Positions 1 through 64,000 of a DNA stretch of 64,000 nucleotides are shown here, piece after piece. A model generated the notes under the pieces. It had not been told where the DNA came from. It saw nothing but the letters and a program-made list of their open reading frames with translations, and ran no database searches. The position numbers were made by a program, and so were the translations under genes. The stretch's first letter is position 1. Each line of letters starts with the position of its first letter. Source of the DNA: an uncultured delta proteobacterium (GTDB lineage: Bacteria; Desulfobacterota; Syntrophia; Syntrophales; Smithellaceae); NCBI GenBank assembly GCA_963726395.1, contig CAVSCG010000006.1, positions 31,303-95,302 on the forward strand, in the 5' to 3' direction.

Positions 1-2026
1 ATCCGCAGGGGGAATCACGCCGCCAACCACCACGATGATATCCTCACCGCCCATTTTTTTCAGATTCTTCGATGAGTTGGGGAACAAGCGTCTTGTGGCC
101 TGCGGCTAGGCTGGATACACCCACCACATGCACGTCGTTTTCAATGGCCATTTTGGCCGCTTCTTCAGGAGTTTGAAACATTGGACTGATATCGACATCA
201 AAGCCAATATCCGCATAAGCCGTGGCGACTACTTTGATCCCCCGGTCATGACCATCCTGCCCCATTTTGGTTACCAGCTGCCGGGGACGACGGCCTGTTT
301 TCTCCAGAAATTTCTCAGTCCGCCCGCGCAACGCGTTAATGACGTCGCTCTCGCCGTATTCTGAAGAATAAGCGCCGGAGATAACCCGCGTGGTGGCGAC
401 ATAGCGGCCAAATACTTTTTCCATGGCGTCGGATACTTCTCCCACGGTCGCCCGCAGCCTCACGGCTTCAATCGTCGCTTCCAAAAGGTTGCCGCCTTTT
501 TCGGCCATGGTTGTAATCTTCTCCAGTGCTTTTTGCACAGCCACGTTGTCTCGCTTGGCCTTGATGTCTTTGAGGCGTGCTATCTGCTCGTCGCGGACGG
601 AACCGGGAATATCCAACACTTCAATCGTGGTTTCTTCTTTGACTTTGTATTTGTTGATGCCAACAATGGTGTCTTTGCCCTGGTCAATTCGCGCCTGACG
701 GCGGGCGGCGGATTCTTCGATGCGCAGTTTCGGCATGCCGGTTTCAATGGCGCGCGCCATGCCGCCCAGCTCTTCGATCTCATCCATCATTTTCTGGGAT
801 TCCCGGATAATCGACGCCGTTAAGGATTCCACATAATAGGAACCACCGAGGGGATCGATCACATGGCAGATTTGCGATTCCTCCTGAATAATGATCTGCG
901 TGTTGCGGGCGATGCGCGCGGAAAGCGGCGTGGGCAGGCTGACCGCCTCGTCAAACGAGTTGGTGTGCAGCGACTGGGTACCGCCGAGCGCCGCCGCCAG
1001 AGCTTCCAACGTGGTGCGGATGATGTTGTTATATGGATCCTGCTGCGTGAGACTCCAACCGGAGGTTTGCACATGTGTGCGTAAAACCGATGATCGGGGG
1101 TTGGTCGGATGAAATTCGCCGACGATTTTATGCCACAGATAACGGGCCGCGCGCAGCATGGCTATCTCCATGAAGAAGTTCATCCCCACCCCAAAGAAGA
1201 ATGAAAGCCTTGGCGCGAAATCGTCAATCTTCAGACCGCCGTCAATGGCGGCGCGGATGTATTCCTTGCCGTCGGCCAGCGTGAAAGCTGTCTGCAATAC
1301 GGAATCCGCGCCTGCCTCCATAATATGATAACCACTGATGGAGACGGTGTTGTAGCGCGGCATGTTTTTTGAGCAGTAGGAAATAATGTCGGAGACAATC
1401 CGCATGGAGGGGCGCGGTGGATAAATATACGTATTGCGGGTCAGAAATTCCTTGAGAATGTCATTCTGAATGGTGCCGGCCAGTAGCTTTTGCTCGATGC
1501 CCTGCTCTTCAGCCGCCACGATATATCCGGCTAAAACGGGCAGCACTGCGCCGTTCATCGTCATCGAGACGGAGACTTTATCCAGGGGAATCTTATTGAA
1601 AAGGATTTTCATATCTTCAACGGAATCAATCGCCACACCGGCTTTGCCGACGTCGCCCGCAACGCGGGGATGGTCGGAATCATAACCCCGGTGTGTGGCC
1701 AGGTCAAAGGCCACGGACAAACCCGTTTGTCCGGCAGCTAAATTCCCCCGGTAAAATTCATTGGATTCGCGCGCGGTGGCAAATCCCGCGTACTGGCGGA
1801 TGGTCCAGGGTTGATTGGCATACATCGTAGCCGACGGCCCTCGCAGATATGGAGCTATACCGGAAAGGGTATTGACGGTATCCAGCCCCTCCAGGTCTTC
1901 AGCGGTATAAATCGGTTTGACCGCAATACCTTCAGGTGCTTCCCAGTTGAGAGACTCCAAGGGCCTTCCTTTTAATTCTTTGACTGCCGTTTCTTTCCAT
2001 TTATTTATTTGGACATGCTTGGACAC
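1..2026 (-). CDS. scpA: Methylmalonyl-CoA mutase (B12-dependent), runs off the window start; apparent +1 indel near position 65
   Basis: Motifs [30 protein letters not shown] and B12-binding [19 protein letters not shown] precedes GTG at 2026. Removing one base near 65 restores [23 protein letters not shown]. Confidence 0.95.
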
Positions 2027-2321
2027 GTTGATCTCCTTGAGCAATATTTTGTTATCAAGCGCCTTTGCCTCCCGGAAGAATTACCCGGTGTCAGAAACCT
2101 GATATGATCGATTAAAGTTTTCATACTCTATCCGTGATTTTTGTGCAATCTTTAGGTGTCGGAATATTTCGTAATGACTTTTTTGATGACCCGATGAACA
2201 GATAGACCTTTATTTCTTCCTATGACCTTCCCTCCAAAGCCGAAGCCATGTTTAAGTGAGGATTAAGAATTGATTTCAGGATATCGTCATAAGAAAAAAT
2301 GAATGGAATATGAGGAATATT

Positions 2322-2352
2322 TAAAACAGCGCCCAATTAATTTGGGCGCTGT
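2322..2352 (-). terminator. Intrinsic terminator of the CoA-transferase operon
   Basis: ACAGCGCCCAA/TTGGGCGCTGT 11-bp stem followed by a T-run on the minus strand. Confidence 0.75.
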
Positions 2353-2506
2353 CGCTTATTTTTCTCACACCGGAACCAATTCCTGATCCAGCTATGTCTC
2401 ATCAACGTCCCGTTACAATGGACGTCCCTTCAAACTGCACGCACTCGCCTTTCGATCCGACGCCTGAAATAACCGCTCCTGTGATGCCCGACCCCCGCAG
2501 TATTTA

Positions 2507-3295
2507 CTAAGTCGGCATGGTTGTGAAAACACCGCGCGGGTCAACCTGGGTGCGGATGACCTTCAAAGCGTCAGGTGTGACCAGTTTCGTTTCGGGGATA
2601 TCCCCTTCAGGTTTGAGAAGCTCGAAGCCGGTCAACTGCTGGGCCAGTTCAAAGGTGACGCCGGGGGTAAGGGATTTGACCCGCATCCGCTTGCTGACCG
2701 GATGAAAGTCATAGACGCCCCACGGGCTGATTACAGCGCTCGGGCCATTTCCGATGAGGCCGGCCTCCTTACGTGAGTTGCCGCCGGTCAGATGTCCCAC
2801 GGAGGTGATAAAATCAACCTTCTCCGGAAATTTGTCCGGTGTCTGGAGTCCGACCAGCACCATTTTCTCCGTCAGGGAAGATAGATCGTTATTCCCGCCG
2901 CTGCCGGTCATGCGGACCTTGGGATGGTGAAAATCTTTGCCGATCATGTGGGTGTTTACATTGCCGTACATATCCACTTGGGCATAACCCAGGAATCCGA
3001 TATCCACATACCCGTTGTAGCATTGCGCAAAAGAATAGGACATTTCCATAATGGTGGGTGATTTGCGCCAGGTAAAGGGACAACCGACCGACCAGGGCAT
3101 ATCGCCCTCAATGGGGTCCTGTCCCCCGGACTCATAAACAATCGTTATATTGGGGGCATGGGTTTTCTTGGCCAGAATTCCTGCCACCATGGGAATTCCG
3201 GTTCCAATATATACGACCGAGTGATCGTCAATCTGCTGCGCGATAATATAGGCCAACGTTTCCAAAGGATTGGCCGGTGCGTTTAAGTCTTGCAT
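2507..3295 (-). CDS. Family I CoA-transferase beta subunit (glutaconate CoA-transferase B-like)
   Basis: VYIGTGIP, catalytic-Glu region VYESGG, GFLGYAQVDMYGNVN, GSGGNND. Confidence 0.9.
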   Translation of the reverse strand: MQDLNAPANPLETLAYIIAQQIDDHSVVYIGTGIPMVAGILAKKTHAPNITIVYESGGQDPIEGDMPWSVGCPFTWRKSPTIMEMSYSFAQCYNGYVDIGFLGYAQVDMYGNVNTHMIGKDFHHPKVRMTGSGGNNDLSSLTEKMVLVGLQTPDKFPEKVDFITSVGHLTGGNSRKEAGLIGNGPSAVISPWGVYDFHPVSKRMRVKSLTPGVTFELAQQLTGFELLKPEGDIPETKLVTPDALKVIRTQVDPRGVFTTMPT

Positions 3296-3309
3296 AATAT
3301 GCTCCTGTC

Positions 3310-4401
3310 TTAATAATAAAGCCCTGAATCGTGTTTCAGGGTGTATTCCTCATACGAGAAATCGATGTCTTCATTGTCACCTTCGGCAGCCTTCGTCTGA
3401 CGACGGGCCTCGGCAATCCACTTAGCACCTCCCAGTTTATCAACGAACTCGAACTGATTCTTGGTGCCCATAATCCATTCATCACAAAATGCCTTATTGT
3501 TTTCGTCGGATGCGCCGCCAAAGCGCATGCACTTTTCCCACCATTGCCGCGGCCAGTAGTAACATCCGGGCATACTGCCGGGAAGGGCGCCAAAAGGCAT
3601 TTCGACCACGGCATCGGCATAAAAGAACGGAATGATACATCCCTGTTTGTTATAGCGGATATCATTTTCTGGCACGATCTCTTCAGCTGTGATGATGAGT
3701 TTGCGAGCAGCGGCCGCCACGGCCATATCATTCACGGCGGGACCATAGATATAGGCGTTGCCATACTTATCAGCCGCGTTGCAATGGATGATCGCCACAT
3801 CGGGATATAAAGCCGGGACAAATACGACGGGATCCTTATCCGCTTTTAAGGGATTCTGTATCACCTTGAGGTAAGGATTATAGCGCACGATGTCACTGCC
3901 GAGCATCTGTTTGCTGAATACACCCGGCATGCCGAGCTGGGCGGCCTTAAACCCCTGCGCGACTCCTCCATGACTCCATTCGGAAAGAATTTTGATCTTG
4001 CCGGCCTTGAGCGCGCGGTCATAGACTTTATCAATTCCGCGCATCTCCGCGCCGGTGTATGAATTGTGGGAATAAGACACTAATCCATATGAGATAAAAA
4101 AGCTCTGATTCGTATTGGGCGCTCCGATCATCTGCAGATTCTTCTTACCCTGCCGGATGACCTCGTAAAAGGCCTGGTGGGGTGTTCTCACATAAGAAAA
4201 GCCACCATCGGTCATGATGTCGCCATCCTGCACAAAAGTCGCCACTGCCTCGCCCATCGTCATCCGCTTGTCTTTCTTGGCGTGTTCCTTTTTCAAATGC
4301 GCCGCGCGTGCTGATTCAAAATCAACCAGACGATCCAGAATGGACGTATCGCTGAGTTTAAGATTCGCAACGGCCTCCTCGTTGTAGAGATATTTTGCCA
4401 T
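3310..4401 (-). CDS. Family I CoA-transferase alpha subunit (GctA-like, N-terminally extended)
   Basis: VQDGDIMTDGGF, PALYPDVAIIH, ADKYGNA, LIITAEEIV. AAGGAGG RBS favours ATG at 4401 or 4407. Confidence 0.88.
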   Translation of the reverse strand: MAKYLYNEEAVANLKLSDTSILDRLVDFESARAAHLKKEHAKKDKRMTMGEAVATFVQDGDIMTDGGFSYVRTPHQAFYEVIRQGKKNLQMIGAPNTNQSFFISYGLVSYSHNSYTGAEMRGIDKVYDRALKAGKIKILSEWSHGGVAQGFKAAQLGMPGVFSKQMLGSDIVRYNPYLKVIQNPLKADKDPVVFVPALYPDVAIIHCNAADKYGNAYIYGPAVNDMAVAAAARKLIITAEEIVPENDIRYNKQGCIIPFFYADAVVEMPFGALPGSMPGCYYWPRQWWEKCMRFGGASDENNKAFCDEWIMGTKNQFEFVDKLGGAKWIAEARRQTKAAEGDNEDIDFSYEEYTLKHDSGLYY

Positions 4402-4538
4402 CTCCATATCCTCCTTTTGTATTTCCATGAACAATATAACGCGCGGTTCCTACTATTAAAACCGGTCAGGGTCAAGCATTATCCACCCCTCTTGAAATAC
4501 TATTTGATTGTCAATGACTTATCATTCATCAACAAACC

Positions 4539-4562
4539 TTCCTCGCAGCAAGCTGCGGGGAA
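4539..4562. repeat. REP-like palindrome
   Basis: TTCCTCGCAGC-AA-GCTGCGGGGAA hairpin in a divergent intergenic region, with a degenerate second copy to about 4625. Confidence 0.5.
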
Positions 4563-4785
4563 TCTCGCGTTTGGCAGCTTCTCTTTAATCGAAGCGGGCT
4601 TTGGGAAATATGACCCGGAGAGACTAAAAAAGACCCGCAGATGGTTTCTTGAATAATCAACAATTATCTGTTAACCATTATTTAAGACGATGTTCTTCCC
4701 GGTCATCAAGAGGGTGGAACATTGTATTTTTTTGCGGGCGTTTTAAAATTTTCTGACCATCAAACCATTTTAGGAAGGGGAACTC

Positions 4786-6261
4786 ATGATCCGTTCCATT
4801 GAAGAAAGTCCACTCTATCCGATTGTCAATCCGAAGAGCATCGCCTTTTTCGGTGCTTCCAATACGTTCATGCGCATGGGATCCATCATGCTTTCATCCA
4901 TGCAGGCCCTGGGTTATGAAGGGAGGATATACCCGATTCACCTGACCGAAAAAGAAGTACGCGGGTGCAAGGCCTATTCCAGCATTATGGATCTGCCCGA
5001 GGTACCAGACCTGGCGATTATCGTTCTGCCGACAGAGATTGTCTGCCAAACCATGGAAGATTGCGGGAAAAAGGGCATCAAACATGCCATCGTAGTATCC
5101 GGAGGCTTTCGGGAAACGGGACCCGAAGGCGTCGAGATGCAAAAGGAACTGGAGGCTATCGCCCTTAAGTACGGCATCCGTTTTCTCGGGCCTAACTGTC
5201 TTGGTGTTGCCAATCCTCACATCAAACTAAATCCTACTCCGCTTAACGCAGAAGGCCCTCCCGGTTTCGTCGGCCTTGCCTCCCAAAGCGGGAGTTTTAT
5301 TACCCAGATGTTTGATTTCCTTCATCGCCAGGGGATGGGATTCAGCACGGCGTTGAGTGTGGGAAATGAGGCTAATATTGACCTTGTCGATTGCATGGAA
5401 TACCTGGGCGCCTGTCCTAACACGAAGGTCATCACCCTTTATATTGAAGGGATCACCAGGGGGAAAAAATTTATTGAAACGGCCAAGGCGATAACCTCCC
5501 ATAAACCCATTGTCGCCCTCTACGTGGGTGGGTCCGAGGCGGGTAAGCATGCGGGCCGTTCTCATACGGGATCCATGTCAGGCCCTAACGAGATCTATCA
5601 AGGCGTGTTCAGGCAATGCGGTATCATCCGGGCGCAGACCCTGACGGAGCTCTTTGATTATGCCCTTGCCCTGGGAACGATCCGCCGGCCAAGGGGAAAC
5701 AGGGTTATTATCCAGACCCACTCAGGGGGACCAGGGGCCACAGCGGCTGATTCTTGCGGAAGGGCAGGACTTATGTTGCCGCCGCTCTCAATGGAAACGG
5801 TAGAAAAGCTAAAGCCATTGATTCCCAAGACGGCCAGTACGGCAAACCCGGTTGATATGACATTCAGCAAAAATCACGCGGATGACTTCTTCAATATTCC
5901 AGATATACTGCTGCATGAAAAGAACGCGGATATGCTTCTGGCCTATTTCCTGTCTCCGGGCATTTTTATTGACCGTATTCTGAAAGAAATGGGCGTTCCC
6001 GCGGAATCAATATCTACGGAGAGGGACAAGCTGATCGCTCAGCATGCGGATGCCTTTTGCAGCCTTAAAAAGCGTCACCCCGATAAACCGGTCATCGGTT
6101 TCACTTACCGTAGTCTTCAGGAAAAGATGGTCAGGCATTTGCTCAACCAGGGCATCCCTGTATATCAGGACCCGGAGCGCGCCGCGCGATCCATTGCAGC
6201 CGTGCTCGAATACTATAAGATGCAAGAAGGAATCACAAAGGCAGACCCATGCAATTTATGA
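4786..6261 (+). CDS. Acyl/acetate-CoA ligase (ADP-forming) alpha-type, CoA-binding protein
   Basis: PKSIAFFGAS, GPNCLG, SQSGS, SVGNEA, phospho-His SHTGSM, ANPVD; no ATP-grasp domain. Confidence 0.9.
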   Translation: MIRSIEESPLYPIVNPKSIAFFGASNTFMRMGSIMLSSMQALGYEGRIYPIHLTEKEVRGCKAYSSIMDLPEVPDLAIIVLPTEIVCQTMEDCGKKGIKHAIVVSGGFRETGPEGVEMQKELEAIALKYGIRFLGPNCLGVANPHIKLNPTPLNAEGPPGFVGLASQSGSFITQMFDFLHRQGMGFSTALSVGNEANIDLVDCMEYLGACPNTKVITLYIEGITRGKKFIETAKAITSHKPIVALYVGGSEAGKHAGRSHTGSMSGPNEIYQGVFRQCGIIRAQTLTELFDYALALGTIRRPRGNRVIIQTHSGGPGATAADSCGRAGLMLPPLSMETVEKLKPLIPKTASTANPVDMTFSKNHADDFFNIPDILLHEKNADMLLAYFLSPGIFIDRILKEMGVPAESISTERDKLIAQHADAFCSLKKRHPDKPVIGFTYRSLQEKMVRHLLNQGIPVYQDPERAARSIAAVLEYYKMQEGITKADPCNL

Positions 6262-6824
6262 ATCCATCAAAAGGCAAAAAGCTTCATACACGAAAGATAG
6301 AAGTATCGACCTCCGAGTATGACGGGCAAAGAATCATCGTGGAAGGCTTCCTTAAAGACGTTCGTTTCCAGGACTCTCATACGATAAACGGAGAAACGTT
6401 TCCGGACGGCGTCATTCATCACATGATGATAAGGCTTTTGGTAAATTGCTCTAATCTTTTGATTGAGGATGTGGATGTCGATCTGCTGTCTGTGCCCCGG
6501 GATGAGTGCCGGGAAACGATCAACTGCCTCGCTCCCGTTAAGGGTCTTATCATCACCAAAGGCTTTACGTCAAAAGTCAAGAAACTGGTCGGAGGTAAAA
6601 AAGGCTGCACGCACCTGGTGGAGCTTCTCCTGGCCATGGCCCCGGCGGCCATACAGGGATTTGCAGCATACCAATCGCAGAAACCATCACCTCCGGACCC
6701 CGCTCATACCAGGATGATTTATCACTTTCTACTCAATACATGCCATGCCTGGCGCGAGGACGGCCCGCTTGCTGAAAGCTTCAAAAAGATGATCGACAAA
6801 AAATCGGCCCAAGGTAGGAAATAA
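6249..6824 (+). CDS. DUF2889 family protein
   Basis: LHTRKIEV, IHHM, P..EC, GG.KGCTHLVELL, LLNTCHAW pattern. Confidence 0.75.
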   Translation: MQFMNPSKGKKLHTRKIEVSTSEYDGQRIIVEGFLKDVRFQDSHTINGETFPDGVIHHMMIRLLVNCSNLLIEDVDVDLLSVPRDECRETINCLAPVKGLIITKGFTSKVKKLVGGKKGCTHLVELLLAMAPAAIQGFAAYQSQKPSPPDPAHTRMIYHFLLNTCHAWREDGPLAESFKKMIDKKSAQGRK

Positions 6825-6835
6825 AAAGGTGGGGG

Positions 6836-7333
6836 ATGAAGATGAAAAAACACGTGAAATATGTAATAGTAGGGTTAAGCACGCTGGTTTTGATCAGTGG
6901 CTGTCTAGCTTACAGTAAGATAATCAAAAGTGAGTCCGTGAGTGACATCCCAGACAAAAAGTATGAGGCAATCATCAGATTGGACACCCCGGAAGGCATT
7001 CCGTTACAGCCGGATGCCGGGTTTGTCTATGTGGAGCCGGAAGGAAAGGTGAAGACAGACTTCGCTCGGGAAATATTTGTGAAGACCCTTGATAATCTGG
7101 ATAAATACGAGCAGCTGAACAGAGATAATATGGGTAAATTTGTCATAAAAGACAACAAGGGTAAGGTGCGTGGCTACTATGAAATGCTGTTTGAATACAG
7201 AACAGTCATTTGGGAACAAGGGGATGATATCTTATTGCAGGTTATAATTCCCAAGGGCATGCGTGGAAACATCGGTGTCACTGGAGTTGACGGAATTGGA
7301 GCAGGAGGCATGCCTGGTGGTGGCAGTCAGTAA
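6836..7333 (+). CDS. Hypothetical lipoprotein
   Basis: Basic N-terminus, hydrophobic stretch and lipobox LISGC; Gly-rich C-terminal tail. Confidence 0.65.
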   Translation: MKMKKHVKYVIVGLSTLVLISGCLAYSKIIKSESVSDIPDKKYEAIIRLDTPEGIPLQPDAGFVYVEPEGKVKTDFAREIFVKTLDNLDKYEQLNRDNMGKFVIKDNKGKVRGYYEMLFEYRTVIWEQGDDILLQVIIPKGMRGNIGVTGVDGIGAGGMPGGGSQ

Positions 7334-7769
7334 ATTTGCTCGTTGAACATTTCCAGAAATAGGCTTCCATGGTTTCAATGATCTTAAAACCCTCGCTCCC
7401 CGAACAGGGAATCGGTCACGGATTTCTGATCAAATTCCTTCCACTGCCGTTTCAGCAGCAGAATGACAGATAAATCTTACTTGAAACCTCAAAGACTCCC
7501 CCAAGGTGCAGAGCAAGGCAAAAGAATTACATCTATTTAATATTATTTATTTTCTCTTTTAAGCTCTTGACTTTGGCCAGTGTTTCCGATAAGAAAACGC
7601 CGGTCGTTCCAAGAACAACCTCAGTGAATTATGGATATCCGGCTTACGCAATATTTATATAAACTTACCTTCCATAGCTATCATTGGGGATCTATGCACC
7701 TTTGCATCCCCACTTCACAACAAGAAAAAATCATTCCCGCCACAACGGGGGTAAAGGAGGAAATATATC

Positions 7770-9041
7770 ATGGTAAAAAGTAACACGTCGGAACGCAGGT
7801 TGCCAGTACTCGGCATTAACAGTTTAGGACGAATCGGCAAACTGACTCTGTGGCATCACATCGGCAGAAAGTACTTCAAGGAAATTGTGATTAACCTGGG
7901 CCGCGACGTAGGCACGGGCATGGACACAATTGCCCGCTTGATTGAAGCTGATGCCACTTATGGTTTGCTCCATCGGTTTCTCTACGGCATTAAAGCGCAG
8001 CCTGTTATTCAAATTACGGATGACAAAAACGGCAAGATGATGATCGACGGCATACCGGTGACCATTCTGCGCGAAGAGAGGAATCCCCTCAATATTCCCT
8101 GGCGTCAATACGGCGCGGATATTGTGGTGGATTGCAGCGGCAATTTCAAAGATCCGACCGTTCCCGTTGACGACAAAAAAGGCTCGATCCGTGGTCATTT
8201 AAAAAGCGGCGCCAAGGTGGTTGTCCATTCCGCACCGTTCAAGATTAAGAATAAGGCTCTGTCCACGCCGGACGACACCACAACCCTGATCTATGGGATT
8301 AACCACGCCGCATTCGACCGTAAGAAGCATCTACTGGTTTCCGCCGCGTCCTGTACCACGACGGGGCTTGCGCATATGGTCAAGCCGCTTCTGGATAATG
8401 AGGACACCAGCATAATTCTGACGGCGTCCATGTCCACGATCCATGCCGTCACCAATACCCAGAGCGTTCTGGATAAGATGCCCAAGGCAGGCGAATCAGA
8501 CATCCGCAAGACGCGCAGCATCTTGAATAATATTATTCTTACCTCGACTGGCGCGGCAAAGGCTCTGATCGAGGTCATTCCGGAAGTTAAAAACATCGGC
8601 TTCATGGGCGATTCCATCAGGGTGCCGACCAACACACTTTCACTCATCGTGCTGAACTTAACGTTCCAGGCGCGCCAGAACAAAGCAGGAGACGCGGCCA
8701 ATATCGACACCAAAAAGCTCAATGAAATTTACCAGAAGGTCGCCCAAAACAATCCACTGGTCCGATTCACAATGCAGCAGAATGTTTCAACCGATCTTAT
8801 CGGTGAAGACGCGGCAGTCATTATTGAAGGGCAATTCAATCACACAAGGACCGCTTTCATTCCGGTTGATCTGTCGCATATTCCGAATTTACCGGCGGGC
8901 TTCCTCCAGGGCATCGGCGAGAAAACACTGAAAGTCCCGGTAGTCCATGCCAAAATTTTCGGCTGGTATGACAACGAATATGGCAGCTATACGAATAGGC
9001 TGGGCGATTTGACCGTCTATATCCACAAGAATATTCAATAA
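7770..9041 (+). CDS. gap: Glyceraldehyde-3-phosphate dehydrogenase family protein (long, divergent form)
   Basis: GINSLGRIG, SAASCTT catalytic Cys, STGAAKA, RVPT, WYDNEYG; AAGGAGG RBS. Confidence 0.88.
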   Translation: MVKSNTSERRLPVLGINSLGRIGKLTLWHHIGRKYFKEIVINLGRDVGTGMDTIARLIEADATYGLLHRFLYGIKAQPVIQITDDKNGKMMIDGIPVTILREERNPLNIPWRQYGADIVVDCSGNFKDPTVPVDDKKGSIRGHLKSGAKVVVHSAPFKIKNKALSTPDDTTTLIYGINHAAFDRKKHLLVSAASCTTTGLAHMVKPLLDNEDTSIILTASMSTIHAVTNTQSVLDKMPKAGESDIRKTRSILNNIILTSTGAAKALIEVIPEVKNIGFMGDSIRVPTNTLSLIVLNLTFQARQNKAGDAANIDTKKLNEIYQKVAQNNPLVRFTMQQNVSTDLIGEDAAVIIEGQFNHTRTAFIPVDLSHIPNLPAGFLQGIGEKTLKVPVVHAKIFGWYDNEYGSYTNRLGDLTVYIHKNIQ

Positions 9042-9065
9042 GCAACATACCCATCGAGACACATA

Positions 9066-9096
9066 CCCCCGCTTTCCTTTTCACGGGAAGCGGGGG
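9066..9096. terminator. Probable bidirectional terminator between convergent genes
   Basis: CCCCCGCTTTCC/GGGAAGCGGGGG stem. Confidence 0.65.
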
Positions 9097-9128
9097 GAAT
9101 CATTTTTGTTTTTTCGAAGCTTGATGGC

Positions 9129-12100
9129 CTAAAGAGTGATTGAATAATACCTATCCGTCTCTCTTTCATGCTTTCCTAGATAGAGAGCGCCGCTCCAGCC
9201 GTCAATGCAGATAAAATCTCCCGTCTTGATGGTGTGGCCTTCCAGAGTTGCATAACCATCCATTTCATAGACCTTCAATCTGCTGAACCCCACCACACCG
9301 ACTTTTCCCAACTGCGGAATGGTTACGGCGGCATGGGAGGTCGCCCCACCTTTAGCCGTGAGGAGCCCCTCAACCTGTAAAAGGACGCCGACATCATCGG
9401 GAACCGTATCGGGACGCACAAGAATAAGCGGCGTTTTAGATTCCGTTTTGCGAAAATGCTTGATGTCTTCTTCGGAATAAACGGCCCGGCCGCAAAGCGC
9501 GCCACCGCTCACGCCGATCCCAGTGCCCAGCAGGGACGCGTGCAATGAAGCCGTGTCTTTAAAACGGCGCAAACTTTTTGTTTTGGTCTGATCCATATCC
9601 CGCGTTTGCAGCAAAAACAATTGATCTTTTTGAGGACCTTCAAAAGTAAATTCAATTTCCTGGTGATTGAACCCCTTTTCGTAAATCATGATTTCCGCTA
9701 TTTTGACCAACTCGGCATAGATGGCCGGAAAGGTGGCTTCCAATGAAATTTCCGTATTACGATGCTCGGCAATCCGCTGTTTTTCAGATATGGGAAAGGT
9801 TTCGACCAAACCGGAAACAATATCATCGCCCTGAACACCGAAGATGAAATCTCCATACAGTGTTACATCGGATGAAGCGCTTTTCGGATCGCGCGTAAAA
9901 ATCACGCCTGAACCGGAACGTTCATGGAAATTGCCGAAAACCATCGCCTGCACGATAACGGCCGTTCCCCACTCGTCGGATAAATGCATCTGATGACGAT
10001 AAATCTTGGCCTGTTCGGAATACCAGGAATCAAAAACTTGCAAAATGGCGTGGCGCAGCTGCCGCATCGGATCATCCGCCACCGGGAGACCGCTATCGAG
10101 AATACCTTTTTTATAAGCCAGGGCAATTTGTTTCATCAGATCAGATGAAAATTGAATTTTTCTTTCCACGCCATGTTTTTGCTTAAAATCATCTATGATA
10201 GCGTCGAAGAAATCACGGCTTAATCCCTGAAACATGCCCCACGTCTGCAAAAACCGCCGGTAGGAATCCCAGGCTGCCCAATGAAAATCCTTTCTCAAGC
10301 TGAGAGTTTCGGCAATCGAGGCGTTGATGCCCACATTTAAAAAAGAGCGCATCATCCCGGGCAGAGAAACCGTGGCGCCGCTTCGAACCGACAAAAGCAG
10401 AGGATTGTTGCGGTCGCCGAATTTACGGCCGGTTTTCTTTTCCAACGCGGCAATTTCTTTGTTCACACGTGCAGCCAGATCGCTGAAAACATATCGGTAA
10501 CCATAAACAGCGTCATAGCCCCGAAAGACCTCCGTCGTAATGATAAATCCCGGCGGAACTGGAAATCCGAAGGAAACGAGCTTCTTCAAAAAATAGCCTT
10601 TGTTTCCCAAGAGAATCTGGTTGTCCATTTTCGAGTTTTTGCTGTAGATGGCGGAAACGGCCAGTTCAGGGTTATAGGCCATCAAAAGATTGAGAATCCG
10701 TTTGTTGTCCTTGAATTTTTCCGTTTCCGCGTTGAGCGTTTTAATGACTGCGTGAACAAAATTATCCATTACCTGCAGTCCGAACGCGGACGAGATCATG
10801 CCGCGGATAAAATTCTCTGATTGCTGATAGACAAATTCATCCTGCCGGGGTTGCTCGCCTTTACCGTCTATTTTATCCGTCTGCGGATTGACCTGACGGA
10901 CGATTACCGGCAGATTGACGCTGTGGGCGTCGATATAATAATCACGGATGACATCCTGAATGCCTTTGGAGATAAACCTGAAAATATCGATGTATTGATC
11001 CACGGAAAACTGTTTGATGGGCAGCGCACTTGTGACAAATTTAACCTTGCCCACCAGTCCTTCGGTGGAAATGCCCTCCAGCTCTAGCGCGCTGATGTAA
11101 TGCCACAGATAAATATGAATTTTGATAATCGTGCGCTTGGTGATGAATTTCAGATTCAGCGACTTGATCAGTTCTTCAAACAGCATGCCCCCCAGGCTCT
11201 CCAACCGCAATGTAAGTCCCAGCGCGTCAAATTTTTCCTCATGATAGGTTCCATACATGGACGGAATGCCCGCGGCAATGTGTCTTTTATAGTAGATATT
11301 TTCAAAAGACTGAGTTTTCTGCCCGGAAAGAATCCTGGCTTTGAGCGCGGACAGGAATTTCAGGATGATCGTCAGGCTGCGGTAATAATTTTTATCGCCC
11401 AGCGATCGCTGCAGGGACAGGATATCCTGCGCGGAAAAAGCATTGACGGCTTCCAGGTCTTTGAGCAAATCAAAATATTGAGGATAATATTTTTTATAGA
11501 TCAATTGATAAATACGGAGCATCAGCGACACGCGTTCTTGATCCGTCTCGGAAACATCCTTGATTTGGGAAATCTCTCTGGTAATTTTTGCTTTATCCCA
11601 TTCCAGAAATTTTCGTGGTTTATTTCCGACTTTGGGGAAAAGGTATATAAACGACTGATGCACCCCGTCAAAATATTTACCGGTGTTTATCACCTGGTCA
11701 TATATTTCATCCGGAATATGTTTGCGGATGAACTGTTTGTCGCCGGAAAACCAGTAGCGAAAAATATCCTCGATAAACTCGACCAGCAGGCTGTTGCTTT
11801 CCACGTGGGATTGCTTGCGGAAAAAATCGATCAAGCGGTCATTGCGGAAGGACAGCTCATCCACGCGGGTCGTGATGTCCCGCAATTCCCCTTCCGCGCC
11901 GATTTCACTGAAATACACGGGGAAAAGACGTAAAAGCTGCTTGATCAGGTTGTAAGCTGGAGCGATATCCGCATTGAGCAACCGGGAAATATCCCGCTGA
12001 ATCAGATCCGTATCGCGAATAAAAATCCCGCCGATTTTCAAATTAATGATCAGGGCGGAAATGAGTCTTTTCGTCCAGCGCGGTTTCATGGCGATAATTT

Positions 12101-13368
12101 CCAGCCAGGCTCGGATGGTTCGGATATGTTCGGGATTGACCCGCACCTGCCACTCCGCGGTCGATCCTTTAATTTCCGGATATTCAAATCCGTAGGCAAT
12201 CAGTTCGTCAAGAAATGTTTCCACCAAGGGGTGGGCGTTTTGCGCGAAAACCTCTCTGGCCGCCGTGAGAATACAGTCGATGCTTGCACCACGGAATTCA
12301 TTTTGCGACGTATTCTTTTTCAGAAAACCAAAAATCTTCCGCACAAAGTCGTCCAGATTTTCTTTCTTTTCCTCCTGAAAAACAAGTTTCAGTGAATAAT
12401 TGATTTCCCGCATGGCACTGACATGGATGTCCCGAAGCCCCGGAGCAGACATGACTCCGAAAAGGAAATCCAGTTTAATCAAGTGACGGCCCGAATAGAC
12501 TTTAGATTTCTCCAGCGCGTCGGCCACCTGTAGGTAGCCATCGATGATCTGGAAATAATCCGGCAGGGCAAGGAAGTCCCCTATACGCGTTCCGGCTTTC
12601 TCGCCGTCTTGGGGACAAAGTGCTTCGAGCTCCAGAACCAATTTGCGGAAATGATGATGACTGAGGGGCTGGATCAATTCCAGATAAGCCGTCTCGTTCA
12701 GCATGTGCTTCGGCCTTGCGTTCAGCGATGAGCCATAGGGCAGGATCGGGCTGACTCAGCCAGAAGGTATACGTCGCTCGATACATTTGATAGAGCAACG
12801 TATCAAAGGCCGGCGTGGAAATCTCCACTTTCTTTTCCGTAACCGACCGGATAATTCTCTTCAGGTAGGATGAACATTTTTTAAACAACGCCGATTCCCC
12901 GTCGGCAATATCCATCAATGCGGTGATAAACCCCGGAAACAGAGACAGATTTCTTTCCAGAAATTCATTGCTCTGCAGAATAATCGCGTCCGCATAGTCG
13001 AACAGATAATGAATGGCGCTGTCTTTCACATCTTCGGACGCGGGTGATTTCAGAACGTCAAAATAAATCGTCAGCAGAATGGATAAAGCCGACAGTCCCT
13101 CCGGAGAATTGTTATAGATATAAAAATCACCAATGGAGATGGACTTGAGTTCTTTGAGAACATATTCCCAGTTGACATAAGGATGGTTGAGTTCCGTCAA
13201 CAGCTCACGTGTTTTTTTCTGCAAGCCGTAATGGTCTTTGACAATCTGCAGGATCGGCGCGTATTGTGTAGGGATTTGAACATCCACCGCCGTTCTTTCC
13301 AGATTGACTTTTAGCGCTGATGAAACCCATCGATTATTCTGCTCGATGGGTTTTGATTTTGTTGTCAT
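9129..13368 (-). CDS. PPDK-like dikinase: large unknown N-terminal region, nucleotide-binding domain and His domain; split by a frameshift near 12705
   Basis: LGNKG, PVPPGFIITTE, LLLSVRSGA, MVFGN, SGSGVIFTRDP, QGDDIVSG, LQTR, GGATSHAAV. ORFs 12502-13368 and 9129-12704 overlap out of frame. Confidence 0.85.
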
Positions 13369-13595
13369 AAGAAATAACCCTTTGTAAGACAGATTAAACA
13401 GAATTTTGGTTGGATTTCAAGGCCGTAATTTCTTTTCGGAATGAAATTCTAAACAAATAAGCAATTTAATCGCCTTGGAAAATCTTTGGAAAGAAACAGG
13501 CCATCGCGCTCTATAGAAGAAAATCAGCGCCCACCTGCCCTTATTCTTGACCGCATAGGATGTTTGGTATATGAATTTAATAAGAAAGGTTAAAC

Positions 13596-14504
13596 ATGGC
13601 ATATAAAACTGTTGCAGATGTTGAACAAAGGTTGATTGAGGCCGGCTACATCCCGTCCCGGGAAATAGCCACGGTTATTTTCCTGGCGCAGGCGACGCAG
13701 AAACCTGTTTTAATCGAGGGGCCGGCGGGTGTCGGCAAAACGGAACTGGCCAAGGCGGTAGCCCGCAGTTTGGATCGCGAGTTGATCCGTCTCCAATGCT
13801 ACGAAGGTCTGGACGAGGCCAAGGCCCTCTATGAATGGGAATACGCCAAGCAACTGCTCTACACCCAGATGGTTAAGGATAGAATTAACGATATTATCGG
13901 CGCCACGGCAACATTGACCGAAGCGGTCGATCAGATCGCCGCTCAGGAAGACGCTTTTTTTTCCGACCGTTTCATCCAGCCGCGTCCGCTTCTACAGGCC
14001 ATCAGTTCAGAGAAACCCGTCGTGCTGCTCCTGGACGAAGTGGATAAGTCCGATCCGGAGTTTGAAGCCTTTCTTCTGGAATTGCTCAGCGATTTTCAGG
14101 TTTCCATCCCCGAACTGGGAACGCGCAAGGCCATCAAGATTCCCTTTGTTCTACTCACATCCAACAACTACCGGGATATGAGCGACGCTCTCAAACGCCG
14201 CTGCGTTCATCTCTATATTGATTATCCGGCACGCGACACGGAGATCGCCATTGTCCGGCTAAAAATTCCGGACATCGAGGAAAAACTTTGCGCCGTTCTG
14301 GTGGACTCTATCCGCAAAATCCGCACACTGGATCTGAAGAAAAGCCCCAGTATTTCAGAAACCCTGGACTGGGCGCAATCGCTACTGGCCTTGCAGATCC
14401 ATGAACTGACACCCGAAGTTGTCTCCGAAACACTTAACGTCATTTGCAAATACCAGATGGATCTGGAAAAAGTGCGGAAAAACATGAACCGGGTGATTGC
14501 CTGA
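13596..14504 (+). CDS. MoxR family AAA+ ATPase (CoxD-like)
   Basis: Walker A GPAGVGKT, RLQCYEGLD, Walker B LLLDEVDK, DALKRRC. Confidence 0.93.
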   Translation: MAYKTVADVEQRLIEAGYIPSREIATVIFLAQATQKPVLIEGPAGVGKTELAKAVARSLDRELIRLQCYEGLDEAKALYEWEYAKQLLYTQMVKDRINDIIGATATLTEAVDQIAAQEDAFFSDRFIQPRPLLQAISSEKPVVLLLDEVDKSDPEFEAFLLELLSDFQVSIPELGTRKAIKIPFVLLTSNNYRDMSDALKRRCVHLYIDYPARDTEIAIVRLKIPDIEEKLCAVLVDSIRKIRTLDLKKSPSISETLDWAQSLLALQIHELTPEVVSETLNVICKYQMDLEKVRKNMNRVIA

Positions 14505-14556
14505 TAGTTAACATCGGTCATCATCCAAGCGTCTGAAAACCGTGCCATGGTGATTT

Positions 14557-15942
14557 ATGGTCAAGTTGATTGGGCAATTCGTTTCTTGCTGCCGGGCTGC
14601 GGGTCTGCGCGTTTCCACATCGGAGGTTCTCGATAGCCTCAAACAGTTACAGCTTATTGACCCGACCGACGAGCTGCAATTCCGGGCGCTGCTTCGCTCC
14701 AATTTTGCGAAGAGCTTAAGAGAACTGCACCACTTTGACCGTCTCTACCATCTCTTTTTTCATGAAATGCGCGTCAATGTGGACGACATGCAGCAGGCGG
14801 CTGCCCAGATCGATCAAATCCGGAAGGCGACAGACCTGCTTAGGGAAAAGCCCCACGACAATCCCGTTTACGACGCCGTTGTGGACTTTCTGGCCGGCAA
14901 TCCCATGCCCCTGCTTGCGGAAATGCGCCGGATCCATTCGGAATCGGATGATTCAACATCGCCCGCCCGGTTTAATTTCGGGCCGCTGGCCAGTCGTTTT
15001 AACGTGCTGCTGCAGATTAACGCGGCAGCAGCCACTGCCGCCGCGCTTCTGGAAAATAATGATTTAAAAATGGATTCGAAGGCCCGTCGTGATCTTGCCG
15101 CTCATTTCGACGAGCGTGTCGAAGCCGCGCGTTCTATCCTGATGTATGAGCCACGTCCGGGAGATGCCGGCACTCGAAAAGTTAAAACGTATGAACAGCG
15201 GATAAAGGATCTGGGGGAAAAAGCGTTCTCGTCGTTCACCCATCAGGAAGTTGAAGAGATGCGGGAGGCCATCGATAAGCTGGTGCGCAAATTGAAAAAC
15301 ATCGTCAGCCGCCGCTTTGCGGTGCGCGATCGGGGAAATCTGGACGTCAAAAAAACGCTGCGGGCATCTGCCAAATACGACGGTGTTCCCCTCGATATTA
15401 AATATCGCCGGAAAACCATGCGCAAAAGCCGGATTGTCACACTGTGCGACGTATCGGGCTCCGTCTGGGCGGCGGCCCGCTTCATGCTCAATCTTCTTTA
15501 TTCCCTTCAGGATTGCTTTGACAAGGTTAATAGTTTTGTCTTCATAGACCAGTTGACGGACGTCACCGGCATCTTTGAAGAGCACGACATTTCCGAAGCC
15601 ACCCGCATCGTCATGGAAGAGGCGGATGTGCACTATGAAGCACCGACGGATTACGGTGAAACCCTGCGGAATTTTAAAAGAGACTATATGGAGCTTCTAA
15701 CGAAAAAGACAACGCTCATCATCGTCGGTGACGGACGATCCAATTATATGAATCCGGAAGATGCAATTTTGGGTGACATGCGGGATCGCTGCCGCCGGGT
15801 GATCTGGCTCAATCCCGAACCGGAAAACCTCTGGGGGACGGGGGACAGCGAAATCAAGGCCTACACGCATCACTGCCACGAAGTCCGCCCTTGCCGGAAT
15901 GTCAATCAATTAATCACCTTTATCGAGGAGCTGGTTTTATAA
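14557..15942 (+). CDS. VWA domain protein (CoxE-like)
   Basis: LDVKKTLRAS, MIDAS motif CDVSGS, TDYG, GDGRSN, IWLNPEP. Confidence 0.92.
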   Translation: MVKLIGQFVSCCRAAGLRVSTSEVLDSLKQLQLIDPTDELQFRALLRSNFAKSLRELHHFDRLYHLFFHEMRVNVDDMQQAAAQIDQIRKATDLLREKPHDNPVYDAVVDFLAGNPMPLLAEMRRIHSESDDSTSPARFNFGPLASRFNVLLQINAAAATAAALLENNDLKMDSKARRDLAAHFDERVEAARSILMYEPRPGDAGTRKVKTYEQRIKDLGEKAFSSFTHQEVEEMREAIDKLVRKLKNIVSRRFAVRDRGNLDVKKTLRASAKYDGVPLDIKYRRKTMRKSRIVTLCDVSGSVWAAARFMLNLLYSLQDCFDKVNSFVFIDQLTDVTGIFEEHDISEATRIVMEEADVHYEAPTDYGETLRNFKRDYMELLTKKTTLIIVGDGRSNYMNPEDAILGDMRDRCRRVIWLNPEPENLWGTGDSEIKAYTHHCHEVRPCRNVNQLITFIEELVL

Positions 15943-16032
15943 CCTAATAACCTAAAGGTCACTCGAGGTAACGCGTAACCTAACCACCTAGAGGTGGCGC
16001 GAGCTCACACGTAACCTATAGGTCACACGTAA
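15940..16032. repeat. Degenerate 36-bp tandem repeat with three ACCTNNAGGT palindromes
   Basis: 15940-15975 and 15976-16011 match at 27/36 positions; partial third unit; palindromes at 15950, 15986 and 16014. Confidence 0.7.
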
Positions 16033-16288
16033 ATGAAACAGGGAAATAAAAGGTTAATCGGGTTGATGTATACTTCCTTAACAAACAAATCGTCAAATGT
16101 GATTAAAATGCTAGACTTCAATTCGTAATATACACAATTCACGTTTGATGGTAGACATAAAAACATTCATATTACCTTATTACCTTTGGATTCTTAAGAT
16201 GTTTGGAGCCGAGAGGGCGCTGGACTGTTTTGAGGGAAGAAAAGCATCTTAAATTAAGGAAGCTGATCATAACGGAAAGGAGAGAAAC

Positions 16289-17824
16289 ATGAAACCAGAG
16301 TTTACGAACATCAGGGAAATGGTGGCGATGCAGGCGCGTCGCTACCAGGACAGAATAGCCATCCGCTTTTACGAACGGGATATCACCTATCGTGATCTTG
16401 ATGAACAAAGCAACCGTGTGGCCAACGGTCTTCTTAAACTGGGAGTTGGAAAAGGCGACAGGGTTTGCATGCTCATGGATAACAGCCCGGAATTTTACTA
16501 TACCTATTTTGGGATCATCAAGATCGGGGGCATTGCTGGTCCAGTCAACTGTTGGTGGCAAATCGGAGAAATCCAGTACCTGCTGAAAGATTCCGGAGCA
16601 GTAGCCCTGTTTTGTGATCACAACTATCGGGGGCACATCGACAAGATCATCGACGAAACGCCGGACCTGAAACATGTCATCGAACGTGAGGCGACAGATG
16701 ATCGTTTTCTCCCGTTTGAGAAAATGTTGATGGAGTCGGTCGAACTACCTGCCGTGGAGATAAGCCCCGATGATGTGTCCACGATCGTATATACCTCGGG
16801 GACGACGGGTAACCCCAAGGGGGTTTTGCTTACGCACAGGAATATTCTAACCAACTCCTGGCAGGCAAGTCTGCTCGCTAATATCGATGAGAACGACGTC
16901 ATAATGTGTTTTCTCCCCCTGTTCCATGTCAACGGGCTGGTCATTACCGGGACATCTCCCCTGACTAAAGGCTCCCAGATCATCCTACGCCGTAATTTTT
17001 CTGCCTCGGAGTTTTGGGAATGTGTCGCGAAATATCGAGTCTCGATTTTCAGTGGCGTGCCGACTGTTTACCAGATTCTTTTGAATACGCCAGGTTTCGA
17101 GGGTTTGGATGTGTCCTCACTCCGTTATGGCGTCTGCGGCGCAGCACCCATGCCCGTGGAGACCATCCGGAAGTTCGAGGAAGCCTTTAACATGATCATC
17201 GTCGAGGGATATGGGCTGACCGAAAGCACAGCCGGGGCAACAGCCAATCCCATCGACGGCGTCCGGAAAATTGGTTCCATCGGGATTCCCTTTGCGGGAA
17301 CCGAAATTCGGATTCTGGACGAAGAGGACAAAGAGGTTCCACAGGGAGAAGTGGGAGAAATTTGTATCCGGGGCGACAATGTCATGAAGGGCTACTTCAA
17401 TAAACCGGAGGATACAGCCCAAACCCTGCATGGCGGATGGCTGCATACAGGGGATATGGCTTATAAGGATGAGGATGGTTACCTGTTTATCGTTGACCGG
17501 AAGAAGGAAATGATTATCCGGGGCGGTGAAAATATCTACCCCAAGGAGTTGGAGGGCATCATTTGTCGACATCCTGATGTTGCGGAGGTCGCAGTTGTTG
17601 GTGTCCCCGACGCGATCTACGGGGAAGAGGTCATGGCTTGCCTGGTTCTCCATCCGGATCGTGTATTGACAGAGGAAGCATTTCAAGACTGGTGCCGGAC
17701 CAACATGGCGTCCTATAAAGTGCCGAAATACGTTAACATTCGGACATCCCTTCCCCGGAACATTCTGGGAAAGCTCCTCAAGAAAGAGCTGAAAGTCGCT
17801 TTGAAGTCGGAGGGAAAACTCTGA
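16289..17824 (+). CDS. Long-chain fatty acid-CoA ligase
   Basis: YTSGTTGNPKG, EGYGLTE, HTGD, DRKKEMIIRGGENIYP. Confidence 0.93.
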   Translation: MKPEFTNIREMVAMQARRYQDRIAIRFYERDITYRDLDEQSNRVANGLLKLGVGKGDRVCMLMDNSPEFYYTYFGIIKIGGIAGPVNCWWQIGEIQYLLKDSGAVALFCDHNYRGHIDKIIDETPDLKHVIEREATDDRFLPFEKMLMESVELPAVEISPDDVSTIVYTSGTTGNPKGVLLTHRNILTNSWQASLLANIDENDVIMCFLPLFHVNGLVITGTSPLTKGSQIILRRNFSASEFWECVAKYRVSIFSGVPTVYQILLNTPGFEGLDVSSLRYGVCGAAPMPVETIRKFEEAFNMIIVEGYGLTESTAGATANPIDGVRKIGSIGIPFAGTEIRILDEEDKEVPQGEVGEICIRGDNVMKGYFNKPEDTAQTLHGGWLHTGDMAYKDEDGYLFIVDRKKEMIIRGGENIYPKELEGIICRHPDVAEVAVVGVPDAIYGEEVMACLVLHPDRVLTEEAFQDWCRTNMASYKVPKYVNIRTSLPRNILGKLLKKELKVALKSEGKL

Positions 17825-17941
17825 TTTCAGAAAAGATAGAAATAAAACGCCTCTGTTTCTCAGAGGTGTGGGGAAAGCATTGAAACGTGAATTGAAAAAG
17901 ATAATAGAAGTTTAGGGGCATTATTCATTGTCCTTCTGGTA

Positions 17942-17977
17942 GCACATAGGGCCAAATATTTGTTTGGCTCTATGTGC
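17942..17977. terminator. Long hairpin, possible terminator
   Basis: GCACATAGGGCCAAA/TTTGGCTCTATGTGC stem. Confidence 0.5.
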
Positions 17978-18281
17978 GATGCCGGATACCACAATTCAAA
18001 CGGTAATCTACAACTTGTTTTTCAAGTAGCATATGCGGACTTGTAGGAAACAAATAATCAGGCTTTTCTTTCTATATTTACTTCCCTGATTATAAATTTC
18101 TCCCAAGAGAATTATAACCGCGTCGCTCATTCCTGTTATACCGTTTAGAAGACATATCCCATTTCCATTGTGGATTTATGATTAAAACTGTGATCAGATA
18201 AAACTAAATCCAATAGTAATTTATAGAAAAACTGCACTGTTTGTATGCAGCGTCACTTCAACTGCGAGCAGGAGAGTGATC

Positions 18282-19106
18282 ATGTCAAGACGACCGCGCG
18301 TATGGATGTTGATACAGGCCTTATTTTTTCCATTAACACGGAGAATACTGCAGGGTACTCAGACAACATCTATTGGAAAATTGATATCCCGAATATCTGT
18401 CCCATTGTTGAGCGGGGAAAATTTCCACATTACATACCTTCCTGTCAATGAACAGATTGAAGGTGCCGACAGCACAATGGTACCGCAACTTGTCCTCGAA
18501 GAGATTGTTCGATCATCCGCTCATCGGGTGATCATACGCCGTTGTACCTGCAGGGATGGAAACCAGTGCGGCAATCATCCGATAGGACTTGCCTGTCTCT
18601 TGATGGGGGAGGGAGCCCGGGAAGTTGATCCTGCCGTTGGACGTCATGTAAGTGTTGAAGAAGCTTTGTCACATGTTCGGCAATGCATAGAGGATGGTCT
18701 CATTCCTTTTGTTGGCCGCTTCAAGGCCGATAATTTGCTTTGGGGCGTAAAAGATCGCGGCAAGCTTCTAACGGTATGTTTCTGTTGTTCCTGTTGCTGC
18801 ATGATCATGAATACCATACGCTATATGCCACAAATATCTCATGAAAGGATTGTGAAGCTCAAAGGGCTTAAAATCATAGTTGATAATGAGAAGTGCAAGA
18901 TGTGCGGCGTCTGCACCAAGTCCTGTTTCATGGGTGCCTTGTCCCTGTCTGATGGGAAAATCATCCGGGATAACAGTCTGTGCAAAGGATGTGGATTATG
19001 CATCACTGCTTGTCCTAACAAGGCAGTGTCTGCTGCAGTGGACGATTTACAGGCAGCTGTGACAGAACTCAAAGGCCGAATTGAAGCTTTGATCGACTAT
19101 CGTTAA
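18282..19106 (+). CDS. 4Fe-4S dicluster domain protein
   Basis: CTCR, CFCCSCCC, CKMCGVC...C and CKGCGLC...CP. Confidence 0.88.
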   Translation: MSRRPRVWMLIQALFFPLTRRILQGTQTTSIGKLISRISVPLLSGENFHITYLPVNEQIEGADSTMVPQLVLEEIVRSSAHRVIIRRCTCRDGNQCGNHPIGLACLLMGEGAREVDPAVGRHVSVEEALSHVRQCIEDGLIPFVGRFKADNLLWGVKDRGKLLTVCFCCSCCCMIMNTIRYMPQISHERIVKLKGLKIIVDNEKCKMCGVCTKSCFMGALSLSDGKIIRDNSLCKGCGLCITACPNKAVSAAVDDLQAAVTELKGRIEALIDYR

Positions 19107-19406
19107 CCGGAGTGGAATTCCGACGGGATCTTCTATGCGCAGGGAATATCGGTCTTGCAAAACCGATATTCAAAATGGTTCAAGGTAAAAGGAATGAATA
19201 TGACAGAAAGGGTTTCTTCCTATCCTCAATGATTGACTGATTTTAGGAACTATGCGACATTATGGTGTGTAATGGTTGAAATGGGTTGGTACAACCGAAA
19301 AAACATAGGGGCAAACTGAGCAAAGAAACCATAACCAATATTATCATGAGAAACCAGACTATTCAAATCAACAGATAGTCGGTGATTTTGGGAAAGGAAG
19401 GAACAC

Positions 19407-20474
19407 ATGAAAGTATTAGCTCTCAATTCAAGTGCCCGGACAGGGGATGTCAGTAAGACGGAAATTGTGTTGGATTATCTGGTTCAGGGCATGCGCGAAG
19501 CGGGTGCCGAAGTGGAGGTTATTGAACTTCGCAGGAAGAAAATCAGGTACTGCATTGGATGCTTTACCTGCTGGACCAAGACTCCCGGGATGTGCATCCA
19601 CAAAGACGATATGACAAAGGAGATTCTCCCCAAGTATCTGGACAGCGATCTGGTGATATTAGCCACCCCGCTTTTCCACTATACCGTGAACGCCCTGATG
19701 AAAACCTTTATCGAGCGAACGCTTCCTGTTGCGCTTCCTTTTTTCGAAAAACGTGATGGTGTCACAAAGCATCCTTACCGACACGAAACACCGCCTGTCG
19801 TGGTCCTTTCCGTTGCCGGATTTCCGGAAGAAAGTGTCTTCGATGCGCTGAAATTCTACGTGAATTTCATGTTTCGCAAGCAGCGGCTTGTAGCGGAGAT
19901 ATATCGGACATCATCGGAAATGATTTCACGATCGTCTACCAGCAAAAAGATATCCGATATCCGTGAGGCGTTGATTCAGGGCGGGCGGGAATTGGTTCAG
20001 TCCATGAAGATATCTCAGGAAACCATGGACAGAATAAAAAAACCGATTACCGACTTTGAAGAGATGGCGCCCATGGGAAACCTGATGTGGCAGACATGCA
20101 TAAACGAGGGCGTCACCATGGGAGAAGCCCAGAAGAGTGGTCTGATCCCGCGTCCAGACTCCATCGAAACCTTCCTGATGTTAATGAAATTTGCATTTAA
20201 AGCAAATAAAGCCAGGGATGCCAGGCTCACCATGCAGTTCAATTTTTCAGGACAGGTGGCGGGGGAATGCTATTTTCTGATTGAAAATGGAAACTTCAAG
20301 ACCGGCCTGGGAAAGATGAACAATCCCGACCTGATCATTGAATCACCCTTCGAAGTCTGGATGGACATAATGACAAAAAAAGCGGATGGTCAAAAGATGT
20401 TCATGGAAAAGAAATATACAACACAAGGGGACATTTCAATCCTCATGAGAATGGGAGAGTTCTTTGGTAATTGA
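19407..20474 (+). CDS. Flavodoxin-like iron-sulfur flavoprotein fused to a C-terminal SCP2 domain
   Basis: LALNSSAR, CIGCFTCW..TPG.C..KDD, ATPLF; C-terminal PDLII...DGQKMFM...GD. Confidence 0.85.
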   Translation: MKVLALNSSARTGDVSKTEIVLDYLVQGMREAGAEVEVIELRRKKIRYCIGCFTCWTKTPGMCIHKDDMTKEILPKYLDSDLVILATPLFHYTVNALMKTFIERTLPVALPFFEKRDGVTKHPYRHETPPVVVLSVAGFPEESVFDALKFYVNFMFRKQRLVAEIYRTSSEMISRSSTSKKISDIREALIQGGRELVQSMKISQETMDRIKKPITDFEEMAPMGNLMWQTCINEGVTMGEAQKSGLIPRPDSIETFLMLMKFAFKANKARDARLTMQFNFSGQVAGECYFLIENGNFKTGLGKMNNPDLIIESPFEVWMDIMTKKADGQKMFMEKKYTTQGDISILMRMGEFFGN

Positions 20475-20702
20475 GGTATTTGCGAGAGATACGCTTATCT
20501 TAGACTACTTACCCAAAATGTGTATTCCACCCATCACAGGATAATGGTAAGCTTGCCATCATGATGGATCCCCTAACAACCAAATGGAGCGGATCCCTTA
20601 TAGTCCCCACTCATGTGGGGCGTTGATCAAACATTTCAAACGAAAATCAATAAATAGTTTATTCGCAATGATTGTTTCTTAAGAGGTGAATAAGAGAGAA
20701 GT

Positions 20703-21833
20703 ATGCATCAACCGGATGAAAACCAGATAAAAATATACAAACAGGCTGCGGCTTTTGCCGCCGAGTATATTGCCTGCCGACCGGATTTGCAGACGGGACA
20801 GGAATTTCCCACGGATCTGTGGCGGAAAATGGGAGAGGGCGGCCTTTTTAAAATCGGGATCACAGAAAATTACGGCGGCATAGGCGGCGGGTATCTCGAT
20901 CTATTGAAAGCGGGGGAGGCTTTTGTCAAAAGCGGATACAATCTTGGGCTTACCGTATCCTGGCTCTTCCAACAGATTATCGCCCGTTATGTCGTTGGTT
21001 CATTTGGCACGGCTCAGCAGCGTCGGCAATACCTGTGCGCTGCAGCCGAAGGAAAAATCACTTTTTCTTTTGCCGTCTCCGAACCGGGTCATGGCGCTTC
21101 TCCTAAAACGCTGGCCACGCAGGCTAAAAAAACTAAAACGGGTTACGTGCTGAACGGAGAAAAAACCTATCTGACTAACGGCCCCATCGCCGACATTTAT
21201 ATTGTCGTGGCCGTAACCGACGACACAGTTCCGCTTAAAAGTTTTACGGCGTTCATCGTGCCGCGCGATACGCATGGCATCACCGTAACACCGCCGATGC
21301 CCTTGAATTTTTTAAAACCTTCGCCGCACGGCGGCATTGAACTGAACAATTGCCTCATCGAGCAGAAATCTATTCTGGGAAAGAATGGGAGCGCCTGGCA
21401 GGACATCGTTGTCCCCTTGGGAGAAATAGAAGATGTGGTAATGATGGGACCTGTTCTGGGTGGCATGGCCGCGCAACTGGATCTTCTAACGGCCGCCATC
21501 CGGGAAAATTCTACGTCCGCAGATCGCGCCCTGCAGGGCGAATGGGGCGCCCTCAGCGCCTTTTGGCAAACCCTGCAAACCATCGCCTATGAAGCTGCCG
21601 GCAGGCTTGATCGGAGCGGCGACTCCCCTTCCCCTCTGCCCCTTGGCATTACCTTTGCGCGTCTTGCCGCCGAATTTCACACCAAAATCGCTCAACTGTC
21701 CGAACGCTGGAAAATTCCCGTGCCGAGCCAATACACTTATCTTCAGAGGGATATGGAATCGCTGGGAACACTTCAAAAAAGGCGCCTGCAAATCCGTCAG
21801 GAAAAAATCGGCGCCGCTCTGCTCAAAGCTTAA
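20703..21833 (+). CDS. Acyl-CoA dehydrogenase family protein with a divergent C-terminus
   Basis: FAVSEPGHG, YVLNGEKTYLTNG, FTAFIVP. Confidence 0.8.
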   Translation: MHQPDENQIKIYKQAAAFAAEYIACRPDLQTGQEFPTDLWRKMGEGGLFKIGITENYGGIGGGYLDLLKAGEAFVKSGYNLGLTVSWLFQQIIARYVVGSFGTAQQRRQYLCAAAEGKITFSFAVSEPGHGASPKTLATQAKKTKTGYVLNGEKTYLTNGPIADIYIVVAVTDDTVPLKSFTAFIVPRDTHGITVTPPMPLNFLKPSPHGGIELNNCLIEQKSILGKNGSAWQDIVVPLGEIEDVVMMGPVLGGMAAQLDLLTAAIRENSTSADRALQGEWGALSAFWQTLQTIAYEAAGRLDRSGDSPSPLPLGITFARLAAEFHTKIAQLSERWKIPVPSQYTYLQRDMESLGTLQKRRLQIRQEKIGAALLKA

Positions 21834-21862
21834 TCCCGACTGATTAAAAACCACATGTTTGG

Positions 21863-21984
21863 GGGCTGTTCAAAAACGTTTAGATGCAAGGCGCGCAAGA
21901 AGCGGGACGCGAGGCGTATATGAATATACGTTGAGCGGCACGGTTCGCAGTGCAACGCCGCAGATGAGCGTTTTTCAACAGCCC
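21863..21984. mobile_element. MITE-like 122-bp element with terminal inverted repeats
   Basis: GGGCTGTTCAAAAACG ... CGTTTTTCAACAGCCC (15/16 match); no credible coding content. Confidence 0.65.
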
Positions 21985-22735
21985 TTACCCACCCAGGGTA
22001 TATTCGTTCATCACTTTCAACTTTTCGATAATAAATTGACGCACCATTTGTGCCGTATCTTCCGCCGATAAATTTTCAAACGCCGAATACGGGATCTCTT
22101 CAAAAATTTTGATATAAATTTTCTGCACGCCGGTGAAGTTCATGCTGTATTTAGGCAGGGCCTTGTTCGTTCCACTGATGACAATAGGAAGGATGGGCAC
22201 TTTCTTCTTCAGAGCCATTTCAAACGCGCCGAGTTTAAAGTCTTTGACCTTTCCGTCGGGAGAACGGGTGCCTTCCGGAAACATGAAAATAGAACTTCCC
22301 TCATCCAGATGCATTTCACATTCCCTCAGCATCTGCGCAATGCTTTCCTTGTCGCCGCGTTTCAGTTTCACATAGCGGTTAAGCGTCATATTCCAGCCGA
22401 TCAGCGGTACACTGAATATTTCAATTTTGGATACCCATTTATAATGAAAAAAAAGCCGGAAAGCGACTAGGATATCCAGCTGCGACTGATGATTGGAAAC
22501 AATCATATACGTCGCATCTTTTCGGACATTCTCGCGGCCTTCAACGCGAATCCGCCAGGCCGGCATCATCCAGGTATAAAAAGAACCCCAAAAGCAGGTA
22601 AACAGATGCAGGATCCGCAGACGCCGGTCAAAGGGAAAAGAAAACAGAACGCAAAAGCAGGGCAATGCAAAAAAACAGAATAGACGTCAAAGCGATAAAG
22701 ACAAGAAAAATGTAACCCACTAAACGGTTAAACAT
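21985..22735 (-). CDS. plsC: 1-acyl-sn-glycerol-3-phosphate acyltransferase; frameshift near 22640
   Basis: SNHQSQLD and FPEGTRS motifs. An upstream frame gives MFNRLVGYIFLVFIALTSILFF from ATG 22735. Confidence 0.85.
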
Positions 22736-22781
22736 ATGAAATCCAATTATTTACAGTTTTATGACGCATCCAATGGCACTA

Positions 22782-22810
22782 AGTATAGAAAGAAGCAATG
22801 CCTATGTCAA
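22782..22810 (-). promoter_or_regulatory. Sigma70 promoter of plsC
   Basis: TTGACA-17 bp-TATACT. Confidence 0.7.
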
Positions 22811-22966
22811 TAAAATTCAGGAATACACTTGACAGACAGTGACTATCCTACTATATAAATTTCATTAATATTTTTTAATATTCAGTACATGCGCATGAGC
22901 ACCTTGGCTGCTAAGATCCGACAAATGATCATAGAAAAGTAAGTCTCTCCTGTATGGATATATCCA

Positions 22967-24085
22967 ATGAATATCTTGTTTGAACCAGCCCGGCTGAAAA
23001 ATGTGACCTTGCGCAACCGGTTTTTCCGTTCGGCTACCTATGATGGTATGTCGGACAGCACCGGTCAGGTCACGGACAACCAGATCAATCTGATTTCCGA
23101 CCTAGCCGCCGGAGGCGTCGGAATGATTATTACCGCCATCATGTACGTTCATCCTTCCGGCCAGGTTTCAACTTTCATGAATTCCATCGCCAGAGACGAA
23201 TATATTTCCGGTTTAAAGGGGCTCACCGGCGCGGCTCATGACTGGGACGCGAAAATTACCGTTCAGCTTTATCATGGCGGTCGTGAAGCCCGTTTTGTAA
23301 AAACAAAAAAACAACTGCCCCTTGGACCGTCCGTGATTGCCGATGATCCCTTTTATCAGTGGAATTATCGAGAAATAACCGAAGACGAAATTGTGGAGGT
23401 GATTGACGCCTTCGGCCTGGCGGCCCGCAGGGCCCGCGAATCGGGCTTTGACGCTGTCCAGATTCACGGCGCGCACGGCTATCTGTTCAGCCAGTTCCTC
23501 TCACCCTTTACCAACAGAAGGAAAGATTCGTGGGGTGGGTCTCTGGAAAATCGCCTGCGCCTGCACCGTGAAGTTTACCGGTCAATTCGCCGCCAGGTCG
23601 GCGCAGACTATCCTGTGATGATCAAACTGGGAGTGGAAGACGGCTTTACCGGCGGCCTCACATTTGCCGATGGTGCAAAGGCAGCGCAGATCCTGGCCGA
23701 TACGGGATATGATGCCCTGGAGATCAGTTCCGGCATGCGGGGCGCAAAATACGAGGGCATGGAATACAAGACCAAAATCAATAAACCGGCGCGGGAAGGT
23801 TATTTCCGTAACTGGGCAAAAGAAATTAAACAACACGTAAATGTCCCGGTGATCGCCGTGGGCGGTCTAAAGTCAATGGCTATGATGGAGGAAATAATTC
23901 AAAGCAAAGAAGCTGATTTCATTGCACTGTGCCGTCCACTGATTACGGAACCGACACTCATTCGCGAGTGGAAGCAGGAACCGCAAAAAAAGCCGCGCTG
24001 TGTCTATTGCAACAAATGCCTCGAAGCGCTGCACCAGGGAATCCCGCTTCACTGCGTCGCTTTCGCAAAGAAGTCACCTCCATGA
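22967..24085 (+). CDS. NADH:flavin oxidoreductase (old yellow enzyme family)
   Basis: LRNRF.RSAT, GFDAVQIHGAHGYLFSQFLSP..N.R.D.WGGSLENR, C-terminal CxxCxxC. Confidence 0.93.
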   Translation: MNILFEPARLKNVTLRNRFFRSATYDGMSDSTGQVTDNQINLISDLAAGGVGMIITAIMYVHPSGQVSTFMNSIARDEYISGLKGLTGAAHDWDAKITVQLYHGGREARFVKTKKQLPLGPSVIADDPFYQWNYREITEDEIVEVIDAFGLAARRARESGFDAVQIHGAHGYLFSQFLSPFTNRRKDSWGGSLENRLRLHREVYRSIRRQVGADYPVMIKLGVEDGFTGGLTFADGAKAAQILADTGYDALEISSGMRGAKYEGMEYKTKINKPAREGYFRNWAKEIKQHVNVPVIAVGGLKSMAMMEEIIQSKEADFIALCRPLITEPTLIREWKQEPQKKPRCVYCNKCLEALHQGIPLHCVAFAKKSPP

Positions 24086-24255
24086 TGCAGGATCCATCCG
24101 CAGGATTTCCCATCGGTTGAAGCGCTGACCGGTCACCTGCAAGACATCACGTTAAGGCAACAAGAAGAAGTATCTCCCCGGAGATAATGATACTCGAACC
24201 ATACAGCCTGTTTGCTAAAATGGTTTTTCTTCAGAGGTGCAGAAAGGATGTAATC

Positions 24256-25131
24256 ATGAAAATTGATTTGCGGGATGTAAAAGTCATCGGCAATGGGCTC
24301 ACCAGACCGGAAGGTGTCATGGCGCTGGATGACGGCAGTATCTTTACGGCGGATGGTTACGGACGCTGCTCGCGCATCGACCCAAACGGCCGTACATCTT
24401 TTTTCGGAAACCTGGGAGGCATGCCCAACGGCATCTGTATCGATAAGGAGGGTCATTGCATTGTCGCCAACATCGGCAACGGTGAAGTTCAGTCGGTTGC
24501 ACCAGACGGTACACATACAGTTTTAATGACCGAAGCTGAGGGTAAAAAAATGTTCACGCCCAACTTTCCTTTCCTTGATTTTGCAGGCAGGCTCTGGGTC
24601 TCCAACTCCACGGATAATCCCGATATTGACGCCTCGCTTAAGGCACCCATCCCCGATGGCTGCCTGACGCTGATCTTGGATGGCCAGCCGCCCAGGATCG
24701 TCGCAGACGGCATTTGTTTTGCCAATGGTGTCGCTCTGGATGCGGATGAAAAATTTGTTTATGTGGCCGAAACCATGCGACGCAGAATTTTGCGTTACCG
24801 CATTAAACAAGATAACCATTTGGGTCAGACAGAGGTTTACGGGCCGGAATATTTAGGCAAGCTTGGCTTTCCCGACGGCATCGCCTTTGATGAAGCAGGC
24901 AACCTTTGGGTCGCCTTCCCTGTAACCAACGCCATTGGATTCATCGATCCCCAGGGCAGACTGGAGATATTCGTGGAAGACCCTCAGGGCAGCTTGATTA
25001 ATCGTCCGGCCAATATTTGTTTCGGTGGAAAAGACCGCCGGACAGCTTTTATCGGCAGTTTGGAAGGAAAGAATGTTCCCTGTTTTGAGACACCCTGGCC
25101 CGGAATGCGTTTGATTCATCAGGCCGGTTGA
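24256..25131 (+). CDS. SMP-30/gluconolactonase/LRE family protein
   Basis: RPEG, PNG, FANGVAL, PDGIAFDEAGNLWV, NICFGG; AAGGA RBS before ATG 24256. Confidence 0.88.
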   Translation: MKIDLRDVKVIGNGLTRPEGVMALDDGSIFTADGYGRCSRIDPNGRTSFFGNLGGMPNGICIDKEGHCIVANIGNGEVQSVAPDGTHTVLMTEAEGKKMFTPNFPFLDFAGRLWVSNSTDNPDIDASLKAPIPDGCLTLILDGQPPRIVADGICFANGVALDADEKFVYVAETMRRRILRYRIKQDNHLGQTEVYGPEYLGKLGFPDGIAFDEAGNLWVAFPVTNAIGFIDPQGRLEIFVEDPQGSLINRPANICFGGKDRRTAFIGSLEGKNVPCFETPWPGMRLIHQAG

Positions 25132-25208
25132 CGACTATGAAATAAAGTAAATAAGTGTCATTTTTTTACACAACGCCTTGAAGGCATAAACGAGAAAGGA
25201 GAAAATTT

Positions 25209-25976
25209 ATGGATTACCAAAACATCATCGTATCGACAAAGGACTTCGTCACCACCATCACGCTCAATCGTCCGCCAATGAACTCCGTCAACCTGGGCAT
25301 CCGGGAGGAACTTTTCCATGCCGTGACCGAACTAAGAAATAGCAAAGAGACACGGGCCGTGATCATCACGGGCGCCGGAGAAAAGGGTTTCTCCGCCGGC
25401 ATGGATGTTTCGGATATCGCCAACATCACAAAGGGCCCCAACGGCAATGAGATCATGAACGCCATTTCCCGTTCAACTAAACCCTTTATCGCGGCCATTA
25501 ACGGTCATGCGTTGGGAGGCGGCTGCGAAACGGCGCTGGCCTGCCATTTCCGGTTTATGACGGATAATCCCAAGGCGTTCATCGGGCTGCCGGAAGTGAA
25601 TCTTGGAATTACCCCCGGCTGGGGCGGCATTCAGCGTTTGCCCCGGGTCCTGGGAAAATCCAAAGCGCTGGATATTATCCTTTTCAGCAAAAGGCTGGCG
25701 CCTGCGGACGCTCTGGCAATAGGCCTGGTAGATAAAGTAATCCCAGCGGTTGATTTAATGAAAGAAGCAACAGCCTTTGCCGCAGCCCTGGCCAAACGGC
25801 CGCCGCTGTCTGTGGCCGCGGTCCTGGACGGCATGAGCGTGGGGATGGATAAAGGATTTGATGAAGGACTGCGGCTGGATCAGGAATGGTCAAACAAACT
25901 TGCTGCCAGCAAAGACGCCGTGGAAGGCATAACAGCCTTTCTTCAAAAACGCGAACCCGTTTTCACAGGCGAATGA
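25209..25976 (+). CDS. Enoyl-CoA hydratase/isomerase family protein
   Basis: FSAGMD, AAINGHALGGGCE, GLPEVNLGITPGWGG. Confidence 0.93.
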   Translation: MDYQNIIVSTKDFVTTITLNRPPMNSVNLGIREELFHAVTELRNSKETRAVIITGAGEKGFSAGMDVSDIANITKGPNGNEIMNAISRSTKPFIAAINGHALGGGCETALACHFRFMTDNPKAFIGLPEVNLGITPGWGGIQRLPRVLGKSKALDIILFSKRLAPADALAIGLVDKVIPAVDLMKEATAFAAALAKRPPLSVAAVLDGMSVGMDKGFDEGLRLDQEWSNKLAASKDAVEGITAFLQKREPVFTGE

Positions 25977-26043
25977 CTTCATACAATAAACCGGCAGGGG
26001 CGAATTGTATGACCTAATGCCAACAGAAAAAAGTGTCTCTGCC

Positions 26044-26685
26044 TTAACTTCTTTTTTCAGCACTGACTCTGCCCGAGCGGATTTCACGGATAAAATCTTC
26101 TTCGCATGTGATCCTGTTTTCAAACAGGGTCACATGCGAACCGATGTTAAAAATTTTATGGGCGTCGCTGCCGCCAGTACCGGGAATCTTCAGTTCCTCC
26201 ATTACTTTTTTGACTTTTTTCATGGCCAGGTCGCTGTGATCAGGATGGTATAGCTCGATGCCATCAAGCTTTAGCTTATAAACCAGATCACCTGCCCCGT
26301 AATAATGGGATTTGCCACCGCGGGATAATTTGTAAGGATGCGCAGCAATGATAATGCCTCCTTCGGCATGGACGGTTTCCACAAGATCAGAGGCCGTGCG
26401 GATTTCAGTAACGCTTCGCCCCAGACCAAAAACCAGATATTCGCCTTCGGAACGTCCCTGGATATTCCTGGCATGAATTTCCTGCCCGTTGATCAGAACA
26501 ATCCCATAAGCGTCCGCCTGTCTGCGGAGTTTGTCAAATTCCGTATCCGGCCAACGCATGCCGTGTTCGGTCAGGGCGATTCCAGCGAGATGCGCCGATA
26601 AGGCCTGCCCGACAATTTCTTCATACTGAATGAAAGAGCAGCCGGAGTAACATCGGGTGTGAATGTGAATGTCAAATGCGGTCAT
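26044..26685 (-). CDS. PHP domain metal-dependent phosphoesterase
   Basis: DIHIHT, ALTEH, GQE, AHP, GGSDAH. Confidence 0.85.
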   Translation of the reverse strand: MTAFDIHIHTRCYSGCSFIQYEEIVGQALSAHLAGIALTEHGMRWPDTEFDKLRRQADAYGIVLINGQEIHARNIQGRSEGEYLVFGLGRSVTEIRTASDLVETVHAEGGIIIAAHPYKLSRGGKSHYYGAGDLVYKLKLDGIELYHPDHSDLAMKKVKKVMEELKIPGTGGSDAHKIFNIGSHVTLFENRITCEEDFIREIRSGRVSAEKRS

Positions 26686-26719
26686 AAAAAAATGGCAGGC
26701 GTATGAATGGTTTGCTGTT

Positions 26720-26944
26720 TCATTTTTTATTGGTCCATTTGAGCTGAAACTCAATTTCCTCATTTTTGCCTTCGCGTTCGTGCTCCACATTAAAGGTCGC
26801 TCGAGACGGCACCGATATCCTCTCTCCGGCAACCATGATGGCAAAGCGTTTCTCGTTTTCCAGTGCATCGGCTTGACGCCGAAGTTTGGTGACAAATTCA
26901 GCGGTCGAATAGTTTTTTTCCAAATCTCTCGATTTCTTTTACAT
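26720..26944 (-). CDS. Amphi-Trp domain protein; stop at codon 2 of the likely start, alternative TTG start at 26923
   Basis: EFVTKLRR.ADALE...ERISVP...EHERE...EIEFQLKW. Confidence 0.7.
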
Positions 26945-27336
26945 AGCACCCCCTTTCACTTTTTTAATATCTTTAAATAAATATTTCTGTCAAGCGGTTT
27001 GCGATCATAGCCTTCAAATCACAACAAGCCAGTTGCGAGACGTGCTTTTTACACCTCTGAAAAAATATTAATAAAGCTAAATATTTGAAATAGCGCCAGA
27101 TATGAAAACTTTCTGTTCACGGAAGGAATATTTTATGGCTTTTGCCGAAAAATATTGCTAAAAGTTTCGGCGTTAAAAGTTAGTCGTATCTGTTTTTTAA
27201 AACTTACTAGACGATAAAATAAAATATCGGGAGGTATAATAACGAGACATAATAACAGAGAAAAAATAAAAAAGTAAACCGCGATACAGTTTGCTTCATT
27301 CACATCGTCTTAACAAAACTTAGGAGGGAAGTTAAA

Positions 27337-29037
27337 ATGGCTGGAGAAGTATCTTATGCGTCAAAACCATGGTTGAAGTCCTACGACAAAGGCGTTCCTG
27401 AAAAAATTCAGTACGAAGAAATTTGTATGCCCGATATTCTGGACAGATCGGCCGCTAAATTTCCGGACCGTATGGCCCTGAACTTCCAAGGATACATCAT
27501 GAATTACAAGCAGCTTAAGGACATGGTGGACCGGTTTGCCGCCTGGCTGGCCAGCTTGGGCGTTAAAAAAGGTGATGCCGTCGCCATTATTCTGCCCAAT
27601 ATGATTCCCTGCGTTGTGGCTTATTATGCTATCCATCGGCTGGGCGGTATTGTTGTCTTAAATAACCCGACTTATTCCGACCGTGAACTCGAACATCAAC
27701 TCAACGATTCCGGATCCAAAGTCATGGTCACCATCGACCTTCTGGCCAACCGGATGATTGATTTAAGACCCAAAACAAAAGTCAAACAGATTGTCGTCAC
27801 ATCGATTGGAGACTATCTGCCGTTTCCGAAGAATTTGCTGTTCCCGCTTGTCGGGAAGAAAAAGGGGCTTCTGCCGTCAACCCCTATGAAACAGGCTAAT
27901 GACGTTTATAAATGGAAAGATTGCATCGCGAAGTCACAACCCAATCCGCCCAAGGCTAAATTAACTTTTGATGACACAGCGATGTACCAGTACACCGGAG
28001 GCACAACGGGTGTCTCCAAAGGGGTTATCCTGACCCACGGCAACATCAGCAAACAGGTGCAACAGCTTCGTGCCTGGTTCCCAAGGTTTGCCAACACTTC
28101 CAACATCAACCTGGGTGCCCTGCCCTTCTTCCATGTTTTCGGCATGTCCTGCGCGATGAATTTTTCCATTCTACTGGGATGGGGAGATATTCTCATTCCC
28201 AGACCTCAGCCGGAGCCCCTTTTGGAAGCTATCCGCAAATTCAAACCAAATTTTGCCGCGCTGGTTCCAACCATGTATATCGGCATATTGAATCATCCTG
28301 AGTTTAAAAATACCGATGTAACCTGTTTTAAAGGTTTCTTTTCCGGCAGCGCTCCTCTGCCTGTGGAAGTGATTCATGATTTTGAAAAAGCAACAGGCGC
28401 GGTGATCGTGGAAGGTTTCGGTATGACGGAAACCACGCCCGTGACCCATACCAATCCGTTCGAAGGCGTCCGGAAAATCGGCAGCATCGGTGTACCCATC
28501 TCCGACACGGAATGCCGGATTGTGGATCTGGATAAAGGCGAAACAGACATGCCCATCGGCGAGCCAGGCGAAATGATTATCCGCGGCCCGCAGGTCACCA
28601 AGGGCTATCTGAACCAACCCGGGGAAACAGCAACACTGCTGCGCGACGGCTGGTGTTACACGGGCGACATCGCCACGATGGATCAGGACGGCTACTTCTA
28701 TATCGTCGATCGCAAAAAAGACATGATCATCACCGGCGGATTCAATGTTTATCCCAGAGACGTGGACGAGGTATACTACGAACATCCCAAAGTTCTGGAA
28801 GCCTGCTCTATTGGCATACCCGATGCGAAGAGAGGCGAAAACATCAAGCTGTTCATCGTTCTGAAAGAAGGCGAAACGGCAACGGCTGAAGAAATGATTG
28901 AATACGGCAGACAGAAACTGGCCACCTATAAACTGCCGTCCGAAGTTGAATTCCGCAAGGAATTGCCTAAATCCACCGTCGGCAAGATCCTGCGCAAAGA
29001 ACTGAGGGCGGAAGAACTGGCCAAAAGAAAGAAATAG
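27337..29037 (+). CDS. Long-chain fatty acid-CoA ligase (FadD-like)
   Basis: KPWLKSY, YTGGTTGVSKG, EGFGMTE, YTGD, DRKKDMI, LPKSTVGKILR. Confidence 0.94.
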   Translation: MAGEVSYASKPWLKSYDKGVPEKIQYEEICMPDILDRSAAKFPDRMALNFQGYIMNYKQLKDMVDRFAAWLASLGVKKGDAVAIILPNMIPCVVAYYAIHRLGGIVVLNNPTYSDRELEHQLNDSGSKVMVTIDLLANRMIDLRPKTKVKQIVVTSIGDYLPFPKNLLFPLVGKKKGLLPSTPMKQANDVYKWKDCIAKSQPNPPKAKLTFDDTAMYQYTGGTTGVSKGVILTHGNISKQVQQLRAWFPRFANTSNINLGALPFFHVFGMSCAMNFSILLGWGDILIPRPQPEPLLEAIRKFKPNFAALVPTMYIGILNHPEFKNTDVTCFKGFFSGSAPLPVEVIHDFEKATGAVIVEGFGMTETTPVTHTNPFEGVRKIGSIGVPISDTECRIVDLDKGETDMPIGEPGEMIIRGPQVTKGYLNQPGETATLLRDGWCYTGDIATMDQDGYFYIVDRKKDMIITGGFNVYPRDVDEVYYEHPKVLEACSIGIPDAKRGENIKLFIVLKEGETATAEEMIEYGRQKLATYKLPSEVEFRKELPKSTVGKILRKELRAEELAKRKK

Positions 29038-29069
29038 CCCCACCCGGCGGGCATGAAGATTCCATAGAA

Positions 29070-29111
29070 AAAGGCTTGCGCTCCTCTGAAGGAGCGCAAG
29101 CCTTTGTTTTT
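29070..29111. terminator. Bidirectional intrinsic terminator
   Basis: AAAGGCTTGCGCTCCT/AGGAGCGCAAGCCTTT perfect stem with flanking A and T runs. Confidence 0.85.
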
Positions 29112-29169
29112 ATAACCATACCACAAGGCGGGAAGACTTCCTCTGGTAGTTTAAAGAATCATCCCTCAA

Positions 29170-29568
29170 CTATTTGACAGATACAACCGGACAAGGCGAT
29201 TCCAGAATAATATACTGGGCATTGGATCCGAAAAGCAGTTTGCCCACCTTAGATGTCTTTTCAATACCGATAATGATTTCATCCATTTTCCTATCGACAG
29301 CAAATTCCACAATATCTTCGCCGGGTGTCAGTCCCCGCACCAGAATGTGTGTCTCGCAGGCGATACCTTCGGCGTCCAGTGTTTCTTTGACATAGGCAAG
29401 TTGTTTTTCAACTTTTTGCAGATTCATTTGCTCTTTTTCCGACACTCGTTCCATGGAACTGGCAATATAAAGAGTAGCATTAAATGCTTTAGCGTGTTTC
29501 TTAGCTACTTCCAGAACCGCGTTATCAGAGTCTAATCCTCCTACATATGCGACTAATATTTTCATCAT
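29170..29568 (-). CDS. Universal stress protein
   Basis: KILVAY, PGEDIVEFA, IIIG...KLLFGSNAQ...SPCPVV. Confidence 0.92.
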   Translation of the reverse strand: MMKILVAYVGGLDSDNAVLEVAKKHAKAFNATLYIASSMERVSEKEQMNLQKVEKQLAYVKETLDAEGIACETHILVRGLTPGEDIVEFAVDRKMDEIIIGIEKTSKVGKLLFGSNAQYIILESPCPVVSVK

Positions 29569-29628
29569 TGTCCCCCGTCTTTAAGTATTCAGTATTGATT
29601 TATGTTCATTTATTAACTTTTACGATTT

Positions 29629-29657
29629 ATTATAAAAAAAATCGCCTTTAATGTCAA
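29629..29657 (-). promoter_or_regulatory. Consensus sigma70 promoter of usp
   Basis: Perfect TTGACA-17 bp-TATAAT. Confidence 0.8.
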
Positions 29658-29689
29658 TCAGTTTCTCGTGGGATTTACAGTGAATTCTC

Positions 29690-29718
29690 TTGACACACAT
29701 TCAGCATCTTCATATACT
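29690..29718 (+). promoter_or_regulatory. Sigma70 promoter of the divergent operon
   Basis: TTGACA-17 bp-TATACT. Confidence 0.72.
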
Positions 29719-29844
29719 CATCAAACGTATACCATTCTTTTCAGACTCATGATACGCGGGATATGATCTCGCATATCATCCACCCCGGAACATCACGTCG
29801 TCGGAATCAAATCCGATGCGCCCTGAAGAAAGGAATATAAGATA

Positions 29845-31224
29845 ATGAACATCGTTGTCTTAAACGGAAGCCCCAAAGGCGATCTCAGTGTGACCCTCCA
29901 GTATGTCCGCTATGCGGCAAAAAAATACCCGCAGCATTCATTGCAGTATTTTCCGGTGGCTCAAAATATCCGGAAACTCGAAAAGGATGAGGCGGCTTTC
30001 GGCGAAGTCATGGACGCGGTGAAAAAAGCCGACGCCGTGCTCTGGGCGTTTCCTCTTTACTTCCTTCTGGTCTGCTCTCAGTATAAGCGTTTTATCGAGC
30101 TTATTTTTGAAAGAAAACAGGAAGCGACCTTTGCCGGAAAATACGCGGCCTCTCTCTCCACATCCGTTCATTTTTTCGATCACACCGCTCATAATTACAT
30201 TCATGCTATTTGCGACGATCTGCAAATGCATTATGTCGGATCTTACTCCGCGGCCATGTATGATCTAATGAAAAAACCGGAACGAGCCCGCTGGCTGGCT
30301 TTTACTGATAATTTCTTTGACGCCGCCAGCCGGCAGATTCCCACGGCACGTGTCTATCCACCGCTTCAGGCGCGACATTTTATCTATCAACCGGGGCCGG
30401 CCAGGGCCGACGTAACTACTGCAGACAAACGGATCCTGGTGATGAAGGACGGACAGCATTCGGCAGGCAATATCGACGCCATGGTTCAGTCCTTTACCGG
30501 TAACTTTCGCGGGGATGTTGAGATCGTCAATCTGAGCGATATCGACATCAAGGGAGGATGCCTGGGATGCTGCAAGTGCGGCATAGACAACGTCTGCGAC
30601 TATGAAGGAAAAGACGGCTTCATCAGTTTTTACAACGAAAAAGTTAAAAAAGCGGATATCGTCGTTTTTGCCGGCGCCATCCACGACCATTATCTTTCCT
30701 CTCGATGGAAAATGTATTTTGACCGGTCTTTCTTTAATACCCATATGCCGACGCTCATCGGTAAACAAATTGCCTTTCTGATTTCCGGACCATTGGCATT
30801 AAACGCCAACCTCCGCCAGATTCTCACGGCCTATGGAGAATTTCAGGAAGCCAATGTTGTGGGAATTGCAACGGATGAAGCGGATGACTCTCAACAAATC
30901 GATTTGCTTCTTTCGGAACTGGCGGGAGCGCTTGTCCGTTCTGCTGAGCGAGGCTACATCATGCCCATGACATTTTTCAGCGTCGGTGGCAGAAAAATTT
31001 TCCGTGATGAGGTTTATGGACCATTGCGTTTTGTTTTCCAGGCTGATCACCGCTATTACGAGAGCCATGGCCTTTATGATTTCCCCCAGAAGAATTACAA
31101 AGTGAGGCGCATGAATTTGATCATGACGCTCCTCACGAAAATTCCCCCTTTCCGGAAGAAATTTCTGAAGATTCTCAAGGAACAAATGGTAAAACCGATT
31201 AAATATATTGCAGAAAACAGATAA
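29845..31224 (+). CDS. NAD(P)H-dependent oxidoreductase with tandem flavodoxin-like domains and an Fe-S motif
   Basis: VLNGSPKG, WAFPLY, second domain CLGCCKC....C. Confidence 0.82.
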   Translation: MNIVVLNGSPKGDLSVTLQYVRYAAKKYPQHSLQYFPVAQNIRKLEKDEAAFGEVMDAVKKADAVLWAFPLYFLLVCSQYKRFIELIFERKQEATFAGKYAASLSTSVHFFDHTAHNYIHAICDDLQMHYVGSYSAAMYDLMKKPERARWLAFTDNFFDAASRQIPTARVYPPLQARHFIYQPGPARADVTTADKRILVMKDGQHSAGNIDAMVQSFTGNFRGDVEIVNLSDIDIKGGCLGCCKCGIDNVCDYEGKDGFISFYNEKVKKADIVVFAGAIHDHYLSSRWKMYFDRSFFNTHMPTLIGKQIAFLISGPLALNANLRQILTAYGEFQEANVVGIATDEADDSQQIDLLLSELAGALVRSAERGYIMPMTFFSVGGRKIFRDEVYGPLRFVFQADHRYYESHGLYDFPQKNYKVRRMNLIMTLLTKIPPFRKKFLKILKEQMVKPIKYIAENR

Positions 31225-31242
31225 TATCATCAGTGAAAGGCT

Positions 31243-32055
31243 ATGAATACGGAAGATATCCTGCATCTTGCCGACCTAAATCTGGCGGAATTTGTTCGTG
31301 AGATGGCGCGCTGGAACAAAGCGGGCGAGATAGTCGAGCAGGATGATCTCTTACTGACGAAAGGCGCCGGACGGTCTCCAGCCACCAATTTTGCAATGTG
31401 CCTGAACAACCGGCAAGGCCGCTCGGGCACTGATTTATTTAATCACATCCAATCTTTTTACAGGGAAAGAAAATCGGGCTTCAGCATTCATATCCGAAAG
31501 CACGCGGATGCAGCGCTTGAATCCGATTTGTATGCAAGAAAAGATGTTATTGATATCCGATGCGCCGGGAATGATGATGGACAAACCACTTCCCGAAAAA
31601 AAGATGCCGGATGGAGTTGAAATCCGTCCGGCCATAGAGGTATCCGCCATTACTGACTTTATTTCAGTAACCATACAAAGTTATCAAAGTCTGGGCATGC
31701 GCTCGGAAGTGGGCGCTAAAATATTTGCATCTCCCGGGAGGCTGCTGAAACCCTATAATCATATCATTGTCGCCTACGATAAAGATCAACCCGTTTCCGC
31801 CGCCATGCTTATATTTTCGAACTCTATAGCCGGCATCTACTGGGTGGGAACCGTGCCCAGCGCTCGCGGCAAGGGCTTAGCCGAAACATGTGTTCGCGCC
31901 GTTACCAACGAAGCGTTTCGGAGAGGAGCGCCGTTGGTCGTGCTCCAGGCAAGCAAATTCGGCGACGCCTGTTTATCAGGCGGATGGGTTTTACAGAGTT
32001 TACCAGTTATCCATGGTATATGTATTTCGAAAAAATAACGGAACTCGGGGGATAA
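31243..32055 (+). CDS. GNAT family N-acetyltransferase, interrupted by several indels
   Basis: AGIYWVGTVPSARGKGLA, LQASKFG; shifted frames give PVYQRMGF ending at TAA 32055. Confidence 0.75.
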
Positions 32056-32056
32056 G

Positions 32057-33008
32057 GTGAGTCAACCCATTAAAATCGTTTTTCTGGACGCTGTGACCGT
32101 CGGTAATGTGGATAATCTCGGCGAAATTTCAACACTAGGAGATTACGACGGTTACGAACTGACCAAACCTGCCGAGCGCATTGATCGGATATCGCGGTCA
32201 TAACGTGGTCGTTGCCAATAAAGTTGTGATCGACCGTGACGTGATGGACGCCTGTCCGGCACTGGAATTGGTCTGCATTCTCGCCACAGGGATGAACAAT
32301 GTCGATCTGGATTATGCCGCTAAAAAAGGGATTGCGGTTAAAAATGTCGCCGGCTATTCCACCGAATCGGTCACCCAATGCACCTTTGCCATGCTTTTTT
32401 ATTTATTAAACAGCAGCGCCTATTATGACGAGTATGTGAAATCGGGTCAGTACGCCGAAAGTCCCGTTTTTACGCACCTTGGCCGGGAATTCCGGGAATT
32501 AAATGATAAACTTTTCGGAATTATCGGGATGGGCACCATCGGCAAACGTGTGGCGCAGGTGGCCCAAGCCTTTGGCGCTCGAGTTGCCTACACCTCGACA
32601 TCCGGCAATAATCTGGAGAGGTCCGGCTACCCGCATCTGCCGTTGGAAGAATTGCTGCGCACCGCCGACGTGGTTTCCATTCACTGCCCCCTGAACGACC
32701 AGACACGGAATTTATTAAACGAGGCTCGACTTCGTATGATGAAGCCGACCGCCTATCTGCTCAACCTGGGACGAGGCGGCATTGTTGATGAACAGGCTTT
32801 GGCGCAAGCCATAAATGAAAACCGGATTGCCGGCGCGGGACTGGATGTTCTGAGTACGGAACCCATCGCTGCGAACAGCCCGCTTTTAAAAGTTCGTAAT
32901 AAAGAAAAATTATACATGACCCCGCACATTGCCTGGGCCAGCATCGAAGCCCGCCGCCTGCTCATCACCCGCACAGCGGAAAACATCAAAAGCTACTTTG
33001 GTAAGTAA
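32057..33008 (+). CDS. D-2-hydroxyacid (glycerate-type) dehydrogenase; frameshift near 32190
   Basis: N-terminal KIVFLDA from GTG 32057; ATGMNNVD, GIIGMGTIG, NLGRG, LDVLSTEP, TPHIAW. Confidence 0.88.
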
Positions 33009-33014
33009 AAGAAA

Positions 33015-33803
33015 TTATTTCTTCTCCTCAGCGGATAAAACATATTTTTTCTGCTCACCGCGCATGTGACGCAGCCAGCGCTCGTAGTGATTGGCTTTAG
33101 CCTGGAAGTATTCGATCACCTGAGGATGGGGCAGGATCAGAAACTCTTCTTTTTCCAGACTTTTGATCACCTCTTCCGCCACTTCTTCCGGGGAGAGAGA
33201 ACCCTGCATCAGGAGCTTTCCGACGCCTTCCGTTTCTTCCGTCAACATGCCGGTGCGCACTCCCAGAGGACACAGACAGCTGACTTTGATGCCTTGATGA
33301 GCATGGGAAATCGACAGCCATTCCGCAAACGCCACGGCGGCGTGCTTGCTGGTGGTATAAGGCGCAGCGCCAAGGGTAGTCAAAAGCCCCCCTGCGGAAC
33401 CGGTCTGCAACAGGTATCCGCCGCCGCGCTCGATCATCGAGGGGAGGACGGCGCGGGCCGCATAGACATGGGCCATGACGTTGACCTCCCAGCACCGCTG
33501 CCAGTCTTCGTTTGGAGCTTCCTCCCCGCCAACTGCCGTGATCCCCGCGTTTGAACAGAACAGATCAATCAGGCCGTATGTGCGGATGGTAATATCCACC
33601 AGATTCTGAACCTGTGCTTCATCGCCGACATCAGTAGTTACTGCGAGGCCGCCAATCTCTTCGGCCACCTTGGCCGCACCGGCTCCATTATAATCGGATA
33701 CGACAATGCCCTTTGCTCCTTCGGCGGCAAAACGCCGGCATAGAGCGCGCCCAATTCCAGAAGCACCTCCGGTGACAACTACAACTTTATCCGTGATCTT
33801 CAT
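33015..33803 (-). CDS. SDR family oxidoreductase
   Basis: [17 protein letters not shown]. Confidence 0.93.
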
Positions 33804-33870
33804 AAAATCCCCTTTCGAATATAATATTATGATAAAAAGTCATTTAATCATTCATTGCGACGGATCTCCA

Positions 33871-35151
33871 TTACCTGATGGCAACAGGTAGGCGGGGTGG
33901 ACGAGCCAGGAAAGCCAGAACAATACAAGCAAAAAGAAGCGCCGCCGCGATGGTGAATGGAATAAAATAACTTCCCGTCCTATCATAAAGAAATCCGGCA
34001 AGCGTTGGACTGACAGCGCTTGCGAGTGTTACCACGGGCGTCGTCCAGCCTACAATACGGGAGAAGTGACTGCGTCCGAAATACGCGCCCGTGACATTGG
34101 GCAAAAGCACGATCATCCCGCCGAATCCAATGCCGGTTAGAATAGAATAGCTATAAACAAAAAAGGCTCCTCGCGCGTTCATCAGCGACACAATGCCCAG
34201 TCCCATGCAGCCAAAAAAGATGGCTGCCAGATAACGTCCATCAAATCGCATACCCAGAATGCCGCTGATCAGCCTTCCCAGGACACTCATCCCCAGCATT
34301 AGCCCCAGCGCCGTGGCCGATACCATCGGGGAATACTGCAAATCACGGAGATAGGCCACCTGATGAGTGGTCAGCATATTGGTGGCAAACAGAAGCACTG
34401 AAAACAAAATCAACAAAACCCAAAGGGCCGGCGTGCGCAGGGCTTCACGGGCGTTCCAGTCCACAGGCGTTGAATAAACACGACCCCTTGCAGCGCTGTG
34501 AAATTGATCGGATGGACTTGCAGACGCCTGCCCATCCGGTACCTGACCTTCACTCTCCGGAGTATTCCGGATGAGAAGTCCGGCCAGAATAACCGTCAAA
34601 AGAAAATGAAGACCAGCCAGGCAGATCCATGCCCAGCGCCAACCCAGACCGGAAATAAACGAGATGATCAGCGGCGGCAGAAAAAATCCGCCGACACCGC
34701 CAGAGGCGAAAAGAAATCCCAGCGCCAGAGACCTTCTCCTGATGAACCAGTGATTGATGACCGTCGTCACGGCTAAAAATTCGGCAAAAGCCAGGGCCAG
34801 GCCGCCCAGCACCCCGAAAAAGAGATAGACCTGCCAGATTTCACTGACCTGAGACATGCCCAGCAAACCAATCACCGCAAAAATATTTCCCAGAATAATA
34901 TTTTTTCTGGCGCCAAACCGGGCAATGGTCCATCCGACTAACGGCCCCAGCATACCGCCGATAATTAGAAAAAGCGTGTAGGGGCCGGACAGAGTCGAGC
35001 GAGGCCACCCGAAGGTTTCATTCATCGACGGCAAGAAGACGCCGTAGGCGTAAGTAATGTCGCCGCAGATGCCGCCGTAGGCTATCATCACGCCTGTAAG
35101 CGTTATCCAGCCTGAGAAACGTTTTATTTTTGTTTGGGATGGAGTGATCAT
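33871..35151 (-). CDS. MFS transporter (OFA/MCT-like)
   Basis: About 12 hydrophobic segments, WFIRRRSLALG, YFGR. Confidence 0.9.
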   Translation of the reverse strand: MITPSQTKIKRFSGWITLTGVMIAYGGICGDITYAYGVFLPSMNETFGWPRSTLSGPYTLFLIIGGMLGPLVGWTIARFGARKNIILGNIFAVIGLLGMSQVSEIWQVYLFFGVLGGLALAFAEFLAVTTVINHWFIRRRSLALGFLFASGGVGGFFLPPLIISFISGLGWRWAWICLAGLHFLLTVILAGLLIRNTPESEGQVPDGQASASPSDQFHSAARGRVYSTPVDWNAREALRTPALWVLLILFSVLLFATNMLTTHQVAYLRDLQYSPMVSATALGLMLGMSVLGRLISGILGMRFDGRYLAAIFFGCMGLGIVSLMNARGAFFVYSYSILTGIGFGGMIVLLPNVTGAYFGRSHFSRIVGWTTPVVTLASAVSPTLAGFLYDRTGSYFIPFTIAAALLFACIVLAFLARPPRLPVAIR

Positions 35152-35185
35152 GAATTCCGGCGCAAACCTGTTTTTGTTGGACTAG

Positions 35186-35214
35186 AGTATAGGAACAACA
35201 GTTATTCCTGTCAA
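35186..35214 (-). promoter_or_regulatory. Sigma70 promoter of the MFS gene
   Basis: TTGACA-17 bp-TATACT. Confidence 0.7.
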
Positions 35215-35343
35215 ATGACAAATAATTGCAAACATACTGATATTCCTTCATTTATTTTACATTTCCAAAGTCGGGGAAAAGCGCTACAATGTCCACAACC
35301 ATGATGGGCCGCAAGACGGCATATCACAATAAAGGGTTGATAT

Positions 35344-36657
35344 ATGACAGGTTCGGATATTCTGGTTGTTGTGCCGCACAGCGGCGTTGTCATTCCGCCG
35401 GAAATTTCGCTTGAGGACCTTTCTGACGAATTTACCGTGCTGATTAAAAATGTCGATTGGCACACGCAATGGCTGTATGATTTTCGTGACATTCTTGCCA
35501 ATCGGCAGTTGGTCTTCCCCTATTGCAGCATCCTGCTCGAGGCCAACCGCGATCCGTCGGATATTGATGAAAGCGTGCCACTTCACGACGTTTTTGGCCG
35601 TCCGATTTATCGCAAAGGATATGAACCTTCCGCTTCCATGCGGGCAGCCTGGTCCGAGAAATATTTGAAAGCTTTTCACCGAAGCATCGAAGAGAATATA
35701 TCCGCCGGTGCAGGTCTGCTCTTTGACGGTCACTCCACAGTGACTGCCCGCGGTGTTGCCGATAATCAAATCGACCTGATGAATTTTCAGCAGACGGATC
35801 GCGACGAGAAACCGCTCTATTATTGTCCGGATGTGATTGTGGAAACCTATGCCGCCGAGCTGCGCAAACGCCTGCCCGATGTGCTGGTTACCGTGAATGG
35901 TTCGGAGTATGTTACCGTGCACGGTCATGTGTGCGCCGCACATTCGGTCAACGCAATAAAAAGGGTCGGCGCCCGCGCGCCCGCCTTCATCCAGGAAACC
36001 AATGAACGCCTCTTCAAGAACGAAGACGGCACACCGAATGTCGGGCAGATCAACCGGCTCAGGCGCACGTTTGCCGAATCGCTCACACAAACGATTCAGT
36101 CTCTTCAGGAATCGCAAAAAATGTCGATGATCGATCTACATATCGGCAAACAAGTCTATGATTACGATTGCGGCGTGCAAGCGCTCCAAACGGTGATGAC
36201 GTATTACGGCGTGGAAATGGATCGCGATGAACTGATGCGGACGCTCGGCACAACGGAGGAAGGAGGAACGCCGCCTCAGGCCATGATCGCGGCAGCACAA
36301 AGCTACGATTTTGAAGTGAAGTCGGGCACGCAATGGTCACTCAATCAGCTCAAGCAATATGTGGACGCGGGAACGCCGGTGATCGTTCTCTTGCAGGCTT
36401 GGGCGGATCGCTATATGACGCTTGACGACTGGCGTCGCGACTGGGACAACGGCCATTACGCTATTGTCATTGGCGTCAACAAGGATGTTTTGCTTTTTGA
36501 AGATCCAGCGACGATTCGCCGAACGTGGTTGCGCGAACGCGAATTTTTGGCGCGCTGGCACGACATGGATACAAAAACAAGTGAGAAATATGAGCATTTC
36601 GGCATGGTACTTCTTGGAAAACAACCCGCCAAATTATCATTGGAGCACATGGACTAA
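35344..36657 (+). CDS. N-formylglutamate amidohydrolase-like domain fused to a C39-like cysteine peptidase
   Basis: PHSG, DWHT..LYDF, ANR, DGHS in the N-terminal part; Q.....CG, GHY and EDP in the C-terminal part. Confidence 0.8.
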   Translation: MTGSDILVVVPHSGVVIPPEISLEDLSDEFTVLIKNVDWHTQWLYDFRDILANRQLVFPYCSILLEANRDPSDIDESVPLHDVFGRPIYRKGYEPSASMRAAWSEKYLKAFHRSIEENISAGAGLLFDGHSTVTARGVADNQIDLMNFQQTDRDEKPLYYCPDVIVETYAAELRKRLPDVLVTVNGSEYVTVHGHVCAAHSVNAIKRVGARAPAFIQETNERLFKNEDGTPNVGQINRLRRTFAESLTQTIQSLQESQKMSMIDLHIGKQVYDYDCGVQALQTVMTYYGVEMDRDELMRTLGTTEEGGTPPQAMIAAAQSYDFEVKSGTQWSLNQLKQYVDAGTPVIVLLQAWADRYMTLDDWRRDWDNGHYAIVIGVNKDVLLFEDPATIRRTWLREREFLARWHDMDTKTSEKYEHFGMVLLGKQPAKLSLEHMD

Positions 36658-36661
36658 TTAA

Positions 36662-37231
36662 TTAGGTAAAATGCAGTTCCAGGGCACTGAAATCGACCGA
36701 TCCCAAGTGCTTCACATTTTTATGAAATTGTACAATTCCCTGCTCAATGCCTTTTAAGCGCTCGGAGGAAGTAACCAGACAGATACTGAAATTGGCGAGC
36801 TTGCTCACGTCATCCGATAAGAAATCAAAATAACCGGTCATCATGGCTTCTAGAATCCCGGCGGTGGTCAGTTCCGAGCGCCCTTCTCCCGGCAGATCAA
36901 ACGTAAATTCCGTAAGTTTCATAGCATCCACCGCGCCGGCAATTTCATAAGCCGCAGTGTAAATGCGATCATAGGAAAGATCGACGAGATTGCCTAGCCC
37001 GAAAAGAAAAAGTAATTCGGAGCCGATGCGTTCCGGATAAGGGATCGCCACCTTTTCTTTAAAATCGCCGCTTACGTGACCCTGTTTGATTTCCCGTGAG
37101 ATCATGCCGTTGAGACGCCAGTCCATCAACCCGCAAATACCCCGCGGTGGTTTTTCATCGCTGAAAAAACCCAGGACCAGACATTTATGCCTTTGCTGGT
37201 CAGGCGGATGGGTGGACAGATTTAGCTGCAT
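36662..37231 (-). CDS. Stand-alone M17 leucyl-aminopeptidase N-terminal-like domain protein
   Basis: FFSDEKPPRG..GLMDWRLNG.IS, LFGLG. Confidence 0.7.
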   Translation of the reverse strand: MQLNLSTHPPDQQRHKCLVLGFFSDEKPPRGICGLMDWRLNGMISREIKQGHVSGDFKEKVAIPYPERIGSELLFLFGLGNLVDLSYDRIYTAAYEIAGAVDAMKLTEFTFDLPGEGRSELTTAGILEAMMTGYFDFLSDDVSKLANFSICLVTSSERLKGIEQGIVQFHKNVKHLGSVDFSALELHFT

Positions 37232-37640
37232 TTTCTTTATTGATTTTCATATTGAGGGCATCGAGGATGCCATTGATAAATGAGCCGGAATTTTCCGATC
37301 CGAAAATTTTCCCCAGATCGACCGCTTCATTGATGCTGACTTTGGATGGGATATCGTCGCAGTATAGAAATTCAAACACCGCCATCCGCAAAATACTGAT
37401 ATCGACCTTGGACATACGGTTAAGTGACCAGTTGTCCGAACAGCCGGCGATCAGCCCGTCCAACTCTTCCCGATGATGCCAAGTGCCTTCGACCAGAGTG
37501 GATGCAAATTCCTTGGCCGACTTGGGCGCGACAAAATTCCCCCAGAAAAGCTCCAGAGCTTTTTCCACATCGAGATTGACAAAATTCAAACTGTAAAGAA
37601 CCTGTAAGGCAACTTCGCGCGCCTTTCTCCGTCCTTGCAT
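37200..37640 (-). CDS. nusB: Transcription antitermination factor NusB
   Basis: RRKAREVALQVLY, INEAVDLGK, FINGILD. Confidence 0.96.
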   Translation of the reverse strand: MQGRRKAREVALQVLYSLNFVNLDVEKALELFWGNFVAPKSAKEFASTLVEGTWHHREELDGLIAGCSDNWSLNRMSKVDISILRMAVFEFLYCDDIPSKVSINEAVDLGKIFGSENSGSFINGILDALNMKINKENAAKSVHPSA

Positions 37641-37696
37641 CTAATCCTCAATTCCAGAAGCGCCGTATAAAACAGGCGCTGTGTCGCTTGACGCAT

Positions 37697-38167
37697 TTAC
37701 GCGTTCATTTTTTTGAACAGATCAACCATCTCAATGGCCGCCATCGCCGCATCCGCGCCTTTGTTACCGGATTTTGTGCCTGCCCGTTCAATGGCCTGTT
37801 CAATGGTATCTGTCGTCAGCACACCGAAAACAACCGGAATCTCCGCGTCCAGCCCCACGTTGGCGATTCCTTTGGACACTTCCGCGCTGACATATTCAAA
37901 ATGCGGGGTCGCGCCGCGAATCACCGCGCCCAGACAGATCACCGCGTCAAACCGCGCGCTTTTGGCAAGCTTTTTTGCAGCGAGCGGCAATTCGAACGCG
38001 CCGGGAACTTTGTAAATGACGATGTCTTTTTCGTCCGCGCCGGCTCGCACCAGTGTATCCACTGCGCCTTCAATTAACCGGCCACTGATGAAATCGTTGA
38101 ACCGGCTCGCAGCAATCGCGAACTTCATTCCCTTGGCAACAATTTTCCCTTCAATTATTTTCGGCAT
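37697..38167 (-). CDS. ribH: 6,7-dimethyl-8-ribityllumazine synthase
   Basis: [26 protein letters not shown]. Confidence 0.97.
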
Positions 38168-38195
38168 GATTTGAGCACCATCCTTATGTTAGTAT

Positions 38196-38243
38196 GAACA
38201 AGGGATTGCAACCACCCCCTTCGGGTGGCAAGACCCCTTGTTC
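38196..38243. repeat. REP-like hairpin inside the rib operon
   Basis: GAACAAGGG...CCACCC/GGGTGG...CCCTTGTTC nested inverted repeat. Confidence 0.5.
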
Positions 38244-38276
38244 TAGTTTTCTGCGCACGACGCGCCTCTTCACTTT

Positions 38277-39479
38277 TTAAAGCTCCAGAATATGACCCAT
38301 CTTACTTTTTTTGGTGGTCATATAGCGAATATTGTTTTCGTTGGGCGGAATTTCAATCGGCATACGCTTTGTGACTTCAATGCCATAGCCTTCCAGACCG
38401 ACAATCTTTTTGGGGTTGTTGGTCATCAGCCGCATTTTATGCACGCTCAGATCCGCGAGAATCTGCGCACCGATACCGTAATCCCTCAGATCCGCTTTAA
38501 AGCCCAGGGCGATGTTGGCCTCTACAGTGTCGTGTCCCGTTTCCTGAAGGGCGTAAGCCTTGATCTTGTTGACCAGACCGATGCCCCGGCCTTCCTGCCG
38601 CATATAGACAATGACGCCTTGACCTTCTTCGCCGATCATCTCCATGGCGCGATGGAGCTGATCGCCGCAGTCGCACCGGGCCGAAGAAAAGATATCGCCG
38701 GTCAGGCACTCCGAATGCACCCGCACGAGCACTTCGTCTTCTTTATGAATTTCACCCTTTACCAAAGCGATATGCTGCATGTCATCCACATCGTTTTCAT
38801 AAATAATGATTTTAAAATCTCCGCCGAAAGAGCTGGGCAGCGATGCTTCCGCTACCCGCCGGATGAGCGATTCATTCTGCATCCGGTAATCAATCAAATC
38901 GGCAATCGTAACGATTTTCAAATCATGCTCACGGGCGAAAATCTCCAGATCCGGCATCCGCGCCATCGTGCCGTCGTCTTTCATAATCTCGCAAATCACA
39001 CCCGACTGGATGAGTCCGGCCAGGCGGCATAAATCGACCGATCCTTCGGTCTGGCCTGTACGCACCAGAACGCCGCCCTTGCGCGCGAGAATCGGGAACA
39101 CGTGCCCGGGGCTCACAATATCATCCGCTTTGGCCACGGGATTCACTGCCGCCAGGATCGTTGTGGCGCGGTCCGCCGCCGAAATGCCGGTGGTCACGCC
39201 GTGACGTGCTTCAATGGATATGGTAAAAGCTGTGCCGAAACGCGCCTGATTGTCTTTCACCATTAGATGAAGTTTCAGCCGGTTAGCAATTTCTTCATTA
39301 ATCGTGAGACAAATCAACCCACGTCCCAGACGCGCCATGAAATTAATCGCCTCCGGTGTGACAAACTGGGACGCCATAAAAAGATCACCTTCGTTTTCCC
39401 GGTCTTCATCATCAACGAGAATAACCATTTTCCCGTTGCGAATGTCTTCAATTGCTTCTGAAATTTTACTGACTGCCAT
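38277..39479 (-). CDS. ribBA: Bifunctional DHBP synthase / GTP cyclohydrolase II
   Basis: [32 protein letters not shown]. Confidence 0.97.
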
Positions 39480-39491
39480 TTTTCATCCTTC

Positions 39492-40127
39492 TTATTTGAT
39501 AAAACCATGTTCGGCGAGAAAGTCCTTATCGATTCCCCGCGGCGTTTGCAATAACTTTTCTACGTATTTTCCCAGAACATCCGTTTCAATGTTTACCCAT
39601 TCCCCCTCTTTTTTCCCAACAAGTGTCGTGTAAGCGGCCGTGTATGGAATGATATTAACATAAAACCGGCCTTTTTCAAGCTTGTTCACGGTCAGGCTGA
39701 TGCCGTCGATAGCGATTGAACCTTTTTCCACAATGTAGCGCGATAACGGAGTATCGGCTTCAATAGCAAAAATCAGCGATCCGGACTTCTGCGTTTTACT
39801 GAGAATGCGGCCGATCCCGTCCACGTGGCCCAATACAAAGTGACCGCCCAAAAAGCCGCCGACGCGCAGGGATTTTTCCAGATTAACTTGATGTCCGATC
39901 TGTAAGTGCTTAAGCGTCGTCCTGCTCAAAGATTCGGCGGAAACATCGGCGGTGAATGTTTTAGCCGTTTTAGAGATCACCGTCAAACAGGCGCCGTTCA
40001 CCGCGATGCTGTCTCCCAGGGAAACCTCACTTAAATCGATTGCGGCTTCCACTTCCAGCGTGGCGTCTGCGCCTTTCATCGTGAGGCGAACGACTTTTCC
40101 CGATCCTTCGACAATGCCGGTAAACAT
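39492..40127 (-). CDS. ribE: Riboflavin synthase
   Basis: [30 protein letters not shown]. Confidence 0.96.
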
Positions 40128-40129
40128 AT

Positions 40130-40591
40130 TTATTTTTTACCCTTGCTCAACAAGTCCTTCAATTCGGACATGAATTCTGCAACGTCGCGAAACTGCCGAT
40201 AGACAGACGCAAACCGCACATAAGCTACGCCGTCAAGCGTCTTGAGTTCGGCCATCACTTTTTCGCCGATCACCGAGGAAGGAATTTCTTCGCCCTGAAA
40301 CTCCTGGCAGGCGGCTTCCACGTTTTCGACGATTTTTTCCATGTCCTCCATGCTGATCGGTCGTTTTTCGCAGGCCGTCATCACACCGTTGCGAATTTTA
40401 ATACGGTCAAATGGTTCGCGCCGTCCGTCCTTTTTGACCACCATCGGCAGAATGTCTTCCACGTACTCATACGTAGTAAAACGCCGGGCACAGCCCAGAC
40501 ATTCACGGCGGCGGCGAATGGCTTTGCCATCTTTGCTGATCCGGGAATCGATCACTTTGTTTTCCGCGTTACCGCAAAAAGGACATTTCAT
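40130..40591 (-). CDS. nrdR: Transcriptional repressor NrdR
   Basis: MKCPFC, RRRREC, ATP cone, YVRFASVY. Confidence 0.97.
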
Positions 40592-40611
40592 GATTTCGCT
40601 TTACCGCACCT

Positions 40612-41097
40612 TTAGAAATTATTTAACTGCACGACGCTGATATCCGCTTCCTTGAACATCTCCGCAGCCAGTTTATCGCTGTAACCGTTACGGATGACAA
40701 TGCGTGTAATACCGGCGTTGATGATCATCTTGGCGCAAATGACACAGGGATGATTGGTGCAATACAGAGTGGCATCTTTCGCGCTGACGCCATGCAGGGC
40801 CGCCTGAATAATAGCGTTTTGTTCGGCGTGCAGGCCGCGGCATAATTCGTGGCGTTCGCCGGATGGCACTTGAAGCTGTTCGCGCAGGCAGCCGATATCT
40901 AAACAATGCTGTAATTTAGACGGAGCGCCGTTGTAGCCGGTGGCCAGAATCCTTTTATCGCGCACCAGTCCTGCGCCCACCGCCCGTCTGAGACAGGTGC
41001 TACGTCTAGAAACCAGATCGATAATATCTAGAAAATACGTATCCCAGTCGGGACGGGTGCCCAAGACATTATGCGACGGCACGTTTTTTCCCGTCAT
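40612..41097 (-). CDS. Cytidine/deoxycytidylate deaminase family protein
   Basis: [24 protein letters not shown]. Confidence 0.92.
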
Positions 41098-41151
41098 ATC
41101 ATTCCGCTTTCTGATAAGCCGCCTGACCAAGACCCCGCCTTGATCCCCTTT

Positions 41152-42402
41152 TTATCCTTTGATCCTTTGCGCATACAGAGGGAACCGGGCGCAAAGCGTT
41201 TTGACTTTTTCGGCCACGGCTTTGATGGTTCGTTCATCATTAATATGATTGATCACATCAGCAATCAGCGAGGCGATCAGGCGCATATCATTTTCCTTCA
41301 TGCCACGGGTGGTGAGCGCCGGCGTTCCGATCCGGATGCCACTCGTGACCATCGGCCCCTGCGTGTCAAAAGGGATGCCGTTTTTATTGACGGTAATGGC
41401 CGCGCGATCCAGAGATTCCTGCGCATCTTTACCCGTCACATTCTTGGAGGTTAAATCAACCAGCATCAGGTGATTGTCCGTACCACCTGACACCAGACGG
41501 AAACCCTCATCTTTTAACTGTTGGGACATGGCCTGAGCGTTTTTAACAATCTGCTGCTGATATGCCTTGAATTCGGGCAATAACGCTTCTTTCAAGGCAA
41601 CGGCCTTAGCGGCGATTACGTGCATCAGCGGACCACCCTGCATGCCTGGGAAAACGCGGCTGTTGAGAATTTTAATATAGGGTTCCTTGCACATGATAAG
41701 TCCGCCGCGCGGTCCGCGCAGGGTCTTGTGCGTGGTGGTAGTAACGTATTCGCAAACGGGAATCGGCGAGGGATGCAGGCCCACGGCAACCAGTCCCGCA
41801 ATGTGCGCGATATCCGCCATGATCACCGCGCCGACTTCGTCGGCCACGGCCCGAAATTTGTTGAAGTCTATCGTCCGCGGATAAGCGCTCGCACCGACGA
41901 CAATCATTTTGGGTTTATGTTCACGGGCCAGCTTCGCCAATTCCTCATAGTCGATGGTTTCCGTTTCACGGCTCACACCGTAAGGAACGATCTTGTAAAA
42001 TTTCCCGGAGAAATTTGCCGGGCTGCCATGCGACAAATGGCCGCCATGCGAAAGGTTCATGCCCAAAATCGTATCGCCGGGTGAAGCAGCCGCAAAATAG
42101 ACGGCCATGTTGGCCTGCGTTCCGGAATGCGGCTGTACATTGACAGCCTCCGCGCCAAAAAGCTTCTTGCAGCGTTCAATCGCCAAACTTTCGACAATAT
42201 CAACATATTCACAACCGCCGTAATAACGTTTACCCGGGTAGCCCTCGGCGTATTTATTAGTCATCACAGAACCCTGAGCTTCTAAAACGGCTTCACTGAC
42301 AAAATTTTCCGAAGCAATGAGCTCCAGCTTTCCCGCTTGACGTCTTGTTTCCAGTTCAATGGCCTTTGCGACTTCCGGATCAACTTGATCTAAAAATGAC
42401 AT
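41152..42402 (-). CDS. glyA: Serine hydroxymethyltransferase
   Basis: [35 protein letters not shown]. Confidence 0.98.
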
Positions 42403-42426
42403 GAATAAAAATTCCTCCAACAACAA

Positions 42427-43674
42427 TTAATCTTTGTATTTCTTGAATATAATAACGGCATTAACACCGCCAAACCCAAAACTATTGGACATCGCGGTAT
42501 TGATTTCTTTGTGCCGGGCGACATTCGGCACAAAATCCAGATCACATCCGTCATCCGGGTTTTCCAGATTGATGGTGGGCGGAATAATCCCCTCCTGAAT
42601 TGCCTTCACGCTGAAAATCGCCTCCACGCCGCCTGTGCCTCCCAGCATGTGACCGGTCATCGATTTGGTCGAGCTGACCATCAGCTTTTGCGTGTGCTCG
42701 CCGAAAAGATTCTTAATCGCTTGCGCTTCATAAAGATCATTGAGTGGCGTGGATGTACCATGGGCGTTGATATAGTCAATATCAGTCGTTTGCAGGCCGG
42801 CGTCCTTGATCGCCACCTGCATGCTGCGTTTAGCGCCTTCGTGTTCAGGGGGCGGGGCAGCCAGGTGATAAGCGTCGGATGTGCATCCGTAGCCGACTAT
42901 TTCGGCAAGAATCCTTGCGCCGCGTCTGAGAGCAAAGGATAGTTCTTCTAAAATCAGAACGCCGCAGCCTTCAGCAATAACAAAGCCGTTGCGTGCTTTG
43001 TCGAAAGGCCGGCTGGCTTTTTGTGGTTCGTCATTACGGGTTGACAGCGCGCGCATGGCACAGAACCCACCGACACCCAAAGGTGTTACGGCCGCTTCAA
43101 CGCCGCCGGTAATCATGGCGTCCGCGTCGCCGTATGCGATGATTTTGTAAGAATCGCCGATGGCCGACGTGCCCGCGGCACAGGCTGTTACGGTACAATT
43201 GATGGGACCTTTGGCACCGAAACGCATGGAGACATGGCCGGATCCAAGATTGGCCAGGATGGCTGGAACGGCAAAAGGCGACACTTTACGTGGGCCGGAC
43301 GCATGGAGAACTCTAACTTCTTCTTCAATGGTCTGGGCGCCGCCGATGGCGGAACCAATGATCACACCGACTCGCTCCGCAATCTCCGGGCCAATAGTCA
43401 GTGCCGCGTCTTCTAAAGCCATCTGGGCCGCGGCCAGTGCATAAATGGCAAAATTGTCGTAACGCCGGACTTCTTTTTTATCGACATACCGTAAAGGATC
43501 AAAGTTTTTAATTTCGCCTGCGATTTTGGCACTGAAAGCAGAGGCGTCAAACCGGGTAATGGGGCCGATACCGGATTTTCCTGCAATGGCGCCTGCCCAT
43601 GATTCCGAAACGGAGTTACCAAGGGGAGTCAGGGCGCCGAGGCCTGTTACAACGACACGCCTTTTCATGGGCAA
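42427..43674 (-). CDS. fabF: Beta-ketoacyl-ACP synthase II
   Basis: [34 protein letters not shown]. Confidence 0.97.
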
Positions 43675-43692
43675 TGATCCTGATTTAAAAAA

Positions 43693-43929
43693 TTAATTAA
43701 TACCTTTTTTCCGGAGAAAATCGACGACGTCTTTAATCGTTCGAATTTTTTCCAGCTCTTCGTCGGCGATCTCTACGCCAAATAATTCTTCCATCTCCAT
43801 GATCAGCTCAACCAGATCCAGAGAATCAGCGCCCAGATCATCAATAAATGACGCTTCCAGCTTGCACTGCTCCTGGGTCACATCCAGCTGCTCTATTACA
43901 AGTTTAATGACTTTTTCTTCTAATGACAT
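43693..43929 (-). CDS. acpP: Acyl carrier protein
   Basis: DLGADSLDLVEL. Confidence 0.97.
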   Translation of the reverse strand: MSLEEKVIKLVIEQLDVTQEQCKLEASFIDDLGADSLDLVELIMEMEELFGVEIADEELEKIRTIKDVVDFLRKKGIN

Positions 43930-44236
43930 GAATTCCCTCCTCCAGTCCCATATTAGAATAAAAAATTATAACAAGTGCTTCTTTTATTACCTGTTTTTTT
44001 AAAAAAAATCCTTATTATTTTTCAATGCAGCAAACATCTGCATTTCAGGGCTATCAAGCTTTCCACCACACTATATCTGCCGGTTAAACCGGTACGCTTT
44101 TACCGGATGCGTCGCGCCTTTTGGTGGCATCGCTTCCCACAGACTGAATCATCCGGTTATTCCGAACCCTTCTGTTACGAAAACAATCAACGGGCGCCAA
44201 GAAAGCGGGCATTTGGCTTAAAGCGGCTACGCTGTT

Positions 44237-44422
44237 TTAGGAAATCTTTTCCGCCGATATCACTTCTCTGCCTTTATACGTGCCGCAATTCGGACAAACA
44301 CGGTGAGGCATTTTCGGTTCACTGCATTGCGGGCAAACCGACATGGAAGGCTGTTTTAGGAAATCGTGCGCCCTTCGGGTATTGCGCCTTGTTTTGGAAT
44401 GTCTTTTTACTGGATTTGGCAT
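44237..44422 (-). CDS. rpmF: 50S ribosomal protein L32
   Basis: [12 protein letters not shown], CxxC...CxxCG.Y. Confidence 0.96.
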
Positions 44423-44445
44423 GGTAAATTATCCTCTTTTTATAA

Positions 44446-44990
44446 TTAATTTTTGATTCTAATTTTTTTCAGTACTGCCAGACGATCATCGATAACATCC
44501 GAACGGCAGACACACGAACCGGTATTTAAATTGATGCCACAATGGGGGCACAAGCCCTTGCAATCGTCGGTGCAGAGAATCCTCATCGGCACCTGCAGAA
44601 CAATCTGCTCGCAGATCATCGGCGCCAGATCGATAAAATCACCGCGGTAGTAGCTCGTTTCGAGTTCCTGGGCGGTGAGTTCCAGATCTTTTGCGACCTC
44701 CACCTTTGCCGGGACCAGTGTGTAAGCAAAATCTCCGCCAATGGGAATGCGTCGCCGGTTCCAGACAGCGACCGCACTCCTGGCTGATTTGCGCCGCCAG
44801 TTCTCCCCGGATATAAATGGTATTGCCTGATTTAGTGATCATACAGTTAACATCCACCTTGACCAGTGAAAACTCAGGCCTGTTCATCGTCAGAAAAACA
44901 TTCTTTGAACCACGCGGCGCCTTCGGAAAAGGTCAACCGTAACCCTTCCTCAGGGAGAATCGTCAGATTAATTTTCAAAGAATCGGACAT
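44446..44990 (-). CDS. yceD: YceD/DUF177 family protein, split by about two indels
   Basis: Three overlapping frames give [31 protein letters not shown] and DDRLAVL; lies upstream of rpmF. Confidence 0.85.
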
Positions 44991-45103
44991 GGAACCCTTA
45001 CTGCCTTGTTAAAAAAATTAAGCCAACCGCGCTAAGCAGGCGAGTAAATGATAAAATCATTGTGTTGTCAAGTATAATTTGCTGTTTGAAAGGCAAAAGG
45101 CGC

Positions 45104-45133
45104 TTGACAAATAACGAGCCGCAACCCTATAAC
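45104..45133 (+). promoter_or_regulatory. Sigma70 promoter of gltX
   Basis: TTGACA-18 bp-TATAAC. Confidence 0.6.
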
Positions 45134-45157
45134 ACTGCAAAAATTAAGGGAAACAAT

Positions 45158-46566
45158 ATGACCACCAAAATACGCACCCGTTTTGCACCATCCCCGACCG
45201 GTTATTTGCACATCGGAGGAGCACGAACCGCTCTTTTTAACTGGCTTTTCTCCCGTCATAATGGCGGCGAATTTGTTTTAAGAATTGAAGATACCGATCA
45301 GCAGCGCTCAACCGACGAATCCACAAAAGCGATTCTGGATGCCATGACCTGGATGGGCCTGAATTGGGATGAAGGACCGCATTTTCAGGCCCAGCGCGTT
45401 GATCTGCACCGCGATATGGTGCAAAAACTGATCAATGAAGACAAGGCCTATATTTGTACCTGCACCTCCGAAGAACTGGAAACCAAAAGAAAAACGGCCC
45501 TGGCCGCCGGGAAAAAGCCCAAATATGACGGTACCTGTCGCGATAAAAAGTTAAAGAAATCAACAGGAAGTGTTGTGCGTTTCCGCGGCGCACAAACTGG
45601 CATCACCATTGTAGAAGACCTCATTAAAGGCAATATCAGCTTTAATAATGATGAGTTGGATGATTTGATCATCGAACGCGGCGACGGCTATCCGACGTAT
45701 AATTTTGCCGTTGTCATCGATGACGCGCTCATGAACATCACGCACGTCATCCGCGGTGACGACCATGTCAACAATACACCACGCCAGATTTTGATGTATC
45801 AGGCACTGGGTTTTGATGTGCCGAAATTCGCCCATGTCCCGATGATTCTGGGATCGGACAAGGCGCGTCTGAGCAAGCGCCATGGGGCTACATCCGTAAT
45901 GGCCTATAAAGAAATGGGTTACCTGCCGGAGGCGCTTGTCAATTATCTGGTGCGTTTGGGTTGGTCGCATGGGGATCAGGAGATTTTTTCTCGCAAAAGG
46001 AACTGATTGAATATTTCACTCTGGATGCCGTCGGCAAGTCACCCGCCGTCTTCAATCCCGAAAAACTGCTCTGGCTCAATGCGCATTATATAAAAGAAGC
46101 AACTCCGGCGCGATTGGCCGAAGACATGAAACCATTCTGGCCCGCCGGCGCCGATATAAATAACGCTTCATTCACGCAAAAAATCATCGCCGACTTGCAG
46201 CCGCGCAGCAAAACACTGGTCGAGCTGGCCGGGGCGGCGAATTTCTATTTTGTAGATCAGATTCAATATGAGGAACAAGCCGCACAGAAATTTTTGGTAC
46301 CCGACATGGCCGCCCATTTAAAGACAATGGCTGTCGCGATTCCGTCCGTGCAGGACTTCAGCAAAGAAGGCCTCGAAGGATTTCTCAAAACTTTCATCGA
46401 AGAACAGGGAATCAAATTTAAGGTGATCGCCCAACCACTACGGGTGGCGCTGACCGGAAAAACAGTTAGTCCCGGCATAGATGAAATCATGGTCACACTG
46501 GGCAAGGACCGCGTTATGCAAAGGATCAATGCGGCGGTTGCCTACATAGACAATCTGAATCAATAG
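45158..46566 (+). CDS. gltX: Glutamate-tRNA ligase; frameshift in a T6 run at 45984-45989
   Basis: [25 protein letters not shown]; anticodon-binding domain [12 protein letters not shown] in the second frame. Confidence 0.96.
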
Positions 46567-46667
46567 GTTGATGCGGGGAAGCTGCGACGTTATTCAAAAC
46601 GTATCACTTTCATCTTGACTTTTGAAGTGGAACTGAATAGATACTCTCGCTCGACTTCCAACGCTGT

Positions 46668-46739
46668 TGGGGGATCCGTCTAGCGCGAGAACTCAGGACT
46701 CTGAACCCTCCTGCCTAGATTCGAATCCTGATTCCCCAT
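46668..46739 (+). pseudogene. Degenerate tRNA-Gln(CUG)
   Basis: Acceptor stem TGGGGGA/TTCCCCA, loop CTCTGAA and TTCGAAT present; D, anticodon and T stems mismatched; no CCA. Confidence 0.7.
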
Positions 46740-46746
46740 CTAACAT

Positions 46747-46821
46747 GGTCCCATCGTCTAGTGGTTAGGACGCTGGCCTCTCACGCCGGAAACCGGGGTT
46801 CAACTCCCCGTGGGACTACCA
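46747..46821 (+). tRNA. tRNA-Glu(CUC)
   Basis: GGTCCCA/TGGGACT acceptor stem, CTGGC-CTCTCAC-GCCGG anticodon arm, GGTTCAACTCC T arm, encoded CCA. Confidence 0.96.
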
Positions 46822-46881
46822 AAATAATATCAAATAGTTATAATATTATTCTTAATAACTACTTTAATTTCTCTTATTGAC

Positions 46882-46902
46882 TCCCCACACTATTCCCCAC
46901 AC
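46882..46902 (+). repeat. Direct repeat TCCCCACAC x2 (12-bp period), possible integrase arm-type sites
   Basis: 60 bp downstream of the tRNA-Glu 3' end, after an AT-rich spacer. Confidence 0.45.
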
Positions 46903-47041
46903 CCGGAATATAAAGACTGCCTTTTCTATCATCTCAATGGATTTTTTAACTTGTTCAATAAATCCCGGCAAAGGAGCTGATACCAAACGCAAGAATAATG
47001 TAAGAAATGCAAGCAGAAATACTTTTCTTGCCGATGGCCCC

Positions 47042-48877
47042 TTATTCCCAGAGATCCTTTGACGCCTGATCTAGTTCCAATTCCATCAGTTTCTCTCTTG
47101 TCGGTTTACCCGTTTCCCAGTCCCACTTGCTCACATCATAAAAATCCTTCAACATAAGATCCATAGCGGGTTCTATGCCTGCAGTTGCTCCCTCCTTCAA
47201 TGCTCGTCTAACAATTTTCGGCAGCTTATCATCCTGCCTTGTCACACCAAGCTTATTGTTGATAGCCCGCTTTAGGTTAAGGGACCGTTCGCCGAATATA
47301 AGCAAATCCATAGTTTTATATTGAATACCAGTGATGGCAGTAAGAGCTCGGGCAATCATCCCGGCTGGCATTGGTGAAAAATGACACAAGGTAAAACTAT
47401 TGTAGAGTTCACAGAAATGAAGCATTTTTGCTGTCAGCGCTCCTTTTTGTGCCGGATCGTTTTTATTGGAAAAAGAAATTCCCAGATCCAGGCCAACTTC
47501 GTTTCCCGGGGCATCCAAATTATAAAAACTGCCTTTCAAATGACAGGCACCTCTGGGACCAACGGCATATGAAAGCGCCGCGCCTTGGTAGGCTCGCGAG
47601 TCGTGCATTGGAAATTCAAGTCCTTTGACATGAGCCGCTTCTTCCGGATCCGCCCCGAGAAGTACGGCCATTTCCTTGACACCCTTGGATAAGATAACGC
47701 CGAAGCCCTCCTGCTTAATGATCATGTCCAGAAGCTTGAGAATAACCGCGCTATCACCCCATTTGATTTCCATACCGGCTTTTTCCTTTGTGAGAATGCC
47801 CTGCTCATACAAATGCATGGCAAATGCAATGGAAACGCCTGCCGACATAGTATCTATCCCATGACGATTACAGAAATGATTTGCTCTCACCACGGTATCA
47901 ATGTCAAAGTTCATGCAGAGAGGTCCAAATGCCGCCACAGTCTCATATTCAGGGCCGTCAACTGTTTTGATGTCGTCACTGAAGTCCTTGATGATCCGGC
48001 CACACCCGACCGGGCAACCGCTGCAGGCGTAAGTCGCCATATTATAACGTGATCGAAATGCCGGGCCGTGCAGCTTCTCCACGGGGAAAATGCTTTTGGT
48101 AAAATACTTCGTCGGAACATCCCCCAAGCGCATGCCCAGGTCAATATACATGTTTGTCCCGTATAATTTATAGCCGCTCGTATTGGGCGTACTCTTAATA
48201 CAATCACGAGCTTCCTCGATGAGTTTCTTAAGACCTTCGCTGTCTGCCGGTTCGGTCTTCTGATTTCCCGAAACGACTACAGCCTTCAGATTCTTCGAAC
48301 CCATCAAGGCACCCAAACCACATCTTCCCGCCGTCCGGCCTTCATCGTTCATGATGCCAGCAAACTTGAGTAATTTTTCTCCGCCCATGCCGATACAGGC
48401 GGTCGAAGCCTTTCCCCCGACTTCTTTATTGATCAAATCCTGTGTCTCGTAGCTGTCCTTGCCCCATAGGTGCGAAGCATCTTTAATTTCCGCTTTATCT
48501 CCCTTAACCAATAAATAGACTGGCGTATCGGACTTACCCGTGATGAGTATCCCGTCATAGCCGATACCTTTCAGACGAAAAGGGAAATTTCCTCCCGTCG
48601 TCGCTTCACCCCAAAGACCGCTTCCCGGTGCAATACCGCATATGGCCGCCCGGCTGACCATGGGGACGTTGGAGCCGATAAAGGGTCCCGTTGCAAAAAC
48701 TAAGGGATTTTCTGGCGCCAACGGGTCCATCCCAAGCTGGACATAGTCATAGATCAGTTTGGCCGCCAAGGTTGAACCGCCGACATATTTCTTCAAATCA
48801 TCATCGCTGATGGTTAAATCTTCGATTTTTTTATCGGTAAGATTTATCTTAAGGAATTTTCCAAAATAGCCCTTCAT
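47042..48877 (-). CDS. Aldehyde:ferredoxin oxidoreductase family protein (W/Mo-pterin)
   Basis: AGRCGLGALMGSKNLKA, CxxCPxxC, GPEYET, HGIDTMS, RGACH. Confidence 0.94.
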   Translation of the reverse strand: MKGYFGKFLKINLTDKKIEDLTISDDDLKKYVGGSTLAAKLIYDYVQLGMDPLAPENPLVFATGPFIGSNVPMVSRAAICGIAPGSGLWGEATTGGNFPFRLKGIGYDGILITGKSDTPVYLLVKGDKAEIKDASHLWGKDSYETQDLINKEVGGKASTACIGMGGEKLLKFAGIMNDEGRTAGRCGLGALMGSKNLKAVVVSGNQKTEPADSEGLKKLIEEARDCIKSTPNTSGYKLYGTNMYIDLGMRLGDVPTKYFTKSIFPVEKLHGPAFRSRYNMATYACSGCPVGCGRIIKDFSDDIKTVDGPEYETVAAFGPLCMNFDIDTVVRANHFCNRHGIDTMSAGVSIAFAMHLYEQGILTKEKAGMEIKWGDSAVILKLLDMIIKQEGFGVILSKGVKEMAVLLGADPEEAAHVKGLEFPMHDSRAYQGAALSYAVGPRGACHLKGSFYNLDAPGNEVGLDLGISFSNKNDPAQKGALTAKMLHFCELYNSFTLCHFSPMPAGMIARALTAITGIQYKTMDLLIFGERSLNLKRAINNKLGVTRQDDKLPKIVRRALKEGATAGIEPAMDLMLKDFYDVSKWDWETGKPTREKLMELELDQASKDLWE

Positions 48878-48881
48878 TGAA

Positions 48882-50177
48882 TCACCTCCATACGTCTGAA
48901 TTCATATCCAGTAAGTTACCTTCATAAGCACACAAAAATAAATCCCTCAACTGCTCCCTGTTCAGGTCATACCAACCAAAATAGAATGCAGGATCCGTCG
49001 GCGTTTGAGCCAGAATGAAATCAAGATTCTTTTCAAAATCACCCCTGGAAACCCCGGCATCCTTAAGGCTTATAGGGAGTTTCAGTTCAGTCATCAGGTT
49101 GCGGATCTTTTGGATCAGGTTGGCCAGACTTTTTTCAGCAGAGCTTTTATCCCGTATGCCTAACATATCGCAAATTTCAAGATGGCGATCTGTTACCTTA
49201 GAATAGACTTGGAGTTCATAGGTCAGAAACAACAAAACCATTGCACCATGATGAATGTGGTATAATCCTCCAATGGTATGGCCCAGGGCATGAGAAATCC
49301 CTGAACCCGCATTAGAGAGAGGAATCCCGGCCATAGTGGCCGCATACTGCATCTTAATCCTGGGCATGATGTCGTTGCCATCACGGTAAGCCTTCGGCAG
49401 CCAGTCGAAGATCATCTTAATCGCCTTCAGGGCGATGGCCTGATTCAATTCATCCGCTCGCGGAGCCATAAAGCCATCGACTGCATGGGCTAAAGCATCT
49501 CCGCCGGTTCCGGCCGTCAGCTGTTGCGGCATTCCGACCGACAGGGTCGGATCGAGAAGGGCAAAATCGGGGACGAATTCCGGCAGGGCACCGCCCACAC
49601 CGAGTTTCACACCATCGGGAAAGGATATAACCGCAATACCGGTAACCTCTGAACCGGTGCCGCTTGTTGTCGGGATGGCAACCAGCTTGGCTTTATTCCG
49701 CAGATTCAAAGGCATGAGGGGGCTGAGGATTTCAATGTTGGCATCCGGGTGTTCATACAAAAGCCACGCACCCTTTGCCGTATCCATCGATGAACCACCG
49801 CCGATAGCAAAGATAAGGTCAGGTCCAAACTGTCTCATCTTTGCCGCGCAATCCTTGACCGTATCGATTGGGGCATCAGGCTTCGCCTTGTCCCAGATTT
49901 CAAAGTTAATGCCGTGCCTTTTTTCATAAGGGCTCATGATCCTCGGAGCAAAGCGCACCGCGTATTCGTCCGTAACGATAAAAGCCTTCTTTGTTTTACA
50001 TTCCTTAGCCACTAAATCAACGGAATCGGGAAGAAGGCCCGCCTTATCCAGAAAAAGATTCAGTCCGGAAAATATTCTCGGTACAAAGAAAGCTCGTTGT
50101 GCCTCTTTTAAAAATTCTGCCTGCACCATGGGACCACCCCAGGTTCTCAGCAAATATTCGTGTGACCAGTAGCTCAT
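48882..50177 (-). CDS. Iron-containing alcohol dehydrogenase
   Basis: GGGSSMD, IPTTSGTGSE, DALAH, HALGH, HHG. Confidence 0.92.
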   Translation of the reverse strand: MSYWSHEYLLRTWGGPMVQAEFLKEAQRAFFVPRIFSGLNLFLDKAGLLPDSVDLVAKECKTKKAFIVTDEYAVRFAPRIMSPYEKRHGINFEIWDKAKPDAPIDTVKDCAAKMRQFGPDLIFAIGGGSSMDTAKGAWLLYEHPDANIEILSPLMPLNLRNKAKLVAIPTTSGTGSEVTGIAVISFPDGVKLGVGGALPEFVPDFALLDPTLSVGMPQQLTAGTGGDALAHAVDGFMAPRADELNQAIALKAIKMIFDWLPKAYRDGNDIMPRIKMQYAATMAGIPLSNAGSGISHALGHTIGGLYHIHHGAMVLLFLTYELQVYSKVTDRHLEICDMLGIRDKSSAEKSLANLIQKIRNLMTELKLPISLKDAGVSRGDFEKNLDFILAQTPTDPAFYFGWYDLNREQLRDLFLCAYEGNLLDMNSDVWR

Positions 50178-50283
50178 ATTTCCTCCTTACCTTTCTATAT
50201 GGGTGACGAAGCTGTCCGTTATTGCTAACTTGATTTTTTACGTATGGCTATGTAGCAATGAATCTGCATACAAATGAGATCTC

Positions 50284-50637
50284 CTAAGTTGTACAGAATT
50301 TTAAGACGGAGCCAAACCAGGTAAAATCGTGAACCTTGCCGTCAATGCAGACAAAATGATTCTGGAGGGCATGCTTGATTCCTTCTTCGCCGTTCTTAAG
50401 TCCATTGAACGCAGTCTCCGCATCACTCCAGACCATTGCAGCATCAAAATCATCCAGAACTTCATCCGCGGAAAATTTGCCGTCTTTAAAGATGAAGCGC
50501 TTCCCCCGTTTGCCGTCCTTTGTTTTGATTACAATGGTACATTCATGACCCATCAGAAATTTCTTAAAATCATTGTTGGTCTGGGAAGCTCCTTCGAATA
50601 TGGAGACCAAGAAACTAAGCAGTTCTGAAAATTCCAT
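50284..50637 (-). CDS. Small protein, probable SCP2-like fold
   Basis: RBS present; helix, strands (IVIKTKDG, RFIFKDGK), then ALQ...IDG pattern resembling SCP2. Confidence 0.55.
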   Translation of the reverse strand: MEFSELLSFLVSIFEGASQTNNDFKKFLMGHECTIVIKTKDGKRGKRFIFKDGKFSADEVLDDFDAAMVWSDAETAFNGLKNGEEGIKHALQNHFVCIDGKVHDFTWFGSVLKFCTT

Positions 50638-51092
50638 AAATTCCCCTTCCTTTTACATGATCGATGTGAACAATTGGACCATCCATTTTACGATGATGAA
50701 ACATTAAACGATACTCCCTGTGCGGTATGGAGATCACCGACAACTTTGCCGCTTTATGTTTAATAAAGCATGCTCATTTCTACTCTCGCTTAGGACATTA
50801 GTCAATTTCTTCTTTATAGTGCCTTAAAAATAATATCATCTTAATCTAAGACGATGCGCTGTCTCTTGAACAAAGAATATTATATATAAGTTAAGATTTA
50901 TACTGTATTATTTAACATTAAGTTGTATTTAAATAAATAATGGATTGTTTTTTATTGCAGTTCAACAATCTTTTGTGTTTAACTTATTTACGGTAATGTC
51001 CTGATGGGTAATCTTTTCTCCCGCTAGGATACGAGGCAATAACAAATCCAAAACGTTCAGCTTGTTGCGAATGGCCTATTCAAAATAGCAAA

Positions 51093-51131
51093 GCACAAAA
51101 TACCCCTCGCTTGCGGAGGAGTATTTTGTGC
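51093..51131. repeat. Inverted repeat / REP-like hairpin upstream of the ThiF gene
   Basis: GCACAAAATAC/GTATTTTGTGC perfect 11-bp arms. Confidence 0.5.
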
Positions 51132-51155
51132 AGATATGGACCATAAGAGATATAA

Positions 51156-52034
51156 ATGAATGATACCCCAAAAAACAGGAGATTTCTTAAAGAGCTAAAT
51201 AGATTAGCTATAGAAATTCTCGATTGCAAAAGTAACCTTAAGATTAAGGTTCTGTATGAGGAAGAAGCGATAAAGTTGGCATTGAAATATCAATCTACCC
51301 TCAAGTCTGTATATGTCGAAGCCATGAAGTTGGGGGTATGCCCTTATCGATACATTCGGAATCGGGAATCTATTTCAATACAGGATCAAACCAAACTTGC
51401 AGAGTCTCGAATAGCTGTTATCGGCTCCGGTGGGTTGGGGGGGCATGTGATCTTGTTGCTGGCGAGAATTGGGATTGGCCATCTTAGAATAATTGATGGT
51501 GATGTATTCGATGAAACAAATTTGAATCGACAGCCTTTGTGTAACATAGAAACCATAAATAAAGCAAAACCGAAGGTAGCAGCAAATGTGGTAAATCTGA
51601 TTAATCCTTCAGTAGAGGTTTCAATTATTACAGACAAGGTGAATGTTGCCAATGCAGAACATATTCTCTCTGAGGTTGATGTGATTGTCGATGCTCTCGA
51701 TAATATGGATGACCGTCTTATGATTGAAAAGGTTGCAAAAAAAAATAGGATCCCGTTCGTACACGGCGCAGTTGCCGGTTTCGAAGGCCAGGTAACGACA
51801 ATATTTCCTGAGGACAAGGGATTAACGTTTCTCTATGGGGAAAATAGTTGTCAGGTAAATGACAAGTATTCTCCGGAAGCTATTTGGGGTGTACCGGTTT
51901 TAGCTCCTGCTTTAATAGCATCCATGCAGGCCATGGAGGTTGTAAAAATTATCCTTAACCGTCGAGAGATTTTTAGAAATACCTTAGTCCATGTGGACTT
52001 GGAAAAAGGGCAATTCAATAAATATGAATTTTAA
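51156..52034 (+). CDS. HesA/MoeB/ThiF family adenylyltransferase
   Basis: RYIRN, GSGGLGG, DGDVFDETNLNRQ, DALDN. Confidence 0.92.
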   Translation: MNDTPKNRRFLKELNRLAIEILDCKSNLKIKVLYEEEAIKLALKYQSTLKSVYVEAMKLGVCPYRYIRNRESISIQDQTKLAESRIAVIGSGGLGGHVILLLARIGIGHLRIIDGDVFDETNLNRQPLCNIETINKAKPKVAANVVNLINPSVEVSIITDKVNVANAEHILSEVDVIVDALDNMDDRLMIEKVAKKNRIPFVHGAVAGFEGQVTTIFPEDKGLTFLYGENSCQVNDKYSPEAIWGVPVLAPALIASMQAMEVVKIILNRREIFRNTLVHVDLEKGQFNKYEF

Positions 52035-52132
52035 TAAACCAGATTGTTATTTATTAGCTTTGTATTCGCGGCATAATTCCTGACTGATTCATTCATGGGA
52101 GATAAGCATCTAAAAGCTTCCTGAGGACAGTA

Positions 52133-52354
52133 TCACCCACCGGACAATAACGTCACCAGGATCACCTCATCCCCGTCTTTCATTTTTTCATTGAGCGGGA
52201 TACTTTTTCCGTTTACAATGGAAACCATCTTGAGTTTTCCGGGAATTTTCAGATCGCGAATAAGTTGTTCAGGGGTAAGGCCATCGGCAGTCTCCAATTC
52301 ATGTTCTGTAAAATACTTCCTGATGACGCCGACCGGCCTTACCTTGATTTTCAT
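52133..52354 (-). CDS. MoaD/ThiS family sulfur carrier
   Basis: VNGK, DGDEV, C-terminal SGG. Confidence 0.88.
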   Translation of the reverse strand: MKIKVRPVGVIRKYFTEHELETADGLTPEQLIRDLKIPGKLKMVSIVNGKSIPLNEKMKDGDEVILVTLLSGG

Positions 52355-52364
52355 GAATAAAATC

Positions 52365-54233
52365 CTACCACACACTGGCTGCCTCTTGGCTTAAGCCGTA
52401 TGCACCAAGGGCCGCTTTGGAAGGTATCCCTTTCTCGGGGTCCATGTCCATGAGCTCGTAGAATTTTTCTTTCATTCCCGTAAAGTTGATTTCGACCCCT
52501 TCCGGTTCCCCGTCCCGCGCCGGCTCAAGCATCCGCGGCGTCAGTTCGTCGTCCTTGGCGGTAAGTCCATACCGGTAATTAATGAGTCGCTTGAGATAGT
52601 ATATCCGGCGTCCCGCTTTCATCATATCCGGAATTTCCCATTTGTAGCCGGGCACCGTGTTGAAGAGATCCAACCATTCAGGTATGGTGACTTCACGGTC
52701 GGCAAACTGACAGAAACAGGCGCTGTTTTCCAGTGCTCCCATTGCGATCGATATGACTGCAGCCTCGGGCTTGTTTTCATCCGTCTTGGGCTCGAGAACA
52801 AACTCGAAACCGATCTCGGGCCAGAAGCAGGCCCCCATCTCCACGAAAAGCATCGGATCGGCGACATGACATGCACCCCTCGCGCCCATGGCGTAAGTGA
52901 GGGCCATCCCGTGCCCGCCGCCGCGCGGGTCGTGCATCGGCGCCTCGAGCCTCTTGCTCTGGGTGGTGTAGCTAAGGGAATCCTTGCCGATTTTTTCAGC
53001 AGCCGCCACGCTCCCTTCGGCAAGGAGCGCGCCGAGTTTGCCTTCCCTTTTCGCCATCTTCGGAAGCACGACGTTGATGACTGTTTCCATATCACCCCAT
53101 TGGAGTTTGACTCCGTCGGTATCCGTTTCGGTGATATCTCCCCTTTCGAAAGCCTCCATTGCCCATGCGATGGTCACGCCCGATGATATGGTGTCCATAC
53201 CCATGTCATTGCAGATTTTATTCGCCTTGCATACAGCCGCAAGGTCCAGCGAACCAATCAGCGCGCCGTAGGAAACGATCGTCTCGTATTCGGGACCTGG
53301 GCCCTCGGGAATGGCCCAGGGACCTTCCTTGACCTCGACGACCCGCTTGCAGGCGATTCCGCAATAAGCGCAGGCGCTCCGTTTTGTCAGGTACTTCTCG
53401 CTGAGCGTGGACCCGGTAAGGGCATCAGCCATCCCTTCCCAGGAGTTCGATGTAAAGTTTTTGATGGGAACGTCGCCTGTGAACGCGCCGCCTTCGAGGT
53501 TGGCAGCTGTGCCATTTTCGTGCAGCAAGCTCGCGGCAAGTGAATCCTTCATCTTCGGGTTGAGCTCTTTCCTGAGCTTCTCATATTTCACCGGGTCGGC
53601 AAGATCCATCTCCTTTTTCTCAGCCTTGACCACTATGGCCTTGAGGTTTTTTGAGCCCATCACGGCGCCGAATCCGGTACGCCCGAAGACGTGGTGTCCT
53701 TCGTTCAGGATGGCCGCAAATTTCACGAGGTTTTCCCCTGCCGGGCCTATGACGACGGTGCGGTGAGTCTTGCCGTATTTCTTCTTCAACTCCTTGTTTA
53801 CTTCCTCTATTCCCTTGCCCCAGTATTCGGTGCCGTCCACAATGGCTATTTTATCATCCTCTATGAGGAGCACGGAAGGCCCGGGTGACTTCCCGGTTAT
53901 GACGATGCCGTCATAACCCGCGTATCGGAGCTCCGGGGCGAAAAACCCTCCGCAGGAGGAATCCGCCCAGTGCCCCGTGAGGGGCGAACGGCCCGCGACG
54001 CTGTTCCTGCTGGCGCCATTGAGCTTTAATCCCGAGAAGGGTCCGTTCATGAAGATGAGCATCGCCTCCGGAGAGAGGGCGTCCGCGTTGAAGTCGCCCT
54101 TTTCCCAGAAGTACTTTGCGGCAAGCCCGCTTCCCCCGACGTACTCCCTGTAGTTGTTCTCCGGCAGTATTTCGATGGAAACAGCGCCCACATTAAGGTC
54201 TACCCGTATTATCTTACCTGTATTGGCTTTCAT
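52365..54233 (-). CDS. Aldehyde:ferredoxin oxidoreductase family protein (W/Mo-pterin)
   Basis: SPLTG, GRTGFGAVMGSKNLKA, CAYCGIAC, GPEYET, DMGMDTIS, RGACH. Confidence 0.95.
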   Translation of the reverse strand: MKANTGKIIRVDLNVGAVSIEILPENNYREYVGGSGLAAKYFWEKGDFNADALSPEAMLIFMNGPFSGLKLNGASRNSVAGRSPLTGHWADSSCGGFFAPELRYAGYDGIVITGKSPGPSVLLIEDDKIAIVDGTEYWGKGIEEVNKELKKKYGKTHRTVVIGPAGENLVKFAAILNEGHHVFGRTGFGAVMGSKNLKAIVVKAEKKEMDLADPVKYEKLRKELNPKMKDSLAASLLHENGTAANLEGGAFTGDVPIKNFTSNSWEGMADALTGSTLSEKYLTKRSACAYCGIACKRVVEVKEGPWAIPEGPGPEYETIVSYGALIGSLDLAAVCKANKICNDMGMDTISSGVTIAWAMEAFERGDITETDTDGVKLQWGDMETVINVVLPKMAKREGKLGALLAEGSVAAAEKIGKDSLSYTTQSKRLEAPMHDPRGGGHGMALTYAMGARGACHVADPMLFVEMGACFWPEIGFEFVLEPKTDENKPEAAVISIAMGALENSACFCQFADREVTIPEWLDLFNTVPGYKWEIPDMMKAGRRIYYLKRLINYRYGLTAKDDELTPRMLEPARDGEPEGVEINFTGMKEKFYELMDMDPEKGIPSKAALGAYGLSQEAASVW

Positions 54234-54253
54234 AATTTACCTTATAATGTGTT

Positions 54254-54673
54254 CTATTTCATTATCTTATCAGCCCAACCCAGATCGGTGAGAGCCTTCT
54301 CATAGATCACCGCCACCTTTTTCAGCTTAGGCGCCAATTTCAACAAGCCCACCGCGGAGCCTTTCACACGTATCTTCTTCCGCGTGATGGCCATGACGGG
54401 GTTGAGCTTGTTCGACCAAGACCTGTGGGCGTCATCGGCGGAAAGACTCATGGTCAGATCGGGTTCTTCCGAAGGTTTACCTTGACTGACCTTGTAGTTG
54501 CCATTGCGGCAGTCCACCCAGATGGAGCAATCGGGGCCAGATTCGGTGTAATCGAAGAGTATGAGCTGATTGACCTTCCGGAGCCCTTCGCTCAGTTCGG
54601 GATCTTTCCCACAATCTTCAAAAAGTCTTACAACGGCCGTGACGCATTCATTCGAATCTTTCCAGTATTCCAT
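54254..54673 (-). CDS. SCP2 sterol/lipid-binding domain protein
   Basis: PDLTMSLSADD...LNPVMAI...KIRVKG...LLKL. Confidence 0.85.
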   Translation of the reverse strand: MEYWKDSNECVTAVVRLFEDCGKDPELSEGLRKVNQLILFDYTESGPDCSIWVDCRNGNYKVSQGKPSEEPDLTMSLSADDAHRSWSNKLNPVMAITRKKIRVKGSAVGLLKLAPKLKKVAVIYEKALTDLGWADKIMK

Positions 54674-54692
54674 GTTATTCTCCTTTCGTTTG

Positions 54693-55889
54693 TTATATTG
54701 CTTTCATATAAAGTTTCAAAATATCTTCATCTTCTAAGTAGTGTGGATTGTAACTAACCTGGCCGTCCGCCGCCGCCAGTTCCACCAGCGACTTCAGCTT
54801 TTCCGGGTCATTGGGAACCTTGAAATCCTTCAGCGTGTCGGTGAGGCCGATCTTCTTTTTAAGGCTGATAACGGCCTTTACCGCCATCTTCGCGGCTTCC
54901 GCCGGCTTCTTGTCCTTCACATCGAGCCCCATGGCGTCCGCAATCATCATGTATCGTTCCGGAACATCAGATGCGTTGAAATCCATCACGACGGGAAGCA
55001 TGATGGCGTTGGCGAGCCCGTGTGGAATTCCATAGAGGGCACCCAAGGAGTGGGCCGTTGCATGAACCCCGCCGGTCATGGTATTAACAAAGCACATCCC
55101 GGCAATGCTGCTCGCTAGGAGCATGTGACCCCGGGCTGTAATGTCCTCCGGGTTCTTGACGGCGATAGGAAGATACTTGAAGATGAGACGTATGGCATGG
55201 AGCCCCAGTGCGTCGGCAATGGGCTCGGCCCCCGTGGAGGTTATTCCTTCAATCGCGTGGGTCAGTGCGTCCATCCCTGTGAAGGCCGTAATCTTCGCTG
55301 GTAGTTTGATGGTAAGCTCCGGGTCCAGCATGGCGATGTCGCAGTTGCAGTAAGGATGAGTAACCTGGAGCTTGGCGTGCACCGCGACATCCAGAACGAC
55401 CATGGCGTTTGTAATTTCGCAACCCGTCCCCGCCGTTGTCGGAAAGGCGATGTGGGGGGGAAGAGGCTTCGCCCCTTCCCAAAGGGCGGCCTGCGCGGCT
55501 AATGGGGCAAAGTCATCTTCACCACCGCTGATCATGATGTTTACCGCCTTCGCGGTATCCATGACGCTGCCTCCCCCTACCGCGATCATGCAATCGGCGC
55601 CGCATTTCCTGTAAAAGGCGGCACCCGCGTTGATGATGTCGATTCTCGCGTCCTGAATAATAGAGTCGAAGACTCCGGCCAGTTCGAGATCCGACTTCCT
55701 CACTTCCTCTGCTACCATTTCAACGATGCCGGCCGCAACCAGGCCCTTGTCGGTGAAAATGACAGCTCTTTTACCACCCAATTGCGCCATCTCATATCCC
55801 ACCTCTGACCTGAGTCCAGGGGAATACATAATCCTCGGCCTGTTGACCCAGCTAAATAATGGTTCAAATGTAATGTTCGGATACTTCAT
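54693..55889 (-). CDS. Iron-containing alcohol dehydrogenase
   Basis: GGGSVMD, PTTAGTG, MDALTHAIEG, HATAH, IPHG. Confidence 0.94.
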   Translation of the reverse strand: MKYPNITFEPLFSWVNRPRIMYSPGLRSEVGYEMAQLGGKRAVIFTDKGLVAAGIVEMVAEEVRKSDLELAGVFDSIIQDARIDIINAGAAFYRKCGADCMIAVGGGSVMDTAKAVNIMISGGEDDFAPLAAQAALWEGAKPLPPHIAFPTTAGTGCEITNAMVVLDVAVHAKLQVTHPYCNCDIAMLDPELTIKLPAKITAFTGMDALTHAIEGITSTGAEPIADALGLHAIRLIFKYLPIAVKNPEDITARGHMLLASSIAGMCFVNTMTGGVHATAHSLGALYGIPHGLANAIMLPVVMDFNASDVPERYMMIADAMGLDVKDKKPAEAAKMAVKAVISLKKKIGLTDTLKDFKVPNDPEKLKSLVELAAADGQVSYNPHYLEDEDILKLYMKAI

Positions 55890-56085
55890 GCCACGCCCCC
55901 TTTTGTTAGTTTTTTATTTTTTTTAAATTTGGATTTAAATTAACATTGTTGTCGAAATTTGTACTTAATTTATATTAAAAAATAATTATTATCAACTTTT
56001 AAAATCATTTAAAATCATCTTTTTTTATTGTCAAGTCAAAAATGGATTGGACTGTGAGAATTTCAGTCTTACAGGTCAGGTTAAT

Positions 56086-56202
56086 ATGTGTCATATAACT
56101 CTTGCCATGACGACGCGGTATGCTCACCTAATGCCAGAGCACGAGAGACAGGCAACAATGATGCTTTTGATGGCAACCAACAGAGGCGTCCCGGAATCTT
56201 GA
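56086..56202 (+). pseudogene. Tyrosine recombinase/integrase C-terminal remnant
   Basis: Translates MCHITLAMTTRYAHLMPEHERQA, matching box II (M/L)GH...MT.RYAHL. Confidence 0.75.
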
Positions 56203-56369
56203 AATATAAAATGACTGAATTCAAACTTGACATGTGGTACAGGTGTTGCGCAGATCCTGAGCATTTTTTCACATCGGCTGGCGCTAATATAAGAATATCG
56301 TCAACCAGCAGTTAACAAAATACAGACCTCAACGGAAATCCTCCGTATATGGTCAAAAGGTAAATAGGA

Positions 56370-57137
56370 ATGGAGATCAAAGGACTGTCCGGATTGCCAG
56401 CCAAGGAAATTGACACGCTGCTATTCGACCTTGATGGAACAATCATAGACATAAGCAAGAAGGCAGAGATTCTCTTTTATGTTCGTGTATTTCAACGATT
56501 CAAAAGTTATTTCAATCCCATTTCCTTCTATTTTTCGTTCTGGAAATCCATGCGTCACATGCGGGCAAACAATACGGAACGTTCCAACTACGATGTGTTC
56601 ATTGAAAAAATGGCCCAGTTCGGGCGGACCACACCGCAGGTTATTGATTCGCTTGCATCTGAAATGGTAGAAAAAGATTTTCAATCTCTTGGTGACTTCT
56701 TTAAGCCAGTGCTTGGTGCACGCGAAGCCATTGTCCTTGCGAATGAACTGGGATACCGACTGGTACTGGCCACTAATCCCGTCTTCCCGAGAAAAACTGT
56801 CTTATACAGGATGGAATGGGCCGGACTGATGCCCGACGACTTCCTGTTCATCACCAGTTCTGAGGACATGAACCGGTGCAAACCCAGCGTTGAATTTTAT
56901 GAGAGACTTCTTACACGTCTGGATCTAAAACCTGAACAATGCCTGATGATCGGCAATAATCCGGCCGATGACCTTCCGGCCCATGACATCGGAATCCGGA
57001 CCTTTCTTGTGGAAACACTTCTTTCCACAAAAATAGTCCGGAAAAGCATCACAGATAAACGGCTCGATGCTCGAGGCACCTATCCGGATTTGATCAACTG
57101 GATGAAAAAAAGAATATTGTTGGCCAAAGTGTCTTGA
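56370..57137 (+). CDS. HAD family hydrolase
   Basis: FDLDGT, LATNP, KP, MIGN...D. Confidence 0.9.
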   Translation: MEIKGLSGLPAKEIDTLLFDLDGTIIDISKKAEILFYVRVFQRFKSYFNPISFYFSFWKSMRHMRANNTERSNYDVFIEKMAQFGRTTPQVIDSLASEMVEKDFQSLGDFFKPVLGAREAIVLANELGYRLVLATNPVFPRKTVLYRMEWAGLMPDDFLFITSSEDMNRCKPSVEFYERLLTRLDLKPEQCLMIGNNPADDLPAHDIGIRTFLVETLLSTKIVRKSITDKRLDARGTYPDLINWMKKRILLAKVS

Positions 57138-57186
57138 CATGCAAAACTTAAACTTTTATTCTTTCTCCAGTAAATAAGGAGTCCCC

Positions 57187-59853
57187 ATGAAAACACAATA
57201 CCTAATGGCAATTGATGTGGGAGGAGGCTCTGGACGCTGTCTCCTGCTGGATCCCGAAACCGGAGCAATCAAGACGGCAAAACGAAACTGGACCCATCCC
57301 GCCGCACCCGGCACCAGTGGTCTCGGGTACTCTATTGACACCAACGACATCCTGAAAAAACTCGGTGATGCGTCCCGCGAGGTCCTCGCCAAGGCAGGGG
57401 CCACCCCAAGTCAGATTGCCGGCATTGCGGCAAGCGGTATGCGCAATACGATTGTTGTCCTGGATGCTCAAGGCGACATCCTGCTGGCAACCCCCAATCG
57501 GGATGCCCGGGCTCTGGGCGAAGGCATGGTGCTGGGGGCTGAACGAGGAAAAGAATTTCACACCGTCACAGGCCATTGGCCAACCCCATTGTTCCTCGGC
57601 ACGCGTCTGATCTGGATGAAAAACAACACCCCTGATCTTTTTAAACGCGCGTCCGTCGCCTTATCGGTCACCGACTGGATAGCCTTTCTTCTGTCAGGGA
57701 AAATGGTCTCCGAATGCTCCCAGGCGGGCGAATCACTCCTTTTTGACCTGAAACGACGCCAGTGGGCTTTTGATCTCATCGATTCCCTCGGGTTTCCCCG
57801 ATCACTCTTTCCCATGCCGGTGGACTCCGGCGCTCGCCTCGGACCACTTACAAAACAAGCGGCCGACCTCCTGGGCCTTGTCCCCGGTATACCCGTGGCT
57901 GCAGGTGGAGCGGATACCCAGTGCGGCCTCTTGGGTGCTGGTGCTATAAAAGACGGCGACGTTGCCGTCATCGCCGGCACGACCATGCCACTGCAGCTGG
58001 TGACCGATAAACTGATCCTGGATGAATCCGGCAGGCTCTGGAGCGGACAGCATGTCGTGCCGGGCCAATTCATTCTCGAGAGCAACGGGATGGTGACCGG
58101 TGACGTCATCGACTGGTTTGCCCGACTTCTATATCCGGATTCCCCCGATGCGACCCTGAGCCTCTTTGCTGAGGCAGCAACATCTCTTCCGGGGGCCGCT
58201 AACGTCTATTCCACTTTTGGATCTGCGATATTCGACGGAAGGGGCGTCGGCCTACCGATCGGCAACCTCACGCTTTCCCACATGATCACGGGTGACGCCT
58301 CCAAGAGTCGCAGGCACATCGCCCGTGCTCTCGTTGAAGGAATCGCCTTCTCCGTCCGCGCCAACCTCGAACAGATCATCTCCGTCTCCGGCAAAAAAAT
58401 CCTTACCGTAAGGGTAGCCGGCGGCATGTCCAAAAGTTCACTCTTCACCCAGACTGTCTCTGACGTGACAGGATGCACGGTCCTCGTCCCTTCCAACGCT
58501 GAAGTTACATCTGTTGGAGCAGCCGTGCTCGCGGGTGTCGGGGCAGGAATATTCACCGATCCTTCCTCCGGGGCCAAAAAAGTAGCCACAGCTTTGAATG
58601 AACATCGACCTGATGTAAGAGCAGCAAAATACCAAAACCTCTATACCGGCTGGCGTCAGGCCTTCGACAAACGCGTCGAGACCGATACTCATGTCGGCAA
58701 TCTTCTAACCGCTGCGCTCTTCGAGCCTTCGCCCACAGCGGGCAGGGCAGCCGATCCGTCCTTTTCACCGAATATTTTTATCACCGCCTCTATGGATCAG
58801 ACAGCGATTAACGAATTTGAAGAAATCGGTCATGTGGTTTATGCCGGATGGCGGGAGAAGATGAAGATATACGACGGCGCCGCAGACCTGATCGAGGCAC
58901 TTTCCGGTGTGCAAATATTCGTCACCGAAATGGACGTGGTGGATTTTCCGGCCATCCGCGAGGCGCGAGATCTGCGAGCGATCGTCACCTGCAGGGGAAA
59001 CGCTGTCAACGTTGATCTGTCAACCGCCACCGCTTACGGCATCCCCGTCATCAATACTCCCGGAAGGAATGCCGATGCCGTCGCGGACTTGACCGTCGCC
59101 TTCATGGTGATGCTTGCCCGTAAAATGCCCGGTTCCTTCGACTTCCTTAAACACGACCAAATAAAATCGGGTGACATGGCCAAGATGGGAGAGGCCTATC
59201 TGAAATACCAGGGCAAAGAACTCTGGAGAAAGACCGTCGGGCTGGTGGGGATGGGCAACGTCGGCGCTTGTGTTGCCGCAAGGCTGTCCCGCTTCGGGAC
59301 CAGGGTTATCTTCTACGACCCGATGATAACCGCCGAGGCCGGTTCTCTGCTTTTGGCCCGGAAGGTATCCCTCGCTGAATTGCTGGCCATAAGCGATTTT
59401 GTGAGTCTTCATGCTCCTGCGATTGAGGCTACTAGAGGGATGATGAACCGTGAAGCCTTCGATCAAATGAAACCGGGAGCTTTCTTCATCAACACCGCCA
59501 GGGCATCCCTTGTGGATGAAACAGCCATTTTGTGGGCACTGACAACAGGCAAGATTGCCGGGGCCGGTTTGGATGTTTTCTCAACCGAGCCCCCGGGAAC
59601 GGACGACCCCATCGTCTCTCATCCCAACGTTATCGCCACCCCGCACCTGGGTGGAAACACAACCGAGATCGCGGCACATCAGGGAGCCATCGCTATCGGC
59701 CAGATCAAAAAACTTCTGGCAGGAGAGCGGCCGGACTATATCCTGAATCCCGAAGTCCTGGACACTTTCAGCTGGTTAGGTCCACGCCCTGAGCTGGACG
59801 AAAAGAAACTAGAGGAGCTTTCCAAAAACAAGCGGCCTTCCATCACGTCATAG
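57187..59853 (+). CDS. FGGY-family (LsrK/xylulokinase-like) kinase fused to a D-2-hydroxyacid dehydrogenase
   Basis: AIDVGGGSGR, DAR, GGADTQ, AGG.SKS; C-terminal GMGNVG, INTAR, LDVF..EP, TPHLGG. Confidence 0.88.
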   Translation: MKTQYLMAIDVGGGSGRCLLLDPETGAIKTAKRNWTHPAAPGTSGLGYSIDTNDILKKLGDASREVLAKAGATPSQIAGIAASGMRNTIVVLDAQGDILLATPNRDARALGEGMVLGAERGKEFHTVTGHWPTPLFLGTRLIWMKNNTPDLFKRASVALSVTDWIAFLLSGKMVSECSQAGESLLFDLKRRQWAFDLIDSLGFPRSLFPMPVDSGARLGPLTKQAADLLGLVPGIPVAAGGADTQCGLLGAGAIKDGDVAVIAGTTMPLQLVTDKLILDESGRLWSGQHVVPGQFILESNGMVTGDVIDWFARLLYPDSPDATLSLFAEAATSLPGAANVYSTFGSAIFDGRGVGLPIGNLTLSHMITGDASKSRRHIARALVEGIAFSVRANLEQIISVSGKKILTVRVAGGMSKSSLFTQTVSDVTGCTVLVPSNAEVTSVGAAVLAGVGAGIFTDPSSGAKKVATALNEHRPDVRAAKYQNLYTGWRQAFDKRVETDTHVGNLLTAALFEPSPTAGRAADPSFSPNIFITASMDQTAINEFEEIGHVVYAGWREKMKIYDGAADLIEALSGVQIFVTEMDVVDFPAIREARDLRAIVTCRGNAVNVDLSTATAYGIPVINTPGRNADAVADLTVAFMVMLARKMPGSFDFLKHDQIKSGDMAKMGEAYLKYQGKELWRKTVGLVGMGNVGACVAARLSRFGTRVIFYDPMITAEAGSLLLARKVSLAELLAISDFVSLHAPAIEATRGMMNREAFDQMKPGAFFINTARASLVDETAILWALTTGKIAGAGLDVFSTEPPGTDDPIVSHPNVIATPHLGGNTTEIAAHQGAIAIGQIKKLLAGERPDYILNPEVLDTFSWLGPRPELDEKKLEELSKNKRPSITS

Positions 59854-60115
59854 CGTCACAGAAGAAAAACAAGACCTCCATGTCCAATGCAGGTAAGGGT
59901 GCAAAGCTTGAGGGAACATGAAGAAAGTGAAACCAAAAGAAAGAGGATGAAGAAATAATACAACCTTTATTTGCTGCGCTTTTTTGTTGGAAAAGTATTA
60001 TTCTGTATCGAACGCTGAGGTGGATTATCTTTTTTCTCCCGTAGAAGCCGAGAAATGTCTTTTTGCCTATGGGTATTTTTTTGATTAACCATGAAAGTTG
60101 AACCTCAAGTGATTA

Positions 60116-60406
60116 CTAAACGCATTCTTCCAATGGAAACGTAAAAGCCCGCAATCCGGCTCGCGGTTGCTCTGTTTTCAGTTTTCGCACCAACTCTACA
60201 AGTCGCCCAATTTCATTGTCCGGCACACCCAGCAAAAGAGTGTTGTTCCTACCGGGCCAGAAATGCGTATCAAGCTTTGGTTCGCTTTCTTCGCCTTCAC
60301 CTGTAGCACCGTGCATTTTTGTATAAGACTTATACCCGGCTTTCTTAAAGGCCTCTGTGACACTTTCATCGGAGGCCTCGGCGTAAACAACAAAAAACAT
60401 CTTCAT
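60116..60406 (-). CDS. Small P-II-like, transporter-associated protein (PG0541-like)
   Basis: YTK...ATGEG..SEPKL.TH.WPG.N; located at the end of the RND operon. Confidence 0.7.
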   Translation of the reverse strand: MKMFFVVYAEASDESVTEAFKKAGYKSYTKMHGATGEGEESEPKLDTHFWPGRNNTLLLGVPDNEIGRLVELVRKLKTEQPRAGLRAFTFPLEECV

Positions 60407-60535
60407 TCAGTCACCTCTCTGCCTGTCAATATTTTATTTGTGAAACTCCAATTCCGAAAGTGGAGCGTATCGGAATTGGTAAGTTGAACAATCTCGCAAA
60501 GCGGAGGGTATGAATTACGCAGCAAGCTGCGGAAT

Positions 60536-63500
60536 TCATACCCGTGGTTTTTCTGCAAGTTTTTCTTTTCTGCTTTTTCTGTTTTTGAATTTTTCCTGCC
60601 AGTCGTCGAAAATATCATAGGCGGACGGAACAACGATTAATGTCAAGACTAGAGATGTTAAGAGCCCGCCAATCACTGATATACCCATCGGAGAGCGCGT
60701 TTCCGCACCCTCTCCCACACCCAGAGCAATCGGCAACATACCGAAAACCATGGCAAAAGTCGTCATGAGAATAGGCCGCATCCGGACAGGTCCCGCCTGG
60801 AGTATTGCTTCACGGCGTGACATTCCCCTGCCTCGTAAAACATTGGTATAGTCCACGAGTAAAATGGCGTTTTTCTTCACCAACCCCATGAGAAGAATCA
60901 GACCGATAAAACTGAAAATGTTAAGCGTCTTGCCCGCGACAAACAAGGCACCGAACGCGCCGATAAAAGACAGTGGCAGGGAAAGTAGAACCGTGATGGG
61001 ATGAACAAAGCTTTCAAATTGCGCCGCCAGAATCATATAAGCCATTATAATACCAAGCATCAAGGCAAAAAGCAGATAGCCGAAGGACTCCTTCATCGTA
61101 TCCGCCATGCCCTGATATTTGGGCAAATAATCGGATGGAAGAATTTTACCGGCAATGGAATCCAGTTCGTCTTTTGCCTGGCCCAGAGGTTTTCCTTCCA
61201 GAGAAGCAAATACGGTAATGGCTCTTTGCCGGTCAACGCGGTTGATGACGCTGGGGCCGGTACCCTCCTCCACCTTGACCACATTGGCCAGTTCAACGAG
61301 TTTCCCATCGCGGGCGCGCACGGCAATTCTCTGCATCCCGCCGACGCTTTCCCGATCCTCTGGATTCAATCGAACCCTGAGATCATAACGCTTTCCTTTT
61401 TGTTCGTCTTTATAACGAGCAATATCCAGTTCCCCGCTGATCAGTAGATTAATGGCCTCGGCAACGGTGGCCACATCTACACCCAAATTGGCTGCCCGGT
61501 CACGATCAATGTAAACCTTGAATTCCGGTTTGCCGACTTCCAGAGATGTATCCACATCCACGATTCCCGGCAGCTTGGAAAACTCAGCTGTTATTTGTTT
61601 TGAGTACTTTTGTAACGCGGCAAGGTCCTGTCCACGAATACTATATTGAATCGGCACATTCCTGATCCCGCCTCCGATAACCGAAATATCTTCAGCAGAT
61701 ACTTTTAATCCCGGAATTTGCCGTAACTTTGTTCGTGCTATTTTTTTTAGATCTTCCTGACTTTTTTTGCGCTCCTTTTTTGGTTTCAGGTTGATCATCA
61801 TCAGAGCGCGATTGGCATATCCCCCGTATCCCTGAACATAAAAGACAGATTTGACTTCCGGTATTTCCTGCATCATGGCTTCTGTTTTTCCAAAATATTT
61901 TTCGACCTGATCCACGGAATAATCAATCGGGGCTTCCATTCTAACCAGAAAGACGCCCTGATCTTCAGGCGGTGTGAATTCCTTCCCTATAAATGTCGTA
62001 AGTCCAAGACTAAGAAGAAATATGATCAAGGCAGCCAAAAGCACCGTTTTGCGGTAACCCAGGGTAAATTCCAGAGCCACCCGATAAAACGATTCCAGTT
62101 TTGCATAATAATGCTCCATTCGATCACTGATTCTGGTCCAGATCGGTTTTTTTGCCGTTTCCGTTGCCGTTCACACCCGCGGCCAGAGGGTTGGGAATGG
62201 ATTTTTTATGCGATTTAAGAAAGATCGACGCCATCATGGGTGTTAAGGTAAAGGAAACAAGCAACGAAACCAGAATAGCGAAAATAATCGTCAATGCAAA
62301 CTGAAGGAAAAATCGGCCGATAATCCCTTTCATGAAAGCGACGGGTAGAAAGATGCCCACAATGGCAAACGTCGTCGCCATGACGGCCAGACCAATTTCC
62401 GAGGTGGCAAAGGTTGCCGCTTCACGCGGCTCCATGCCCTCTTCTATGTGACGGTAAATATTTTCAATGACAATAATCGCGTCATCAATCAGCAAACCCA
62501 CCGAAAGCGACAACGCCAGCATCGTCATGTTGTTAAACGTAAAGCCGAAAGCGTTAATCAGCGCGAAGGTGGAGATGACGGAAACAGGCAGAGCCACCGC
62601 GCTGATGAGTGTCGTGCGTATATTTTTAAGAAAAATAAAAACTGCCAGAATGGCAAAAAGACTGCCGATGATTAAATGGAATTGCACTTCGTCAATTGAA
62701 CGAACAATAAAAAGTGACTGATCTACGGCAGTATTGACTTTCATTCCGGGAGGCAGTGTTTTGTTGATTCTTTCCACTTCTTTTTTAACGCGGTTGGCCA
62801 CTTCTACCGTATTGGTTCCCGACTGTTTCTGAATAGCCATGCCGACAGCCGGAACCCTGTTGAAACGCGACAGGGATCTTTTTTCTTCCATCCCGTCTTC
62901 CGCCCGGCCAATATCCCGGACACGAACCGGCGCGCCTTTGTAATAACTGATGATCAGGTCATTAAATTCCGGAATCCGGGCGAATTCTCCTTTAATCCGG
63001 ACCGTGTATTCCTTGGTTTTCGTTTCAATGCGACCACCCGGTAACTCAATATTTTCACGTTTCAGGGCCAAGACCACATCGCTTGGAGATACCTGATAGG
63101 CCTGCATCTTAGCGGCATCCAGCCAGATGCGCACCTGCCGCAGACGCAGCCCATAGAAAATAACGTCACCGACGCCGTTGATGCGCTGCAGTTGTTCTTT
63201 GAGCACTTCATCGGCATACATTGACAAATCGCGAACGGAACGGTTTCCGGAAAGATTCAGAAATAAAATCGGTGACGCATCGGGATCAACCTTGGCAATC
63301 TTGGGCTCATCAATATCAGCAGGCAATTTGTTTCGAATCCCGGATACTTTTTCGCGCACATCCTGAACGGCCTGGTCAATATCTCGCTCCAGAACGAATT
63401 CGATGGTCGTACGCGACATGCTTTCGTAGCTCGTTGATGTAATGCTCTTGACGCCATTGATGGTATTGACAGCACCTTCAATTCGGTCGGTTACATCTAC

Positions 63501-63680
63501 ATCCATGACGTCGGGACTGGCGCCTTTAAGTGTCGTCGTGATGGTGACAATGGGGAAATCGATCTTGGGGAAAAGATCAACTCCGATGGATGGATAACTG
63601 ACGATGCCCAGCACTACCAGAGCCATGATCACCATCGTGGCAAATACGGGTCGTTTGACAGAGGTATCAGCGAGCCACAT
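60536..63680 (-). CDS. RND efflux permease (AcrB/AcrD/AcrF family); frameshift in an A7 run at 62147-62153
   Basis: RPVFA, GLLIDDAIIVIENI, GLVKKNAILLVD, RMRPILMT; deleting one A joins the two ORFs. Confidence 0.94.
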
Positions 63681-64000
63681 TGACCTTCACCCCCTCCGAC
63701 AGATTGTTCTGACCCACCACAACAACCTGCTCTTTCTCTTTGATTCCTTCCACAACTTCGACGTATTCGTCGTATTTGTTACCCGTTTTGATAATTCTTT
63801 CCTGCGCTTTATCGCCGTTGACCACAAAAATTCGAATGGAGGAACCATCATACAGAAGCGCCGTCAGAGGAACGACGACTGCCTCATGCTCCGCCCCGGT
63901 AAATATTTTGATTCGAGCAAAGTATCCCGGTTTCAATGCACGACTGGCATTAGGAACCAGGGCTTCCGCCTGCAAGGTTCGCGTTCTTTCCTCTACATTG
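63667..64000 (-). CDS. RND periplasmic adaptor subunit, C-terminal part (runs off the window end)
   Basis: LKPGYFA, VVPLTAL, VEVVEG, VVVVGQ. Confidence 0.88.
   Translation of the reverse strand, partial: NVEERTRTLQAEALVPNASRALKPGYFARIKIFTGAEHEAVVVPLTALLYDGSSIRIFVVNGDKAQERIIKTGNKYDEYVEVVEGIKEKEQVVVVGQNNLSEGVKVNVAR

Follow-up and report, generated by a model that had tools for sequence, protein, structure and literature searches.

Pelobacter, Desulfovibrio, acetogens and Pyrococcus use an alcohol dehydrogenase (ADH) together with a tungsten aldehyde:ferredoxin oxidoreductase (AOR) to convert alcohol to aldehyde and aldehyde to acid in two steps without CoA. The known substrates of these systems are short-chain or aromatic, and to our knowledge no SCP2-type partner has been described for any of them. 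A second described arrangement is the AOR-MoaD-MoeB linkage, a sporadic and possibly mobile cluster (Iyer, Burroughs and Aravind 2006, PMC1779556) that is also represented by aorD/aorE of Aromatoleum aromaticum (PMC6365974); the portions of these two papers available to us mention neither ADH nor SCP2 partners. Finally, SCP2 domains occur in human MFE-2 (SCP-2L), the alkylsulfatase SdsA1 and UbiJ/UbiT, where a lipid-binding module is joined to an enzyme with a poorly soluble substrate.

Within the window, i.e. the whole 64,000-nucleotide stretch of DNA analysed, which comes from a sediment bacterium, the locus described here comprises the following features:

46747..46821, plus strand: tRNA-Glu (CTC), one border of a variable stretch (ARAGORN)
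46844..51057, strand not assigned: variable stretch containing module 1, from the tRNA-Glu to the hairpin (alignment with locus L002)
47042..48877, minus strand: AOR1, single-subunit AOR family, 611 aa, last gene of module 1 (Pfam AFOR_N and AFOR_C)
48882..50177, minus strand: ADH1, iron-type (group III) ADH, 431 aa, module 1 (Pfam Fe-ADH and ADH_Fe_C)
50284..50637, minus strand: SCPL1, predicted SCP2-fold protein of 117 aa without a Pfam family, first gene of module 1 (AlphaFold2 model and Foldseek)
51093..51131, minus strand: 16-bp hairpin and subsequent T-run, second border of the variable stretch (terminator-like by consensus scan only)
51156..52034, plus strand: ThiF/MoeB-type adenylyltransferase, 292 aa (Pfam ThiF, 188 bits)
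52133..52375, minus strand: MoaD/ThiS-like sulfur carrier, last gene of module 2 (Pfam ThiS/MoaD, 31.1 bits)
52365..54233, minus strand: AOR2, single-subunit AOR family, 622 aa, module 2 (Pfam AFOR_N and AFOR_C)
54254..54673, minus strand: SCP2, SCP2-family protein of 139 aa, module 2 (Pfam SCP2, 43.1 bits)
54693..55889, minus strand: ADH2, iron-type (group III) ADH, 398 aa, first gene of module 2 (Pfam Fe-ADH and ADH_Fe_C)
55890..56100, minus strand: AT-rich region 5' of ADH2 with promoter-like hexamers (sequence)

Module 1 is ordered SCPL1 (SCP2-like), ADH1, AOR1 (50637-47042) and module 2 ADH2, SCP2, AOR2, MoaD (55889-52133); both lie on the minus strand, 1.5 kb apart, with the ThiF gene between them and the tRNA-Glu beside them. 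Each of the eight genes is an open reading frame with exactly the coordinates given in an earlier note on this DNA, and its parts list and layout were borne out by the ORF check, Pfam, ARAGORN and the SCP2-fold models. The ADH2-SCP2 gap is 19 nt and contains AAGGAG, the SCP2-AOR2 gap is 20 nt, AGGAGG precedes the ADH1 ATG and the last codons of ADH1 contain the ribosome-binding site of AOR1; judged from the sequence, the genes of both modules are packed as tightly coupled operons. Three promoter-like sites lie on the minus strand at 56315-55967, as found by a consensus scan only that returned 19 sites for the region against 13.6 expected.

The domains and catalytic motifs of the module enzymes are intact by Pfam and alignment. 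AOR1 matches AFOR_N (237.5 bits, E 1e-70) and AFOR_C (371.1 bits, E 9e-111), carries the CxxCxxxC and GPEYET motifs and finds AORs as its closest solved structures (9mqx at 368 bits, 9g7j and 1aor). AOR2 scores 242.4 bits for AFOR_N and 348.7 bits for AFOR_C, the closest solved chain being P. furiosus AOR (1aor, 369.5 bits). Both are thus single-subunit enzymes near the P. furiosus and bacterial AORs, as in the ADH plus tungsten AOR systems, and, unlike in the Aromatoleum aromaticum type, Pfam detects no AorA or AorC electron-transfer subunits here. ADH1 has an N-terminal extension of ~45 aa and is closest to the ADH domain of AdhE (3zdr, 222 bits); its GGGS and D/H/H/H ligand positions align with those of ADH2, in which GGGS, D207, H211, H276 and H290 are invariant across 34 orthologues. 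The closest solved chains to ADH2 are 9ldl, methanol dehydrogenase, DhaT and FucO.

In good agreement with the published AOR-MoaD-MoeB neighbourhood, a MoaD-like gene directly follows AOR2 and a ThiF/MoeB-type gene lies beside it; module 1, in contrast, has no MoaD of its own. The earlier assignment of these two genes to pterin cofactor synthesis agrees with the tungsten-cofactor context of that neighbourhood, as described in the available portions of PMC1779556 and PMC6365974. The MoaD-like protein scores above the ThiS/MoaD Pfam cut-off (31.1 vs 22.5 bits) and ends in GG; it probably begins at the ATG at 52354, for a length of 73 aa. A cluster of 73-aa ORFs follows the AOR gene in 32 loci, and MoaD is tblastn-positive in 33 of 57. 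The ThiF protein is below every NCBIfam equivalog cut-off (MoeB: 151.9 vs 449), and its gene stays adjacent to MoaD in L002 and L003 (86% identity). The ThiF/MoeB-type protein is a probable activator of the MoaD-like one.

What sets the locus apart are its small proteins, both of which had been proposed to be SCP2 folds. For the module 2 protein this follows from Pfam (43.1 bits against a cut-off of 21.3), a PDB sequence search matching SCP2 domains (6e-5) and an AlphaFold2 model (pLDDT 89.0) whose best Foldseek matches are human SCP-2L and yeast SCP2 (27-28% identity). Its homologues form 403 clusters and, among the 120 matches listed, are 138-141 aa long and 71-96% identical. SCPL1, which lies outside the Pfam SCP2 model, has no match in NCBIfam or in Pfam searched up to E <= 10, and none of its 125 homologue clusters (~117 aa) has a Pfam domain. 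Its AlphaFold2 model (pLDDT 89.4, pTM 0.81) nevertheless matches 25 PDB chains at E <= 0.001, all of them SCP2 proteins or domains (best, UbiJ-SCP2, E 6e-6, TM 0.64), and on this modelling SCPL1 is predicted to fold as SCP2, with subfamily-specific invariant residues H31, E32, C33 and H94. The nearest structures of both small proteins have C12-C16 ligands bound, and one SdsA1 structure contains 1-dodecanol according to its title. Thus the fold is that of the MFE-2, SdsA1 and UbiJ/UbiT domains; unlike those, the proteins here are stand-alone, operon-encoded and partnered with Fe-ADH and AOR. A search for a fused SCP2-enzyme form found none, which is weak evidence.

We surveyed module 2 in 80 loci, chosen by SCP2 similarity, from Desulfobacterota, Spirochaetota/Leptospirales and Zymogenaceae MAGs. 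An ADH gene adjoins SCP2 in 70 of the 71 loci with enough upstream DNA, and an AOR (59-94% identical to AOR2) lies downstream within 3 kb in 63 of the 68 with enough downstream DNA, in 60 of them within 400 nt. The order SCPL1-ADH1-AOR1 is kept in all four genomes with an SCPL1 orthologue (65-69% identity); in these, ADH1 is 82-86% identical over all 431 aa and is each time followed by AOR1 at 80-84%. The ADH-SCP2-AOR triad is therefore conserved, and its presence in dozens of other genomes takes the arrangement far beyond what chance would give. Of the three outcomes that the earlier note had named as refuting its reading, two did not occur: the triad does recur elsewhere, and the small proteins are SCP2 folds. 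In contrast to the known ADH plus tungsten AOR systems, the SCP2-fold gene is the best-kept cassette member here (median identity 74% vs 68-69% for both enzymes, a comparison biased by the choice of loci by SCP2 similarity). Variants include SCP2-FeADH-AOR-SCPL-ThiF (L101) and two layouts in which SCP2 is not beside an ADH, a point against the proposed role: SCP2-AOR (L034) and an AOR-SCP2 pair (L098). SCPL paralogues also neighbour ThDP enzymes, Zn-ADHs and extended SDRs; that SCP2-fold proteins keep company with aldehyde enzymes in such further layouts, the L101 and L098 ones included, speaks for the proposed role. Cooperation of the two enzyme types is shown by an AOR::Fe-ADH fusion protein that is conserved in this genome and its relatives. 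The recurrent flank clusters of the 80 loci look lineage-specific.

We propose, with middling confidence, that the modules are soluble two-step alcohol-to-acid cassettes for hydrophobic substrates with an SCP2-fold carrier partner. The Fe-ADH would oxidise a primary alcohol to the aldehyde with NAD(P)+ as acceptor, and the single-subunit AOR would convert the aldehyde to the carboxylic acid, presumably reducing ferredoxin. The dedicated SCP2-fold protein would bind ligand, keeping the poorly soluble alcohol and/or reactive hydrophobic aldehyde (fatty, isoprenoid or aromatic, we infer) and handing it between the enzymes; in module 2, MoaD and ThiF would supply the pterin dithiolene sulfur of the AOR cofactor. 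Found in many anaerobes, the combination probably serves the oxidation of water-insoluble alcohols. The AOR-MoaD-MoeB linkage is already published; for the SCP2 partner of ADH-AOR we found no paper in the literature searched, in line with the earlier statement that no system of such composition has been characterised. Acyl-CoA genes and SCP2 domains are abundant in the window and its genome.

A possible but rather unlikely alternative is that the cassettes oxidise ordinary alcohols, either short-chain or hydrophilic (ethanol, propanol, diols), much as syntrophs oxidise ethanol, and that the SCP2-fold protein has a non-lipid role, e.g. stabilising the ADH or serving as a regulatory or structural subunit. 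The nearest characterised Fe-ADHs (FucO, DhaT, methanol dehydrogenase, AdhE) do act on small, short-chain substrates, which is a point against a lipid role, and the flanks of the 80 loci share no conserved lipid-specific gene, be it for an acyl-CoA synthetase, beta-oxidation or a transporter. The strong conservation of the 139-aa SCP2 (56 of 141 alignment columns invariant) also fits a protein-protein role, and the available part of PMC4275255 gives ADH plus AOR as the established ethanol route in Pelobacter. However, each of two unrelated SCP2-fold families, and further paralogues as well, has come to be paired with aldehyde enzymes, which is hard to explain without the hydrophobic ligand tunnel, the fold's one known property, and lipid-bound SCP2s are the nearest structures. 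Furthermore, we know of no such partner in the well-studied ethanol-oxidising ADH/AOR systems.

Less probable still is the reverse run that the earlier note had allowed for, in which reduced ferredoxin drives AOR from fatty or aromatic acid to aldehyde and ADH makes the alcohol, either as an electron sink or to provide the fatty alcohols of ether lipids or wax esters; SCP2 would then carry the product. In its favour, AORs work in both directions and can reduce acids that have not been activated (PMC9295118, PMC10816221 and PMC12727526, each available in part), and low-potential ferredoxin is present in the hosts, which are syntrophs and sulfate reducers. However, all five AOR-less loci have another aldehyde oxidiser directly after an ADH2-SCP2 pair 77-84% identical to that of the window: an Aldedh-family (NAD-type) aldehyde dehydrogenase in one, and in four an 842-906-aa molybdenum aldehyde oxidoreductase (Fer2_2, Ald_Xan_dh_C and MoCoBD_1/2), accompanied by XdhC, DsrC-like and cysteine desulfurase-like proteins. 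This last architecture we take to be that of the Desulfovibrio gigas-type enzyme (MOP, xanthine oxidase family), which is absent from the window and matters here only because, as a functional stand-in, it fixes the pathway logic. Both replacement types are known only to oxidise aldehydes and are not known to reduce acids, so the substitution points to the oxidative direction, alcohol to aldehyde to acid. Nor is any acyltransferase or ether-lipid gene conserved nearby in the 80-locus flanks.

The modules had been called duplicated, and they share a parts list and strand 1.5 kb apart; a recent in-genome duplication yielding redundant copies of one pathway is, on comparison of the genes, already contradicted and highly improbable, given that AOR1 and AOR2 are 33% and ADH1 and ADH2 32% identical, SCPL1 and SCP2 have no detectable sequence similarity, gene order and ADH subgroups (AdhE-like vs FucO, DhaT and methanol dehydrogenase) differ, each module has its own orthologues in other lineages (about 60-94% identity), AOR1 and AOR2 fall into separate fully supported clades of a quick tree that does not settle the branching between them, and the closest relative carries module 2 without module 1. 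In this relative (L002, a Smithella sp. MAG locus), alignment covers window positions 60406-51058 (87.5%), stopping by the hairpin border, and 46843-45197 (94%); the module 1 site holds 2.6 kb of other genes (ATC_hydrolase, lipid A acyltransferase, a cytochrome c552 fragment). No direct repeats were found flanking the variable stretch. The modules thus appear not to be local duplicates. Returning to the proposed oxidation of hydrophobic alcohols, the cassettes would be separate, anciently diverged accessory units, their patchy distribution agreeing with the sporadic AOR-MoaD-MoeB cluster as the available part of PMC1779556 describes it, and therefore probably take different substrates. In RNA libraries of two sediment studies, which may hold DNA, module 1 is barely covered and module 2 is covered by contigs, many without a mismatch.

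Eight genes fill 47042-55889, at exactly the coordinates that the earlier note had given them; they are listed here together with a tRNA gene and a hairpin.

50637-50284, minus strand: SCPL1, 117 aa, first gene of module 1 in transcription order
50177-48882, minus strand: ADH1, 431 aa, second gene of module 1
48877-47042, minus strand: AOR1, 611 aa, third gene of module 1
55889-54693, minus strand: ADH2, 398 aa, first gene of module 2 in transcription order
54673-54254, minus strand: SCP2, 139 aa, second gene of module 2
54233-52365, minus strand: AOR2, 622 aa, third gene of module 2
52375-52133, minus strand: MoaD-like gene, fourth gene of module 2
51156-52034, plus strand: ThiF/MoeB-type gene, between modules 1 and 2
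46747-46821: tRNA-Glu(CTC)
51131-51093: hairpin, border of a variable stretch opposite tRNA-Glu

In both modules the gene junctions are of the operon type. The ADH2 stop is followed by 19 nt containing AAGGAG and then the SCP2 start, and 20 nt separate the SCP2 stop from the AOR2 start; the GGAGG of AOR1 sits within the final codons of ADH1, the start of which is itself preceded by AGGAGG. All Pfam matches to the encoded enzymes and to SCP2 (AFOR_N and AFOR_C, Fe-ADH and ADH_Fe_C, SCP2, ThiS, ThiF) exceed the curated cut-offs. Since NCBIfam gives no equivalog above cut-off for any gene of 47042-55889, a substrate-level name cannot be derived from that source.

AOR1 and AOR2 are covered over their full length by AFOR_N plus AFOR_C, with Pfam scores far over the cut-offs, and their closest relatives in the PDB are aldehyde:ferredoxin oxidoreductases; their NCBIfam AOR scores are 207 and 199 bits against an equivalog cut-off of 868. 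Translation and pairwise alignment place the [4Fe-4S] motif CxxCxxxC in both enzymes (CSGCPVGC and CAYCGIAC), along with GPEYET, including its conserved Glu, and an aligned distal Cys, motifs that we take to be defined as in the Pyrococcus furiosus AOR. Genes for AorA/AorC-type subunits were not found alongside either AOR by Pfam. This absence, the family assignment and the adjacency of MoaD and ThiF suggest that both enzymes would carry a tungsten bis-pyranopterin cofactor and use ferredoxin as acceptor. Both ADHs have the N- and C-terminal Fe-ADH domains (Pfam). The GGGS motif and D207, H211, H276 and H290 of ADH2 are invariant in 34 orthologues, and in the alignment with ADH2 the GGGS and the Asp/His/His/His residues are likewise present in ADH1; these motifs and metal ligands are presumably those of Escherichia coli FucO. 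The MoaD-like protein scores 31.1 bits for ThiS (cut-off 22.5), ends in the Gly-Gly of LLSGG and probably starts at an internal ATG, giving a 73-aa product. The ThiF/MoeB-type protein reaches 188 bits for ThiF in Pfam and falls below the NCBIfam cut-offs for MoeB, ThiF and UbaA.

The 139-aa SCP2 of module 2 matches PF02036 with 43.1 bits (gathering score 21.3), and its sequence matches in the PDB are SCP2 domains. Against the PDB, its AF2 model (pLDDT 89.0) gives 26 matches at E ≤ 0.001, the best of which are human SCP-2L and yeast SCP2 (22–28% identity). The 117-aa SCPL1 had been called SCP2-like in the earlier note, a description that holds for the fold and fails for the sequence family: no Pfam match was found even at E ≤ 10, and the protein fails the PF02036 family test, so we file it as an SCP2-fold protein and not as a PF02036 member. 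Its AF2 model (pLDDT 89.4, pTM 0.81) has 25 PDB matches at E ≤ 0.001 with TM of about 0.6–0.65, and the top structures are all SCP2: UbiJ-SCP2, alkylsulfatase C-terminal domains, AF1534, and rabbit and human SCP2. SCP2-named clusters also occur among its Atlas feature neighbours. Going by the models, both proteins are predicted to share the SCP2 fold, an alpha/beta arrangement of a five-stranded sheet with helices. Sequence kinship between the two was not detected, either by BLASTP (E 0.17) or by hhalign against the family of the 139-aa protein (probability 1.6%). SCPL1 homologues form 125 clusters, nearly all of 117 aa and none with a Pfam domain, and SCPL1 is a real and conserved gene. H31, E32, C33 and H94 are invariant in its orthologues and H103 nearly so; remoter SCPL paralogues do not have the H31/E32/C33/H94 set. 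Fused or longer forms of the 139-aa SCP2 were absent from 234 candidates, which is weak evidence, and a complex prediction for ADH2 with SCP2, both given as alignments, scored 0.05 against a mark of 0.32, a result that counts neither way.

The description of the two modules as duplicated is not borne out. Identity is 33% between AOR1 and AOR2 and 32% between ADH1 and ADH2; the nearest solved chain to ADH1 is the ADH domain of AdhE, while ADH2 falls nearest to 9ldl, methanol dehydrogenase, DhaT and FucO; the order of genes is unlike; and module 1 is missing from the closest relative, a Smithella sp. MAG locus (L002). Over window positions 60406 down to 51058 this locus aligns at 87.5%, and the alignment resumes at 94% over 46843-45197; the 2.6 kb between the two parts carry unrelated genes where the window has module 1. 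Module 1 therefore lies in a variable stretch running from tRNA-Glu to the hairpin at 51131-51093. The direct repeats around module 1 are short and chance-like, and an integrase gene was not found; we use 'genomic island' for the variability and not for a mechanism. A quick maximum-likelihood tree of 25 AORs gives full support to the AOR1 group (4 rows) and to the AOR2 group (13 rows) alike, and neither supports nor refutes a sister relation between the two. A lone AOR on another contig of the window's own genome (C10:50507-51686, L092) is 60% identical to AOR2, groups within the AOR2 clade and has a split ORF; genome-wide family searches placed neither an Fe-ADH nor a PF02036 SCP2 on that contig.

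A scan for SCP2 relatives, with one genome per species, returned 111 stretches, and we surveyed the best 80 of the 111, placing the window proteins by tblastn (first pass at ≥50% query cover, counts at 30%). The MAG labels are Smithella, Syntrophaceae/Syntrophales, Desulfomonile, Desulfatirhabdium, Syntrophorhabdaceae, Desulfobacterales, Spirochaetota/Leptospirales and Zymogenaceae. With 9 loci left out for too little DNA upstream (a minimum of 1250 nt) and 12 for too little downstream (a minimum of 2300 nt), ADH lies directly before SCP2 in 70 of 71 (median gap 21 nt), and an AOR lies within 3 kb downstream in 63 of 68 (within 400 nt in 60 of the 68). The ADH-SCP2-AOR triad that the earlier note had proposed is thus conserved elsewhere. 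The sole exception upstream is L034, where a DUF6785/DUF6784 protein stands ahead of SCP2-AOR in the place of the ADH. A MoaD match follows the AOR in 33 of 57 loci by tblastn, an undercount for so small a protein; a cluster of 73-aa ORFs is found in 32 loci, and ThiF is retained in the two closest loci only. Where the triad is complete (56 loci), SCP2 has a median identity of 74% to its window counterpart, ADH2 of 68.6% and AOR2 of 68.2%, a ranking biased towards SCP2 because the loci were chosen by SCP2 similarity.

The most telling result comes from the exceptions. The five loci without AOR (L005, L044, L051, L059 and L067) each have another aldehyde oxidiser straight after ADH2-SCP2; in L044 it follows SCP2, and the DNA upstream is too short to judge ADH2. 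The replacement is an Aldedh-family dehydrogenase in L005 and, in the other four, a protein of 842–906 aa with Fer2_2, Ald_Xan_dh_C and MoCoBD_1/2, followed in L051, L059 and L067 by a DsrC-like protein, a class-V aminotransferase and XdhC. We take this layout, maturation genes included, to be that of the molybdenum aldehyde oxidoreductase of Desulfovibrio gigas. Enzymes of three unrelated families thus bring one activity to one position, which argues that the ADH-SCP2 pair yields an aldehyde needing oxidation. Neither NAD-dependent aldehyde dehydrogenases nor enzymes of the xanthine oxidase family are known to reduce acids, and the oxidative direction is favoured for that reason.

SCPL1 matches occur in 18 of 401 genomes sampled across the phylum, four of them at orthologue level (65–69% identity). 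We examined 16 places and scanned 11 of them (L100-L110) with Pfam. SCPL1-ADH1-AOR1 is retained in all four orthologous loci, with ADH1 at 82–86% and AOR1 at 80–84%. Two of these loci, L096 and L097 from one genus, have flanking genes that are not in the window, for a fumarate-reductase-type flavoprotein (FAD_binding_2 and Succ_DH_flav_C) downstream of module 1 and a class-II aldolase/GatZ-like protein upstream:

L096, 2131-3708 and 7602-8987, both minus strand: genes flanking module 1
L097, 1901-3478 and 7609-9057, both minus strand: genes flanking module 1

A third type of cassette, in which both kinds of SCP2 protein occur together, is found in a genome of the window's family (G370, L101:3196-9719), in the order SCP2(PF02036)-FeADH-AOR-94-aa ORF-SCPL-ThiF-LarA_N. 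L098:4363-6664 (minus strand) holds an AOR (43% to AOR2) followed directly by a PF02036 SCP2, with no ADH, divergent from the module 1 orthologue of that locus. At ten loci with an SCPL paralogue of 33–39% identity, a ThDP enzyme lies directly beside SCPL in seven, a Zn-ADH occurs in six and an extended SDR (epimerase/3beta-HSD/NAD_binding_4) in four. The SDR-SCPL-ThDP-Zn-ADH cassette, seen on contig C33 of the window's own genome (L104:5933-10283) and also in L102, L103, L106, L107, L108, L109 and L110, suggests another hydrophobic-aldehyde pathway. L105:6253-11141 has in a row TetR, an SCPL paralogue, an 845-aa glycyl radical enzyme (PFL-like plus Gly_radical) and a radical-SAM activase, and may represent a hydrophobic-substrate glycyl radical enzyme to which the SCP2-fold protein is a dedicated partner; L100 has Mo-hydroxylase maturation genes. 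These varied layouts indicate that small SCP2-fold proteins are recurrent companions of aldehyde-making and aldehyde-consuming enzymes in these lineages.

An SCP2 orthologue (at least 52% identity) is present in 17 other genomes of 400 sampled, complete single-contig genomes among them, with matches of 39–46% in six more. One family has the orthologue in 10 of 10 genomes and the window's own family in 0 of 7, both of its genus included; a Spirochaetota MAG carries a copy that is 84% identical. This uneven occurrence marks both cassettes as accessory and patchy, in agreement with a passage of an earlier paper in which AOR-MoaD-MoeB is seen as a 'mobile gene cluster' (PMC1779556). Between 69 and 90% of sampled words of the 9.1-kb stretch with the two modules are present in each of 14 DNA runs labelled sediment, freshwater sediment or metagenome. 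RNA contigs from four metatranscriptome libraries of two studies cover module 2 piecewise, many of them free of mismatches (X15, X16); one contig spans the MoaD/AOR2 junction with zero mismatch, and one from a related strain spans ADH2/SCP2. Module 1 is represented by three contig pieces only, and its uncovered parts are not read as silence. The contigs are compatible with transcription of module 2 in sediments, with the caveats that RNA libraries can contain DNA and that contigs cannot rank genes.

The coupling of ADH to AOR is supported by a fusion of the two enzymes. Contig C23 of the window's own genome (67843-70554; L093:976-3690) encodes AFOR_N, AFOR_C and an Fe-ADH that is complete, all within a single open frame of 904 aa; its AFOR_C is truncated (positions 2–344 of 385) and its first ~50 residues lie in a different frame. 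Matches were found in five other genomes of a Syntrophales-order sample, four of them full-length and in one frame (83%, 70%, 56% and 55%) and the fifth at 76% over residues 1–762 with one TGA. Single fusion ORFs of 949–975 aa, with all four domains, occur in three genomes:

L121, 6247-9096: AOR::Fe-ADH fusion
L122, 6034-8961, minus strand: AOR::Fe-ADH fusion
L123, 5896-8811: AOR::Fe-ADH fusion

The fusion adjoins an HpaB/4-hydroxybutyryl-CoA-dehydratase-like gene and an acyl-CoA dehydrogenase; no SCP2-like gene was found near it, and our literature search found no paper on such a protein.

The window thus holds two conserved operons, each coding for an Fe-ADH, an aldehyde oxidiser and an SCP2-fold protein, with MoaD and ThiF as known cofactor-supply companions of AOR. 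The enzymes would take an alcohol through the aldehyde to the acid, yielding NAD(P)H and reduced ferredoxin. We infer that the substrate is poorly soluble, perhaps a fatty, isoprenoid or aromatic alcohol, and that the SCP2 protein would solubilise the alcohol, shield the aldehyde, or both. Three observations point to a hydrophobic substrate: the sole known property of the fold, the fact that two SCP2 lineages with no relation to each other were recruited independently, and the lifestyle of the hosts. The labelled hosts are degraders of fatty acids, alkanes and aromatics, and leptospires grow on long-chain fatty acids and alcohols. That two old, separate cassette lineages are retained side by side is what we would expect if their substrates differ.

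Small or short-chain substrates are the best-placed alternative to hydrophobic ones. In line with it, the nearest characterised ADHs act on small substrates, and no lipid gene is kept beside the cassette in the flanks of the 80 loci. The flank genes that do recur code for an AMIN-domain protein (21 loci), asparagine synthase (18), GT2 (16), a CitMHS transporter (12) and others; their clusters look lineage-specific and were not taken as a pointer to the substrate. We nevertheless judge that the fold, its repeated recruitment and the host lifestyles weigh against this alternative. We dropped a role for SCP2 as a chaperone inserting the tungsten cofactor into AOR; SCP2 staying with ADH2 beside an aldehyde dehydrogenase or a Mo-enzyme argues against it.

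Returning to hydrophobic substrates, we put forward only tentatively, and consider rather unlikely in its full extent, that stand-alone SCP2-fold proteins are obligatory shuttle subunits, and that the anaerobic pathways they serve, acting on water-insoluble alcohols and aldehydes, form a class so far unrecognised. The SCP2 protein would lift a fatty or isoprenoid alcohol off the membrane and present it to the soluble Fe-ADH; the aldehyde would then pass to the ferredoxin-reducing AOR (or to a Mo-AOR or ALDH), and long-chain alcohols would enter beta-oxidation with a gain of low-potential electrons. Recruitment would have happened independently in at least two unrelated SCP2 lineages, with SCPL paralogues serving the ThDP-lyase/Zn-ADH/SDR and glycyl-radical enzyme systems likewise.

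The combinations ADH plus AOR and AOR-MoaD-MoeB are already known, the former as a CoA-free route between alcohol and acid in anaerobes; to our knowledge, the examples described involve small or aromatic substrates only. The earlier note's statement that no characterised system has this composition agrees with our literature search, in which an SCP2 partner of AOR or of an iron-containing ADH was not found in print, supplements and most subscription journals lying outside its scope. SCP, sterol, alcohol dehydrogenase and MoaD all go unmentioned in the main text of a classification of tungsten oxidoreductases from 2026 (PMC13328260), and, supplements aside, SCP2, sterol carrier, ADH and aldehyde are absent in this context from PMC12583861, PMC13685792 and PMC7773648. 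In sediments and digesters, a dedicated partner of the putative lipid-carrier type is kept by very many uncultured Desulfobacterota, and by some Spirochaetota as well. If the hydrophobic-substrate reading is right, it would show how strict anaerobes route long-chain alcohols derived from waxes, ether lipids or detergents into beta-oxidation, gaining on the way reduced ferredoxin for the release of hydrogen or formate. It would also be a rare case of a prokaryotic lipid-transfer protein integrated into a catabolic enzyme pair, and would offer AORs and ADHs pre-tuned to hydrophobic substrates for acid-to-alcohol biocatalysis. The Pfam-less SCPL family (about 125 clusters) gains a function-linked context.

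The window's own genome has seven PF02036 matches in all. At 19407-20474 (plus strand) of the window, an FMN reductase/flavodoxin-like domain is fused to a C-terminal SCP2 domain, and the neighbouring genes code for an acyl-CoA dehydrogenase (20703-21833), a ferredoxin-like protein and an acyl-CoA synthetase. At 57187-59853 (plus strand), an FGGY sugar kinase and a D-2-hydroxyacid dehydrogenase are joined in one protein of 888 aa, preceded by a HAD phosphatase (56370-57137); both are found in L002 (95% and 89%) and in none of the other 79 loci. Several reading frames are broken: gltX is split into overlapping frames at 45062-46006 and 45961-46566 (plus strand), carrying the catalytic and then the anticodon-binding domain; two ORFs share the sequence of an AcrB-type transporter at 60536-62119 and 62124-63680 (minus strand); and several AOR genes elsewhere in the genome are broken as well. 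These splits may represent assembly indel errors or pseudogenes.
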